Assembly: GCA_003427395.1 (NCBI GenBank)
Contig: BFEA01000026.1
Location: 1,339,939 to 1,403,938 of the forward strand
Direction: 5' to 3'
DNA: 64,000 nt
From: Chara braunii
Lineage: Eukaryota; Plantae; Charophyceae
Shown: piece by piece, positions 1-64,000 of the stretch
Numbering within the stretch: position 1 is the stretch's first letter
Layout: each line of letters starts with the position of its first letter
Notes under the pieces: generated by a model
The model's database searches: none
What the model saw: the letters and a program-made list of their open reading frames with translations, nothing else
Told to the model about the DNA's origin: nothing
Translations under genes and position numbers: made by a program

Positions 1-26
1 AAAAAAAAAAAAAAAAAAAAAAAAAG

Positions 27-3000
27 GATGAATGAGGGCAGGAAATGACAACACACAACCAACTCATATCACTAGAACGACAGGCAGAATCACAGCACCC
101 CGACTCTTCTCCTCAAGAATGGCAACAACTTACTTCTTCCATCCACAAAGTCAAAGACCAATTGTTGCAATACGCACTTCATAGATGGCAGGGAATCAGG
201 ATCAGAGGTAAAATGTCTAAACTTACTCACGATGCCTCACTGGACACTTATTTCTTTTCTATAGCCACCGCCCGTTCACGAAGGACGGTCATCGAGGCCT
301 TCTACGATCCAAACGATAACAGCATTATAGCCACTGACACAGCACACTGTACATTGATCACCAGGACGTTTTTCAAACAGCTATACACATCCCATATCTC
401 ATCCCCTCACGAGGAAGAACGAAGTAGAGAGATACAAAATTTCCTACGGCCAATGGATCGGCACTTATCCTCTTGCCAGCGTGACATACTGGAGAAGGAA
501 TTAAATAAAGAGGAAGTGTGGGCAACATTCCTTCAAATGAGGGAGGAGAAAACTCCTGGCATAGATGGTTTTCCCAAAGAATTCTGGGAAACCACATGGA
601 CAGACCTGAGCTCGGACTTGTGGGATTATTATCAGGAGGTTTGAAAAAACGACGAAATGGGGGAAACCGTAGGGAAAGGCGTATTATCCCTTTTGTATAA
701 GAAAGGTGACAAAATGAATATTAGGAATTACAGACCTATCACGCTACTCTCGGTGGTTTATAAGACGTTTTCCAAAGCACTGGCCAATCGCATGGCGGCA
801 GTCTTGAAGGACGTCATACACCCGGCACAAACCGGATTTATGTCCGACAGGAACATACAAGAAAACATCTTGCTAGTTAATGACGTGGTTCAACTAGCAC
901 GACGACACCGGGTCAATGCCGCCATTATCTTTATTGACTTTGAGAAAGCCTATGACCACGTGGACTGGGACTTCCTAGACAGATGTCTGGAAAGAATGAA
1001 CTTCGGTCCTATCTTCCGGCGATGGGTCAAGATCCTCCATACGCGGGCCACTACCTGTGTTCAAGTCAATGGATCAGTCGTCCCTCCGTTTGAACTTCAG
1101 CGTTCGGTAAGGCAAGGTGACCCGATTGCCCCTTACCTCTCTCTAGTGATAATGGAGGCACTGTCAGCTAACCTTCGGCACCACAAGGATCTCACTTGAA
1201 TTAAGATATCCAACATCCCCGAAGAAGCAATCCCTGTCTGCTCTCTTTTTGGAGATGACCTTACCATAATGGTAGAGGCAACAGAATCTAACATAAAGGA
1301 AATCCAACTGCTCATGAGCAAGTTTTGTCGGCTATCAGATATGTCCATGAATTGGGGACAAAAGACGATTGGATGGTGGATGCATCATCAAGGAGGAAGA
1401 CCCCCAGAAATCCCGCGGATCACATGGCGTCCCCATGAGGACCCGCTGAGAATCATGGGAGCACTGATCTCCGTAAACGGGAAACCACCATCCAATAACG
1501 AATGGTTGGCTGGACCAGCACAGACCAAACTGGAGAAATGGAACAACAAACTCACCTCCATCGTTGGGCGATCACTTGTGATAAATAACGTGGTCCTAGT
1601 CACCCTATGGTACAAAGCCATATTATGGCCCTTGAGTGCAAGGGGGATCAAGGCACTGAAACAACAGCTACCGGCGTTCCTCTGGAGAGGAGATAGCAAT
1701 AAATCCCACGCCATAAGCCGAGTGGCTTGGGAGGCTGTGATTCAGCCCAAGAATGGGGGAGGACTGAGAATCATGGACCCGGCCACACAATTCCAAGCCC
1801 TAACGCTTCGCTGGCTTCAACACATTATTTTCTCTACATCATCCCCTTGGGTCCCCTTGGCTCTGGCACAAATTTCTGATTTGGCCCCGGAATCCCCACC
1901 TGAGACTGACCCTAGAGTATGACTAGAAGACAGGTATTGGAGGTTGCCCAGAAAGTATAGGAATGGGGACCCTTCTGACGAACAATGGGTGCGCCTCATA
2001 CGCACTTGGAGGAAACTCCCCCCTCCACTTCGATCAACACCAGAGAGGTGGGAGGAGATATTTAGGCAACCCCTTTTTGGTAACCGCCTAATAACAGATT
2101 CCCAAGGACGCGTGCGAAACAGTTCAGAGGCCCCATGGAAAGGTTGGTTAAAACACGGAGCCCTGAGAGTTGGGGATCTTTGGGATCGAGAGGCCGATAA
2201 CTGGAAGAGTATAGAAAGGATGCGTACATGGCTGCGGTACTGCCATCTCACCGAGAAAGCATTCGGCGATCTCATCGAGAGCTTCCCTCTCCATTGGTTC
2301 GCCATCCTCAGGAAAGGTCCATGCATAAGGGAGGGGGACTGGGTGGGGTTATGCGATCATGAGAAAGAAGTGGGGCGCGTGCACCTCATAAGACCTAAAG
2401 ATGCACTAATAGAAATTTTCTCCATCCAAAAAGAGGGTAGATTAGAATGGAATCAACAACCCCTTGTATGGAAGGACCAAAAGGAGGTGTATCGTATCAG
2501 GGTGCTTGACGAGGACTGTTGTCCCAGGGTGTATTGCCCTATGACCCCAATTGAGGACCTCCCCCTAGACCTGGCGGAATGGCACTGGAGCCAAGGTAAC
2601 TTGGTGGGGAAAAGACAGGACAACGTATTGACACTACACAATCTCAAAACTAAATCAGTCTACCGTATGTTCAGACCCAAATGTGGATTGCGGGACCGAA
2701 GACAGATGGTATCGCCACCTTAACATAGACCGCAGTCTGCTTAAACCCATTCGATGGTTCGCTCACCACAGATGCAGACCCGCCAAAATCTCGGCCCTCT
2801 GATGGCAAATTGAACATAGGTGTCTACCAACCAATGATTGGTTGATAGACCACACACGCTTGGAACAGCAAGGGAAAGCACTACCATGGTGTCACAAATG
2901 CTGTCAGAGCTTCCCTAGGACGAAGCGGGCGGAGACTATAAAACATATTTTTCTCCAATGCCCTGCGTCAGTGCTATTGTGGAGAAGCTGGGATAGAATT

Positions 3001-4622
3001 TGGCGCCACATTGTTCCCAGTGAGTCATGGCCATGGGACTAGAGGGCCATACTCTTCGGACACTGCCCCCCAATCCAGGGAAACACATTTGTTGAAAATA
3101 TGTTCAGACTGGGCAGGCGGAGTGTTTTATGGACCATATGGTGGAAGCGATGCATCCGGGAGATAGAGGGGGCGCAGGTGGAGGACGGTGAAGCCATGGA
3201 ACATGTACGAACATTGGTCCAATTTGAAATTGAAACACAATGGAAGACAGTGAAAGACAAACTCGATCTGTCATTTACCTGGGGGGATATAAAAAAGGCC
3301 ATCTGCTTCAGTAAAGACTGGCTGGGGGGGGATAGGGAAGGCTGGGTGGCAGAGATTAAGTGGTCTGGATACGATCAGAGGGAAGAACCCCAGGAAGGAA
3401 TGGCAAGGGACTACCGGCTGATTTTCCACGACTGGACCAAAATCGATCCGGGCGTCCCTCTATGGCCAGCCCAGGACTTTGCAGATTCCTCCCCCCCCCC
3501 CATTGTCCTTGGTGGAAGTATTGCCAACAGCATCAACCGGGACGACAGGACGACAGTACACATAATTCATCTTGTGCATTCAGTTCCTTTGGCTCATTCA
3601 GTTCACTGAGTTTAGAGCATTTCCCGTTCCTTTCTGTTTCCTTTCTGTTTCATTCTGTCCCTTTCTGCCGCTTTCTGCCGCTTTCTGCCCTCGTTCTGTT
3701 TCCTTTCAGGTTCACCGATAGCCACTTTCAGACCATTGAAGAACCGGAAGCATCAGAAGCAGCAGGAGGGTTTAGGATGTTTCTGGAAGACTCAGAAGGT
3801 CCAGAAGGATCAGAAAGGTGCAGAAAAATTCAGAAAGTTCCGAAAATTCAGAAAGTATCTAGTTAGATCTTAGTCAGATTTTGGCTGAGTTCCTGGAGCC
3901 TCCTTGAGTTTCTTGAGTTTCTAAGCCCTAGGGGCAGTGGTGGATGGCGGGGAACCCGGTTTCCGGCAGGTGGTGCTCCCTACCAATAGATGGAACGGCC
4001 GTCTGGCAAAGCCTTCATCTTGGTGATTCTCTTACCACCACCAGGATGGAGGTCTTCCACATGGGGCGCAAGAGCTAGGGGAGGGGTACTGTTTTGTACA
4101 GATGTATTCATGGGACGCTGGGCCCGGTTCCCAGCAGGTGAGGCCCCCCACACAATTCTCAGAAATTTTCAGTACTCTTCAGTATTCTTCTGTATTTCTC
4201 CAAGAGATTTCAGCTGATTTCAGCCGATTTCACTGCAGTCTGTTTCCTGTTGCTTCAATGGGCGCCATGAGGATAGTGGGTGGATGGCAGAGGCTAGGGG
4301 ATGGAGGGAGACTCCACCGGTGCCCCCCGGTGCCCTCCCCCCCAATACCTGACCCTGCTGCAGGTTAGGTATGGAAGAGTAGAGTGGATATGGGACGCTG
4401 GACCCGGTTTCCAGCATTTTGGCGTCACTCTCATTGATATACTGTGTGGCAGAGATATATTTTGGGACGTTGGACCCGGTTTCCAGCAGGTGTTGCTCCC
4501 CACCAGTAGATGGAGCGGCCCGTTAGGCAAAGCCTCAATCCCGGTGGTTCTCTTACCACCACCAGGATAGAGGTCTTGCACAAGGGCCTTACCAACAAAA
4601 AAAAAAAGAAAAAAAAAGAAAA
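27..4622 (+). mobile_element. L1/Tx1-like LINE (LINE-1 of this window), 3' half with 3' UTR and poly(A) tail
   Basis: Degenerate ORF2 (27-~3400), a ~1.2-kb 3' UTR carrying the conserved tail motif, and an A-rich tail at 4597-4622. The 5' part is absent or lies outside the window. Confidence 0.9.
45..3400 (+). pseudogene. LINE ORF2 (reverse transcriptase + C-terminal CCHC/zf-RVT), disrupted by stops and frameshifts
   Basis: Motifs KTPGIDG, NYRPITLL, QTGF, DFEKAYD, RQGDPI, LFGDDL (~1243-1263), GGLRI, and CHKC..ETIKHIFLQC. Confidence 0.95.
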
Positions 4623-5451
4623 GGTTTTGTGGTTTTGTATTCTCGAGGCTTGGTGACTTTTCCGTGTAAATAGATGTGTTAGAAGATTTACTGCTTCCGG
4701 ACTTTTGATCCGTGGTTAGTTTTTGGTTCGAGTAATGAATACATAATGGAATAATAATAATAATAATAATAAAAAAAAGAGGGCGGAGGGACCCAGAAAT
4801 ATGACATTGCTTCCTATTTCCAGTGGCATTTATGCTTTCCCCACTTGACCGGAGACTACTTAAAGGGGATGCTCTTATCACCTCGTCTAGTAGCCTCCTG
4901 ACACTGAAGTTCAAAAAAAAANNNNNNNNNNNNNNNNNNNNNNNNNNNNNNNNNNNNNNNNNNNNNNNNNNNNNNNNNNNNNNNNNNNNNNNNNNNNNNN
5001 NNNNNNNNNNNNNNNNNNNNNNNNNNNNNNNNNNNNNNNNNNNNNNNNNNNNNNNNNNNNNNNNNNNNNNNNNNNNNNNNNNNNNNNNNNNNNNNNNNNN
5101 NNNNNNNNNNNNNNNNNNNNNNNNNNNNNNNNNNNNNNNNNNNNNNNNNNNNNNNNNNNNNNNNNNNNNNNNNNNNNNNNNNNNNNNNNNNNNNNNNNNN
5201 NNNNNNNNNNNNNNNNNNNNNNNNNNNNNNNNNNNNNNNNNNNNNNNNNNNNNNNNNNNNNNNNNNNNNNNNNNNNNNNNNNNNNNNNNNNNNNNNNNNN
5301 NNNNNNNNNNNNNNNNNNNNNNNNNNNNNNNNNNNNNNNNNNNNNNNNNNNNNNNNNNNNNNNNNNNNNNNNNNNNNNNNNNNNNNNNNNNNNNNNNNNN
5401 NNNNNNNNNNNNNNNNNNNNNNNNNNNNNNNNNNNNNNNNNNNNNNNNNNN

Positions 5452-7183
5452 GACTCCATCTATTGGTGGGGAGCATCACCTGCTGGAAACCGGGTCCAGC
5501 GTCCCTTTTACATAGCCTTTGTTTCTTTATGAAAATATGTGGAGCCATAGCCTTTGTTTCTTTATGAAAATATGTGGAGCCAAACCAGGCCGCCAGATAT
5601 AACTATTGAATCTAGCAAAAAATTATCCCCTGGAAATAGTCTAACAAATAGCCCAACAATGGAGACAATTTTTTTATTTTTTTTTTTAAAGCAACTTCAT
5701 TATAAAAACCGGGAAACGGGCCCGGTGTCCCTCACATAGATGCTGAAGCCATCATAGGCTAAGAAAGGCACTTCGGCCAACCCTATCCCCGACCCCAGCC
5801 ATCTAGCTACCGAGACCCCGGCCCCGCCCGTACTATCAGTCCCAAGTTGCTAAAAAGAACAAAACCAACAAAAAGGTCGTTACCTAAATACAAAGAAAAG
5901 TCGAATTCAAACCCTATCTATTACTCAAACGCTGTTTACTGTTGACCCGTCATCAAAAAAACGCCCAAAACACAAATTACTCGGAATTACACAAACCCTA
6001 GCCAGTACTAATTACCGCAAACAATAATGCTGGAACCGTAACCACTACTGCCAACCGATAGGAAACATACACTGCTAAACTTGGTATCTCTCTTACCCTA
6101 ATTACTCTCCTATTCAGCCCTGAGACAAAAGATTCGAATCCATAACTACTAAAGACAATAACCAAATAAACCATGAAAAGGTACCACTGGACAGCTATAA
6201 ACCGAAATTTCGAATCTATACCGTCGGACAAAGCGCAATAAGCAATGAAATCATCAAAAGTTGCTCAAATCAATAGGTGATCGCACGCTGTAATTACTAA
6301 TTATGTAGAGTTGCCCAAACCCTGATTGCCACTAGCCAATTGCCCAAACCCTGATTGCCACTAGACAGCAGTTCTAACCACGATCACTAGTCCGATCAAC
6401 TTCAAAATCGTAGATTATATCACAACTATCTAAAGCCTCGCTACCACAGTCACACATATCACAATCATAAAGTCGTCGAAAACCCAAAGATCAGGAGATC
6501 CTGAGCAACACCACGTCCAAAGCAGGAGTAAAAGCAACAGTGGACAACCCTGGTCATAGCTGAAGCCCCGGCCAAGCATTTGTCAGCGTTATAGGCGATA
6601 CCAATCACAGTGTGTAGTCCATCGTCTCTCTCCCGGAAGTCGACGTTTACCGGTACACTCTCATCCGTCGTCTCTGGCTCAGCGACTGAAGACCTAGCCC
6701 ATAGATTGCCTCAGAAACCTCAGAGATCCAAAATATGTTGCTTTCATGATTTATTGAGGATACCATTGTGAATCCACCATTGCTAATTCTGACGGGGGGA
6801 AGGGATCAGGAAAACATTCTGGAGATCTGAGTGTGGTTCCTGGAGGAAGTGAAAACCAGTCTTTGGAGCCAAAAGGAAGTCTCGTTTTAGATTTTCCCCC
6901 TGTTCTTCCTTCCCCGGCCATTTCACTTCTCTCAGGCACCCTCCTTCATTTCCTCCCAGCCAATCTTGATTGAATTTTTGAATACATTTGATTATATCTT
7001 TTTTTTGATGGAGCTGTTTTTTTTTATCTTTGATCGTACTACTGACCAGTGTGCTCTTATTTCTGTCTGTACAAATTGAATAATTTGTTCAGCAAATTCC
7101 ATACCTTCAAGTTTTACATCTTCTCTTTCATAAACACACCTCTTGTACCATAGTGCCCATAGAATGGCTTTTCGACCAAGTTC
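5452..7183 (-). mobile_element. 5'-truncated LINE: ORF2 C-terminus plus 3' UTR
   Basis: LGRKAILWALWYKRC...VQTEIRAHW (6992-7183) is homologous to LGRRSVLWTIWWKRC...VQFEIETQW at 3100-3250. The segment ends in the tail motif at 5453-5505 next to a gap. Confidence 0.8.
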
Positions 7184-7952
7184 GGGGAGCAACACCTGCT
7201 GGAAACCGGGTCCAGCGTCCCATAGATACAAACATTACCTCACCAATTGGCAGGAACTGGGAACCGGGCCCAGCGTCCCCTAACGAATACCTTCAGAAGA
7301 TTCGTCACTAAAAACCTACTAGAAAAATCCAATTGGCCTAAGAATAGTATTTGAAAATTAAGATACCGGGGCCATTACCCGGCTTTGACTCAGAGATATT
7401 GGAGCAACTTCAGACATGTCTACAACAATCTTCATGATTTAGAACAAATTTCAGGAACGACTCAGGAGAACCCCCCATCACACCACTTTACCTCACTCCG
7501 GCAAGACTGACTGCAGCGGAGCCACCATCTCTGCTGCCGCTGTACCATATTCCCATCCTACCAGCTAGCCCCCTCACTGGCAGGATGCATGATAACCCAC
7601 CCTCTGCTCCTACTCGCCTTATTCGCTATTTGAGGTTCCTAAGCGCTTTCTTTTTTCGGAAAAAAAGTCAGACCCCCCAAACAATCCCCTGCTCCCCACT
7701 CCAGCAAGACTTACTGCAGCAGAGCCACCATCTCTGCTGCTGATGTGCTCTATTCCCATCCTTTTTCTTTTTTTTTTTTTTTTCTTTTTTTTTTTTTTAA
7801 AGAAGGCTCCATCTATTGGTGGGGAGCTACACCTGCTGGAAATCGGGTCCAGCGTCCCTGTACAATTATAAGAGTGTATCAGCTGGAAATCGCGTCCAGC
7901 AGCCCTATACACTGATGTAAATGAATCTGCTGGAAATCGGGTCCAGTACCCC
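7184..7952 (-). mobile_element. Stacked LINE 3' UTR fragments
   Basis: Tail-motif copies at 7184, 7256, 7805, 7882 and 7927, a poly(T) at 7762-7798, and a shared UTR block at 7486-7605 and 7697-7760. Confidence 0.7.
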
Positions 7953-8799
7953 TATGCAGATCCCCGAACCCTAACTAAGTTGTGATACCTGTGATGTGCG
8001 TGATGTATGTGTGACGTACGTGGGTATGATGTATGATGTATGGATGATGTATATATGATGTACATATGATGTGTGTGATGTCTATGAACTATGCAACCAA
8101 ATCCAAACAATGATGAAGCATGTGAGAACTTTATCAATCAAAACGGATCATGAATCACTATGTACGACCAGGACATGGAGTCCAGCGTCATGTATGTATT
8201 AACCCAAGACCCTAACGAGGACGTGATGTATGTGGCCTTTTATCAATGATATAGTCATTGTGATGTAGACAGCGTGACACTGTGCCGTTCCCATTATGAA
8301 AAACTATGTGAGACTGTCGCTGTTCCGTCTATTCGAACTATTAGCAGGGGCATTGATTACTTCCCAGCGCAAGGAAAGGATTGGCCACCTGCCACCTAAT
8401 GGGACGATCATCTCTCCTATGTTGATTGATCATGCGGGCCGGGCATCACCAATCAACATCAACAACCCCCATCAACATCAACTATCCTACTCCTATCTTC
8501 GGGCAGATATCGGGGTTGAAAGGGGGGAAGGGACAAACATCCCTTTTGTCTGTATCTACCCCATACCCCCCCGCTCTCAACATGCTGATTCTGATAGCGC
8601 TGACTGCGCTGCTGCTCCCATGGTTATTGGTGCCGCCATTGTCGTCATCATCGCCACTTCCACCACCGTCCACCCCACTCCCCGCCGCTTCAGCGTGCGT
8701 CTTCATTCCCATCATGCTAATCCTCACTGCTCTGCAGCTCCCGTGGTCGATACTGCGGCCGCCGTCGCCGCTTCCGCCTCTGCCGCCATCATCGCAATT

Positions 8800-9935
8800 G
8801 TTTTTTTTTTTTTTTTTTTTTTTTTTTTGGGAAACNCCCCCCTGCCGGTGATGGTGATGCTGGTAAGAGCAGACAACACCACCACCCGGGGAGAGACTCC
8901 ATCTATTGGTGGGGAGCGTCACCTGCTGGAAAACGGGTCCAGCGTCCCATAAACAGATTGGAAAAAGACATACTGAAAAAAGTTCCTGCCAGCATTGATT
9001 GCCCTGGCATCCGGGGGATTAACTGAGCAGGGGGGAGGGCGGGGGGGGAGGGACCTCTTCACCTAAGATCAGGCGCCAGATTCTCCCTGCTAAATCCTAG
9101 TACCTCCCTCCCCCTACCCTCCCCGCAATTGTTGTTGTTATGATCCCCATCTCTGTTTTTGTTGTTGTCATCCCCGTCGGTATTGTTGTTGTGATCATCC
9201 CCAATCCCCACATCCCTGTTGCCAGCATCGCTGCCAACATCGTCGCCGCAGCCACTGTCATCGCCATTGTTGTTGCTGCCATCCCCATCGCTGTTGTTAT
9301 TGTTGTCGTCCACCCCACTGATGCCGTTGTTGTTGTGGCTGCAACTGAAGTCGTTATTGTCGCTGATGTTTTTGTTTTCGATGTCGCTGTGCCCGTTATT
9401 ATTATCGTAGTTGTTGTTGTTGTAGTCCTTGTCGCTGTTTATACTATTGTTGCCGTTGTTGTTGCATTTATTGATGCTGACTCCGGAGTTAGCCTTGTCA
9501 TCCAGCGCTCCAATCTCCAGCCCGATCACGTCCTCAATATCATCATCTCCCTTCAATCTCTTCTCCAGCTTGAAGCATAAGTTGCCGCCTTCAGCAAAGA
9601 GGACGTAACAGGAAGACATCATACTACGTGCTCTCGTCCAATCAATGCAAGATTCTTGCTGGGGATCCGGCCCCTCCTCCAGCTCCCAGATGACATCCAG
9701 CATGCCGTCGGCCGTACTCTTCACCCACGCAGTCGGAGAAATCGCCCCCTCTGCATCCTCTGGCTCCTCATGCGACCGCCAAGACAGCTCGGCCACCATC
9801 ACCTGTAACCTCCTGCATCCATCCTCCAAAGTCAGCAGCCAGTCGTCTGCTCCTCTGTGTAGCTCCCCGCTCAACTCCATCTCCCATCCTACCAGCTAGC
9901 CCACTCACTAGTAGGACGCTTGATACCCCACCATC
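8800..9935 (-). mobile_element. LINE 3' end containing a 273-aa ORF
   Basis: Poly(T) at 8800-8828, hairpin and tail motif at 8840-8948, a block at 8983-9030 shared with 35444-35490, and a block at 9880-9935 shared with 7550-7605. Confidence 0.7.
9059..9880 (-). CDS. Hypothetical protein in LINE 3' region (acidic N-terminal half, Asn/Asp-rich low-complexity C-terminal half)
   Basis: Open 273-aa frame in LINE-sense orientation with a protein-like first ~130 aa. No recognised motif. Confidence 0.35.
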   Translation of the reverse strand: MELSGELHRGADDWLLTLEDGCRRLQVMVAELSWRSHEEPEDAEGAISPTAWVKSTADGMLDVIWELEEGPDPQQESCIDWTRARSMMSSCYVLFAEGGNLCFKLEKRLKGDDDIEDVIGLEIGALDDKANSGVSINKCNNNGNNSINSDKDYNNNNYDNNNGHSDIENKNISDNNDFSCSHNNNGISGVDDNNNNSDGDGSNNNGDDSGCGDDVGSDAGNRDVGIGDDHNNNTDGDDNNKNRDGDHNNNNCGEGRGREVLGFSRENLAPDLR

Positions 9936-9970
9936 TTTTTTGAACCTGCTCTGTTGCTTCTTTCCTGTTT

Positions 9971-10432
9971 GGGGGAGTAGCGCAGTCGGTAAAGCAAACA
10001 AGGTCATGGGTTCAATTCCCGTTGACCTCGTATACCTTCCTGGGCGTGCTTGGTGTTCGCCATCCAGAGGTAGCCCGTTGGGCCCCCCATTGAGCATGAA
10101 GCACATACGGGAGAGGACCAGAGGGGAGGCACATTGACTGGTCCAGCCGGCATGTTCCCTGACACTGCTGCGCGCTGACACCTGGCCAGACCCCTGGCCA
10201 GAACCGCCCATGTGCAGCCTCCTGCATGGTCTCTCGTGAACACAAATATGGCTGCTACAGGTCTCTGTGTAATACTGTACTGATATTAAGGGCTTGTCTG
10301 TCAGATTCAACAGAAGATAGAACTGGGTTGAGCTACTTAGCCTTATGTGAGTCCCTTCTTTTGTGTCTTTAGCGTTTGAGTGTTAGCAGGCCCAACTTCA
10401 AATTCCCCCTTCAGGACAAAACAAAAAGAAAA
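9971..10432 (+). mobile_element. tRNA-derived SINE-like element
   Basis: A-box-like TAGCGCAGTCGG, B-box GGTTCAATTCCC (10009-10020) and an A-rich end. Body 10039-10080 resembles 13808-13850. The 3' boundary is uncertain. Confidence 0.55.
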
Positions 10433-10796
10433 GTGGGTGCCCTGTCCTTAACGAGTGCTATCTTGGAAGGCATCTAACCACAGATCTGGTTTGGATCCAG
10501 TCGAGCTGAATATAGCATGAATGTTTGGCCAGATTCATCCAGAAACAGCCCGCCCAAAGTAGTTGTACCAGAAGAAGAAGAGGAACAAACATGGGGGGGA
10601 GGAGGGACTGCATGTCCCACAAAGAGATTGACTGGGACTGCCACCAAGTGGGAAAGAACTCTGACCTCCCTTTTGGGCCTGGCTCTTCTCCTGGACGCAG
10701 TTTCTTATAGGCTCTAAAATTTCCTGGGACCTCTACCCAAACATTTCTGCCCTTTCAGGTGGTTTTCCGGGGGGTAAGTCCCACTAGAGGGGAGCT

Positions 10797-11112
10797 TTTT
10801 TTTTTTTTTTTTTTTTTTAAATGGGAACAAGGCTCCAATCTATTCGTGGGGAGCAGCACATGCTGGGAACCGGGCCCAGTGTCCCATATGGAAATTTGCA
10901 TAGAAGTCTGAAAATTTGAGATACCCGGGCCGTGGCTAAGAAAAATTTGAGGTACTTAGCAAATTACTACGACGAACTTCAGGAATAAGCAAAGTTCAGA
11001 AAACGACTCAGAAACCCCCCATCAATCCTCTTTACCTCACTCCGGCAAGACTTATGGCAGCAGAGCCACCATCTCCGCTGCTGCTGTACCCTATTTCCGT
11101 CCTACGAGCTAG
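10797..11112 (-). mobile_element. 5'-truncated LINE tail
   Basis: Poly(T), tail motif at 10831-10885, and a UTR block at 10975-11112 homologous to 7440-7570. Confidence 0.75.
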
Positions 11113-11626
11113 AGGGGGCTTAATGTTCCTTTCGAGGATTTTCCAAATTTCAATCGATTTTTTGCATAGAAAAAAAATTCGAAAAATAATAAAATATTGA
11201 ATAACAACATAATCTATTGCGTGGCCCCAGTGCACCCGTGAGATGTTCGGATGGGATGGCAGGAAATGTTGCATAATCAAAACCAGGCCTCAATCTTCTT
11301 ATTGTTAATATCAGCCTTGGGCACTGGGCCCATTAAAAAAAAAGAAACAAACCCGCTTTCCAGCTGGGCACAGTTTCCTTGGGTTACCCAAACTGAAACG
11401 GCACTTATCTCAAGTCATAGTCATACCTTGTAAATAATTAAAAAGTTGCTATAAATTAGTCCTTGCTGACAATGAGTCAGGTGCCTAATTCAGGCAGTGG
11501 CGAGGAAAGCTCCACTGGGTTTGGTCTCAGCCAATGTCCTTGATCTCGCATGCCTTATTTTCCAGCCACAACATTTGTCATTCTTTCAGCACCACAGGGA
11601 AACATTGTGTAAAAAAATAAAGAAAA

Positions 11627-12479
11627 GGGATGATCTTCTGGACGGATTTGGGTGGGGACGTGTTCTTTTCCTACGGGAGAGTTGACGAGGGATGGATGCT
11701 ACTCTCTCGGGTCGGAGAGTGGTAAGGGGTTGTTTGGGTGCATGGTGATACCGTGGCAGTCCTTTGGTGGGCAGGGGTGCCTTGTAGGGAAACCAATGTA
11801 GAATTGAGAGTTGTGTCCTACTCTCGATGTCAGTAGACCCATTCTGGGGTGGTGGGCTATCAGAGGTGGTCGGGGGTAGTTGACGAGGGTAGAGGTCTCC
11901 ACCATTACCACTAAGTCGACTCTCCCTAGCGAACAGACATAAGCAAGGCTCATTAGTAGCAGAAAGCAACCACATACATCCATACAGACTATGATATCAC
12001 ACTAGCTCACAGAAAGCAACCACATACATCCATACAGACTATGATATCACACTAGCTCACATAACAACCAGCATATTCAACAACCAACAGTAGCCATATA
12101 TGAACCGCGCCGTGCTGGGTTGGTACTTAGAGATAAGGGGCTCATGGGTTAGACCTTTGTTAGCCGACCATTAGACACTGCCTATGAGTGCCCTCAATGC
12201 TCACGGGACTAGTTGAGAACTATGCGCCTAACTCCCGAGGTTCCCGTATAACAAGGCTTGTACGGTAGTGCCTCAACTGGGGCTGAATAGGGGAGTTCAT
12301 TCAGCATCAGTGCCGGCGTCCGCTGTCTGGTCAGGTTGCTCCAGTAGAGAGTGATGTTCCTCGCATGAGGTAAGATAAAAATGGAGTGGGGGTGCGCCAG
12401 GAGATATATCGAGAGGAGTGGTAGGATGGGTGTCTTGTGAGTATGTGTAAAAAAAAAGAAAAGAAAAGAAAAAAAGAAA
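11627..12479 (+). mobile_element. Non-coding poly(A)-tailed retroposon (SINE-like), 5'-truncated copy
   Basis: Colinear with 25180-25975, ends in an A-rich tail, and carries an internal 50-bp tandem duplication at 11961-12060. Confidence 0.8.
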
Positions 12480-12893
12480 TGAACATGCACAAGGCCAACA
12501 ATAGGGTAAGCTAGGGGAAGGACGGTAAGACTGCAGGCCCACAGACAGAGACAACAGGAGTAGTTCAAACAGCAACTGCCTCCTATTCCCTCTGTGGCAA
12601 CCTGTGATTTGGGCTGGCTGTCAGCAGGCAAACAACTCAGGACGATGTGTACTTCCAACAGCTAAACACTGGACTCTGATCATTAGAGAAGATACTAGCA
12701 GCTCAATGTTATTAGAAGTGAGTCTCAGTTTAAACAATTGCAACAACAACAGACTATCTACTAGATGAATGGCTAAAGACAACAGTCTTAGAATAGGTCT
12801 CTAATTCTCCTAACAACAACTGGGAGACACGGGTGAGGTACCGCCTGCAAGTCACTTACAAATGTATGTCTACTCAAACAACAACAATGTTCA

Positions 12894-13022
12894 GGGACGC
12901 TGGACCCGCTTTCCAGCAGGTGCTGCTCCCCACCAGTAGATGGAGCCCCCCGGGCTGTGCTTGAGGTGACTGCTCTTATCAGCACCTCAAGCATCAGTTC
13001 AGGCAGTTTAAACCAAAAAAAA
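12894..13022 (+). mobile_element. LINE tail: pseudoknot motif + hairpin + poly(A)
   Basis: GGGACGCTGGACCC...GGAGC, then a perfect stem TGCTTGAGGTG/CACCTCAAGCA, then an A run into the gap. Confidence 0.8.
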
Positions 13023-13905
13023 NNNNNNNNNNNNNNNNNNNNNNNNNNNNNNNNNNNNNNNNNNNNNNNNNNNNNNNNNNNNNNNNNNNNNNNNNNNNNN
13101 NNNNNNNNNNNNNNNNNNNNNNNNNNNNNNNNNNNNNNNNNNNNNNNNNNNNNNNNNNNNNNNNNNNNNNNNNNNNNNNNNNNNNNNNNNNNNNNNNNNN
13201 NNNNNNNNNNNNNNNNNNNNNNNNNNNNNNNNNNNNNNNNNNNNNNNNNNNNNNNNNNNNNNNNNNNNNNNNNNNNNNNNNNNNNNNNNNNNNNNNNNNN
13301 NNNNNNNNNNNNNNNNNNNNNNNNNNNNNNNNNNNNNNNNNNNNNNNNNNNNNNNNNNNNNNNNNNNNNNNNNNNNNNNNNNNNNNNNNNNNNNNNNNNN
13401 NNNNNNNNNNNNNNNNNNNNNNNNNNNNNNNNNNNNNNNNNNNNNNNNNNNNNNNNNNNNNNNNNNNNNNNNNNNNNNNNNNNNNNNNNNNNNNNNNNNN
13501 NNNNNNNNNNNNNNNNNNNNNNNNNNNNNNNNNNNNNNNNNNNNNNNNNNNNNNNNNNNNNNNNNNNNNNNNNNNNNNNNNNNNNNNNNNNNNNNNNNNN
13601 NNNNNNNNNNNNNNNNNNNNNNNNNNNNNNNNNNNNNNNNGGGGGAGGAGAAGAAGGTGTCCTTGATCCATCCTGATTTGGTCACAGGCAGACCGCAGCG
13701 GGTGTTTCCCCATTTGTCAAGTTCTTACGAGGATAGAGAACATCGTAAGGCGTTCAAGCAGCACTCCGGAGGTTGTGGGTTCAACTCCCATTGCCCCCAC
13801 GATCGTGCCTGTGGCATGCTTGGCGTCTTACCTTCGAGACGGTCAGTTGGTAAGCAAGTACATGGTACCTCAGTGGGCAGAGCTCCAATGTTGCAATAGG
13901 GAGGT

Positions 13906-14161
13906 TGTGACACCCAACCTCACGCCCAGCGCGACTTCCTGATCGGAGTGGAGTGTGGGTCTGGAAGTGCGAAAAGAGGTGTGCCAAGGATTTTTGGGGG
14001 AAGTGGGGTAGTCTTAGGGGTATGAATGCAATTAGGCGAACGAGGGGGGGGAGGAGCGCGCGCGCTCAAGGGTCTCACAGTCCGAAGGGGCCGGGACACT
14101 GTGGGCGACGGGTTACAGGAAAATTCCTCCGTGGTGGAGAGGGTCCTGAAAAGTTAGGCCG
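13906..14161 (-). repeat. 3' LTR, distal (U5) remnant
   Basis: Direct repeat of 22628-~22875. Confidence 0.9.
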
Positions 14162-14169
14162 TCGGGGGC

Positions 14170-15712
14170 CGCCACGTGGCGCAGGTACAGGAACGATAGT
14201 AAACCATGGTTGTGCCTCTTGTGCCGGACCGACAAAATTCCGACCGAGGCTCGCTTTTTGGATGCCACGTCAGAAGGATTGGAAAAGACCCGAAAGTTAT
14301 GAAGGGCCGAAGTGTGGACGAATATTGCCTTAATTGCCACCCTAGTAGGTAACCCCCTCCAGGATTTCACCAAGGAAGATCGAAGGAGGGCCAACGAAAG
14401 GGCTTGGGACTATCGATGGGTAGAAGGTAGATTAGAAAAACGAAAAACGGATGGCAATGAGATTTGGATGGTAGTGCCGCATCCGTTCATGCGGTATGAC
14501 TGGGTTAAGACAGCTCACGAGGAAACTACGGCTCATTTTGCTGTATGAATCACGGAGTCCGCTATCGACAAAAATGAGTGGTACTGGTCCAATATCCGCG
14601 ACGATGTGAAGTACATCGTAGCCACCTGTCAAGTCTGCGCCGCGGATAAAGCGCCGATTCAGCCGTCAAGGTCGATAGTGCCCACGGTTGTTGAACGGCC
14701 ATTTCAAAGAGTAAGCATGGACACTACCGACATAGTGGTGCCCCCTGGCCCTAATAGTTGCGAATATTCAGTCCTATTGGTATTTGTCGACCATTTCTCG
14801 AAATGGATCGAAGCGTAGCCTTGTCGCACGTGGCAAGCCACAGAAATCGCACGATATGTCAACCGTTTCCTCGGGATGCATCAGGATACGGAAGAAATCC
14901 TGACCGACAACGGGGCTGAATTTAGGGGAGAAGTGTTAAGGAATCTGGTCCTACATGGCGTCGCCATACGGAACACTGCACCCCACATGTCACAATCCAA
15001 TGGGCTGGTCGAAAACGCTAACCGGGTGATAAAGACAGCGTTGCGACGAAACATCGTGGCACGGGATCCGAGACCTTGGCCCGATATCGGTGATCACATC
15101 CTGGCGGTCCATCGCGGAACGCCCCACGAATCAACGGGGTTGAGCCCCTTCCAATTAAGGACCAATAGTGTCGCTTGCGTTTCGATACCAAACCTCCCGG
15201 ATGAGTCTACATTGAACCAACGACCCACCAGGGCCACGGCTCGGGACAAGGCCAAACGACACCTAGANTTAATGGAACGGTCGCTGCCCACGCTAGCCCG
15301 AAAGCGACAGAAAATGACCGAACTAGCCCAGGGACGACAGGTCCGGAGCTACGAGGCCCGAAATGGGAATGCGGGTCCGCAGCCCCAGTACAAATTGGGG
15401 GACGTAGTGTAGGTGAGGAAATGTGCTCGCCAGGGTAAGCTAGCACCACGATTCTTCGGGCGATACCGCGTGATTGAGCTCGGCCCCAACGGCGTGGACA
15501 CTGTGCGTCTCGCCCCTGAAGTCTCTGACAGCCGATCAGCGCGCCCTATCACCCGCCACATGTCCTATCTTCGCCTCCTCCCCTGTGCTCCGTCCCCTTC
15601 TCCCTCGATCTCTCATTCTGAGGAAGCCGAAGACGACAACTCTGACTCTCCGCCATCTCCCTTTTCATCTTGCTCCCTCCCTGTCTCCCCGTCACCTTCG
15701 CCATCGCCATGA
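14170..15712 (+). pseudogene. Gypsy integrase (in the inverted segment)
   Basis: HHCC (AHEETTAHF...CQVC), DDE core (VSMD / LTDNG / GLVENAN) and GPY/F-like PRFFGRYRV, with in-frame stops. Confidence 0.93.
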
Positions 15713-16188
15713 ACTTTCTGCAGGAGAAAGCCCTCAGCGAAGCATCNCTTGCGCCCCGTGATCGGTTGACGATCCGGCAAGTCCATCATCCCCGCCTCAG
15801 TCCAGATCTTCAGCGGCTTATGCACTTCTTCTGCACGGAAGGCGTGTATGCAGCGGCGGTGTTTAGAATTGAAGGCCGTCCTGACGTGGTGGTACTGGCC
15901 GAGGCGGTAGCAGTTCATCAGCGGGCGGTGCTAGGTGTCAGTTGCATATCGGTCGTCATCAACTTCAGTGGCGATCTCTCCACACTTCTTCCTTTGCGAC
16001 ATTCGGCGGTGAAGGCGTCGCTGCGCATGTGGGCGAACGATCTGGTCGCCGAGTGGACTCAGCTGCTGGCTCGCACCGAGGATACAATCGCGATGTCACG
16101 AGCAATCGAATACGACGGCCTTCGAATGTACCAGCGCGATCCGCCGACAGAGCTCCCTGTCCTCGTACCCTTTCCCCATCCCCGATGA
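15709..16188 (+). CDS. Gypsy accessory ORF A (159 aa, unknown function)
   Basis: The ATG overlaps the integrase-frame stop (ATGA 15709-15712). Open frame with globular composition. Confidence 0.6.
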   Translation: MNFLQEKALSEAXLAPRDRLTIRQVHHPRLSPDLQRLMHFFCTEGVYAAAVFRIEGRPDVVVLAEAVAVHQRAVLGVSCISVVINFSGDLSTLLPLRHSAVKASLRMWANDLVAEWTQLLARTEDTIAMSRAIEYDGLRMYQRDPPTELPVLVPFPHPR

Positions 16189-17201
16189 GTCTCTCTCCGA
16201 TCTCCGTTTTCGATCTCCCCTCCACCTTCCCCACCTTCTGGCAGTCCGATATCCATCCTCGCCTTTCCTACTGTCTAAAGCCCCTTGTTGTCCCCGATAT
16301 CCATCCTCCCCATTGGGTCCTGTGGCGCGAAGACTTCATCGAGCTTTCATTGTGCTTGGTTGAGGTACGGCTGACGTGGATCGAGGACGAAGCGCACCCG
16401 CTTTGCATAGAGCGCCTAGAGTTGCTGTTCCTCCAGGCCTGGCGAACCAACGTGGAGGGAGAGCTCCTCGCATTTCTATTCAGTACAGTGCGGCCCGGTC
16501 ATCAGAACCTCATCACGCAAGTGCTCACGATCCCGGTAGCGCAGCTGGCGGACGATCTCCCCCTCGACATCATCTCGCAAGACGACGAGCATCCAATTCC
16601 CCATGTACTTTCTCGCGCATTGACGCCCTATCTTCAGTGGTCGGCTTGTGTAGAGGGAGCCGCAGAGCGCATCCCGTCGTCGCAGCAACAATATCTGGAT
16701 CCCCGGACGGCTCGCGATCATGCCTTCTTCAGGCATCCTACGGCGGAGCAGCTTGCGGCCATTCGAGAAGAAGAGGAGGAGGAAGAAAGTACCGGGAGTG
16801 ACGAAGATGATGACGGATTGGAAGAAGGTGGGAACAGCGACGAAGAGCTCGGGAAAGAAGACGAAACCCCCGAAGAAGGAAGCTATAGCGAGCATAGCGA
16901 GGGGGAACAGAGCAAAGAAGAAGAAGAAAGCGAGGAAGGAGAAGAGGAGCACGACGAAGAGCCTGCTGGATCGGAGTGGGAAGCCGTGCCAGAAGAAGCG
17001 TTGCGTACGGGTACGGAGGCTGAGGATCCCGAGGCGGCCCGCAAAAGAGGAGAGATCGCGGCCGGGAAGGAGTTGGAATTCGCAAGCGCGGCGAGTCTGC
17101 GCACCCACGACGACCCAAGTCGGGATCCGGAGCCACCCCGGCCTGAAGATGGCGACCTCACAGCCACGACTCCGACCCCATCAGCGCGGCGACGGAGCTG
17201 A
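16185..17201 (+). CDS. Gypsy accessory ORF B (338 aa; globular N-terminus, Glu-rich C-terminus)
   Basis: The ATG overlaps the stop of ORF A (ATGA 16185-16188). Long open frame. Confidence 0.65.
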   Translation: MSLSPISVFDLPSTFPTFWQSDIHPRLSYCLKPLVVPDIHPPHWVLWREDFIELSLCLVEVRLTWIEDEAHPLCIERLELLFLQAWRTNVEGELLAFLFSTVRPGHQNLITQVLTIPVAQLADDLPLDIISQDDEHPIPHVLSRALTPYLQWSACVEGAAERIPSSQQQYLDPRTARDHAFFRHPTAEQLAAIREEEEEEESTGSDEDDDGLEEGGNSDEELGKEDETPEEGSYSEHSEGEQSKEEEESEEGEEEHDEEPAGSEWEAVPEEALRTGTEAEDPEAARKRGEIAAGKELEFASAASLRTHDDPSRDPEPPRPEDGDLTATTPTPSARRRS

Positions 17202-17289
17202 TCCCCCTCCTCCTCAACCCGTCCCCCAGTTCGCCAACGTACCGATACGGGCGATCGGTCTTCGTCCACGATCACTCTCTCGCCGTCCC

Positions 17290-17772
17290 CTTGACTACCT
17301 CACCCTCCGCCAGCTCACCACTCCCATTACGTTCCCCTCCAATCCGTTTCCCCACGACACCTTCCGCCACTTCTACGCTGCTCGCCTCGCTACAGTGGTG
17401 CATCCCCACCCCTCCATTCGATGCGTCGTCCCAGCCTTCTGCCTCCATGTCTTGCTCCTTAGTGCCGCGTGGCGAGGTCACAACATGATCGAGGTTTACT
17501 GTGTGATAACGGGGACCATCCCTGCATGCAAAGATCGCGATCGTTTCCGCGCGACACTTTTTCGGACTCTCACCACCCTCTCTCCTGATTATCTCGCATC
17601 CCTCCCTCGCACTGGCAATCGCTTCCCCCGCTTTCACCGCATCGTGCGCTACCAAGAGCTTCCGGAGACTGTAGCTGTAATGGAAAGCCTTCTGCCCCCG
17701 CTACCCATAAACCCTCCACCCCGCCATGCTGCTATGCACGGACTCCCTTTCCCCCTCCCGATTAATTACTGA
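17290..17772 (+). CDS. Possible accessory ORF C (start uncertain)
   Basis: Protein-like segment DYLTLRQL...FPLPINY. No clear ATG at the expected junction. Confidence 0.35.
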   Translation, partial: LDYLTLRQLTTPITFPSNPFPHDTFRHFYAARLATVVHPHPSIRCVVPAFCLHVLLLSAAWRGHNMIEVYCVITGTIPACKDRDRFRATLFRTLTTLSPDYLASLPRTGNRFPRFHRIVRYQELPETVAVMESLLPPLPINPPPRHAAMHGLPFPLPINY

Positions 17773-18017
17773 TGTAACCGGTAATGGACGCGTGTCGCGG
17801 CGACGGCACGAGAAAGATCCCGTCCTTGGGTCATCGAGAGCCCAATCTGAGGAATTAGTAGAAGAGCGGTGTTGCCACGTTGGATGACGTCCACACGCAA
17901 TCAAACGATAAGTGGCATAGAAGAAAGTGTTCCGCGTGTCGATCAAGTAGAGAAATCGACACGTGTCAACAAGCAAGCAAGAGCTTGCTAATATTGGAAC
18001 CCCCTGGGCGTCACATA

Positions 18018-18724
18018 TGTGACGAACCACTTTCTGTAACGCGCGATTTTCTGCGCGGTTGCAATGAGGGGTCCTAAGCTGGGAAGATTGGGCCAATTAC
18101 GGGAGATTGGGATCGGTGGAAAATTGCATCAGTATCCTCATTTTTTCGTCCTTTTTTGTCGTTTCTTTTCCGAATGACCAAGCACGGGGTCGGGTGTGTC
18201 TTGAGACGGCCGGTGGAGTGACTGGTCGGATGGATGTCTGGCGGGCCACCACGCGCGCGATCAATAAAGGTTGACGTCGTTTCTTTCGATTCGATTTCGA
18301 TTTTTTGGGCGCGGACTTCGCGCGGAAAATTGCTTCGTTCTTTTTGAAATTCTTTTTTAATCTTTTTTAAATTTTATCGAGCCCCCGGAATTTTGGACTT
18401 TCCTTCTGGAACTTATGCTTTTTGCTTTTTCGCATTAGATAGGAATTTAGGAATTCAGTAATTAGGATTTTTTCTATCGCGCGGCGCCTTTTGTCTACGC
18501 GCTTCTTCATGCGGCTGCAACGGTACTCTGATTAGTGGGCGCCCTTAATCGTGTGTGTAACTGTAATTTTGGGCGGGCGCCATTGTAACTGTATCTTTCT
18601 TCTTGCACTTCGTCTCTCCCGCCCTCCCTCTCTTTCTTTTGCTGAAATTTTGTAAGTCGCGGTTTGCATGCTCGGATCGATGCGTGGAGAGGGGTTACGT
18701 CCCCCACGCCGCAGCCGATCATGC
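18018..18724 (+). repeat. 3' LTR, proximal (U3) part, inverted
   Basis: Reverse complement of 24266-24987. Confidence 0.92.
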
Positions 18725-21700
18725 CTTCGGGGCGTCCGGTCGAATCAAATAGGGGCCGTTGCCAGAGCGTCCTTGAGGGTTGCAAAGGCCTGCTGGCATT
18801 CCGCGTCCCAGCTAAAAGGCTGGTCCTTCCGTAGCAAATTCGTTAGTGGTCGTGCAATCGCGGCAAAGCCCTTGATGAAGCGCCGGTAGTACGACGCCTG
18901 TCCCAAGAAGGCTCGAACCTGCATCAGTGACGTAGGAACCGGAGCTTCGTTCACCGCCGCAAGTTTTCTCGAAACTGGCCGCAATCCTCCACGTGTCACG
19001 ACATAGCCCAAGAACGAAATTTCCGAGAGGAAAAATTCGCTATTCTTAAGCGCAATCTTGAACCCAGCGTCTCTCAATGCACCCAATGTCCATTCGATGT
19101 GTTGCGCGTACCCGTGATAGGTTTCCGAATAGACCAGGATGTTGTCCATGTATACGATCACGCCGAAGTTGATCATTCTTTGCGTCAGCCGTGTCTTGCT
19201 GACGAAGTTCTGGAACGTCATGTTCATCGCTCGCTGAAACGTGGCAGGCGCATTGCAAATCCTCATCGGACACCGGAGCCACTGCCATGTGCCCTCAAAC
19301 AACACAAAGGCCGTTTTCGGCCGGTCTTCTTCCCTTACCAGAATATGATGGAAGCCATGCCGAATATCAAACTTGCTGAAATATTTAGCGCATCCAATCG
19401 CATCCAACAGATCATCAATCCGGGGGAGGGGATACACATCTTTGATTGTGATTTCATTCAGCTTGCGATAATCAATACAAATGCGAATCGCTCTGTTCTT
19501 CTTCGGTACTAACACTACGGGAAAGGACCAGGGTTCCAGTAGCGGGTTCAATCCAACCGCTGGCTTCGAACTCCCGAATTCGTTCGAGAGTCTTTTTGCG
19601 TTCAATCAAGGAATAGCGATAAGGTTTGCAATGAATCGGGGAGTGATTTCCTGTCTGAATTTCGTGTTGGATTACTAACGACAACCCAATGTCAGTGTCT
19701 GACACACTAATCGCTCCTTGATATTCCGTAAGAAATATCCGCAATTACCCGGTGGATTTCATCCGACACATATTGTGGAACGTGCAGTTCAAAGAGTTGG
19801 TCCCAGATCCGAACGTCAATCTGTTTCGTGTTCGCGTGTTTTGTCAAGTCGGGTGGAGGCGTCGAGATGAATGAATGATCCGATCGCCAGGAGAACACTG
19901 TGACCATCATCTGAGCATCTTCTTCTCAGATTGCCACGTGTCCTTTCGGGGTAATCCCGTCACAAACATCCTGCCATGGCACTTCCTTAGTTGCGATCTT
20001 TATCCCCAGTCCGTCGGTTTCCGTTTCAAAATGCCCCGGGGGTTCTAGAGAGCTTGCTTCCGTCCCTAAGCGTAATAATCACACTTCTTTAGCCGAGGTT
20101 AGTAAGGACTTGGGTAGATCCGTAATGTCACAGTAATGCTTCTTGTCGCTATACCGGGCGAGGAGAGGGGCGATTCCTTCGTACAAAGTTTGAGGGGGTT
20201 CCAAAGAATCAACCATCCTCGAAATCTGCACAAGGGAGCACCCAAGATCATCGCCTTGGTCCTTTGGATTTTTCGGCTGGTTAGTTGCATCGTTCTCGCT
20301 ATCGTTTTGGGTGGCGGGTAACAAACACGTTGTCGTGCTAATTTCAAGATCTTCGGATCATCCTCGTCACTGCTTTCCGCATCATCTGTTGATGACTCTC
20401 CTTCTGCGGATTTCTCCCAGGAGATCATGCGGAGAGTCCCTGCCATCATCGGCGAAACCCGCGGAACCGCGTTAATAGTAGTGCGAAGGGTCAATTGCAT
20501 AGGCACAACGTAGGGTTTTCCTCCTGTATTTTGGAGGACGATCGATCGTCGTTCGAAGTCCAGGTTTGCTCGTAACGCCACAAAGCGGGAAGTCCGAAGA
20601 GAACGTCGTACGTATTGACATCTAGTACTACGACATCCCCAAGCGCATGCACTTTACCCAATCGGAAAGCGACATTGGTCATTCTTCCCACGGTTTTAAT
20701 TCTTTCTTCGTCGGCCGAAATGAGTTGATCTTTCTCAGAAAGCGTGATCAAGTCGTTTTTCCTACCTGCCCTTTCGACCACTCTCAGTGAGATATCCAAT
20801 ACAGCCGCTCCTGAATCTATAATAGCATTGTAAGGAATTCCCCAAATTTCTATATCACACTCGGCGGATTTCCACGGAATTGGTTTAATCCGTAGGAAAT
20901 GATCATCTTTCTGGATTAAACCTACACGTATCGGATCCGAAGTACTTGCGGGGTTTTCTTCGGGCGCGGGGCTTTTGGCTTTTGCGTTCGGGGTTCGGCC
21001 AAGGGCGAATCGCTTTCTGTTCGCTTTGCAATGCTGTAACATTCGCTCGTTGGCTTGCTCGGAGATCGAGAGCAGATGACCAATCGGAAGGGGAATCCAA
21101 TGGTCCAAAGCTCGGATGATGTTTAATACATCGATCTCCCCTGTGACAAATGTGGGTCCTCCCGACTCCATTTCTCCTGGGGACAGTCGCCACTCCGCCA
21201 CCTCTTTTGGTTCTGGTGCTGGTCTAATTGTTCCGATCATTCCAAGCCCGGGATATCCCAGCGATACGTACTGATCTAGCGGGATTAGTTTGGCGGCCTC
21301 TTCCGAGGTAGCCAGGGCACTTCCCCCACCCTCTATTTCTTCCATCAGGGCTCCAACTCGTCCAGGTCCGTTGGCGATGGGGGCCGCAACCATAGGTGCG
21401 ACTCCGATCCGCTGTTGTGGGGGTCGGTGGGGGCAATCGTGGGCTAGATGTCCGGGCTGATGACAGGCGTAGCAGACATTCAGATTGTTCGCAGCTCCCC
21501 CTAGAGCAGGGGTCGGGGCTAATCCTTGCTGCATCGGAGGGGCACGCACCACAATGGGTCGCATGTTCCTCATCATGGCTTCCAGCCGAGCATTGTGCTC
21601 TCGCTGCTCCTTTTTGCTTTCTTGGATCAAACTAATCAAAGTTTTGGTTAGTTCGAAAATGGCCGCTGATTCGTTTGATCGTACCGGAACCTCAACCGGC

Positions 21701-22473
21701 GGCGGGGGTAATGCCCTGACAGGCGGGGGCATCATAGGAGCAGAGATGCTAGGAGTCTCACTTACGATTACTCGTTTGGGGCCTATCTGTTCCATATAGG
21801 TGACAGGTCCTGATAAAGACCCCATGTTTTCAAATTTGTTATGTAAAGCGGCCAGCTCTGCTCTTGCTCGAGAGAGCTCAGTCGAATCTCCGTCTCTAGG
21901 GTAATCTTCTCCTTCCAGGAAGTTCGCTGCGAACTTCCGTTCCATTTCTTCCGCAGCGGCCATAATTTGTTGTAGCGTATGGGTGATGGAGGGAAACTGC
22001 TTTCACAACTTAGCCCTTATTGTCCGGCTGCGAAGTCCGTCAATGAACAGATCTCTCCCTACTTGCTCACCTCGCTCAGTTTTTACGAACATTCTGTAGA
22101 ACCGATTTCGATATTCCGCGACGGATTCAAGCGGTTTTTGCACTCGGTCCTTGATCATGTACAACGCTTGCTCAGGGTGGACATAATCAAATTGGTTCAT
22201 AAAGTCCTGCTCGAAGGTCGGGAGATCCACCCATACATAGGTACTAAACCAACGATGAGCGTCTCTTCTCATTCGAGTCGGAATGTTGATCTGTGCTTCA
22301 TTGTCTGTGTACTGTTGGGCTCTAAGTGTGACCAGCCATGCTCCTGCGAGATGGTATGCGGGATCAAACAAATAGAGATCAGGTGGCGTCATGGGAGCTC
22401 GTGCACGTGGGGCAGGTTGATTTGGTGGGTTAGCAATTTGTTGCGGAACCGGGTTCTGCGCATTGGCAGCCAT
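18725..22473 (-). pseudogene. Gypsy gag-protease-RT polyprotein, truncated before RNase H
   Basis: Gag with an in-frame stop at 22003, zinc knuckle CYACHQPGHLAHDCP, protease AIIDSGA, and RT motifs CIDYRKLN, YPLPRIDDL, YMDN and FLGY. Confidence 0.95.
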
Positions 22474-22614
22474 ATTGGTTGCTCGCCGATTAGCCGATCT
22501 GCTTCGGGTGACGATAGGGTCGCGTCTATGCGCGTTCCGGGGGCGAGGTCGCCCACGGTTAGCCGGGTCGCCTAATTAACGTGCTATCAATCCTAAGACC
22601 CTAGCCACGTGTCG

Positions 22615-22627
22615 GGCTCCGATACCA
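22615..22627 (-). promoter_or_regulatory. Primer-binding site (tRNA-iMet)
   Basis: TGGTATCGGAGCC immediately after the 5' LTR. Confidence 0.9.
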
Positions 22628-24987
22628 ACCTCACGCCCAGCGCGACTTCCTGATCGGAGTGGAGTGTGGGTCTGGAAGTGCGAAAAGGGGTGTGCCAAGG
22701 ATTTTTGGGGGAAGTGGGGGAGTCTTAAGGGTATGAATGCAATTAGGCAAACGAGGGGGGGGGAAGGGACGCGCGCGCGCGCAAGGGTCCAACAGTCCGA
22801 AGGGGCCGGGACACTGTGGGCGACGGGTTACGGGAAAATTCCTCCGTGGTGGAGAGGGTCCTGAAAAGCAGGCCGCCGCGTACCTGGGTTGGGCCTTCGG
22901 AATTCCGGAGTTCTCTGTGCGCCCCTGCGTCGGCAGTTCACGCAAAATGTATTGAGCCAATACGGGGCTATGGCCGGCCACGGAACGACACTTAGTTGAT
23001 GATACGGGAGAAGGAGGCGGAACGGAGGGAAACTGGTGGTGATCTCAACGAATCCCGGGTGGGTGAAGTAGTAGGTGTGGTCGGGAGAAGGGAAATCGGA
23101 GCACTGAGGGTCACTAGAGGTGGCACAGTGGAATTCCCGCGGACATAGCCGATTCTCCGTGTGACGGGGGTATCGTGTCCTTATGCGCTCGTTTATTATA
23201 GGGGTGAAATAGTCCGGGTCATAGGACGAGTCTGAGCCCCAAGATCGCGTCATGGTATCATCGTCGATGGGATAGCGCAGGTCGGGATATCGTCACCACG
23301 CACGAGCACGTGTAGGACAGGCAGACTCAGTGGCGCCTCAGCGTGCTCGTACGGGATGATGGTTCCGCCGCGATTCCTTTTTGGGTGAGCGAATCGACGC
23401 ACGGGAATGCATGTAAGGGCGCGACTCGGATCGCATTTACACGTGTTCTCGCGCGGCGTTCGCGGGATCAGACTTCAGATCGTGGATTATGCAAGATGCA
23501 CTCATATCGCACCCCCCCCCCCATCGCGGGATAAGCAAAAACGAAAACAAAATCACTATCGGGGCCAGATTCTTATCCCATCTACAACGACATCAGGTGC
23601 AGGCGAAGATTCGACACAGACATAATGCAAGGACAGGGATTCTCAGCAAAAAGATAGACAAGCAGTCATAACATCCATACATCCATACATCCATACATCC
23701 ATACATTCGGCAATCATACACATAATGCAAGCAGGACGGACATCGCAAGGACAAATGTGAGCAAAAACCCAAGCCCAGATTTCAGAAAGCCGAAACGAAA
23801 ATAAGAACGGGCAAACCGCCCGGAGCCACAATCAAAATGTATGTACACAGATGAAAAGGGGGAAGAGACAAGAAAACAGCAAATTCGCGTCCATCGACCT
23901 CAACTCTCTCCTCTCTCTCTTTCTCTCCGATACGAACAGTCCATCGTCACGCACCAACCCCCGAAGTTGTCACCCCGCTTAGTCCTCCTGCACCCGTTGG
24001 ATTCGCCTGTGCCCACAGTCCGTCGTGGCCCACGTCAATCCCGTGCGTTCGGCACCAGCTCGTCGGGTCGCCCAACTCCTGCTCTACTCACCTCTTACTT
24101 CGCTCGTGTGCCGACCCTTCCTGATCGCGCAACCCCGACCTTCCAACAACAGGTTAAGAGAGTTGACTAATCGCGCAGCCGAAATTTATAGCATGCCTGC
24201 ATGCGCGAGGAACACGGAATTACTAGGACTTAGAGTGAGGATTAGAGAGGGAACGCCTGCGTTCTGCATGATCGGCTGCGGCGTGGGGGACGTAACCCTT
24301 CTCCACGCATCGATCCGAGCATGCAAACCGCGGCTTACAAAATTTCAGCAAAAGAAAGAGAGGGAGGGCGGGAGAGACGATGTGCAAGAAGAAAGATACA
24401 GTTACAATGGCGCCCGCCCAAAATTACAATTACACACACGATTAAGGGCGCCCACTAATCAGAGTACCGTTGCAGCCGCATGAAGAAGCGCGTAGACAAA
24501 AGGCGTCGCGCGGCAGAAAAAGTCCTAATTACTGAATTCCTAAATTCCTATCTAATGCGAAAAAGCAAAAAGCACAAATTCCAAAAAGAAAGTCCAAAAT
24601 TCCGAGAGCCATCGGGAGGGGGGCTCGACAAAATTCGAAAAAGACTCAAAGGAAAAATTCAAAAGAACGAAGCAATTTCCCGCGCGATGTCTGCGCCCAA
24701 AAGATCGAAACCGAAACGAAAGAAACGACGTCAACATTTATCAATCGCGCGTGTGGTGGCGCGCCAGACATCCATCCGACCAATCACTCAACCGGCCGTC
24801 CCAGGACACACCCGACCCCGTGCTTTGTCATTCGAAAAAGAAACGACGAAAAAGGACGAAAAAGCGAGGATACTGATGCAATTTTCCACCGATCCCGATC
24901 TCCCGTAATTGGCCCAATCTTCCCAGCTTAGGACCCCTCATTGCAACCGCGCAGAAAATCGCACGTTACAGAAAGTGGTTCGTCACA
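22628..24987 (-). repeat. 5' LTR (~2.36 kb)
   Basis: Lies between the terminus/TSD and the PBS, and both ends are repeated in the split 3' LTR. Confidence 0.85.
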
Positions 24988-25944
24988 AGGTTGCAGGTTC
25001 GACTTTGTCGGCCTGCAATTTCCCCTGAGCACAATTGGTTGGTGCAGGTTGCACCCCATGTACTTATCCCGAGCCTGGCATAGCGTCCTTAGAGACTAAT
25101 GACCTCAATAGCTCATTGGCATACTTGTCCCGAGGTCCCTAGTTCAACTCCATACTATGCTCATTCATCATATCAGCTAGGGATGGTCCTGTGGACGGAG
25201 TCGGGTGGAGACGTGTGCCTTTCCTGCGGGAAAGTTGATGTGGGATGGATGCTACTCTCTCGGGCAGTTGAGTAGTAAGAGGTTGGTTGGGTGCATGGTG
25301 ATACCATGGCAGTCCTATGGTGGTCAGGGTTGCCTTGTAGGGAAACTAATGTCGAATCAAGAGGTGTGTCCTACTCTCGATGTCTAGAGACCCATTCTGG
25401 GGTGGTGGGTTTTCAGAGGTGGTTGGGGGTAGTTGTTGACAACGGTCGAGGTCTCCACCATTATCATTGGGTGGGTCTCCCTGGCGAACAGACATAAGCA
25501 AGGCTCATTAGTAGCAGAAAGCAACCACATACATCCACACAGACTATGATATCACACTAGCTCACATAACAACCAGCATACTCATCAACCAACGGTAGCC
25601 ATATATGATCTCAGCTGTGCCAGGTTAGTGCTTAGAGGGCTCATAGGTTAGACCTTGGTTAGCTGACCATTAGACACTGCCTATGAGTGCTCTCACTACT
25701 CATGGAACTAGTTGAGAACTATGAGCCTAGCTCCCGAGGTTCCCGTATAACGAGGCTTGTATGCTAGTGCCTCAACTGGGGCTGAATGGGGAAGCTCATT
25801 CAGCATCAGTGCCCACGTCCGCTGTCTGGTCAGGTTGCTCCAGTAGAGAGTGATGTTCCTCGCATGAGGTAAGATAGAAATGGAGTGGGGGTGCGCCAGG
25901 AGATATATCGAGAGGAGTGGTAGGATGGGAGTCTCGTGAGTATG

Positions 25945-25976
<32 letters not shown>

Positions 25977-26272
25977 ATCGCGTCTACCTACCCCTCTTAG
26001 AATTATCTCCAAACACTGTTTAACAACTTTAACTCAATCAACCACGTGCCTCAAGTTACAAAGGAAAAGGAGGAGCACGAGGAGGAGGAGATTCTGACAA
26101 GGAAGAAGAAAACCAAGAACATAACATGGCTCCATGATCAAACTGACTTTGGCGCAGCCAGTTTGGATGAGGTGTTCTTCTTCGTTCCCCTTCTTCAATT
26201 TTCTCGGAGGATGGAAGTGGTCAGATCTTTCCTCTTGACAATTATTAAATCCTCTTTGAAGTTTGAAAACTC

Positions 26273-27440
26273 TTTTTTTTTTTGTTGAAAACCGACTTCA
26301 GAGTACCAGACGGGGTGGTAGGAGCACCTCCTTCTGGTATCCTACAACCGGATGCTCCTATCTATTGGTGGGGAGCAGCACCTGCTGGAAAGTGGGTCCA
26401 ACTTCCCATATACAAAAAGCTTGGAAAAATATACCGGGGCCATTACCAGGCTTTGGCTGGGGAACACTCAGCCACATCGATATCACCCTGAGGCTCTCTG
26501 TCTTATGGGACTCTGGGGTCTCTCTTGTACAATTACCTGTTTTCCCCCGTGCTGGGTCCACGTTATACCAGTCTTTCCATTGCAGCCTTTCTGTGTGGAT
26601 GTCAGCCACCTTGCCTCAGATTTTCCTCAAGCTTGCTCGTTGTTGTTCAGAGCCAGGCCGGGGTAGATTTGAATAGCCTCCTTCACCCTTCTCTTGTCCA
26701 CTTGCACTGGATCTCTGCTTCTATCATGCCCTTTCAAATTGTTGCCGTCAATACTTTGTCGTGTGCGTGCGTTCTGTGTATTGTCGAGTGTCCTGTGGCA
26801 CCTTTCCTTCCATTATATTGTTTACAGTGTCGCTTTGTGAATCATTCCGAACCGTGTCCTCCCTAATTTGTCAAACTGCGAAGGGATGTCAGTCGAAAGA
26901 AGGACCAGGGAAAGTGGAGGAGAATAGATGGTCCCCTAGGTCCGAGGCTCTGGCCCACTGTGACTGTTCTGTGACCTCCTTACACCGGATCGCACAGTGG
27001 ATCAAGCCCCTTCGTTCTTGACCGGAACAAAATACGCATAGGTCCAAGCTGTTAGGGTCTCTGTTCTTTCTTCTGATGTGCAGCCAGTGATTGACGAGAA
27101 GCCGGGCAGCGTATGTGATTAAACCACCAGTACTTGGGCGACGCCTTAGCGTTAACGCTACGCGATTTCCGCGGCCGGCGGGCCGTCGATAAATCGAATC
27201 GACAGCCCGCGCTGCTTCGAGATTTGGGCGGCCGGCGCGGCGCGCAGTGCCCAAGTACTGGTGGTTTAACCATTGGAGACTTCTAACCTTGACCGTGCAA
27301 ATCATTTTGAATTTCTTCCATGGTATTTTGGAAATCTGTTTGGCTTCTTCCCCTGTTAGCCTTGTCCATCTGAGTTCAATAGCTGGTTCTGGGTCCTTTC
27401 TCTTGAGTAGCATCTTGAATCCCATTTTGATAGTTTTTGA
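26273..27440 (-). mobile_element. 5'-truncated LINE (zf-RVT C-terminus + tail motif + poly(A))
   Basis: VRSLQWL..LVNHWL..CVFC..HCAIRC, tail motif at 26354-26407, and poly(T) at 26273-26283. Confidence 0.85.
27123..27265. mobile_element. MITE (143 bp) with 17-bp perfect TIR and TTAA (or TA) TSD
   Basis: TTAA-ACCACCAGTACTTGGGC...GCCCAAGTACTGGTGGT-TTAA. Removing it restores LINE codons W-L-I-T-Y. Confidence 0.9.
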
Positions 27441-28865
27441 CTAAGTACTCCACGATTGGTATGACGTAAGCGCTTCTTCTGTTCTTTCCGGTTTGCCAGC
27501 CCTACTCTGCTAGGGCAAACTCCACATCCTGCAATGAAGTAATAGTTTATGGATCCGTACATCTGGGCCCCAGCCCTCCCCCGTGCAAGCACGGAATCGA
27601 ATCGGCGACCTTGGCCTCAGGAGCCAAGTCTCTTAACCACTACAGCCAGGACACAGTGTTCAAAAGTGGAATCATACCGGTCGTGATATCCACGCCACCC
27701 CTGCAAGGCTGTAGTGTCCAACTCAACACACACCACACACAACACCACACGGACGCACTGCACAGACATGGCAATGAAGGCCACTACTAATACTAATACT
27801 TTTTTTTTTTTAAGGCGATGGCCTTGAGATATTACCATGGAACTGACCGGCCATAGGTAATTCAGAATTGTAGTATTTCATTCACTTGCCTCCAGTGGAG
27901 TTCGAACTCAGGCCTATGTTTGAAGAGTCCAAGGTTGTACCAACTGAGCTAGGCCAGTTGGTACCAATACTAATACTACAATTGTCCACTAGGGGTTTTG
28001 TTCTCTTGTCTCTGTCACATCCAGCGAAGGACAACTTATCAGAACCAACCTTGACAACTTGTAGAGGATCCGCAACTCTTCTCTCCAAACCCCAAACCAC
28101 CAGACCACCAGTACGTCCAACCCTCCTTTTCCTGACGCGGATTTCTGCTGCTCGCCGATAAAAGAAAGAAGTGGTGCCAGCTCAGTTTTCAAACTTTTCT
28201 TTTTTTTTGCCTGATGCTAGCATTCATTTCGGTCTGGTAGGCCGAGCTCTGAAGAATAACATGCCCGTGACAGACCGTCAGAACAAAATGGCGGCGAGAG
28301 GTACTGGTGATTTAACAGATCATTTAAGTAAATACTTCGCCAATTTCCGAACAGAGGATCTTTTTCTTCTGCAAAGTTGCAAGCTGAGTTTTTGTCTAAT
28401 CAGCACTAGCCTTTGCTTGAGGTACAACAGCCTTCCGAATTAGCTGCATGTTGTCTGCATCGGATTCCATACTATGACATTGGCTGCCGCTACGTAGCCA
28501 TCCCCCATGTGGGGACCACTTGCATGAAATGGTTGAAGCAACTGCCAACTGTTTTCCCACAAAAACAGCACACCTTCATTATGACTCATTAGGCCAGAAA
28601 TATAACTTGTATTCATTGATAATGAGGGCGCATTATGTTCGAGGACTATCTAAACTTATCACTTGGTGGGATAATCATGATGACTGCCTTCTGTGTAGTC
28701 AGTAGTAGTCACCATCATCACCCTCTCATTTCATGTCCATTCTGTTGGATGACTTAGACTTACACATATGCCCTTATCTTTCTGCACTGTTGGCAAGGCA
28801 GTCTTGCTTCATGCCTCACGAGCCGCAAATGAGAAATAATGAATGCTAAGACTTACACTCGATGT

Positions 28866-28990
28866 GTCCTTCGGGACATCCGTGAAAATCGGAACGATGC
28901 AGAGAAGATTAGCATGGCCCCTGTGCAAGGATGACATGCATAAATAGAGAAATGGTCCAATTTTATTGTTTTTGTAAACAAAAAAAAAAA
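28866..28990 (+). pseudogene. U6: U6 snRNA processed pseudogene
   Basis: Near-full plant-type U6 with ACAGAGA mutated to GCAGAGA, a poly(A) tail and an imperfect TSD AAGACTTACAC(TC)GATGT. Confidence 0.93.
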
Positions 28991-29730
28991 GACTTACACG
29001 ATGTTTAATTGCGTCATAGATATGCCCTTATCTTTCTGCACTGTTGGCAGTCTTGCTTCATGCCTCACGAGATGCAAATGAGAAATAATGAATGCTTCAA
29101 CAGTGCCAATTATTGCAACAATGGACTGAATATGGAATGCGTTGCTTTTCCATGCCACACCCTCTGCATTTATGGTCACACATTACAGCCATGACCTCCA
29201 GTTATTCCTTGAGGCTTGAGGGTGTTTCAACTGATGAACCCTGCTCTCTTTAGAGCATTCATTTTTTTTAGGTGGAGGCTTAGCTTATCATTCATAATGA
29301 ACAAGACAAGATATGCACTTTATCTCTATAGTCTTAAAATTTACAACGGGCCCACCGTAACCGCCGGACGCGGGCCCAACGAAAACCAACGGAGGGCTGC
29401 GCCACCGGGGGGCGCGAGGAGGGACTGCCTGGGACCGAGCGGGTCTGGGCTCGGAGGATGGAGGCGGGCGGCGACGGTTGGCATGCGGCGCGAAGGTGGC
29501 GGCGGGCCCTGCGAAGCGATGCGACGCAATGCTGGGAAAGCCTGGGGCGAGGCGGAAAGAATTTGCATGGGGGCGGGAAGGGGGAGGGCGGTCTATGCAG
29601 GCGTGCATTTCGATGCTGCAGGTGCACACGTTGATTGTCGTCGTTTCCCGGTTGACACATACACGCGCTAGAGGGACAGGGAGACAAGGTTGGTGCGCGG
29701 CTGTTGGCGCCGGTTGACGTGTGCGAGCAT

Positions 29731-29733
<3 letters not shown>

Positions 29734-29764
<31 letters not shown>

Positions 29765-29877
29765 NNNNNNNNNNNNNNNNNNNNNNNNNNNNNNNNNNNN
29801 NNNNNNNNNNNNNNNNNNNNNNNNNNNNNNNNNNNNNNNNNNNNNNNNNNNNNNNNNNNNNNNNNNNNNNNNNNNNN

Positions 29878-29938
<61 letters not shown>
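29734..29938. repeat. (CA)n/(GA)n microsatellite spanning a gap
   Basis: Seen directly. Confidence 0.95.
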
Positions 29939-29940
<2 letters not shown>

Positions 29941-30645
29941 TGGCATATCTTCCTCCAAATGTTGAAAAGACGCCGTCGACCTTTTTTGGGGGGGGTGGTA
30001 ATTTGTGCAATCAGACTCGCTTTCATTCACACTTTACATGCATGTAAACAGGATGCGCAGCAAACTGGCGACAAGCGCCCACTCAAAACTCAGAGATATG
30101 GCAACCGGAACACAGTTCAGATACGAGTTCACTTCGAACGGCTATGGCGACACAGCGCCTGTACAACTCTCTGTTCGCACATACAGGATCACCCTGGATA
30201 TGCCACACGCGATACTCTGTACACACACACACAGACACGCGCTGAACTCCATCTACGGCTATGGCGGCTATGGACGCTGCTACCCTATCGCTATGGCTAA
30301 GCTCCTTCTCTCTCGTCCACTTCGTCTTCGGGCTCACTGCAGACCACCTCGCACAAGTCGCTGTGGCAGCGCTTCCGCATGGCTCATGCAGGAATGAATG
30401 AATGGCTTGACGCTGCCCTTTGATTTATACTTCTGTAGCTCGCTGGTCTGGCCCTTTCCCATGCCCGTGGTGCACACAGTCCCATGCGGTACTTGCTTGA
30501 CTGGACTAGGATTGACTGGGACTGGGACTGCTGACTCAGCACGGGTAGACTCCACCACTTGCCCACTTGGCTCAGCCTAAACGTGAGCAACATCGAAAGG
30601 CCACTGCTAGGACCTTCCGGAAGGCCGTGGACTTGGCCTTTCGAT

Positions 30646-30901
30646 ACTGTAGCAGCTACGACCTTGACCCTTCAGGACTGTAGCAGCTACGACCTTGACC
30701 CTTCAGGACTGTAGCAGCTACGACCTTGACCCTTCAGGACNNNNNNNNNNNNNNNNNNNNNNNNNNNNNNTTGACCCTTCAGGACTGTAGCAGCTACGAC
30801 CTTGACCCTTCAGGACTGTAGCAGCTACGACCTTGACCCTTCAGGACTGTAGCAGCTACGACCTTCACCCTTCAGGACTGTAGCAGCTACGACCTTGACC
30901 T
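30646..30901. repeat. 31-bp minisatellite GACTGTAGCAGCTACGACCTTGACCCTTCAG
   Basis: At least 7 near-identical visible units across a small gap. Confidence 0.95.
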
Positions 30902-33693
30902 TTCGGAGAAGCTATAGCTACGACTTCTAGACTTTGCTAAGAATCCTACCCGACAGGTCTACAGATCGGACCCTTGCAACCTATGGACCCTACGACAGTC
31001 TACCAACTGTTACAAATATACACAGGTCACGGGTTCAACTCTCAGGGTCGACCAAATACTGTACACAGGTAAGGCGATGACTAGGGATCGAGCCCTGGGA
31101 TCTGCATCGGCTACTGCAAACAGGGAATACCGTTTCATTTGCCAAAATACCCCCATAAGTTGAGGTATATGTCAAAATGTCCCTGAAAATTGGGCGCTGG
31201 CCCTTAGCAATTGCACCCACGAAAAGTTGGCAACTACCAGGGTTACAGGGCACTTTGCAAAGTTGGACGGTGTCCGGTAGGGGTACATTGCAAAGATGGG
31301 GTCCAGCTGATGTCTGAGGTGTTTCACAAAACGTTTTTGGCGTCGTCCTTCGCTGCAGCGTAGCTGCGGCAGGTCCACTTGTATTACCCTAAAGCCTAAA
31401 GCAACCATGGCTTGAAGAGCAGACGCTTCGCTTCTAAATCCCATGAAGGCGCTTTTGCACATAGGAATTGGACTGTCTTATCAACTTGCTTGATAGATCA
31501 AAAGGATTGAGAAGATTCAAAACTCCTGTTTTTTGGGTTGGTTTTGGATTTTTGCAGAGTTCTACTGAGAAAAAAACAGATGAATAAGAGTTCTTTAAGG
31601 AAACCGATAACCAAGCCCTTGTAAACGACCAAGACCAGATGCTCAAATATTACAGCGATAACGACTAACTAAATATACACCAAAATTCTCCTTTGGGTCC
31701 TTCTACACAGGTGTATGTAGAAGAAGCTGGTACAGACACACACTTGGCTGGTCCTGGTTCAGATTCTCAGTGCTCTTTCACTGTCTGAGATATTACACTT
31801 GTTCTGTGAGCTTCAGTACACGGTTGCTACTGTCTTCGCCTGAAGACAACGCCCGGTCATTATAGCTGTATTTGGTGGAACTTTCAGTCCAGAAACGGCA
31901 ATAACTACTGGGTGTTCTATTCTGGTGAACATGAAGACGGTAGTTTATGGCTGAATGGAAATGTAGGCATCTCTTGCTCAATCAACTACAGAGCCTTGAC
32001 TCAGAGGAGCCCTGTGCTTTGCAATGCCAGTGAAATGATTCTGTGTATTCCTCGCTATGGCTGCATTTGCATCCATGTGCACAATCTTCTTCTTCTTCTT
32101 CTTTTCTGTTTTGTGTCCCCTTCCCATTCAAGGGTGTAGCCCTTAGGGCCTGAACATTTCTGAGCATATTCATTTGATTCCAAACTCATAATCTGTCTAC
32201 TGAAGTTGCATGTGTGTGCATTCAGCCACATGGTCTGGGTAGGGGCATTCTATCCTTGTACCTCTTTCCTGGATCTTTGTGTTCCTTTGCGCTCTTACTG
32301 TCTTCCCCCAAACAGAACATACGGTCAGTATCGCTGAGTCGAGACTGAAAGTTGTTCCAAGTAAAACTATAGTAACCATATGTTCTATTTGGGGGAAGAC
32401 GGTAGTTTATACTTTCCTTATACCCCTTTCCCGCATGCTTGTGTTCCCTTTTGGTCCTGCCTTCTTCACCCAAAAAGTTTGCCTGGTCAATATAGGTGTA
32501 TAGCCTTGTATTTGGGGCAATTTTCATTGAACACAGCTATAAGGACTGGGCATTCTACTCGGGAGCCAGAGCTTTGTAATGTACGGAACTGCACGCGTGC
32601 TTTTGCAATTCAGAGATGGTCAATGGTTGAATGTAGCCGTTCCTGCACATGCCCAGCTGTACCCGACAGTTTCAGGTGTGTACGGTCTGGCTTGGTGTGG
32701 ATGGGTCGGTATGGGCAGGTACTGTGATCAGGGGCATACGGCTGGCTGCCGTGTAAGTGTTTGGCTCGCGCCACCCAAACCCCCACCGAACTAGTCTTCT
32801 TCACTCTGCTGTGAACCCCAACCATGGTTACAATTTGAGTGGACGTTTATTTTTCGGAGATACCGAGCTCCAACTGGAAGAAAGGTAACGGGCCAGACCC
32901 CTTCTCTCGGCCCTAGGCTGCCCGAATCCTTGCAGTTCATCAATTGGCCATGTGGGAAAATTAACCATGAGCTTCAGCCAATTGTCACATTTCGGACTTA
33001 TGAAATGTGGCATGGCGGCCAAAGCACCTGTCCACATCTCTCCACCAGGTGGAGATCGCCACAACCGCCCTCTCCTCCTCTTCCCCCACCCAGGAGCAGC
33101 CATCACCGGACAGCGTGCAACAATCAAGTGGGGCCAGCACCACACACGATGCAGTAAGAGCAGGTACATGGGAGACTCTCACAGGGGTTACAGGTAGGGT
33201 GCATGGCTGTGACTACCCCTATGTAGAGATGCACGGATGTAGGTATGGGTACAGGTAAGAAGATATTCATCATGGGCACAGGGCAAGTACAGGTAACTGG
33301 TTTTCCGAGGTGCTTCCTGAGTCGGGTATAGGTAATTCTTCAGCCAAGCAGGAGTAGGCATGGGTGACGAAAGCCCGCATGGGCTGCGTGCGAGTGCTCA
33401 AAAAATGAGCAGATGATGTCCACTTTGCAGACATGGGTGTGGGTGCTTTCAACAAACCTACCCATGCAGAACCTCGTGCTTGACGAAGGCTTTGTGCATG
33501 ACATTGTGTACTGCCCACCTCTTTCTGAAGCAGTGGGCCAAATTGTATGCAGCACTGTCGCCCTACCTCTTCACTTAAAAAGAACTGCTGAAATCACTTA
33601 TCCATCCATCCATTACCTGCACGTCCTTGGCAGCTTTGCCACTAAATCATTCTTTCGCAATTCACTACGGTAACCTTAGGAGAAGGTGGAGCA

Positions 33694-33805
33694 GTCCTTT
33701 GGGACATCCGTCAAAATTGGAACGCCACAGAGAAGATTAGCATGGCCCCTGCGCAAGGATGACACACATAAATCGAGAAATGGTCTTAAAAAAAAGAAAA
33801 AAAAA
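33694..33805 (+). pseudogene. U6: U6 snRNA processed pseudogene
   Basis: U6 with intact ACAGAGA/AGC, an A-tail and a 14-bp TSD AGGAGAAGGTGGAG (33678-33691 / 33805-33818). Confidence 0.95.
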
Positions 33806-34079
33806 GGAGAAGGTGGAGGAGAAAGATCTGCAATCATTAGTCCACCCTTACTTTTCGCTTTCTTAGCCCATGAACTTAGCAAGGCAATCAGTTCACATTC
33901 TAGTTCATCAAGGGAATCACCCGCTGAGACGGAACACAAAACTTTTTCTGGGTGGTCTGGGTGATGGGCCAAAGAAGGGTCATCCTCTACCATGCGAGCT
34001 GGAGGGTTGAAAGGGGTTTGTTGCACCAACTTACCTACACCCTCCGGCTCAGTAGGAGCAGATGCTACCCCTACTGGCT

Positions 34080-35180
34080 GCTCCCTTTTGGGTTCCGGAT
34101 GAGAGGGCACCATGCAATGTTGTGCCCCTCTGTGTTATTCTTCAGGCACTGGCGATTATCCATCATTTCCTGCCATTCCTTCTGGGTAAGGCCCATTTTT
34201 TCCCAAGGCCTACCAGAAGCGATGTCATGATGTGCTGGGAAGGAGCGTGGCCTTTTCTTCCTGAATCCTCCAATGTTGGTGCCTCCCTTGTTCGCCACCA
34301 TGGCGGTGACGTCACCATTTCTCGACTCACCGCCTCTACTAGTTCCACCCTCGCTTTCTTCGAGGGGCCGCATTTCTGTGGTCTCGTCGTCATCAAAAAC
34401 GACAAGCGTGTGGTCTTGTTGTTTCTGCCTCCAAAAAAATTGTTTCCTGTTCCCACTAGATTGCCCTCTCCTTACAACAGTATCGGACGTCCATTTAACC
34501 TGCGATTTTCATCTCGTTTCCGATTCCTTTTCTTTGTCTTCTTCCTCTTCCTCGGCCACAATTTGTTTCTTGCCCTTGATCACATTTGTCACAGTCCGCA
34601 ACTCAGTGGTGACATTATCTATTTTCGTTTCAAGGACATCAAGATACAATGTCATGTGTTCAACGAGTGTGGCCAAGTCAATTTCCGATCCAATCTTAAA
34701 TTTTGGTTTAATTTCTTCCACCTTCTTTACTTGTTGTTCTTTCGCTCTTTGTTGCTGAACATAGGCTTCCTTCTTCTTCTTTTTGGCTTCCAAAGCATCC
34801 TGTAGTTGCTGGATTGTGACCTCCATAATTTCTTCATTTAACTCTGTTTGTTCCCGGTTCTCACCAGTTTCTGACTTTTCTTCTTTTTTCACGTTCCTGC
34901 CCAATTGTTGCAGCTGGCTGGCGACAAATTCATCGAGGCGTAGATGCACCTCGTTGATCACTTTCTGCACTGATCTGCTCACCTCCATCATCAGAACAGC
35001 AGTGTCAGCCTTACTTAGTTCGTCCTCTGCTGCTCGCAGGTCCAACTGGGTGCGTACGTGTTGCTCTGCCTCTGAACCGGCGTCATGTAGTTCATTAACC
35101 AGCCGTTGTAATTTGTTCATCATTAGTTTCCGGTGGGCATCTGTGTATCCACGGGTCTTAATTTCTTCTTCTTCATCAGC
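34080..35180 (-). pseudogene. gag-like remnant (coiled coil + degenerate zinc knuckle)
   Basis: PWEKMGLTQKEWQEMMDNRQCLKNNTEGHNIAWCP parallels the gag end at ~54265-54368 (PWHALRIKEGVWRKRKDKGVYLRC..HFLKDCP). Upstream lies a 240-aa coiled-coil frame. Confidence 0.55.
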
Positions 35181-35423
35181 TAAGAATATGAGAGGGATCG
35201 GGAAGAAGAAAAATGGAGTAAACTGAGTCATAATGGACCTCAGAAACCATCTCTAAAGGAATGCCATATCAGCGGGTGAGTATGCCGCACAATAAACTTA
35301 GAGAGACATATGTAAATTCCACGGCCTCGCCAATAACGAATTTCAAGAGAAAGAAATTTTAACAAAAATTAATGGATCATAATTTCCTAACTTCTGAGAC
35401 TAATTTTTCTTTAAGGTTGACAT

Positions 35424-35690
35424 TAGCAGCGCTCTTTAACAACCTGCTCAGTTAATCCTCTGAAGCAAGAGTAATCAATGCTGGCAGGCTTTTTCAAATA
35501 CTTTCCTGTTTTTTTTTTCTGTTTTTCCCTGATTGTTTTCCGAATCATTCTGTGTAAGGGACATTGGACCCATTTTTCAGCAGGTGATGCTTCCCACCAA
35601 TAGATGGAGCCTCTCCCCAAGTGCTAGTGGTGTTTGCTTTTACCAGCACCACTAGCACCGGAGGGAGTCCTTTAAAATATATATATATCG
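35424..35690 (+). mobile_element. LINE tail: pseudoknot motif + 12-bp hairpin + A/(TA)n tail
   Basis: Motif at 35558-35610 and stem GTGCTAGTGGTG/CACCACTAGCAC. Confidence 0.8.
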
Positions 35691-35756
35691 TCAAATAGAA
35701 CTGCCCGGTAAACCGTAGGCAGAGAGGGAGAAGAGGACAACGAACGAGGGGCTGTG

Positions 35757-35816
35757 ACAAACTGTTTCGTCGGAGTTTCACCGACTCATCAGGAGGCTGA
35801 ACCCTCAACAGTCTGT
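35757..35816 (-). ncRNA. Type III hammerhead ribozyme, intact
   Basis: ACAGACTG-UU|GAGG-gttcag-CCTC-CUGAUGA-GTCGG-tgaaact-CCGAC-GAA-ACAGTTTGT, with full core and three stems. Predicted cut between 35807 and 35806. Confidence 0.9.
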
Positions 35817-36155
35817 AGAATCCCCTCACTGATTACANNNNNNNNNNNNNNNNNNNNNNNNNNNNNNNNNNNNNNNNNNNNNNNNNNNNNNNNNNNNNNN
35901 NNNNNNNNNNNNNNNNNNNNNNNNNNNNNNNNNNNNNNNNNNNNNNNNNNNNNNNNNNNNNNNNNNNNNNNNNNNNNNNNNNNNNNNNNNNNNNNNNNNN
36001 NNNNNNNNNNNNNNNNNNNNNNNNNNNNNNNNNNNNNNNNNNNNNNNNNNNNNNNNNNNNNNNNNNNNNNNNNNNNNNNNNNNNNNNNNNNNNNNNNNNN
36101 NNNNNNNNNNNNNNNNNNNNNNNNNNNNNNNNNNNNNNNNNNNNNNNGGGCTGTG

Positions 36156-36215
36156 ACAAACTGTTTCGTCGGAGTTTCACCGACTCATCAGGAGGCTGAA
36201 CCCTCAACAGTCTGT
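36156..36215 (-). ncRNA. Type III hammerhead ribozyme, identical second copy
   Basis: Identical to 35757-35816 and offset 399 nt across an N gap. May be an assembly duplication. Confidence 0.7.
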
Positions 36216-39200
36216 AGAATCCCCTCACTGATTACACTGTAAGTGATAATCCACCTTAACCAAAATCAAAGTAGACTATCACTCAGCCATGACTAATAAT
36301 TTTTGATTTGAGAGACTGTGCAGGTTCCGCAGCCACGGCCAGTGTGATCAAGACAACACAACGACAGTAACTCCGCAACATCCACAAGGCAACAAACGAG
36401 AGGCAAGTACACAAGGGCAACCAGCATCACACAATCAAACAGCCAATGGTTAGCTGTTGCTAATCCCGCTGTCTGCCTGCAGATGCCTGTGTGACCAAAC
36501 AGATGCCCTGGCACGTGGCACTACAGCATAGTCTGATGCTGTACCGCCCGCCAGGCTGGACATGTGCAAGGTATTCCACTTCAGCCCAACCTTGCTTTCC
36601 TCGCAATACGTCACTCGAGAGACTATGTGGTCTACGGAAGCAGTACTATGAGTGACACATCAGCAAGACATACTGCCACATCAACACCACATTGGCTCCA
36701 CAAAGCCAAGTGCTACATCAGCAAACTTGTGCCACATCAGCTCGTCATGGCCCTCCAGAGGCCATGTCAGATACGGGTCCCGCCGGATCACGTCAACTCT
36801 GGCTGCCACTTGGAACCGTAACCTCTGCTTCTTGCAGCGGATTATCAATGGGAAGGCGCCACGTCACTGTAGATGCTTCGCTGCTCCTCCCGGGACATTG
36901 TCGTGTTGCAGGAGATACCTCGCTGGCCTTCTATGGGCAATGCCACGTCAGCAAGTGTACCTCGCTCTCTCTGCTTGAGAGTGCGATGTCAGCACCTTTG
37001 CATGGCTTCTTGCCAGAAAAGGAGAAATACAATGGCAATATGCCTGCCACATCAGCAGGCAGCTGCCAATACCAGAACCACACTGATGTTCACGTCGACA
37101 TCTGCAACTTCTCTGCACTGGCGCCATTTCAGCAGCTGGTGTCGACGGTAAGTATTCTCCCTCCTCCCCTCCACGTCAGCACTTCCCTTCACACAAGTCT
37201 CTCGCTGACCAGTGCCACGTCAGCAAATCTCTCGCCAACTGGCACTGGTCTCTCCTTGTCGGCCGATAATAAAGCAGCGATATAATAGACAATGCCGCTC
37301 TTCTTCTTCGCGGCCGACTCTTCAACAACTCGTCATCATCTTCATCAATGTCATAGCCAGCAGGTGACGAAGTAGGAGGATTATGCTCTGATACCAAATT
37401 GTAATGAACCCAGTCCGATGAGAAGCTCAAACATACCGTGATGCATCTGATTCAGCGCAATAATGCTGTCTCCAAAAATCGATTATATGTCCAAGTCAAA
37501 GTACACGAAATCTCTCATTATCCCGTAACCCAAAGAAGAGAATGAGAATCGAGGGGTGGAGAGTGACGCGCTAACGCTGAACCGGTGAGCGCCTCCACAA
37601 TGCGCTAAGCCCGTCCACGAACCGTCGCGGCAACTCACTTCCCGCGGGAAACCGCCACGCGCACGGCTCCGCGCGCGTTTGTCATCCAAATTTGAATCCG
37701 CCAAGGTGGTAGGCTAGGGGGAGATCGAGCGACGACACGTCACGCCACGCCTCCGGGCGTGGCCACCCTAGGCGAGGAAACGGGCCGTTGAGGACAAGGA
37801 AGAAAGAGGGAGAAGGAGGAGAAGGAGGAGAAAAAGAACAAGAACTCCAGGGAAGGAGGGGGAGAAGGGGAGAAGAAGGAGAAAGGAAGTCCCCGGAAGA
37901 AGAAAAGACAAAGGAAGCAAGAAAGGCGACGAAAAGTGGGTGGTGCACAAATCTTACCTACAATAGGAGAAGGGCAAGCAAAGAGGGTACGCGCAAGGAA
38001 TCATCACAAGCGGACAGAGATAGAGGCGCACCAGCCATTGCCGCACCATTAAGTATCCCAAGGTTTGAGCTGGCCCTAAACCCCAAAGGTAAGATCAAAC
38101 GACCTGTCCACCGACCCCTTCGTACGCAAGGGGCACAAGGAAGAAGGCATCACGACAAGCGAAAGGACAACACTCAAGAGGAGAGGAACGACGGATCTTC
38201 GAACTACGGAACAAGGGGAATAAAGACGACGACGCTACTACTTCGGGATAACACTATTTTAGGAACGTAGACACGACACAAAATCCCGCGTTCCGGCGGC
38301 AGTAACCCTTTCCCAAAGCACGATAGGATCAGGACAAAGCATCAGCCCGGACAAAGCATCAGCCCAAACACCAGGGGGAAAAATAGGAGTCGAAGTCGGC
38401 CATCATTAGAAACAGGATTACAGTAGCCAACACTATCACCTAGGCCGAAGCTCCTCTTCTCGCCCCTACTCATCTCCAACCCGCTGAAAGAAACGAAGCC
38501 TAGGTGGACTCTAACCCAAAGGTAGCCGGAACACGCGGTCCCGCCCACCCCCTAACGCTCGCCCTCGCTCGCCTCCACCAACCTCCACTTTCCCCCTCAC
38601 CTCAAGGACAGCCTAACACTCACGTTTTCCGCACTGCCCACCCGTGCACTCTGCCCACATCAATCCGTCGGCTTCCATCCCGCTCCCACTCCCTCCTTTC
38701 TCCGTTTGCCATCCCATCACCACCCATCGGATCTTGAGAGTCCTGTTAGGTCCACACAAGTAGAGGGAGACCAAAAATTTTCGGTTACTCACTCAAGTTT
38801 CCCTCCTACTTACCTTTCTTTTATTTTTTTACGGATCGCTTTGACATGTCATCAATCTGAACATAGCACGTGGGTTTAGGTTACTTATTTATCTACTTAC
38901 CTTAATTATTATTTTTATTAATTAACACGTAATAGTTGGTCTTAGTTGTCATTCGAGCTCTTATTAATCCGCTCTTCGCCCACACCGCCACAACAGACGT
39001 CCCAATCCAATTGATCAGGGGTTGGGTACTTCGAAGAAAACCTACCCCATGTACCTTCTCTTCCGACCCCGGACCACCATCCCATCCATGCTATCGCCCC
39101 TCTACCTCCGCCCAAACCAACACCCCCCAACCACACCCTCCCTCCCCGCCCACCATCCTCCCCCGTATACCTCTCGATCAATCTCGGTACGCCACGATCC

Positions 39201-39269
39201 GGTACAAGTCCCGACCCCCACCCCTGACCGGCAAAGCTACCCCCCCCCCCCCTACCGATTTGTTGGAGG

Positions 39270-42070
39270 ATGGCGATCTCTTACCTCCAAGCGGCCAGGA
39301 AGGCACTGTCGCAACAGGATCTAGCCCAAGCAGATTCCAATTCAAGCCCAGGGAACCCGACAGCTCAAACGACAAAGAACTCAACCCATTCGGCTGCCCA
39401 AGGAACACAGAGAACCACAACAACATACAAATCGTTGGGACAAAGGGCGTTAGCCTTTCTGATGAGCAAGACAGAGATTAAGGCGGAGATAACTAAAACA
39501 AAAGAAACAATCAAAGATGGAAATGGCCAGGAAGTTGAAGTCGAAGTGTGGGAGTACCCCAAGCAGGATCTACAATCCCTCAATGAAGTTTACGAAAAGC
39601 ATGTGGCGCTCTTCAATTTCACGAACAAAAACAGGTATTTACCTCTGAACGAAAAGAGGAAATGGGTGATGGACAAGCTCAGGGAAATGGAAAGCATACC
39701 TGGCACAGATCCGGACGTCTCTTACCACAAAAGAGGTAGGTACACAGTCATGATTCTGTGCGTCGATCCCTCTTATGCCCAATTCTTGATTTCCCTAGGT
39801 TCACTGAAGTGCAAAGGCTCGGTAGTCACAATCCAGAGATGGAAACCTCCCAGGGAACCTCAGGCGGAAGCTTCCAGACATAGGCAGACGATGCTCCGAA
39901 ACCACTTCTGGGTGCAGTTTGACAACCTGTCTGAAGGAATGCACAACTTCATCAAGAAAAGGTTGCAGGAGGAATTTCCCAACAACCTCATCATAGACTG
40001 GCTACCAGCCAACCCGGACTTCATGGCACCCAACCATGACTCGAGAGTGGCATACCTCGAGGTATCCTCAGGCACGACGTTGAATTTCCCAGACATGTGG
40101 ATCTTCCGGAAGAATGGCAAGGGCATCACAATCTTCATCTCCACCAAAGCGACCCCTACTGTTTTCGCTGCAGAAAAAAAGGACACTTGGGCATGCACTG
40201 CCCGCAAATGGGAGAAAAGGGAAGAAAGACAGTTCTCCGACAATTATTATTTGTTGAATGCGACGTTAAACCAGGGGTATGGTACATCAACGATGCTCAG
40301 TTCAGGGGCTGGATTTTCAACGATAACCTCAAAAATCCCAAGTGGATTTGGGTCCTGCAGGGGGAACCCAAGTTCAAACCGGACATCTACCCCCCCTACG
40401 ACAGCAGATGGAGGTTTGTAGGAGCCAAGCGAATGGAAGGCAGAAACACAGGTTTCCACATGGAACAGGTAATCTACGAAGCAGGACTGCACGATGAAAA
40501 GCAAAGACTGGAATCAATGAAGTAAATGCACGAAATTGGGCCGAACACGGAGAAGGCCTACCTGGAAAATCTAAGGGCCAGAACAGTCCAGGAACCGCAG
40601 TCGGATTCAGTGTGCTCTACCCTAAAATCCGCAGCTTCCAAAACTAGAGAAGAGGATAGCCTCCATATCGACGGATCTCTGAAGCGCGAACCCGAAGAAT
40701 TAGAAAGGGAAACATATACTAGCGCTACGGGGAAAAGAAAACAACAGTCGGTAGGACTGGCAAGTGCCCTACCAGCAGATATGGAAACGGATGGAAGTGA
40801 ACATTCCAAGCAATCCAACAATGTGCAGGGAGAAGGCAGAGTGCTGCCAAATGTCAAAACAACAACAATCAGGGAGGATTCTTCCCAGCGCGACAAAGCG
40901 GCAGGCCTGGAAGAAGGGGAGGAGGACATGGACTGCTCCCTAACCCCAGGAAGGGGTAGAAAAAGGGATAGAGCAGAGGAAAACGCATCCCAGTCCTCCA
41001 AGGAAGAAGGTGAAAAACAGTCTGAAAAGGACGACGAGGGATCAAATGATGAGTGGAAGGAGGACGACGAGGGATCAGATGATGAGTGGAATGAGGACGA
41101 CGCGGATATGAAGGAGGATGACGAGGATTCCTTGGAATACGTACATCAGTACGTCAGATCGCTGGAGAGGGCAAGGACAGTGGAATTCGAAGTAAGACTG
41201 ACCCATCACAAACACCGCCGAAATCTCAGAGCAGTGACGACAGCGGCCAATGACATATGCACGAAAAATAGGTTTGAGTTGCCGGAGACGGAAAGGGAGA
41301 TCAATGGATTTTATGCAGCACAATTCGGGCTGAAAACGAAGGTAGAAAATGATGAAATCCAAGTGGATCTAAGCAGCTATGCACAACACTTCGAATGGTC
41401 CAAATCCTACGAGGAGAAATACGCAGAAAAGAGAGTCAAAAAGCAAAGGAACACAACAGGTAACTCAAAGACAGAGGAACAAACGGATCAGACCACATCG
41501 GACTCAGAATCGGTGGATGAACTCAACAGACAGACAACCATTCTCGAAGCACAGGTCAATGCCCTGCGGGATCAGAACAGGGAATTAGATGAGAACTGTC
41601 TAAATCTCAAAGACATTGCCACAGGGTACAACAGGGAAATAGAGGCAGCGGCCAGACTCGACACTCGTTCCAATCCCAAACGGCGTACAATAATCCCGTA
41701 CAGATGGAACAACAAATACGAAACCTGGGAAATTGCATACCATAAATCCATGGCCCTGCTAACAGTCATAGACCAGGACTGTACGCAACAACACCTAAAA
41801 GAGAGGATATCTGATGCAGTCCTATCTAGAGCGCACATTCTGGGAACCAAGAAGGAAGCAAGAGAAGAATGGAAGGACCAGGAGGGCAGTTTGATGTGGG
41901 CAGATCTCAGACCCATGATTCTATAACTTGAGGAAAAGGCAACTCTTAACGACGACCTGTGTTGGGTTCCATGGCAGGTAGTGGAAGCAATACCCTATGG
42001 ACTGCTAGGGGGGAACTGAGTCGCAGAAAGAGCAGCCTTCAGCCGCTCGTTAGTCACAGCGTATGGCATT
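39270..42070 (+). pseudogene. LINE ORF1 (possible RRM-like region, CCHC knuckle, acidic/coiled-coil C-terminal half)
   Basis: CFRCRKKGHLGMHCP (~40157-40203) after a frameshift. In-frame stops at 40523 and 41924. Confidence 0.8.
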
Positions 42071-42450
42071 TTCCAGATGTCACCTAGGCAGCTTGGAATG
42101 AAGTTGATGGGGTCAATTTCAACTGGGAGGGACATAGGCCCTACTAGCTCTTAAACGGCGCTGGTAGCATGGGAATAGTCACGGGATCAAGTTGACTGGG
42201 ACAATGGGGGACTCCAACAGGAGCGTGCAAGCACCCCCCATACACATAAAGTTTGGTCTCCGCAAAAGAGAACCGAATCTGAAGATTATCTCGTGGAATG
42301 TAAACGACATATCCTCACTCCTCAGTAATCAAAGCAAGTGGGATAACATAACAAAGGCCTTCAATTGGTTTGGCAGGTCACCCCCGGACATACTATGCAT
42401 TCAGGAAACTCACTTGACGCAATCACAGGAGCACAGAAAACACAGAACCA

Positions 42451-42644
42451 GATAATTAAAAAACTCCAATGGGTGAAAGAAGCGATCACAGATTACACAA
42501 TTATAAATGTTGAGGGACGTTGGACCCGATTTACAGCAGGTATTGCTCCCCACCAATAGATGGAGCCTCCCCGAGCACGTTAGTGGTGTCTGCTCTTATC
42601 AGCACCCCTAACATCCACTCGGGTTGTTTTCTCCAAAAAAAAAA
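42451..42644 (+). mobile_element. Short LINE tail inserted in the endonuclease domain
   Basis: Tail motif at 42514-42566, hairpin and A run interrupt the APE between QETH and SAGVVILL. Confidence 0.8.
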
Positions 42645-44825
42645 GAACAACAAAGAAGCGATATGGGCCCCTTCTCATCTTCCTCACTCTGCAGGAGTGG
42701 TCATACTGCTACATGCCAAAGCCAGGACTACTTGTAGGATACCTATACAATCAGCAGACATTGACATCACGGAAGGAAGATGGGCGAGCATAAAATTTCA
42801 ATTCCTAGAAGACCAATTTCAAATCCTCTCCATCTACTGCCCTAACACATTACCTCAAAGAAGGGAGTTAATCGATCAACTAGCCCCAAAATGTGACCCC
42901 CATAGGCACCTACTCCTAGCAGGTGATTGGAATACTGCGCTTGACCCAACAATGGACCGCCTCTCGGGAGGGAGCTCCCTAACAGAGAATGCAGCATGGA
43001 GCGAAGCACTCCCCATCCACGACATAATGACGGAAAAGAATCTACTAGATCCGTACAGGGCCATATACCCAGACAGTAAAAAAATCACATATCTAAAAAG
43101 GAATAAAAGTCAACACATCTCGGCCTCCAGAATAGACTATTTCCTAATTTTAGAATCACTGTTAGGATCAGTACACAGCCTAGCAATAAAGGGTCTACCC
43201 CTCTACCCGGGCCTAGACCACAAACCCATCACACTTAATCTCAACATAGGAAACAACCCAGGTGGAGGGAATTTTTTTTTTTTAATTAACAACTCGATCC
43301 TCAACACACTTGAAATTAGGGAGGCAGTATTAAGAACGTGTATGGACCACGACCTCACCAACCTAGACTTCCCTGAGATGGTCACAACACTATCCGAAGC
43401 CACAGCAAAAGCATCAAGGATACTGGCTAGTAAAAGAAAACTACGGGAAGATGAGTTTCAACATATCATAAAACTAGCAGAAAGCAACCTCATCTTCCAC
43501 CCACGTTCTTCCCTTTACGAGAGAGCACTGGAGCAAGCCAGGCACGAAATGGCCAAATGGGAAGAGTGGAGGAGCAAAGGTCTGAGAATGGGAGCAAGCG
43601 TGAAAGAATGGGAGGAAGGAGAAAGAATGACCAAGTACTTCTTTCACAAAATTCAATCTAATGCCAACAATGCAAGCATCAACCAACTACAAACTGACCA
43701 GGGTTTTTTCTTCAGATCCACAGTTAATGCTGACAACGGCAACAACTTTCTTCAAGAACCTCTATACCTCAAAGGAACAAGATTTCTCTCAGCAAGAAAC
43801 AACACAGGCCAAAAACAAATTTCTCACGTACCTGGATAAAACAATCACAACGAAACAGGCCACAACTTTGGACGCCCCAATCACAGAACAAGAGCTATTT
43901 GAAGCCCTGCATTCCATGAAGCCCAACAAAACACCTGGAATTGATGGTCTGTCCAAGGAATTCTGGTTAGCATTATGGCCAGTGTTGGGCTCGGGATTCT
44001 TCCAATTCCTCGGGAAAGCCTGGGAGAAAGACACATTGGGGAACAATTAAGTACAGGAGTCGTCTCCCTCCTATATAAGAAGGGGACCCAACGGACATAA
44101 GGAACTATAGGCCACTATCCCTACTCAATGTGACATATAAAATCCTAGCGAAACTGTTAGCTAACAGAATAAGAACAATAACAAGGAATTGCTTTCATCT
44201 GGACCAAACCTGCTTCATTCCAGGATGGTTCATACTAGACAATGTATTGACTCTAACGGAAACTGTCAGATACATACAGGACAAAAGGATGAATGTCGCC
44301 ATCTTGTTCTTCAATTTCGAGAGAGCCTACGATCAAGTGAATTGGAATTTCCTATAGCAAAGCATGGAAAAAATGGGCGTGGGACCCAACTTCAGGAAGT
44401 GGGTGAAGATCCTCTATGCTCATGCCCATGGAAGAGTCCAAGTCAATGACCACATATCACAACCTTACCGAATGTCACGTTCAGTACGCCAAGGGGACCC
44501 GTTAGCAGCCCCAATTTTCCTGTTCATTATTGAAACCATTGCGTCCTTCCTAAGGAAAGAGACCTCAATAGAAAGACTATTGGAGGATAACCAACACTCA
44601 CCGTACGTCCCAACCACAATCCTCTTCGTGGATGACTTGACTGTCCTGATAAGGTATTCTGACTCCTCGTTCGAAGTGCTAACCTGGGCAATGCAAGCAT
44701 TCCAAATTGCCTCCGAAATGAAAATCGACTGGTCCAAAACTATAGGATGGTGGCTAACAGATCCCCAAGTCAATACCCCCCAAAATACACTAGAAGGAAT
44801 GAATTGGGCTAAAGGCAACGACCCC

Positions 44826-44827
<2 letters not shown>

Positions 44828-44867
<40 letters not shown>

Positions 44868-44871
44868 CCCC

Positions 44872-44895
<24 letters not shown>
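44828..44895 (+). mobile_element. Poly(A)-only retro-insertion
   Basis: A-run with a central C6, flanked by a perfect 17-bp TSD AAAGGCAACGACCCCCT. Confidence 0.85.
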
Positions 44896-44902
<7 letters not shown>

Positions 44903-47900
44903 ACGACCCCCTGAGATTTTTGGGAATCCGAGTTTCCAAATCAGGACCAAACCACTCAATGCCATCATGAGCAAAATGATAGCCAAATTGGGCAGCTGGT
45001 CCAGAGTCTATACTTCAATCTTCGGGAGAGCTCTGATCCTAAGCGCCTCCATCTTCTCAATGCTATGGTACACCTCAACCATTTGCACACCTATCGAACA
45101 GGCGAGATTGCAACTGCGGAGAAAGGTAACTGCATATCTGTGGACAGGGGACCCTTCTAAACCCCACTTCATCTCCAAGGTGGCTTGGAAGTACGTCACC
45201 CAACCGAGAGCAAAAGGTGGCCTCAGAGTGCTCGACCCAGAGATCCAAATAAAAGCTCTACAGACTAAATGGATTTTAAAAATTTTAACAAATAACAACC
45301 TGCCCTGGATCGAGCTGGGCCTCCGAAGAATTAACCAGCTCACAAAGGTCAAAACGCCCAATAATATGAGAGGTCTGTTTTGGGTAATGTCAAAATCTTG
45401 GACCCTGGAATCCACCACCAAAAATCTTGGGGCAGACGTGCCAGAGGGGAGACAAACCTGGAATTTTTGGGGAAATCTTATAGTAACCTGGAGGGAAATA
45501 TTCCCAGCAAAGGTAAGGGAGCCAAAGTCCAAGGAGGAAGTTCTCCGTCAACCCATATTCTGCAACCAGAGGATCCTAGTTCCCAGGGCAAACCACACTC
45601 ACAGCAACTGACCTTAAGTGGAAGTCATGGGTAGAAAAAGGAATATGGCAAATCAAGCATCTCTAGTCTCAATCGGAAGGGAGATGGAAAACGGCGGGGG
45701 AACTGAGACAATCCTTGAAAGGATGCCATAATGTATAGGACAACCTCAATAACATCCTAATCTCAATTCCGGACAATTGGTTAACCCTCCTGAAAAGCCC
45801 CTTCAAATGGTCACCCGGGGATTGGTTAACAAACACAGAGGACTCCTCCCTGAACACGGCCTACCTACTACGTTCAAGGGAAGGTCCCAGGAACAACTGG
45901 CTCATCTGTGACATGTACACTATCGAGGACCCAGGCGCTACCACAAGCCTATTAAGCAAGAGCCCAACAGGGGAGATAGCGCTCCCAAAGAACACAGTAT
46001 GGAAGGTTAGGGTGGTGGAAAATGATAAGCACAGAATCTACAGCCCCACAACAAGCATACAAGACTTAGAATTTGACCCAGCTGAATGGGCATGGAAACG
46101 AAGAACAGGAAGACTCGCAATAGAAAAAAGAACTACTATCTTAGAGTATACCACCAAATTAGGATGCACACTAAGGATGAGATCTCACCGGTAGCGCAGG
46201 TCATCAGCCGGAGATGGGATGCACACCTCAACCTACCCCAAAGCAGATCTCAGATCAGATCATGGGAAAAACTTCTGGCCATCACTTCAACTAGGATAAG
46301 AAGCTTCCAATGGCAGTTAGCTTACTTGGCACTACCAGTCAATCAATGGCTAAACAAAAGACGCAGCCTACAAACAAGATCACCAACACAAGAACTATGT
46401 GTCATTTGCCAGGAAAAAGCAGTAGAAAACGTGAACCACTGCCTCTTAACCTGTCACAAAGCAACGCAATTATGGACAAGAGCAACTGAACTGTGGAATT
46501 CAATCACGGACAAAACTCTACCAAACGATCCAGCTACCGTGCTCCTAGGACTTCACACACCTACTACTTGGCAAAGTTTTGAACTTTCACTCTATCACAT
46601 TTTGAGACTGGCCACACTGTTGTCAATCTGGAAGCGCAGATGTCAAGAGACCATCGACAACTTGCCGATGGCGGCCCAAGAAGCTTGGGAAGGATCACTG
46701 CAGCCAATAGAGACAGCGTACAGAGGACACTGGAAAAAAACCTACAAAAAAATCAAGCGAGATATAGAAAACAAAGACAAAATCATCAAAGACTTCAAGA
46801 AAAAACAACTAGGAGACGGGAAAATTGCGACAATAGGAAAGGACTGTATTAGGTTTGGGCAGTGGAGAGGTAGCGGCCAAGCTCAACCACACATTGCAGA
46901 GACGCCAAGAAGCAGATCTCACCTCACAAACTTTGCATTGAACTCAGGATAGAGTCCCCATAGTTCGAACATTGCCCACCCCACATTAACACTGCACAGC
47001 CCGAGCTCACTCATCCAGTCCGACAATCAAAGTCTAATCCCCAGCCAGCCAAACAAGGAAAAGCCTTGGACAATACAAGAACCAGGGACCAAGTCGGAGG
47101 CTTTCCCAACCTTGACTGATGGCGGCCCAAGGTTGGGAAAGCCTCCCACTCGCCGAGGCATTACAAGTACAACTCAGACCAAGCGTGAGCAACAGGTAGG
47201 GCCAAAAAGGGCAAGGGATAGCCCCCGCCAGGGGAAGTAAAATAGTAAATTTTGGATATCAGACGACCAGGATAGTTTAGGGTCTAGGGTTTAGGAGAAG
47301 GCAAAGGGCAGAAATGGCACCAAAGATAAGTGTTGAAGGACCCGGCAACCCAAGACCGAAAGAGAGGGAGGTTAGAAGATGAAATTCCACAAGAGGTCTA
47401 GGAGTAGCAATTACTTAGGTGCCCTGATTTCCACAATAGGGTATAGCCTTATAGAACCAGACTACATCAATTCCTTGGTTACCAGTCCCAGACAGCAGCC
47501 CCAGCTTACAGAGGCCTCAGCTGAGAGTAGCTAGGAGCTAGGCGACCCATAGGATCAAGAAACAGTAGATATAGGCCAGCTTAGGGTGGGAGAGATCAAA
47601 AGAGATAGGATGAAGGTTCAGGGTTGTGGGTTAAGAACAGGACATGGGTTACTTCTTGAGTATTAGGAACTGGTAAATCAAGACAGCGTTGCAACTGAGG
47701 GGCTAGGGTTCAGAATGAAAACATCACAAGTAGGGTTGGACCTCCCAGCCATAATGGGGAGGAGCAAGCGTGAGTCTCTCATGTATTCCATTTTGACTTG
47801 CCGGGGGAACAGGAACCGGACTGTCGCTCCCCAGAATGGTAGGAGCCAGAACGGAGAGGCTCTGTTTTTTTTTTTTGTTTAAAAAAAAAAAAAAGTAAAA

Positions 47901-49421
47901 GAATGAGAATCGAGGGAGAGAAGACAGATAGGAGGAGAGGAGAAGGAGAGTCCCTTGTGAACCAATAGCACAGTAGCTCCCTCGTCTCGCCCACTTCCTC
48001 CTCAGGCATCTCCCTCTAACGCCAACTCAGCAAATCGGTACTCCTCTGAAGATCTCTGACATGTACTTGCGCAGGTCACAATAATGCGCCCATCCTCAGT
48101 CCACGTCAGCAACAGCTAACGAGGATGGTGCAGGTCCACTTGAAGACGAGCAGCAGATCACACTCCACGTAACAGGCAAGTCCAGGTAAGCCTCTCCTCA
48201 TCACACACGTGAACTCCACAGTCCAGATCCTCCTCCTCCTCGCCGCCTCTACCACCAAGGTCAACTCCACACGGTTGTGGCCGCAACAGCATAATCTCCC
48301 TCCTGGCTGGCACCCAAACACAGACACTGGCGGCAGCATAAAGCTGCCGTAGCCTTGTGTTGTCGAACCAGCATCAAGCCAGTGCAAGCCGGAATGATCT
48401 CAAGCAGGGGCTGGGTCAACTTTTAATGATGACTCGCATTGACCGGCCTCTGGTCTCCTGAGGTCGTCCGTCAAGATGAATCAGCAGCCAATGGCCTGGG
48501 TGCAGCACATTCCCAATTCGCAGCCAGGAGGCTGCGCTATACCCAGTTGCATTTTTGGCGCGCAGCGGGTTTCCCGATCGGGGAAATGTCGACGACCTTT
48601 TTGGGGTCTAGAGCGGTGTAGAGGGTGCGGGAATATGGAGCAGAAGGGTGTGGTCGTTGTCGTAAGACCGACCGGTCGTTTAGGCGGTCGCAGTAGAGGC
48701 AAAAAATGAGCGACCAGCGGTAGCCTGCAAAGGTCGTGCAGCGGTCGTTTTGGACGGTGCCCAGGGGTTTCTTCTTCAGGTGAAGTTCGAGTTCGAGAAA
48801 TTGAGAAAGTGTGGAGGGAAACGGGAACGTGGGGGGCGTTTGGGAGGGGCAGAAGGTCAGCCGGTGGGGTCTCCAAAATGCGCTCCAAGACCCCACGCCC
48901 TCTGGGCTGCGCCTCCGCGCCTTGAGTGGTACACAGTTACCTTTGTGTCCCAGTCGGACTGGAATCTTCTGGATACCTGCAGACAACCAAAGATGTGCAT
49001 CTGATCGACAGCCGTGGCTGACCAGCAGTTTGACTTTGACCCCTGGGCCCGGAATCCTGTACTTGGGTTGACTTTTGACTTTCCCAAGGTCAACTGTGGC
49101 CCGTAGGGTCTCTGAAGGCTGTTTTTGACTTGGCCTGGGGTATCCCTTGGCCTTGGGCCTTTTCCCCGACTCTTCTCACACTTGGGCGTGACTTTTGCCC
49201 CCTTATGCCGACCTTCGACCACAAGTTACGACCCCTGGTCCGCGTTCTACGCAGATGCTGAACTTGGGCTATTGCAAATATATGAGAGCACAAGCAGCAC
49301 AGAGCGCCTGAATGTTTCTTTAACTTGGGTTGAGGTCCGCAGACGCCTCTTTTTGGGGGGCTGAAATATCTGTTTCACACAAGAAAAGCACATAATAGCA
49401 CCAACTCAAAAAGGCCCATCA

Positions 49422-49662
49422 ATACCTTTCTCGGCATTTCGGCTAAGATCAAGTGTAGTATACTAGCATCTGTTCTGGTCAGTTTAATATCTGATCCGTG
49501 GGCCATCGGGCCACAAGATGTTAAATCATTTTTTCTGGGCTGCAGAGGGGTCAGAGGGGTAGGCTTGTCTACTCGACGCCTCCAGTGTCACCTTCGTATT
49601 GCACTGCAGCGAAGTGTGGCACGGCCCTCCCCCTTCTGGGGAAATTAAAAAAAAAAAAAAAA
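49422..49662 (+). pseudogene. U2: U2 snRNA processed pseudogene, full length
   Basis: ATACCTTTCTCGGC..GGCTAAGATCAAGTGTAGTA, stems IIa/IIb, Sm-site-like ATTTTTT, loop IV ATTGCAC, then poly(A). Confidence 0.92.
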
Positions 49663-50035
49663 GCCCAGCCAGCCAGCCAGCCTGCCAGCCATTTTCCATT
49701 TTCTTTCCGTCCTTCCTTAGCCATTTCAGTAGCAGCAGCTCAGACAAGCCAGTCAGCTAGCCTGCCTGCCTGCCAGCCATTTTCCATTTTCTTGCTGTCT
49801 TTCCTAAGTTTCCTTACCCATTACATTTTTCTTCCCGTACACAGCTCTGAGATTTGTGCAGTTGAGGGAACCCCAAGACTCCAGACGCCACAGGTACGCT
49901 CAAATTGGGCTTGAGATGCCTGCAGCTGTGCCGGCTGAAGTAATTAGAAGGTCAGTTTTGTATGATAGGTGGGTAGTTTCATGCAATCCATCTAACCGCC
50001 AGATTATGAGAGTTCAGACTAGTTTGAGGTATCCT

Positions 50036-50130
50036 TTTTTTCTTCTTCTTTTTCAAAGCAGAATCTTACGATTCTGGCTCCGTTCTATTCTGGGGAGCAT
50101 CAGTCCGGTTCCTATCCAACCAGCAAGTTG
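50036..50130 (-). mobile_element. LINE tail fragment, variant motif family
   Basis: The reverse complement GGAACCGGACTGATGCTCCCCAGAATAGAACGGAGCC matches 47813-47847, and a T-rich tail is adjacent. Confidence 0.7.
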
Positions 50131-50186
50131 TTTGAGGTATCATATGAATATAGGAGGGGGAGGGTGGGGGGGGGGGGACAGAGGCT

Positions 50187-53100
50187 TGTAATGAAGCCTC
50201 CAGATTCTCAGTGGACTGTACATTGGGTCGAGGGCGAAGCTTTGCCTCGGTCGGGTCGCGTCTTAGGTTAGATTCGTAATTTTGTTTGGCTGAGGGCTAA
50301 CAGCGACAGCTGACTGTAAGGAAATTCGTGAGGGATATATCTGCAAATTTGGGAAAATTATAGGCCCGCACTAACTGAATTCCCTACAGCTACCCTAACT
50401 GCGTATGGCAGGCCGGGGCTACCCCTAGGATGGACAGGCCCTAAGGGCCTACGCCAATAGACGGTCCTATAGCCTATAGCCGGGTAGGGAGAGGCGGAGA
50501 GGTCGAAACGAAAAACGGTACCGGTCAGTCCTATCAGTCCGGTCTAGTTCGTGTCTAGGCTAGGGTAGACTATAGATAGGATGGGCACATCGGTTCAGGG
50601 CTTTTGGCGGTTGGTACCGAGTACATCGCTGCTGTGCAACGCGTGAACCGGAAGTGGTGACGGCTCAGCGTTGAGGGAGATAGACATAGCCAGACCTGCG
50701 GAGTGCCAGCCATATCTGGGACCTGCGCTATACTCCATCAGCACACAGGGCTGTACAGAGGTCTGGGCTATTCGAGGTCAGGAGAGGCGGCGCTGCTGCA
50801 GACTTCATCCCGGGAAGTCATTCGACACTTCGTCATCATCAGACACTGTGGCGCTGGTCTTCTTCTTCATCCTCTGGGTGGCGCTTCGCCTCAGAGGCTT
50901 GTTTCAGGGTGGCGCTTCCCTCTGGAGCCTGTATCTGGCTGGCGCTTGACGTTTCAGGGACTCAGGGGTAGTAATAGCGGTTCATCAGGGTTGGGGAGTG
51001 AAGCGCTGCTCATCTCTGACCAGCGCATCATAGTTCTGAGGTTATCCTTACAATTCGAGACCCTGAGTTTAATAAACACTGTTGATACTGGGTTCAAACT
51101 ATAATCGTTTCATTGTTTCTTGGATGTGATCTACTCAGCTTTCCTTTATGACTGGTTGTGAGGATTGAGCGGAGTGAATTGCACTTTCATTGTACCGTGT
51201 CATATCGCATGGTCAAGTCTTCCGTTGTTCCTGTGCGGTGTGATACTTCTATCATCTCCCCTTCCTTTTGTGTATGTATGGGCATACCTGGAAGTCTATG
51301 TGAGTGAGTATTGGTTTTTTAGACAACAGACAACCTGAATCATAACAGTTGGTATCGGAGCGATTGGATCCAGACTCTGGAGCGATTGATGAGTTGGAGC
51401 AACCACCATCATCTGGCGAGACTCTGGAGTTGAGTTTCATGGCGATTTGTCATCTTCAGGGTTTGCGACAGTGAGGGTGGTGGTGGTGAGTGTGTGGCGA
51501 GAGGAATTGGACAGAGGGTGACACACTCCTGTCCAAGGTTTTACAGGAGTGGTTGGTGATTGGTGCTCAAAAGCCTAGGAGGCTCTCAGAGGCTACTTTT
51601 AGCGTGGCGGTTCATCTGGAGACTGGCGATTGGCAAAGAAGGGATCCCCGGGTGTTGCAATTTTGGAATCGGGTCAGGATCCCCAATTTCCAAGCAGCGC
51701 AGTACAAGGTGCAGTGGCGCTGCACTGAGTTTCTCAGTTATCAGCATTTGGGACTCCGAATTCAGTGTTTCTGTCAGTTGGGGTTGAAGCGCCTCAGGGT
51801 AACCTGCTGGATCACCAAGTTTCAGGAAGTTTGGTACGTGGGAGCACTGGGAATGATCAGGGAATGAAACTGGCCAGATGGGGTTGAGCAGACAACCATA
51901 GCCAGAGTTTCACTCATCTTCTTCAGAGATAACCCTGAAGTAAGTGTGTTCCTTACTCTATTCTGTGTGGCGATTCTGAGACTATTTTCAGATTAGTGAA
52001 ATATGGTTTGTAATTCAGTCGACAATTGAAAATCGAAATTCAGACAGTGGGACAGCCACAACTAACTTTCCCTACCTATCTTCTTTGACTTCTATTAACC
52101 CTGTTTGACCTCCTTCCTGACTCAACTTTCATCTGGGACTGCTTTACAGTGTTGCGATTCATCCTGTACTGTGAATTGAGTTGTTCAGGGTCCCGTTGTC
52201 AGTGATAAAGCAAATTTGAATTTTGCGCTGCCATAGCTGAAGCTTGGCTAGACTAGGGTCAGTCACAACTTCAGTTCTGTCCGTCAGAATTCAATTTTGT
52301 CAGTCCCTGGTAAATCGCAATTCAGTGTACAGCCTGCATGTGAAATCGCATAATCAGATTTGAGGTTCAGAGTTAGTTACAGTGATTTATGTAATTCGCC
52401 ATGCCCTGGGTATGGCATACAGGGTCATACAATGGTGAAGTCTGTAGGGTAGGTCTAAAAATAGGATTACCTATAAATCGCTGCACCTTGGTCATCAGTG
52501 GACACCTGCCTATCCCTAATTAGTCACTCTGTCTAATTGTTAATCAACACTAATCAGTCCAGGACTGCATCCTGCAAGTTTTTGGTGTAGGATTTGCAAT
52601 TATTGCATGAAATTGTCGTGTCAGGGCAGTGATTGGAAAATCGTGAAATGGATTTTTGTTGAGCTCACTCTAAACTGACCCTGACCCTCAAGCAGTCTGC
52701 AGAGATTGAGCACTCACTTGCTCAGACTGACCAACTTTCTCTCTCCAGGCAGGTGATTGCAATTGAGTAAGTACTGAAGAGAAAACTCAATTCCCATTAC
52801 CTCATGTTCTGTCGTCTGTTTTATTGTTTTATTATTTATCTGAATTGTGGAAATGACGGATGTTGAGAAGGGAGAGGCTTCTGAGGTGAAGCCTGAAATT
52901 CTGCCTGACCCTTTAGAGGCTGAACTGCGTGCCCAGGAGGAGAAACTCCGCCAACAGGCACAGGCAGTTAAGGCTCTAAAGCCTTAGCTAAAAAGAAAAG
53001 AAGCAGCAGCTCAGAAGGAGGCTAGGAGAAAATTGATGGTTGCAGATATCGAGAAGATCAGGGTGTGTGGTAGTTCCAGCCAATACAATAAGGACATGGT

Positions 53101-56100
53101 TGAGTTCATCCTCTTGCAGGATGACATTCACCGTTCTTATTTTACTAACTGGGACGAGAGGATCACAAGTCTGGAGAGCAGCCACTCAACTTTTTCCAAG
53201 AAGTTGGATGACATCTCTTCCAAACTGGATCAAATCTTTACTTATTTAAAGATCCCAACCACCCTGACCGTTTCTCCATCTCCTGGGCCCTCCCAAGCAG
53301 GCCCTTAACAACCTCCACAATCCAGACCTACATCCCCTCCCTCTACACCCGAGTCAACAGCACCATCTCAGCCCTCAGTCTCATTTGATATGCAGCGGCC
53401 CACGGTGACCCCTCCACCAATGTTCTCTGGTGAGGACCCAAAGGTGGATGTTGCAGATTGGGTCACTGCACTATGACCCTGTCTGAGTGGGTTCAAATAT
53501 GACGAGGACGTGAAGGTGAGTGCCATCCTGGCTCGCCTGGAGAGGACTGCACTGAAATGGTGCACCTCCACCTCCAACAAGCAGGGGATGGAGATGGCTG
53601 ATTGGGCGCAAAGGCTGGGGGTGGCTGGATTTCTACAGGCACTGCAGGACCGGTTTGTAGACAAAGAGCAGGCCAGAAAAGCAGGAGATAAAATTTTGCG
53701 CCAGGGCCATAAAAAGTTTGACGGACCCTTGTCCAAACTGTACTCCACCTTTGATGAGAGTCTCACACTGACTCCTGAGTTGGAGATGAGTGAGCAGGAT
53801 CTGCTCATTCATTTCCTCAGGGCAGCGCCTGAGCAATTCCAACTTGCATTATTCTCTCAGGGCCACAAGGACTGGCGGTCCTTTGGCAGAGCAGCCCTGG
53901 ACTTGGAGTCGAAACTCCATATCCAGGAAGCACCTTCTGAAGGAAGGAAGGGACCCTCCTCAAAGGGGCAAAGAAGGATGAAGGGTGCCCTGTTTGCTAC
54001 TGCAGCTTTGAGTTCAGATGGTGATGCAGCATCTCAGGGTGGGACCCCTCCATCTGGGACTGCCTCCTCATCTGCTGTAGATCCTACTGTTTTTGCCCTG
54101 GCTGATGCTTTGATGGGCATGGCAAGGGGTAAAGCCCCAGCCCAGAAAGCACCAACTAGTAGCAAGGGGAAAGGTAAGGGACATGCCTCTTCCCCTGGTG
54201 CCAGAGAGTTCCACTACCACGTGACGTCCGCTGGCCAGCTGACACCCTTGATCCTTCCACCTTCCCCTGGCATGCACTTAGGATCAAGGAGGGGGTTTGG
54301 AGGAAGAGAAAGGACAAGGGTGTTTACCTAAGGTGCGAGGGGGCCACTTCCTAAAGGATTGTCCCAGTATGCCTCGCAGGTCCCTAGGCGGCTCTAGTTC
54401 AAAAAACTAGAGCCGAGAGAGGTGGAAGCAACAACTCCTTCCACCAGTGCTGATTCACTTTCTGATGAAGGTGAATCTTCACATACTCTCGCCAGTTCTG
54501 TTTTTGAACTTGCATCTTCAGGGTCCTTCACGTATGAGGACACTGCTTTGTTGCAGATCTAGGGATGGCACAAGTAAGGGTCACAGCCCCTTTGACTTAT
54601 GACCAGACTTCTCTTAGGAGACATTTCCTACTTCCCTGGACAAGCGTATTTGTGTTGTGCTGTCAGAATTTGCTGATCCAGCCATACTCAACGTCCTGAC
54701 CAGGGTTAGCTGCTGATTTGGCAAAGTTTCCCTCGTCTTGATACTGAGTGGTGTGAGCCATTGCTCCAGGCTTTCAACATCTTGTCCCTGACTCCGTGTC
54801 TGTTAGACAAGTTGGGTCCCTGCATGACTATCACTGACAGCCTGGCTGTTTATGTCTTCATGCTCCGCCATGTTGAGGTTGTTTGTTTTACTCGCAATCT
54901 CTTACGGCAGTCCTTCAGTCTAGAATGATAATTGTGGTTGAGAGCTATAGGTTCCACTATACCACTCTACTGATCGACTGCAATTGGGTCCATGTCTACT
55001 AGGGGTGAATACCCGGACCAACGACTATAGCTCAATGTCTAGGTAGCTCAACTTTTCAGCATGGTCGATTGCACTATAGTCCGGTGCCAAGTCTTACTGT
55101 GGTCATTTGACGCAATCAAGACCGACTGGCACTCTGAGTTCTCCTTCTCTTGACATCACTGTTTACAGTGCTGGTCATGAGTATAGGAGACCGGATTGCA
55201 AAATTAGGGCGCCGCCTACGGAACCTCAACTTTTCAGAAGTGGTCGATTGCGCAACAGTCAAGGACCAGGTACTGCCGTGGTTTCTTAATGCAGTCGAGA
55301 CCAGCTGACACTTTGAGGTTACCTCCTCCCGACCTTGCTGTTTGCAGCATTGATCAGGGGCACCCCGCAAGTCTCTCTGGTTCTCCACTTCAGGCAAGAG
55401 TTCTATCTCTTAACCCACTTAGTTTGCTGGTTCATTACCAGGAAATGACGTATGGGCGTGGAGGTCCACTCTCCCCGGGGCAGGTAAGTATGTAATGAAG
55501 CCTGCAGATTCTTAGTGGACTGTACATTGGGCCGAGGGCGAAGCTGGGGGCTTGCCTCAGTCGGGTCGCGTCTTAGGTTAGATTCGTATTTTGTTTGGCT
55601 GAGGGCCTATGCAAATAGACGGTCCTATAGCCTATAGCCGGGTAGGGAGAGGCGGAGAGGTCGAAACGGAAAACGGTACCGGTCAGTCCTATCAGTCCGG
55701 TCTAGGTCGTGTCTAGGCTAGTGTAGACTATCGATAGGATGGGCACATCGGTTCAAGGATTTTGGTGGTTGGTACTGAGTACATCGCGGTTGTGCAACGC
55801 GTGAACCGGAAGTGGTGACGGCTCAACGTTGAGGGAGATGGACATAGCCAGACCTGCGGAGTGTCGTCCATAGTTGGGACTCGTGCTATACTCTGTCAGC
55901 ACGCGGGGCTGTAAAGAGGTCTGGGCTATTCGAGGTTTGCTGGAGGCGAGAGAAGTTGGTGCCCTGCTGGACCCTCTCCGGAGTAGGGTTACAGGGTTGT
56001 GAAGCTGCAGCTTCTTCCTCAAAGATCATCTTGTCAGGAGAGGCGGCGCTGCTGCAGACTTCCACCCGGGAAGTCATTCGACACTTCGTCATCATCAGAC

Positions 56101-56613
56101 ATTGTGGCACTGGTCTTCTTCCTCATCCTCTGGGTGGCGCTTGGCCTCAGAGGCTTGTTTCAGGGTGGCGCTTCCCTCTGGAGGCTGTATCTGGGTGGCG
56201 CTTAATGTTTCGAGGACTCAGGGGTAGTAATAGCGGTTCATCAGTGTTGGGGAGTGAAGCGCTGCTCATCTTTGAGCAGCGCATCATAGTTATGAGGTTA
56301 TCCTGACAATTCGAGACTCTGAGTTTAATAAACACTGTTGACACTGGGTTCAAACTATTATTGTTTCATTGTTTCTTGGGTGTGATCTACTCGGCTTTCC
56401 TTTATGACTGGTTGTGAGGATTGAGTGGAGTGAATTGCACTTTCAGTGTACCTTGTCATATCGCATGGTCAAGTCTTCCGCTGTGTTTATCTCTTCCTGT
56501 GCGGTGTGATACTCCTATCCTCTCCCCTTCCTTTTGTGTATGTATGGGCATACCTGGAAGTCTATGTGAGTGACTGTTGGTTTTTTAGACAACAGACAAC
56601 CAGAATCATAACA
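50187..56613 (+). mobile_element. Non-autonomous Gypsy-type LTR element (gag only, 6.4 kb)
   Basis: LTRs 50187-51347 and 55491-56613 (TG...CA), TSD GGCT and PBS TGGTATCGGAGC at 51350-51361. No pol motifs seen. Confidence 0.93.
52853..54410 (+). pseudogene. Retrotransposon gag with in-frame stops
   Basis: PPMFSGEDPKVDVADW, a retrotrans-gag-like core, a degenerate CCHC, and a terminal AAAAAAC-TAG slippery-type site. Confidence 0.85.
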
Positions 56614-57005
56614 GGCTAGCCTGTAAAGGTCTGTATCCATCGGGGTTTGAACCCGTGATGCGTTCACCGATGCTTACACGTATGCATCGCTGGGCCAAAG
56701 GGCAGAGAACATAGCCTGACTACCCCGATTAACTCCGGCGTCCAGACTTAAATACAACCAAGCTTAGCAAATGTTGCAACTGGAAGACAAACTGCTTTAC
56801 CAGATACCCGGCCACCTATCAAGACCCTCTTTTTCTGTTACAATGAAATTCATTATGCAGTGCCTACCACCAGTTACCAAACCTCAACTGAGAAGTTCGG
56901 AGTAGGGTTCAATTGTGATTCTGCCGAAGTCGGCAGATTTTGTCCGGGTCAGACACAATTGTAAGTGTCCCTTCGGCTTTGCCATCAACGTAAGGCTGGT
57001 CTGCA

Positions 57006-57008
<3 letters not shown>

Positions 57009-57075
<67 letters not shown>

Positions 57076-57203
57076 NNNNNNNNNNNNNNNNNNNNNNNNN
57101 NNNNNNNNNNNNNNNNNNNNNNNNNNNNNNNNNNNNNNNNNNNNNNNNNNNNNNNNNNNNNNNNNNNNNNNNNNNNNNNNNNNNNNNNNNNNNNNNNNNN
57201 NNN

Positions 57204-57251
<48 letters not shown>
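57009..57251. repeat. (CT)n/(CA)n microsatellite spanning a gap
   Basis: Seen directly. Confidence 0.95.
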
Positions 57252-57253
<2 letters not shown>

Positions 57254-58880
57254 ATCAGTTTTCTGTCTGTTAGTCTTTTTCCTGTTGTTTGTCCTCCCTC
57301 TAATTTTTTCTGAGTATTTTTCTCTGTGCCCAACTGAGCACCCTTAAGTAGTGCCAAACAGTCGGTGGTTCCTCGTTTGGAGTGCCAACTGCACTCTTAG
57401 GGGGGGCGCTCGGTTCGGGATGTCTGTGTTGCCTATGGGTGATGACGGATGCTCGTCGGAGTGTCTCCCTGGCTCAGTGGGTGGTGGGAACCAACAGTCT
57501 GCGGGGTTCACCTGTGATGTGAGTAGGTGATGTGCTGCTTTGCTCCGTGTTGGATGTGTGGACGACCCCGTCTGCGCTCCACCACTGCCTTGCTGCCCGT
57601 TCCTCTTGCCTCGCAGGTCGTTCTTGGCATGCTGCTGTCTTCGCTGTGTGGAGTGGCCAGGTTGTGGTGTTGCCTTGTGCTTCGCTGCTTCGTTGCCTTG
57701 CCGCCCGTCCGTTGGTCGTGCCTTTTGGGTTCTTTGCTTGTGCGCCCTGTAGTTTGGTTGCTGTGTTGGGGTTGCCTTGTGCTCCTCAGCATGGTCGCTC
57801 TGCTGGTTGTCCGCTTGCGCTCTCGTCCCTTGCAGTGTGGTTGTCTTGGTAGTGTTGCCTGACGCTTCACTGCTTGGGTGCCCTGCTGCGAGTTCGGCGT
57901 GTACCGTGTTGCTCCTTGCAGTTGTTTTTGGCGTTGTGCAGCCATGTTGCCTCTACTGCGCTGCCTGGTGCTCCACAGGGTTGCTGCCCGCTACTATGTT
58001 CCGCTTGGGTCCTTTGCTTGTGCGCCCTGTAGTTTGGTTGCCATGTTGGGGTTGCCTTGTGCTCCTCAGCATGGTCGCTCTGTTGCTTGTCTGCTTGCCC
58101 TCTCGTCCCTTGCAGTGTGGTTGTCTTGGCAGTGTTGCCTGGTGCTTCACTGCTTAGGTGTCCTGCTGCGAGTTCGGCATGCTGTGTCGTTCCTTGTAGT
58201 CGTTTTTGGTGTTGTGCAGTCGTGTTGCCTCTACTGCGCTGCCTGGTGCTCCGCAGGGTTGGTGCCCGCGGCTATGTTCTGCTTGGGGACAGTCTGCCTT
58301 CAACAAGGGTCAAAGGGTTCATGACCCAAACCATCATATACGGAGATTCCGCAGATTGTGGAGGGTTCAGCCTCCTGATGAGTCGGTGCAACTCTGACGA
58401 AGCAATCTTTCATCAATTTTTTTTTCTCATTTTTTTTTTTCCAGTCGTTGTCTGTTTTATACTTGTTTTTTTTGTGCTGTTTTTGCATGGTTGTTGTTTG
58501 GCTGGCTGCTGTTTCCCTTGCTGCCTTATGTTGTTTGCTTGCCCATTCGTCTACCCCATACCTTTCACCCAGTGTGCTTTGTTGTTTTGTGCTGTTTGCC
58601 TTGTGTCGTTTGTTTGCCCACCCGCCTCCCCCGTGCCCTCCATCCTGTGTCCCTTGTTGCGGCTTGTCGTTCTATGCCTTACTGGTTGTGTCTTGTGTGC
58701 CCTCGACCTTTCAGGCTTGGGATTGTATATTTTTTCTATCTTCTGTATGCCTAGTGGACTTGCAGTGCTACTTTAAGGGTTGTCTATTGACCTGACTCAC
58801 TCAGATGCGTGTTTCCTCCTGAAGTATTGTGTCAGTACGGGGCACAGTATCTGTGCCGGAGATGTTCGCCATGTGTCTTT
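57252..58880 (+). mobile_element. ORF-less hammerhead-bearing element, copy 1 (flanked by CA repeats)
   Basis: Homologous to the reverse complement of 58975-60203, G/T-rich and A-poor, with a ~280-bp internal duplication (57726-58285) and an HHR at 58353-58408. Confidence 0.75.
58353..58408 (+). ncRNA. Type III hammerhead ribozyme, degenerate
   Basis: Same family as 35757. CUGAUGA is intact, but the core reads GAAG instead of GAAA and the cleavage triplet is GUG. Confidence 0.8.
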
Positions 58881-58974
58881 GCACACACATCAACACACAC
58901 ACACACAGGCATGCCAACATACGAGCGGACCACGGACCTCATGGACACATCACGGCAGGAGCTCAGATTGACAG

Positions 58975-60203
58975 TTGGGAGAGAAAGAGTGAGTTGAGAG
59001 GATAGGCAAACAAAAGGCAATGAGGCAAAGGACAAGAGGCAACAAGACAATAGCGACAAGCCGCAGCAAGGGACATAGGCTGGAGGGCAGGCAGGAGGAC
59101 GGTGGACAGACAAACAGCACAACACAGTGAAGGAAAGAGACATAAAGGCTGGAGGGTATGGGGCAGGCGGATGGGCAAACAAACAACATAAGGCCATGAA
59201 GAAAATGGAGATGAGCCAAAAGGTAACAAGGCAAGCAAAGGAGACTACAACAAGCCAAGAAGCAGTCTTGGACAGTCAAAAAGAAGCAAAGAACATAGGC
59301 TGGAGGGCATGGGTGAAGCAGTGGGCAGACAAACAGCACTAGGCAGCAAAGGAAAAAGCAACAAGTCACGAAGCAGCAAGGCAGACAAAAAGAGCAAGAA
59401 CCAAAAACCACAAAGCGAAAAAAATAAAACTGATGATAGGTTGTTTCGTCGGAGTTGCATCAGGAGGCTGAACCCTCGACAATCTGCGGAATCCCCATAT
59501 TGATGCTTTGGGTGATGAACCCTTTAACCCTTGTTGAAAGCAAACTGTCCACAAGTGGAACACAGCAGCAAGCAACAACTCAGTGAAGCACCAGGCAACG
59601 CTTCCGGAGCAACCCAACTGCACAACACCAAAAACAAACTGCATGAATGACAACGCAGGCGGACGAGCAGCCCGGCAACAGTGCAGCGAAGCACAAGGCA
59701 ACACCAACAAAGCAGCCAAACTACACAGCACACAAGCAAAGAATGTGAAAGGCACGCCATGTGGATGGGCGGCAAGGCAACAGCACAGTGAAGCACGAGG
59801 CAACACAAACACCACAGCCACATCACACAGTGAACACAGCAGCTGCAAAGAACGACATGTGAAGCAAGCAGGACAGCAGCAAGGCAGCAGCAGAGCGCAG
59901 GCAAGGCCATCTACACATCCAACATGGAGCAAAGCGGCAAATCACCTACTCACATCACAAGTGACCCCCGAAGACTGTTGGTTCCCACCACCTGCTGAGC
60001 CAGGGAGTCACTCGGACGGACGTCTGTCATCACCCATAGACCATATGCACCTCAGACATCACAGACCGACCAGCCTCCCTAAGAGTCCTGCAGGCACTCC
60101 AAAAACCGACCACATACTGTTTAGCACTTCTTAAAGGTGCTCACTCAGACAGAAAGCATTAGAAAAGTTCAAGAAAGAACAAATACACACAGACAACTGA
60201 TTG
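58975..60203 (-). mobile_element. ORF-less hammerhead-bearing element, copy 2 (inverted)
   Basis: Diverged inverted homolog of copy 1 that begins beside (TG)n at ~60204. Confidence 0.75.
59439..59485 (-). ncRNA. Type III hammerhead ribozyme, 8-nt deletion
   Basis: GUC triplet and GAAA are intact, but AGTCGGTG is missing after CUGAUG. Confidence 0.75.
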
Positions 60204-61139
60204 TCTGTGTGTGTGACTCTATGTGACACTGTGTGACACTGTGTGTTAGGTTGTCACCGCAACAACCCCTTGTCCACTCAAATGAGTAGACCCCAAATTG
60301 AAACAGGCCTACCTTACAATCTTCTATCAAGTTGTGCTTAGTTGTACATGGTATAATTTTAAATTATTGTGATGTTTTGATAATTGTAATGTTTCAATGA
60401 AACAACCATTTCATTATTGTATTCTGAGTGGTGCAAGGTTCACCATGCAGACACCTGTTTACTTTTCAGCAGACCTATGCTTTATATTTTGTCTGTTACC
60501 TTAATGATGCTCATTCATATGCTTGTAGTTGTTCCGCATGAGGGAAGGGAGGATGCAGAGAGGGAAGGGGAGGAAGAGCATAAACCTCATGCGTGTGTCA
60601 ATGGGTGCGTCAGGCTGCGACGTGTTTCTTTGGCTCTCTTTCCTCCCCTCCCCTCCGCTTCTCCCTCCTTCCCTTCTACCTCATCGACCCTCCTCTCTGC
60701 CCCCTTTTCCTGCCCTCCAAAGATGACAGGCCGGTCTGCAATCACACCCCCATCCTCGCTGTTCTTTCGTCTTTCTCTTTGCAATGGCCCGCACAGTTTC
60801 AGTCCGAAGATTTCTGCAGTTTCCTGAGATTTCCGAGCTTAAGTCTGTGTTGCCGTGTTTTTTGTGTGACCTTATGATGACGCATGTCTGCCTGCCTGCA
60901 TATCTGTTTGGCAATGCCTGATTTGCTGTGATTTCTGAGTTTCTATTTTGCTGTGTTGCCCCTCTGACCGAAATGGACTCTATTCTCCTGCGATTGCAGA
61001 CAGGAGCACAGACCTGGTGGAACAGAAAATAAAATAGTCATAGCGAAAGAGGTCCCTGGACATGTAGAATAGTAAATAGGCATAGCGACAAAGGGTAGGA
61101 CTGAAATTGGACGAAAAAAAAGAAGATTACTCCCACCAG

Positions 61140-64000
61140 GTCAACAATAGCGCCAGTGCCGAACCAACTGGTTAGCACAATTTCGACGCATCGAACCGCG
61201 TGAACGCACCAACGCAATTATCTCGCCCCGTGCAGAACGCGCGCAGAATCACGCGTGGAACATCACTCTTTCGTAGCTGAGCTCGAGGAAGGCGAGACAG
61301 CTGGCGACAAGAACACGCCATAACTCGCCAAGCCTACGGGCATGGCCTCCACCATTGCGGCACGTGGCAGGGAGCAACAAAAGGAGAAGTTGAGGGGCAA
61401 AAGAGAAAGTGGGGAAGCGAGAGAAGGGAGGTGCAACCAAGAATAGAAAAAGACAACAGTGTCAAGGGGAAGGAAAAGAAGAGACGCACGGGCGAGTCAT
61501 TTCACTCAGGAAAGGAAAGAAAAGTATCGAGGTAAAGTAGAGAAGTAAAGCGCATCCAGGAATAGGAAAGAACAACGGAGAGGAGAGGAGAGGAGAATGG
61601 CGTGCAAAATACAGGAATGATTGCGCAAAGACGAACGGGACAAACGATAAGCAGACCAAGAAGAGGGGAATGAGAGAAGAGAAAGAGAGAGGAAGAGACA
61701 ACCCGTATCACGACATAGAGCACAAGACAAAAAGTGGGACAGAAGAACAAGCAATGAGTTGGAATAGAAGAAGCAGTTGAGGAGGGAAGAAGAGCAGCGA
61801 AGGAGAGGAAACTAAGAAAAGGAGAGGACGAAAGGACTGGTGCAAACATTGGCGGGAGAGCATCGACATCCAACATTAAACCACGGAGAGAAACAAAATG
61901 ACAGGAAGTGGCGGCAGTGAGGTAAGATCATTCTCATTTCAGCCCGCTAATGGCAAGCAAGGAGTTCATGGTGCCTATCAGCTGGAGGACCAAAAACAAA
62001 AAACGTAGCAACAGAAAGGAATTTTAGAGGAGATATTTTTCCAAGTCTAGCGAAATAGACTGTAGAATTCCCAAGAGCTGAGTTAGGTTCTCTCTCGACT
62101 ACAACAACTACCCCCTTGTCGCCATTTATCTCTCTTCTCGAACACGGCCAATAATCTCCTCCTCCGCCCCCCCCCTCCTCCTCTTTTGTCCCTCCAGTCT
62201 AGCCTACTCATACATCGCCCTGCCCTACGCACACTCATCCCAACACAGAATCTCCCCCCAACAGCGCACCCTTTTCGCCCATTACCCACTCAACCCCAAT
62301 CCGAAATTCTCTCACCTTTGCAGAACAGTTGCCACCAACACCCGACCAGTCCACCTACCAACTCCTCCTCTGCCTCACACGCACATCCACCACATTTCAT
62401 TACCTCCTTAGGACGTGTCCTCGTGTCCCTGAAAGTGTGAAGAAGCCCTGCCAAATCTATCAGCCCCAGTTAGTCGCTACTCAAACTCAGATCGCACGTT
62501 CCTCAATTTGGGAGACAAAGCCCTGGCTTTTTGCTGCGAACATCACTTCCAATCTGAAAATCCCAGGTGGGAAGGAGAAGCCCCGTCCTTTATGCTCTTC
62601 CTGTCTCTCGTGATCTGATCTCTCGATCCCCAGGTGGGGAGGCGAACCCCTGTCAATTTTTTCGCAGCATTCGCCTCACTAGATCTGCTCTCACACCTCC
62701 CAGGTGGGAAGGAGAAACCCCGTCCTTTATGCTCTTCCTGTTTCTCTTGATCTGATCTCTCAATCCCCAGGTGGGGAGGCGAGGCCCTGTCCATTTTTTC
62801 AGCATTTGCCTGTCTAGATCGGCTCTCACACCTCCCAGGTGGAGAGGAGAAGCCCTGTTTTTCGCAACATTCATCATTCTATACATGGTCCCATGATCGC
62901 CAGGTGGTGTGACGAAGCCCTGTCCTGTTATGCTGTCCTTCTTTCTCCGGATCTGAACTCATGCTCCCCAGGTGGGGAGGCAAAGCTCTGTCCATTTCGC
63001 CACAACTTTCGCCACTGTTCTTCTTACCTCACGATCCCCAGGTGCGAATGTGAAGCCCTGTCCTGTTTGACACAACATTCACCACTCTAGAGCTGGTCTC
63101 ATGATCCCACTGATTCCCCAGGTGGGGAGACGAACCCCTGACTCTCGTACGCGGCATCCACTTCCTATACTCTGATCCCACGTTCTCCACGTGGGAAGAC
63201 GAAGCCCATCCTCTGTTATAGTGCCAAGACACAAAGAAGGAATTCAACCATCAGTTAACTCGGAGGAGAGGAAGGCCTAACTTCCAATCGAACAAAGATG
63301 CTCTCCATAGCCGAATCCATCTACACAGAGTTGTACACCTCCAAGACAAAATCGCCTACGCCTAGAACGGTTTTTCCGGGTAGAGAAAAATTTAGCAAGT
63401 ACCTAGATAAAACTATACCACATACCATGGCAGAGGAACTGGACCAACCAATCACAAATGAAGAAAAAAACCCTAGATTCCATGGAGCCAAACACTAGGC
63501 ATAGACGACCTCTCAAAACAATTTTGGCAAGCCTACTGGCCACTCTTAGGAGATGAATATTGCCAGTTCATAAGAACATCATGGACCAATGAAAGCCTAG
63601 GCCCAACACTTAGCATCGATATAGTCACACTTCTCTACAAAAAGGGCGACCCAACAGACATCAGAAACTATAGACCAATCACACTACTAATTGAAGCCTA
63701 TAAGATCTTGGCAAAATTACTAGCCAGCAAAATTCAAAAGATCACCAAAAATTGCTTTCAAATAGATCAAACAGGATTCATCACAGGCCGATTCATCCTA
63801 GAGAATGTCATGGCCCTAGCAGAGTCAGTGAGATACATCCAAGACAAACAAATGAACGCAGCGATCCTTTTCTTTGACTTTGAAAAAGCATACGACCAAG
63901 TCAATTGGGACTTCCTACAACAATGTATGGAAACGATGGGGGTAGGACCTATTCAGAAAATGGGTAAGAGTCCTCTACAACGATGCAATGGGGGCAGTAC
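61140..64000 (+). mobile_element. L1/Tx1-like LINE lacking ORF1 and endonuclease, running off the window
   Basis: The 5' region has the same architecture as 37556-38740 (GC head, purine tract, GGCGGCAGT, C-rich tract). RT region from ~63220: NYRPITLL, QTGF, DFEKAYD. Confidence 0.75.
62500..63212 (+). repeat. Array of ~11 units (~68 bp) with conserved palindromic core TCCCCAGGTGGGGAGGCGAAGCCCTGTCC
   Basis: Cores near 62500, 62561, 62627, 62698, 62764, 62833, 62897, 62965, 63035, 63115 and 63185, separated by variable pyrimidine-rich spacers. Confidence 0.9.

Follow-up and report, generated by a model that had tools for sequence, protein, structure and literature searches.

A type III hammerhead ribozyme at an assembly gap in Chara braunii, most likely one copy written twice

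Introduction

Hammerhead-bearing repeats are already known from Chara braunii at the level of its Penelope-like elements. That is, the element Chlamys-2_cBra carries a canonical 3' hammerhead and shows a bias of insertion towards microsatellites as well as 5' truncation (Craig et al. 2021, PMC8557442). For Chlamys elements, copies that lack their 5' part or form partial tandems are to be expected (PMC8557442), and non-autonomous derivatives that share their 3' ends with autonomous elements are described in Chlamydomonas (Craig et al. 2021, PMC8557442). Penelope-like elements elsewhere have hammerheads described as either type I or minimal and dimeric (PMC4209133). Plant retrozymes carry their ribozyme within long terminal repeats (LTRs) of 300-400 bp and feature a primer binding site (PBS), a polypurine tract (PPT) and 4-bp target-site duplications (Cervera, Urbina and de la Peña 2016, PMC4918200). 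The hammerhead satellites and non-LTR retrozyme repeats of animals (newt, Schistosoma, cave cricket) have type I ribozymes with a weak stem III, which function as dimers (PMC4918200).

Here, we analyse a stretch of 64,000 nt from contig BFEA01000026.1 of the Chara braunii assembly GCA_003427395.1 (in the following, the window; all positions are counted from its first base). An earlier note on this DNA had reported two intact type III hammerheads 399 nt apart on the minus strand and considered them a possible retrozyme or circular RNA unit, young and likely active.

Judged from the published description, the locus resembles Chlamys (Chlamys-2_cBra, PLE-X type) in its host, in a hammerhead close to the 3' end and in a microsatellite terminus. 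In contrast to autonomous Chlamys elements, the ribozyme strand carries neither a reverse transcriptase nor a GIY-YIG ORF for several kb, and in contrast to the Penelope-like hammerheads of PMC4209133 the ribozyme is of type III. With plant retrozymes, the locus has in common a type III hammerhead, a non-coding, structured RNA, a host from the green lineage and, possibly, a ribozyme pair a few hundred nt apart. It differs from them since its sole repeat is 89 nt long and coincides with contig ends, since PPT and target-site duplication are absent, and since its end is marked by (AT)6. The animal repeats are similar in being short non-coding units (150-400 bp) with compact stable folds and neither PBS nor PPT, but the long stem III found here should allow the hammerhead to act as a monomer.

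Results

The hammerhead motif

The Rfam model RF00008 matches two 89-nt blocks on the minus strand with 45.8 bits each (E-value 1.2e-8 for 1 kb searched). In the left block, the cmscan match covers positions 35759-35814. The score is 2.7 bits below the RF00008 gathering score of 48.5, and the motif is absent from the list of a gathering-mode scan. Direct reading and the cmscan alignment reveal the hammerhead core to be present in all parts, i.e., CUGAUGA (C3-A9), GAAA (G12-A14) and the pair A15.1:U16.1. Position 17 is a U, i.e., the non-G required for a type III hammerhead, such that the site triplet is GUU. As a hammerhead site, GUU is rarer than GUC and slower in minimal hammerheads. By direct reading, cleavage is predicted directly after U17, at 35807/35806 on the minus strand.

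Stem III comprises 9 bp (including A15.1:U16.1) and is followed, past a 5x5 internal loop, by an outer GAGGGG/CCCCUC helix. Stem I has 4 bp and a 6-nt loop, stem II has 5 bp and a 7-nt loop. The minimum free energy (MFE) fold (-34.4 kcal/mol, z -3.3) recovers the hammerhead junction, and the centroid fold provides the same structure. In both, the three-way junction is arranged as expected for type III: loops cap stems I and II, and stem III stays open. The domain in the left contig, taken from the outer GAGGGG/CCCCUC helix inward, spans 35746-35827 (minus strand) according to RF00008, the MFE fold and the family covariance model R1. The latter yields 101 bits for 35746-35827 and 99 bits for 36145-36226. 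The core pattern occurs 3 times in the 64-kb window, compared to 0.07 expected matches. We thus consider the motif a genuine and apparently intact type III hammerhead, for which self-cleavage is predicted from its sequence. RF00008 and direct reading agree here with the earlier ribozyme call in type, strand and cut site.

Related copies

Four distinct copies were found, with Rfam scores of 45.8 bits for the present one and of 37.1, 21.2 and 18.9 bits for those elsewhere. A stem III base pair covaries among them, i.e., C:G in the present copy is replaced by U:A in the three related copies, which is a compensatory change. The three share the loop 1 sequence seen here and have UGCA in loop 2. The complementarity of loop 1 (UUCA) and loop 2 (UGAA) that had been pointed out thus holds for the present copy, where kissing of the loops is possible. 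A conserved loop-loop interaction was dropped, given that the related copies provide no support for it.

The related copies belong to (CA)n hammerhead elements, located at 57204-60246 of the window and on the metagenome contig L001. Over about 71 nt, their ribozyme module is shared with the locus (77-86% identity). Their units of about 1.45 kb carry the ribozyme mid-unit and are anchored in (CA)n, whereas the locus studied here is found at (TA)n. The flanks are unrelated as well: Smith-Waterman scores between the flanks of both families are within those of shuffled sequences, and blastn with word size 7 provides no match. On L001, (CA)n elements are arranged head-to-tail with a terminal redundancy of 86 nt. 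L001 was the only match among the metagenome contigs searched for relatives, while the viral contigs searched provided 0 matches. Within the window, the family covariance model with filters off finds no further copies past four blocks.

The repeated block and the assembly gap

The two blocks are located at 35749-35837 and 36148-36236 (both minus strand; repeat family D2) and are 100% identical over their 89 nt, as had been described. They are separated by an assembly gap of 310 N (35838-36147), the length of which is estimated only. The left contig ends with the left block (its final 89 bases), and the right contig opens with the right block (its initial 89 bases). That is, the block is an exact suffix of one contig and an exact prefix of the other, and both contigs can be joined seamlessly via this 89-nt overlap. 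The right block is either a second hammerhead or the first one written twice. In the right contig, the gap cuts the 3' strand of the outer helix after CCC.

The 399-nt spacing rests on the estimated N run, and the claim of two ribozymes at this distance is not confirmed. The caveat of the earlier note, namely that overlapping contigs may have produced the duplication as an artefact, turned out to be the key point, given that the repeat edges coincide with both contig ends to the base. The identity of the blocks, on which the young age had been based, is uninformative if one sequence was written twice.

Contigs in the window often break at repeats, i.e., at SINE copies, microsatellites and a 31-nt tandem array. 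The segment that the block has in common with the other hammerhead family of the window (35755-35825) makes up nearly the whole 89 nt, as is expected if contigs stop at the conserved module.

Flanks and neighbouring sequence

Upstream of the right block by 3 nt, there is a hairpin of 21 bp with several G:U pairs (36239-36288, minus strand). Its fold has an energy of -25.3 kcal/mol (z -6.6), which none of 200 shuffled sequences reached. The plus strand of the same segment provides only -8.0 kcal/mol (z -1.9), i.e., the hairpin is stable only as minus-strand RNA. Downstream of the ribozyme, a 60-nt tail follows (35689-35748, minus strand). In the minus-strand fold of 35690-35837, its first approximately 12 nt prolong the outer helix of stem III, and the tail contains a small hairpin as well. 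When the contigs are merged, the resulting RNA of 208 nt folds with -74.6 kcal/mol (z -5.0 compared to mononucleotide shuffles). The strand-specific hairpin, the outer helix that extends into the tail and the merged fold together suggest that, at the RNA level, both flanks belong with one ribozyme.

The tail is followed by an (AT)6 tract (35677-35688), 60 nt beyond the block, which confirms the reported position of the unit beside a (TA)n tract. According to direct reading and the comparison with other SINE copies, the element, seen on the ribozyme strand, has its 3' end at this tract. The tract stands where a neighbouring SINE-like retroposon of about 120 nt (35558-35676, plus strand), which abuts (AT)6 and lies outside the ribozyme element, would have its poly(A) tail. 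The window contains 10 or more copies of this retroposon, and the others end in poly(A). A SINE target-site duplication bracketing the insertion was not found, i.e., there is no shared 7-mer. The locus thus has the appearance of a microsatellite insertion with (AT)6 at its 3' end and no clear target-site duplication, which is a weak feature when taken alone.

On the minus strand, there is no ORF of at least 150 aa within 36237-44465, and the small ORFs are without Pfam match. For the Gypsy RT ORF, the best 31 matches are all from Chara braunii (80-90% identity).

Features of LTR retrozymes

In a canonical plant-type LTR retrozyme, the block would open the 3' LTR. In line with such an arrangement, an exact 12-mer of a tRNA-Met PBS is found on the ribozyme strand (37385-37396, minus strand), 1148 nt upstream of the block. 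We estimate about 0.008 exact occurrences per window, compared to 4.65 when up to 2 mismatches are allowed. Furthermore, the PBS is preceded by ATTACA, while the block begins with the inverse TGTAAT. A tRNA gene as source of the PBS is not found in the window (ARAGORN).

Against the LTR retrozyme, there is no hammerhead in 36237-39500, which includes 2.1 kb upstream of the PBS. According to blastn, 37300-39400 is not repeated elsewhere in the window, i.e., there is no LTR pair, and the candidate 5' LTR start at 38422 has only 7 nt in common with the block. Purines are not enriched ahead of the block, such that there is no PPT, and a target-site duplication is absent.

Discussion

The locus most likely contains one intact type III hammerhead, of which 89 nt are written twice at the gap. 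We assign a probability of roughly 0.55 to this single-copy reading, which we infer from the coincidence of block and contig ends and from the fit of both flanks to one ribozyme. On the minus strand, the element would then consist of the 21-bp hairpin, the hammerhead with its extended stem III and the 60-nt tail. Merging the contigs would result in a non-coding, highly structured element of about 205 nt that ends at (AT)6, where it abuts the SINE tail. It would belong to the retroelements of Chara braunii that carry a hammerhead and are associated with microsatellites, and the link to hammerhead retroelements made before holds. Copying is presumably done in trans by a reverse transcriptase/endonuclease of a Chlamys-type Penelope-like element, with reverse transcription primed at a nicked (TA)n tract. 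The ribozyme is predicted to cut the element's transcript after U17 (35807|35806), which would trim upstream read-through RNA and leave a 5'-OH end. As to the assembly, contig extension would have halted on either side of the ribozyme module, which is present in many copies, and the scaffolder would have set an estimated gap between two contigs that truly overlap.

Several observations count against a single copy. The scaffolder estimated +310 nt, whereas an overlap of 89 nt implies an error of about 400 nt. The only other gap with overlapping flanks in the window (30741-30770) lies in a real tandem repeat. The sister (CA)n family, as seen on L001, is arranged head-to-tail as well.

A real pair, i.e., two identical 89-nt modules around an unread spacer of about 310 nt, is a possible but clearly less probable explanation. 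Here, double self-cleavage would free a monomer of about 399 nt that could be ligated into a circular RNA. The locus would be either an LTR-less retrozyme-like unit or a cDNA of more than unit length derived from such a circle. The positive gap estimate is in favour of a pair, and a layout of flank, block, spacer, block and flank also predicts contig breaks at exactly both block edges. Moreover, Penelope-like elements and the sister (CA)n family typically occur as partial tandems and head-to-tail copies, and hammerhead spacings of 150-400 bp and 400-1000 bp are known in animals and plants. However, in a real tandem the right contig should continue from the block into the 60-nt tail and the left contig into the hairpin, and neither does. 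The outer helix needs bases outside the block, such that the repeat would have to be longer than the observed one for a second copy to function. The two outer junctions, which can be read directly, show no target-site duplication around the block-to-block unit. Finally, 100% identity that is confined exactly to contig ends is what a duplication at gap edges classically looks like. The more specific proposal, namely a real unit of about 399 nt with two monomer-active type III hammerheads that lacks LTRs, is copied into (TA)n by a Penelope-like enzyme and gives rise to small circular RNAs in a charophyte, appears unlikely, slightly more so than the pair itself.

A scaffold misjoin is a rather improbable alternative. 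It assumes that the two contigs stem from two genomic copies of the family and were linked by mate pairs within the repeat, such that the ribozymes are not adjacent. The ribozyme family is indeed dispersed, with three distinct ribozyme loci in the 64-kb window, and both contigs terminate in the shared module. Yet, both flanks combine into a single structured RNA, and within the window there is no sign of unrelated regions being joined.

The canonical LTR retrozyme was dropped as highly improbable in spite of the exact PBS, since LTR pair, ribozyme upstream of the PBS, PPT and target-site duplication are all missing from the assembled sequence. The earlier label of a retrozyme/circRNA unit, which needs two ribozymes per transcript, is not supported, and the ribozyme-bearing LTR pair, PPT and 4-bp target-site duplication that define plant LTR retrozymes were not found.

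Coming back to the single-copy reading, the locus warns that gap-edge duplicates can mimic tandem ribozyme units. With its intact core and the best score among the four distinct copies seen, it is at the same time a good template for cleavage assays. If there is one copy, the locus adds a further, unusually well-preserved member to a hammerhead repeat family known for Chara Penelope-like elements. If the pair is real, the locus would represent a compact candidate non-LTR retrozyme of a streptophyte alga that produces circular RNA, which would bear on the proposal that retrozymes and viroid-like RNAs descend from Penelope-like elements. The specific unit of about 399 nt, if true, would be a non-LTR 'retrozyme' in a lineage that split off before land plants, and would tie plant/viroid-style ribozymes to Penelope-like retroelements, as proposed by de la Peña and Cervera.

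Results

Hammerhead motif and fold

The minus strand of both 89-nt blocks (35749-35837 and 36148-36236, plus-strand reading) carries a hammerhead ribozyme. Its core consists of CUGAUGA and GAAA, with GUU as the site triplet. Stem I comprises 4 bp with a 6-nt loop, stem II 5 bp with a 7-nt loop and stem III 8 pairs plus A15.1:U16.1, one being G:U, while an outer GAGGGG/CCCCUC helix is separated from stem III by a 5x5 internal loop. Stem III is the only stem that is not closed, which makes the motif type III. Rfam's Hammerhead_3 scores 45.8 bits at 35759-35814 and 36158-36213 (E 1.2e-8 on 1 kb); the default Rfam scan omitted it because this is 2.7 bits below the gathering score. For the minus strand of 35746-35830, both the minimum-energy and the centroid fold are the hammerhead junction (-34.4 kcal/mol, z -3.3). 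A core pattern matches at 3 places in the 64-kb window vs. 0.07 expected. Core, Rfam match and minimum-energy fold bear out the hammerhead call of the earlier note, which also placed the predicted cut correctly (35807/35806). The ribozyme at this locus is real and well preserved.

Copy number at the assembly gap

The blocks enclose a run of 310 N (35838-36147). We compared the left-contig end with the right-contig start at all nine N runs of the window. At this gap, the left contig ends with exactly the 89 bases with which the right contig begins, and identity beyond 89 nt is impossible since the contigs end there. It is thus the contig ends that delimit the 89-nt 'repeat', and the spacing of 399 nt adds an estimated number to 89. 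Overlapping flanks occur at only one other gap of the nine (30741-30770, 30 N, 77-nt overlap), which splits a 31-nt tandem array at 30646-30924. Other gaps are located at SINE copies and microsatellites, so that repeats are where the contigs of this window tend to break.

Three layouts are compatible with the block-gap-block picture: an overlapping single copy, a near pair and misjoined distant copies. We favour a single ribozyme copy on which the contigs overlap, with a probability of roughly 55%. The positive gap estimate favours a real spacer. Two real nearby copies that share only the block and have other sequence between them are a tentative second choice. It is improbable that the scaffold wrongly connects two distant copies. 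The picture is hard to reconcile with a simple head-to-tail dimer of a longer unit: beyond the block, the right contig would then be expected to run into the downstream tail and the left one into the upstream hairpin, whereas the tail is on the left and the hairpin on the right contig. The earlier note had described two ribozymes 399 nt apart as a possible tandem unit. The identical blocks stand; the tandem unit is unproven, the blocks being contig ends, and a gap-edge duplicate is more likely.

Flanking structure

On the right contig, 3 nt upstream of the block, minus-strand RNA forms a 21-bp hairpin (36239-36288; -25.3 kcal/mol, z -6.6, as good in 0/200 shuffles). The respective plus-strand values are -8.0 kcal/mol and z -1.9; since several pairs are G:U, the hairpin is stable only as minus-strand RNA. 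On the left contig, the outer helix extends about a dozen nt into the 60-nt downstream tail, which contains a small hairpin and ends in an (AT)6 tract (35677-35688). Given this strand preference and the reach of the outer helix, both flanks look like parts of one ribozyme-strand RNA. When the contigs are merged through the overlap, the result is an RNA with three domains and a length of about 205 nt (merged 208 nt: -74.6 kcal/mol, z -5.0 vs. mononucleotide shuffles). The ribozyme strand has no ORF of at least 150 aa in 36237-44465, and smaller ORFs near the ribozyme have no Pfam match. Within 36653-37223 (minus), seven CTGAYGTGGCA motifs (G-box/ACGT-like) are found in 570 nt; the whole window has 10 vs. 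2.3 expected.

The (AT)6 tract adjoins a SINE-like retroposon of about 120 nt (35558-35676, +), and no target-site duplication bracketing an insertion was found at this junction. At least 9 further copies are present in the window: 8840-8960(-), 42513-42613(+), 12893-12993(+), 26351-26428(-), 5454-5507(-), 7804-7864(-), 4464-4516(+), 3954-3994(+) and 7184-7224(-). Complete copies end in poly(A), where the adjoining copy has TTTAAAA(TA)n. The 5' core of the family (GGGACGCTGGACCC...CCACCAATAGATGGAG) is conserved and its hairpin variable, and the tail is poly(A); at least 10 copies are found in 64 kb, several of them at contig ends.

LTR elements

Plant retrozymes are defined by ribozyme-bearing 300-400-bp LTRs, a tRNA primer binding site (PBS), a polypurine tract and 4-bp target-site duplications (Cervera et al. 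2016, PMC4918200), and canonical ones seem mostly confined to dicots (De la Pena and Cervera 2017, PMC5680766). An exact tRNA-Met PBS (TGGTATCAGAGC) is present on the ribozyme (minus) strand at 37385-37396, 1148 nt upstream of the block. The sequence leading up to this PBS ends in ATTACA, the inverse of the TGTAAT with which the block starts. We rejected an LTR retrozyme using this PBS: 36237-39500 holds no hammerhead, the sequence upstream of the PBS is not repeated anywhere in the window, the candidate LTR start at 38422 has just 7 nt in common with the block, and no polypurine tract lies ahead of the block. Most likely, the PBS stems from an unrelated, incomplete LTR element, whose candidate LTR (37400-38422, -) is without a partner in the window.

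For a Gypsy reverse transcriptase ORF in the window, the 31 best matches (80-90% identity) are proteins named Chara braunii. A Gypsy-type element (18745-22627, -) has a zinc-knuckle ORF and a reverse transcriptase ORF. The PBS variant TGGTATCGGAGC occurs in this element at 22616-22627(-) and again at 51350-51361(+), after ...AACA. The window also contains two U6 genes, the second without a terminal T run, and one U2 snRNA gene (28866-28966, 33694-33794 and 49422-49629; all +), spanning 21 kb. These snRNA genes confirm that the DNA is eukaryotic.

Related hammerheads

Two further hammerhead loci (58340-58421, + and 59425-59498, -) belong to an inverted pair of about 1.4-kb elements anchored in (CA)n (57204-60246). 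The pair is arranged tail-to-tail, each element begins at its (CA)n tract, and one has an internal 280-nt duplication. Judged from their sequences, both ribozymes are dead: one has a GUG site and GAAG in its core, the other lost 8 nt of core and stem II. Only about 71 nt are common to these elements and the locus studied here (77-85% identity), while their flanks are unrelated.

The public contig BFBZ01011546.1 (1534 nt) is of the same (CA)n family, and its hammerhead is intact (37.1 bits, GUA site). Its termini are identical over 86 nt, which means that the unit measures 1448 nt and is circular or arranged head-to-tail. Stem I does not vary among the four distinct ribozymes. One pair of stem III is C:G at our locus and U:A in each of the three relatives, and position 17 reads U at our locus and G, C and A in the others. 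Since one relative has C before G where our locus has U, the GUU site may, among these very few copies, represent a CpG transition. With filters off, a covariance model based on these four sequences gave no further matches in the window. Two families of hammerhead elements are represented in the window, one associated with (TA)n, as at this locus, and one with (CA)n.

Discussion

The family to which this locus belongs has been described before in the literature. C. braunii harbours three kinds of Chlamys Penelope-like elements, two of which carry canonical hammerheads, one at the 3' end (Craig et al. 2021, PMC8557442). According to the same study, Chlamys elements show a microsatellite insertion bias, frequent 5' truncation and partial tandems; Chlamydomonas has non-autonomous derivatives with 3' ends common to autonomous elements, and the authors note that structures of this sort cause problems in assemblies from short reads. 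In Penelope-like elements, among them those of Selaginella, the hammerheads found were of type I or minimal (Cervera and de la Pena 2014, PMC4209133).

We propose that the element would be transcribed on the minus strand. Given its long stem III, the hammerhead would fold as a monomer and cut after U17, such that a 5'-OH end is generated and upstream RNA removed. The 3' (UA)n end would pair with a nicked (TA)n target, where a Chlamys-type enzyme would copy the RNA into DNA. Since sequence upstream of the cut site is retained in the copy, its template would have been uncut, multimeric or circular. Should a spacer really lie between two ribozymes, double cleavage would free a monomer of about 399 nt, the ends of which could be ligated into a circle.
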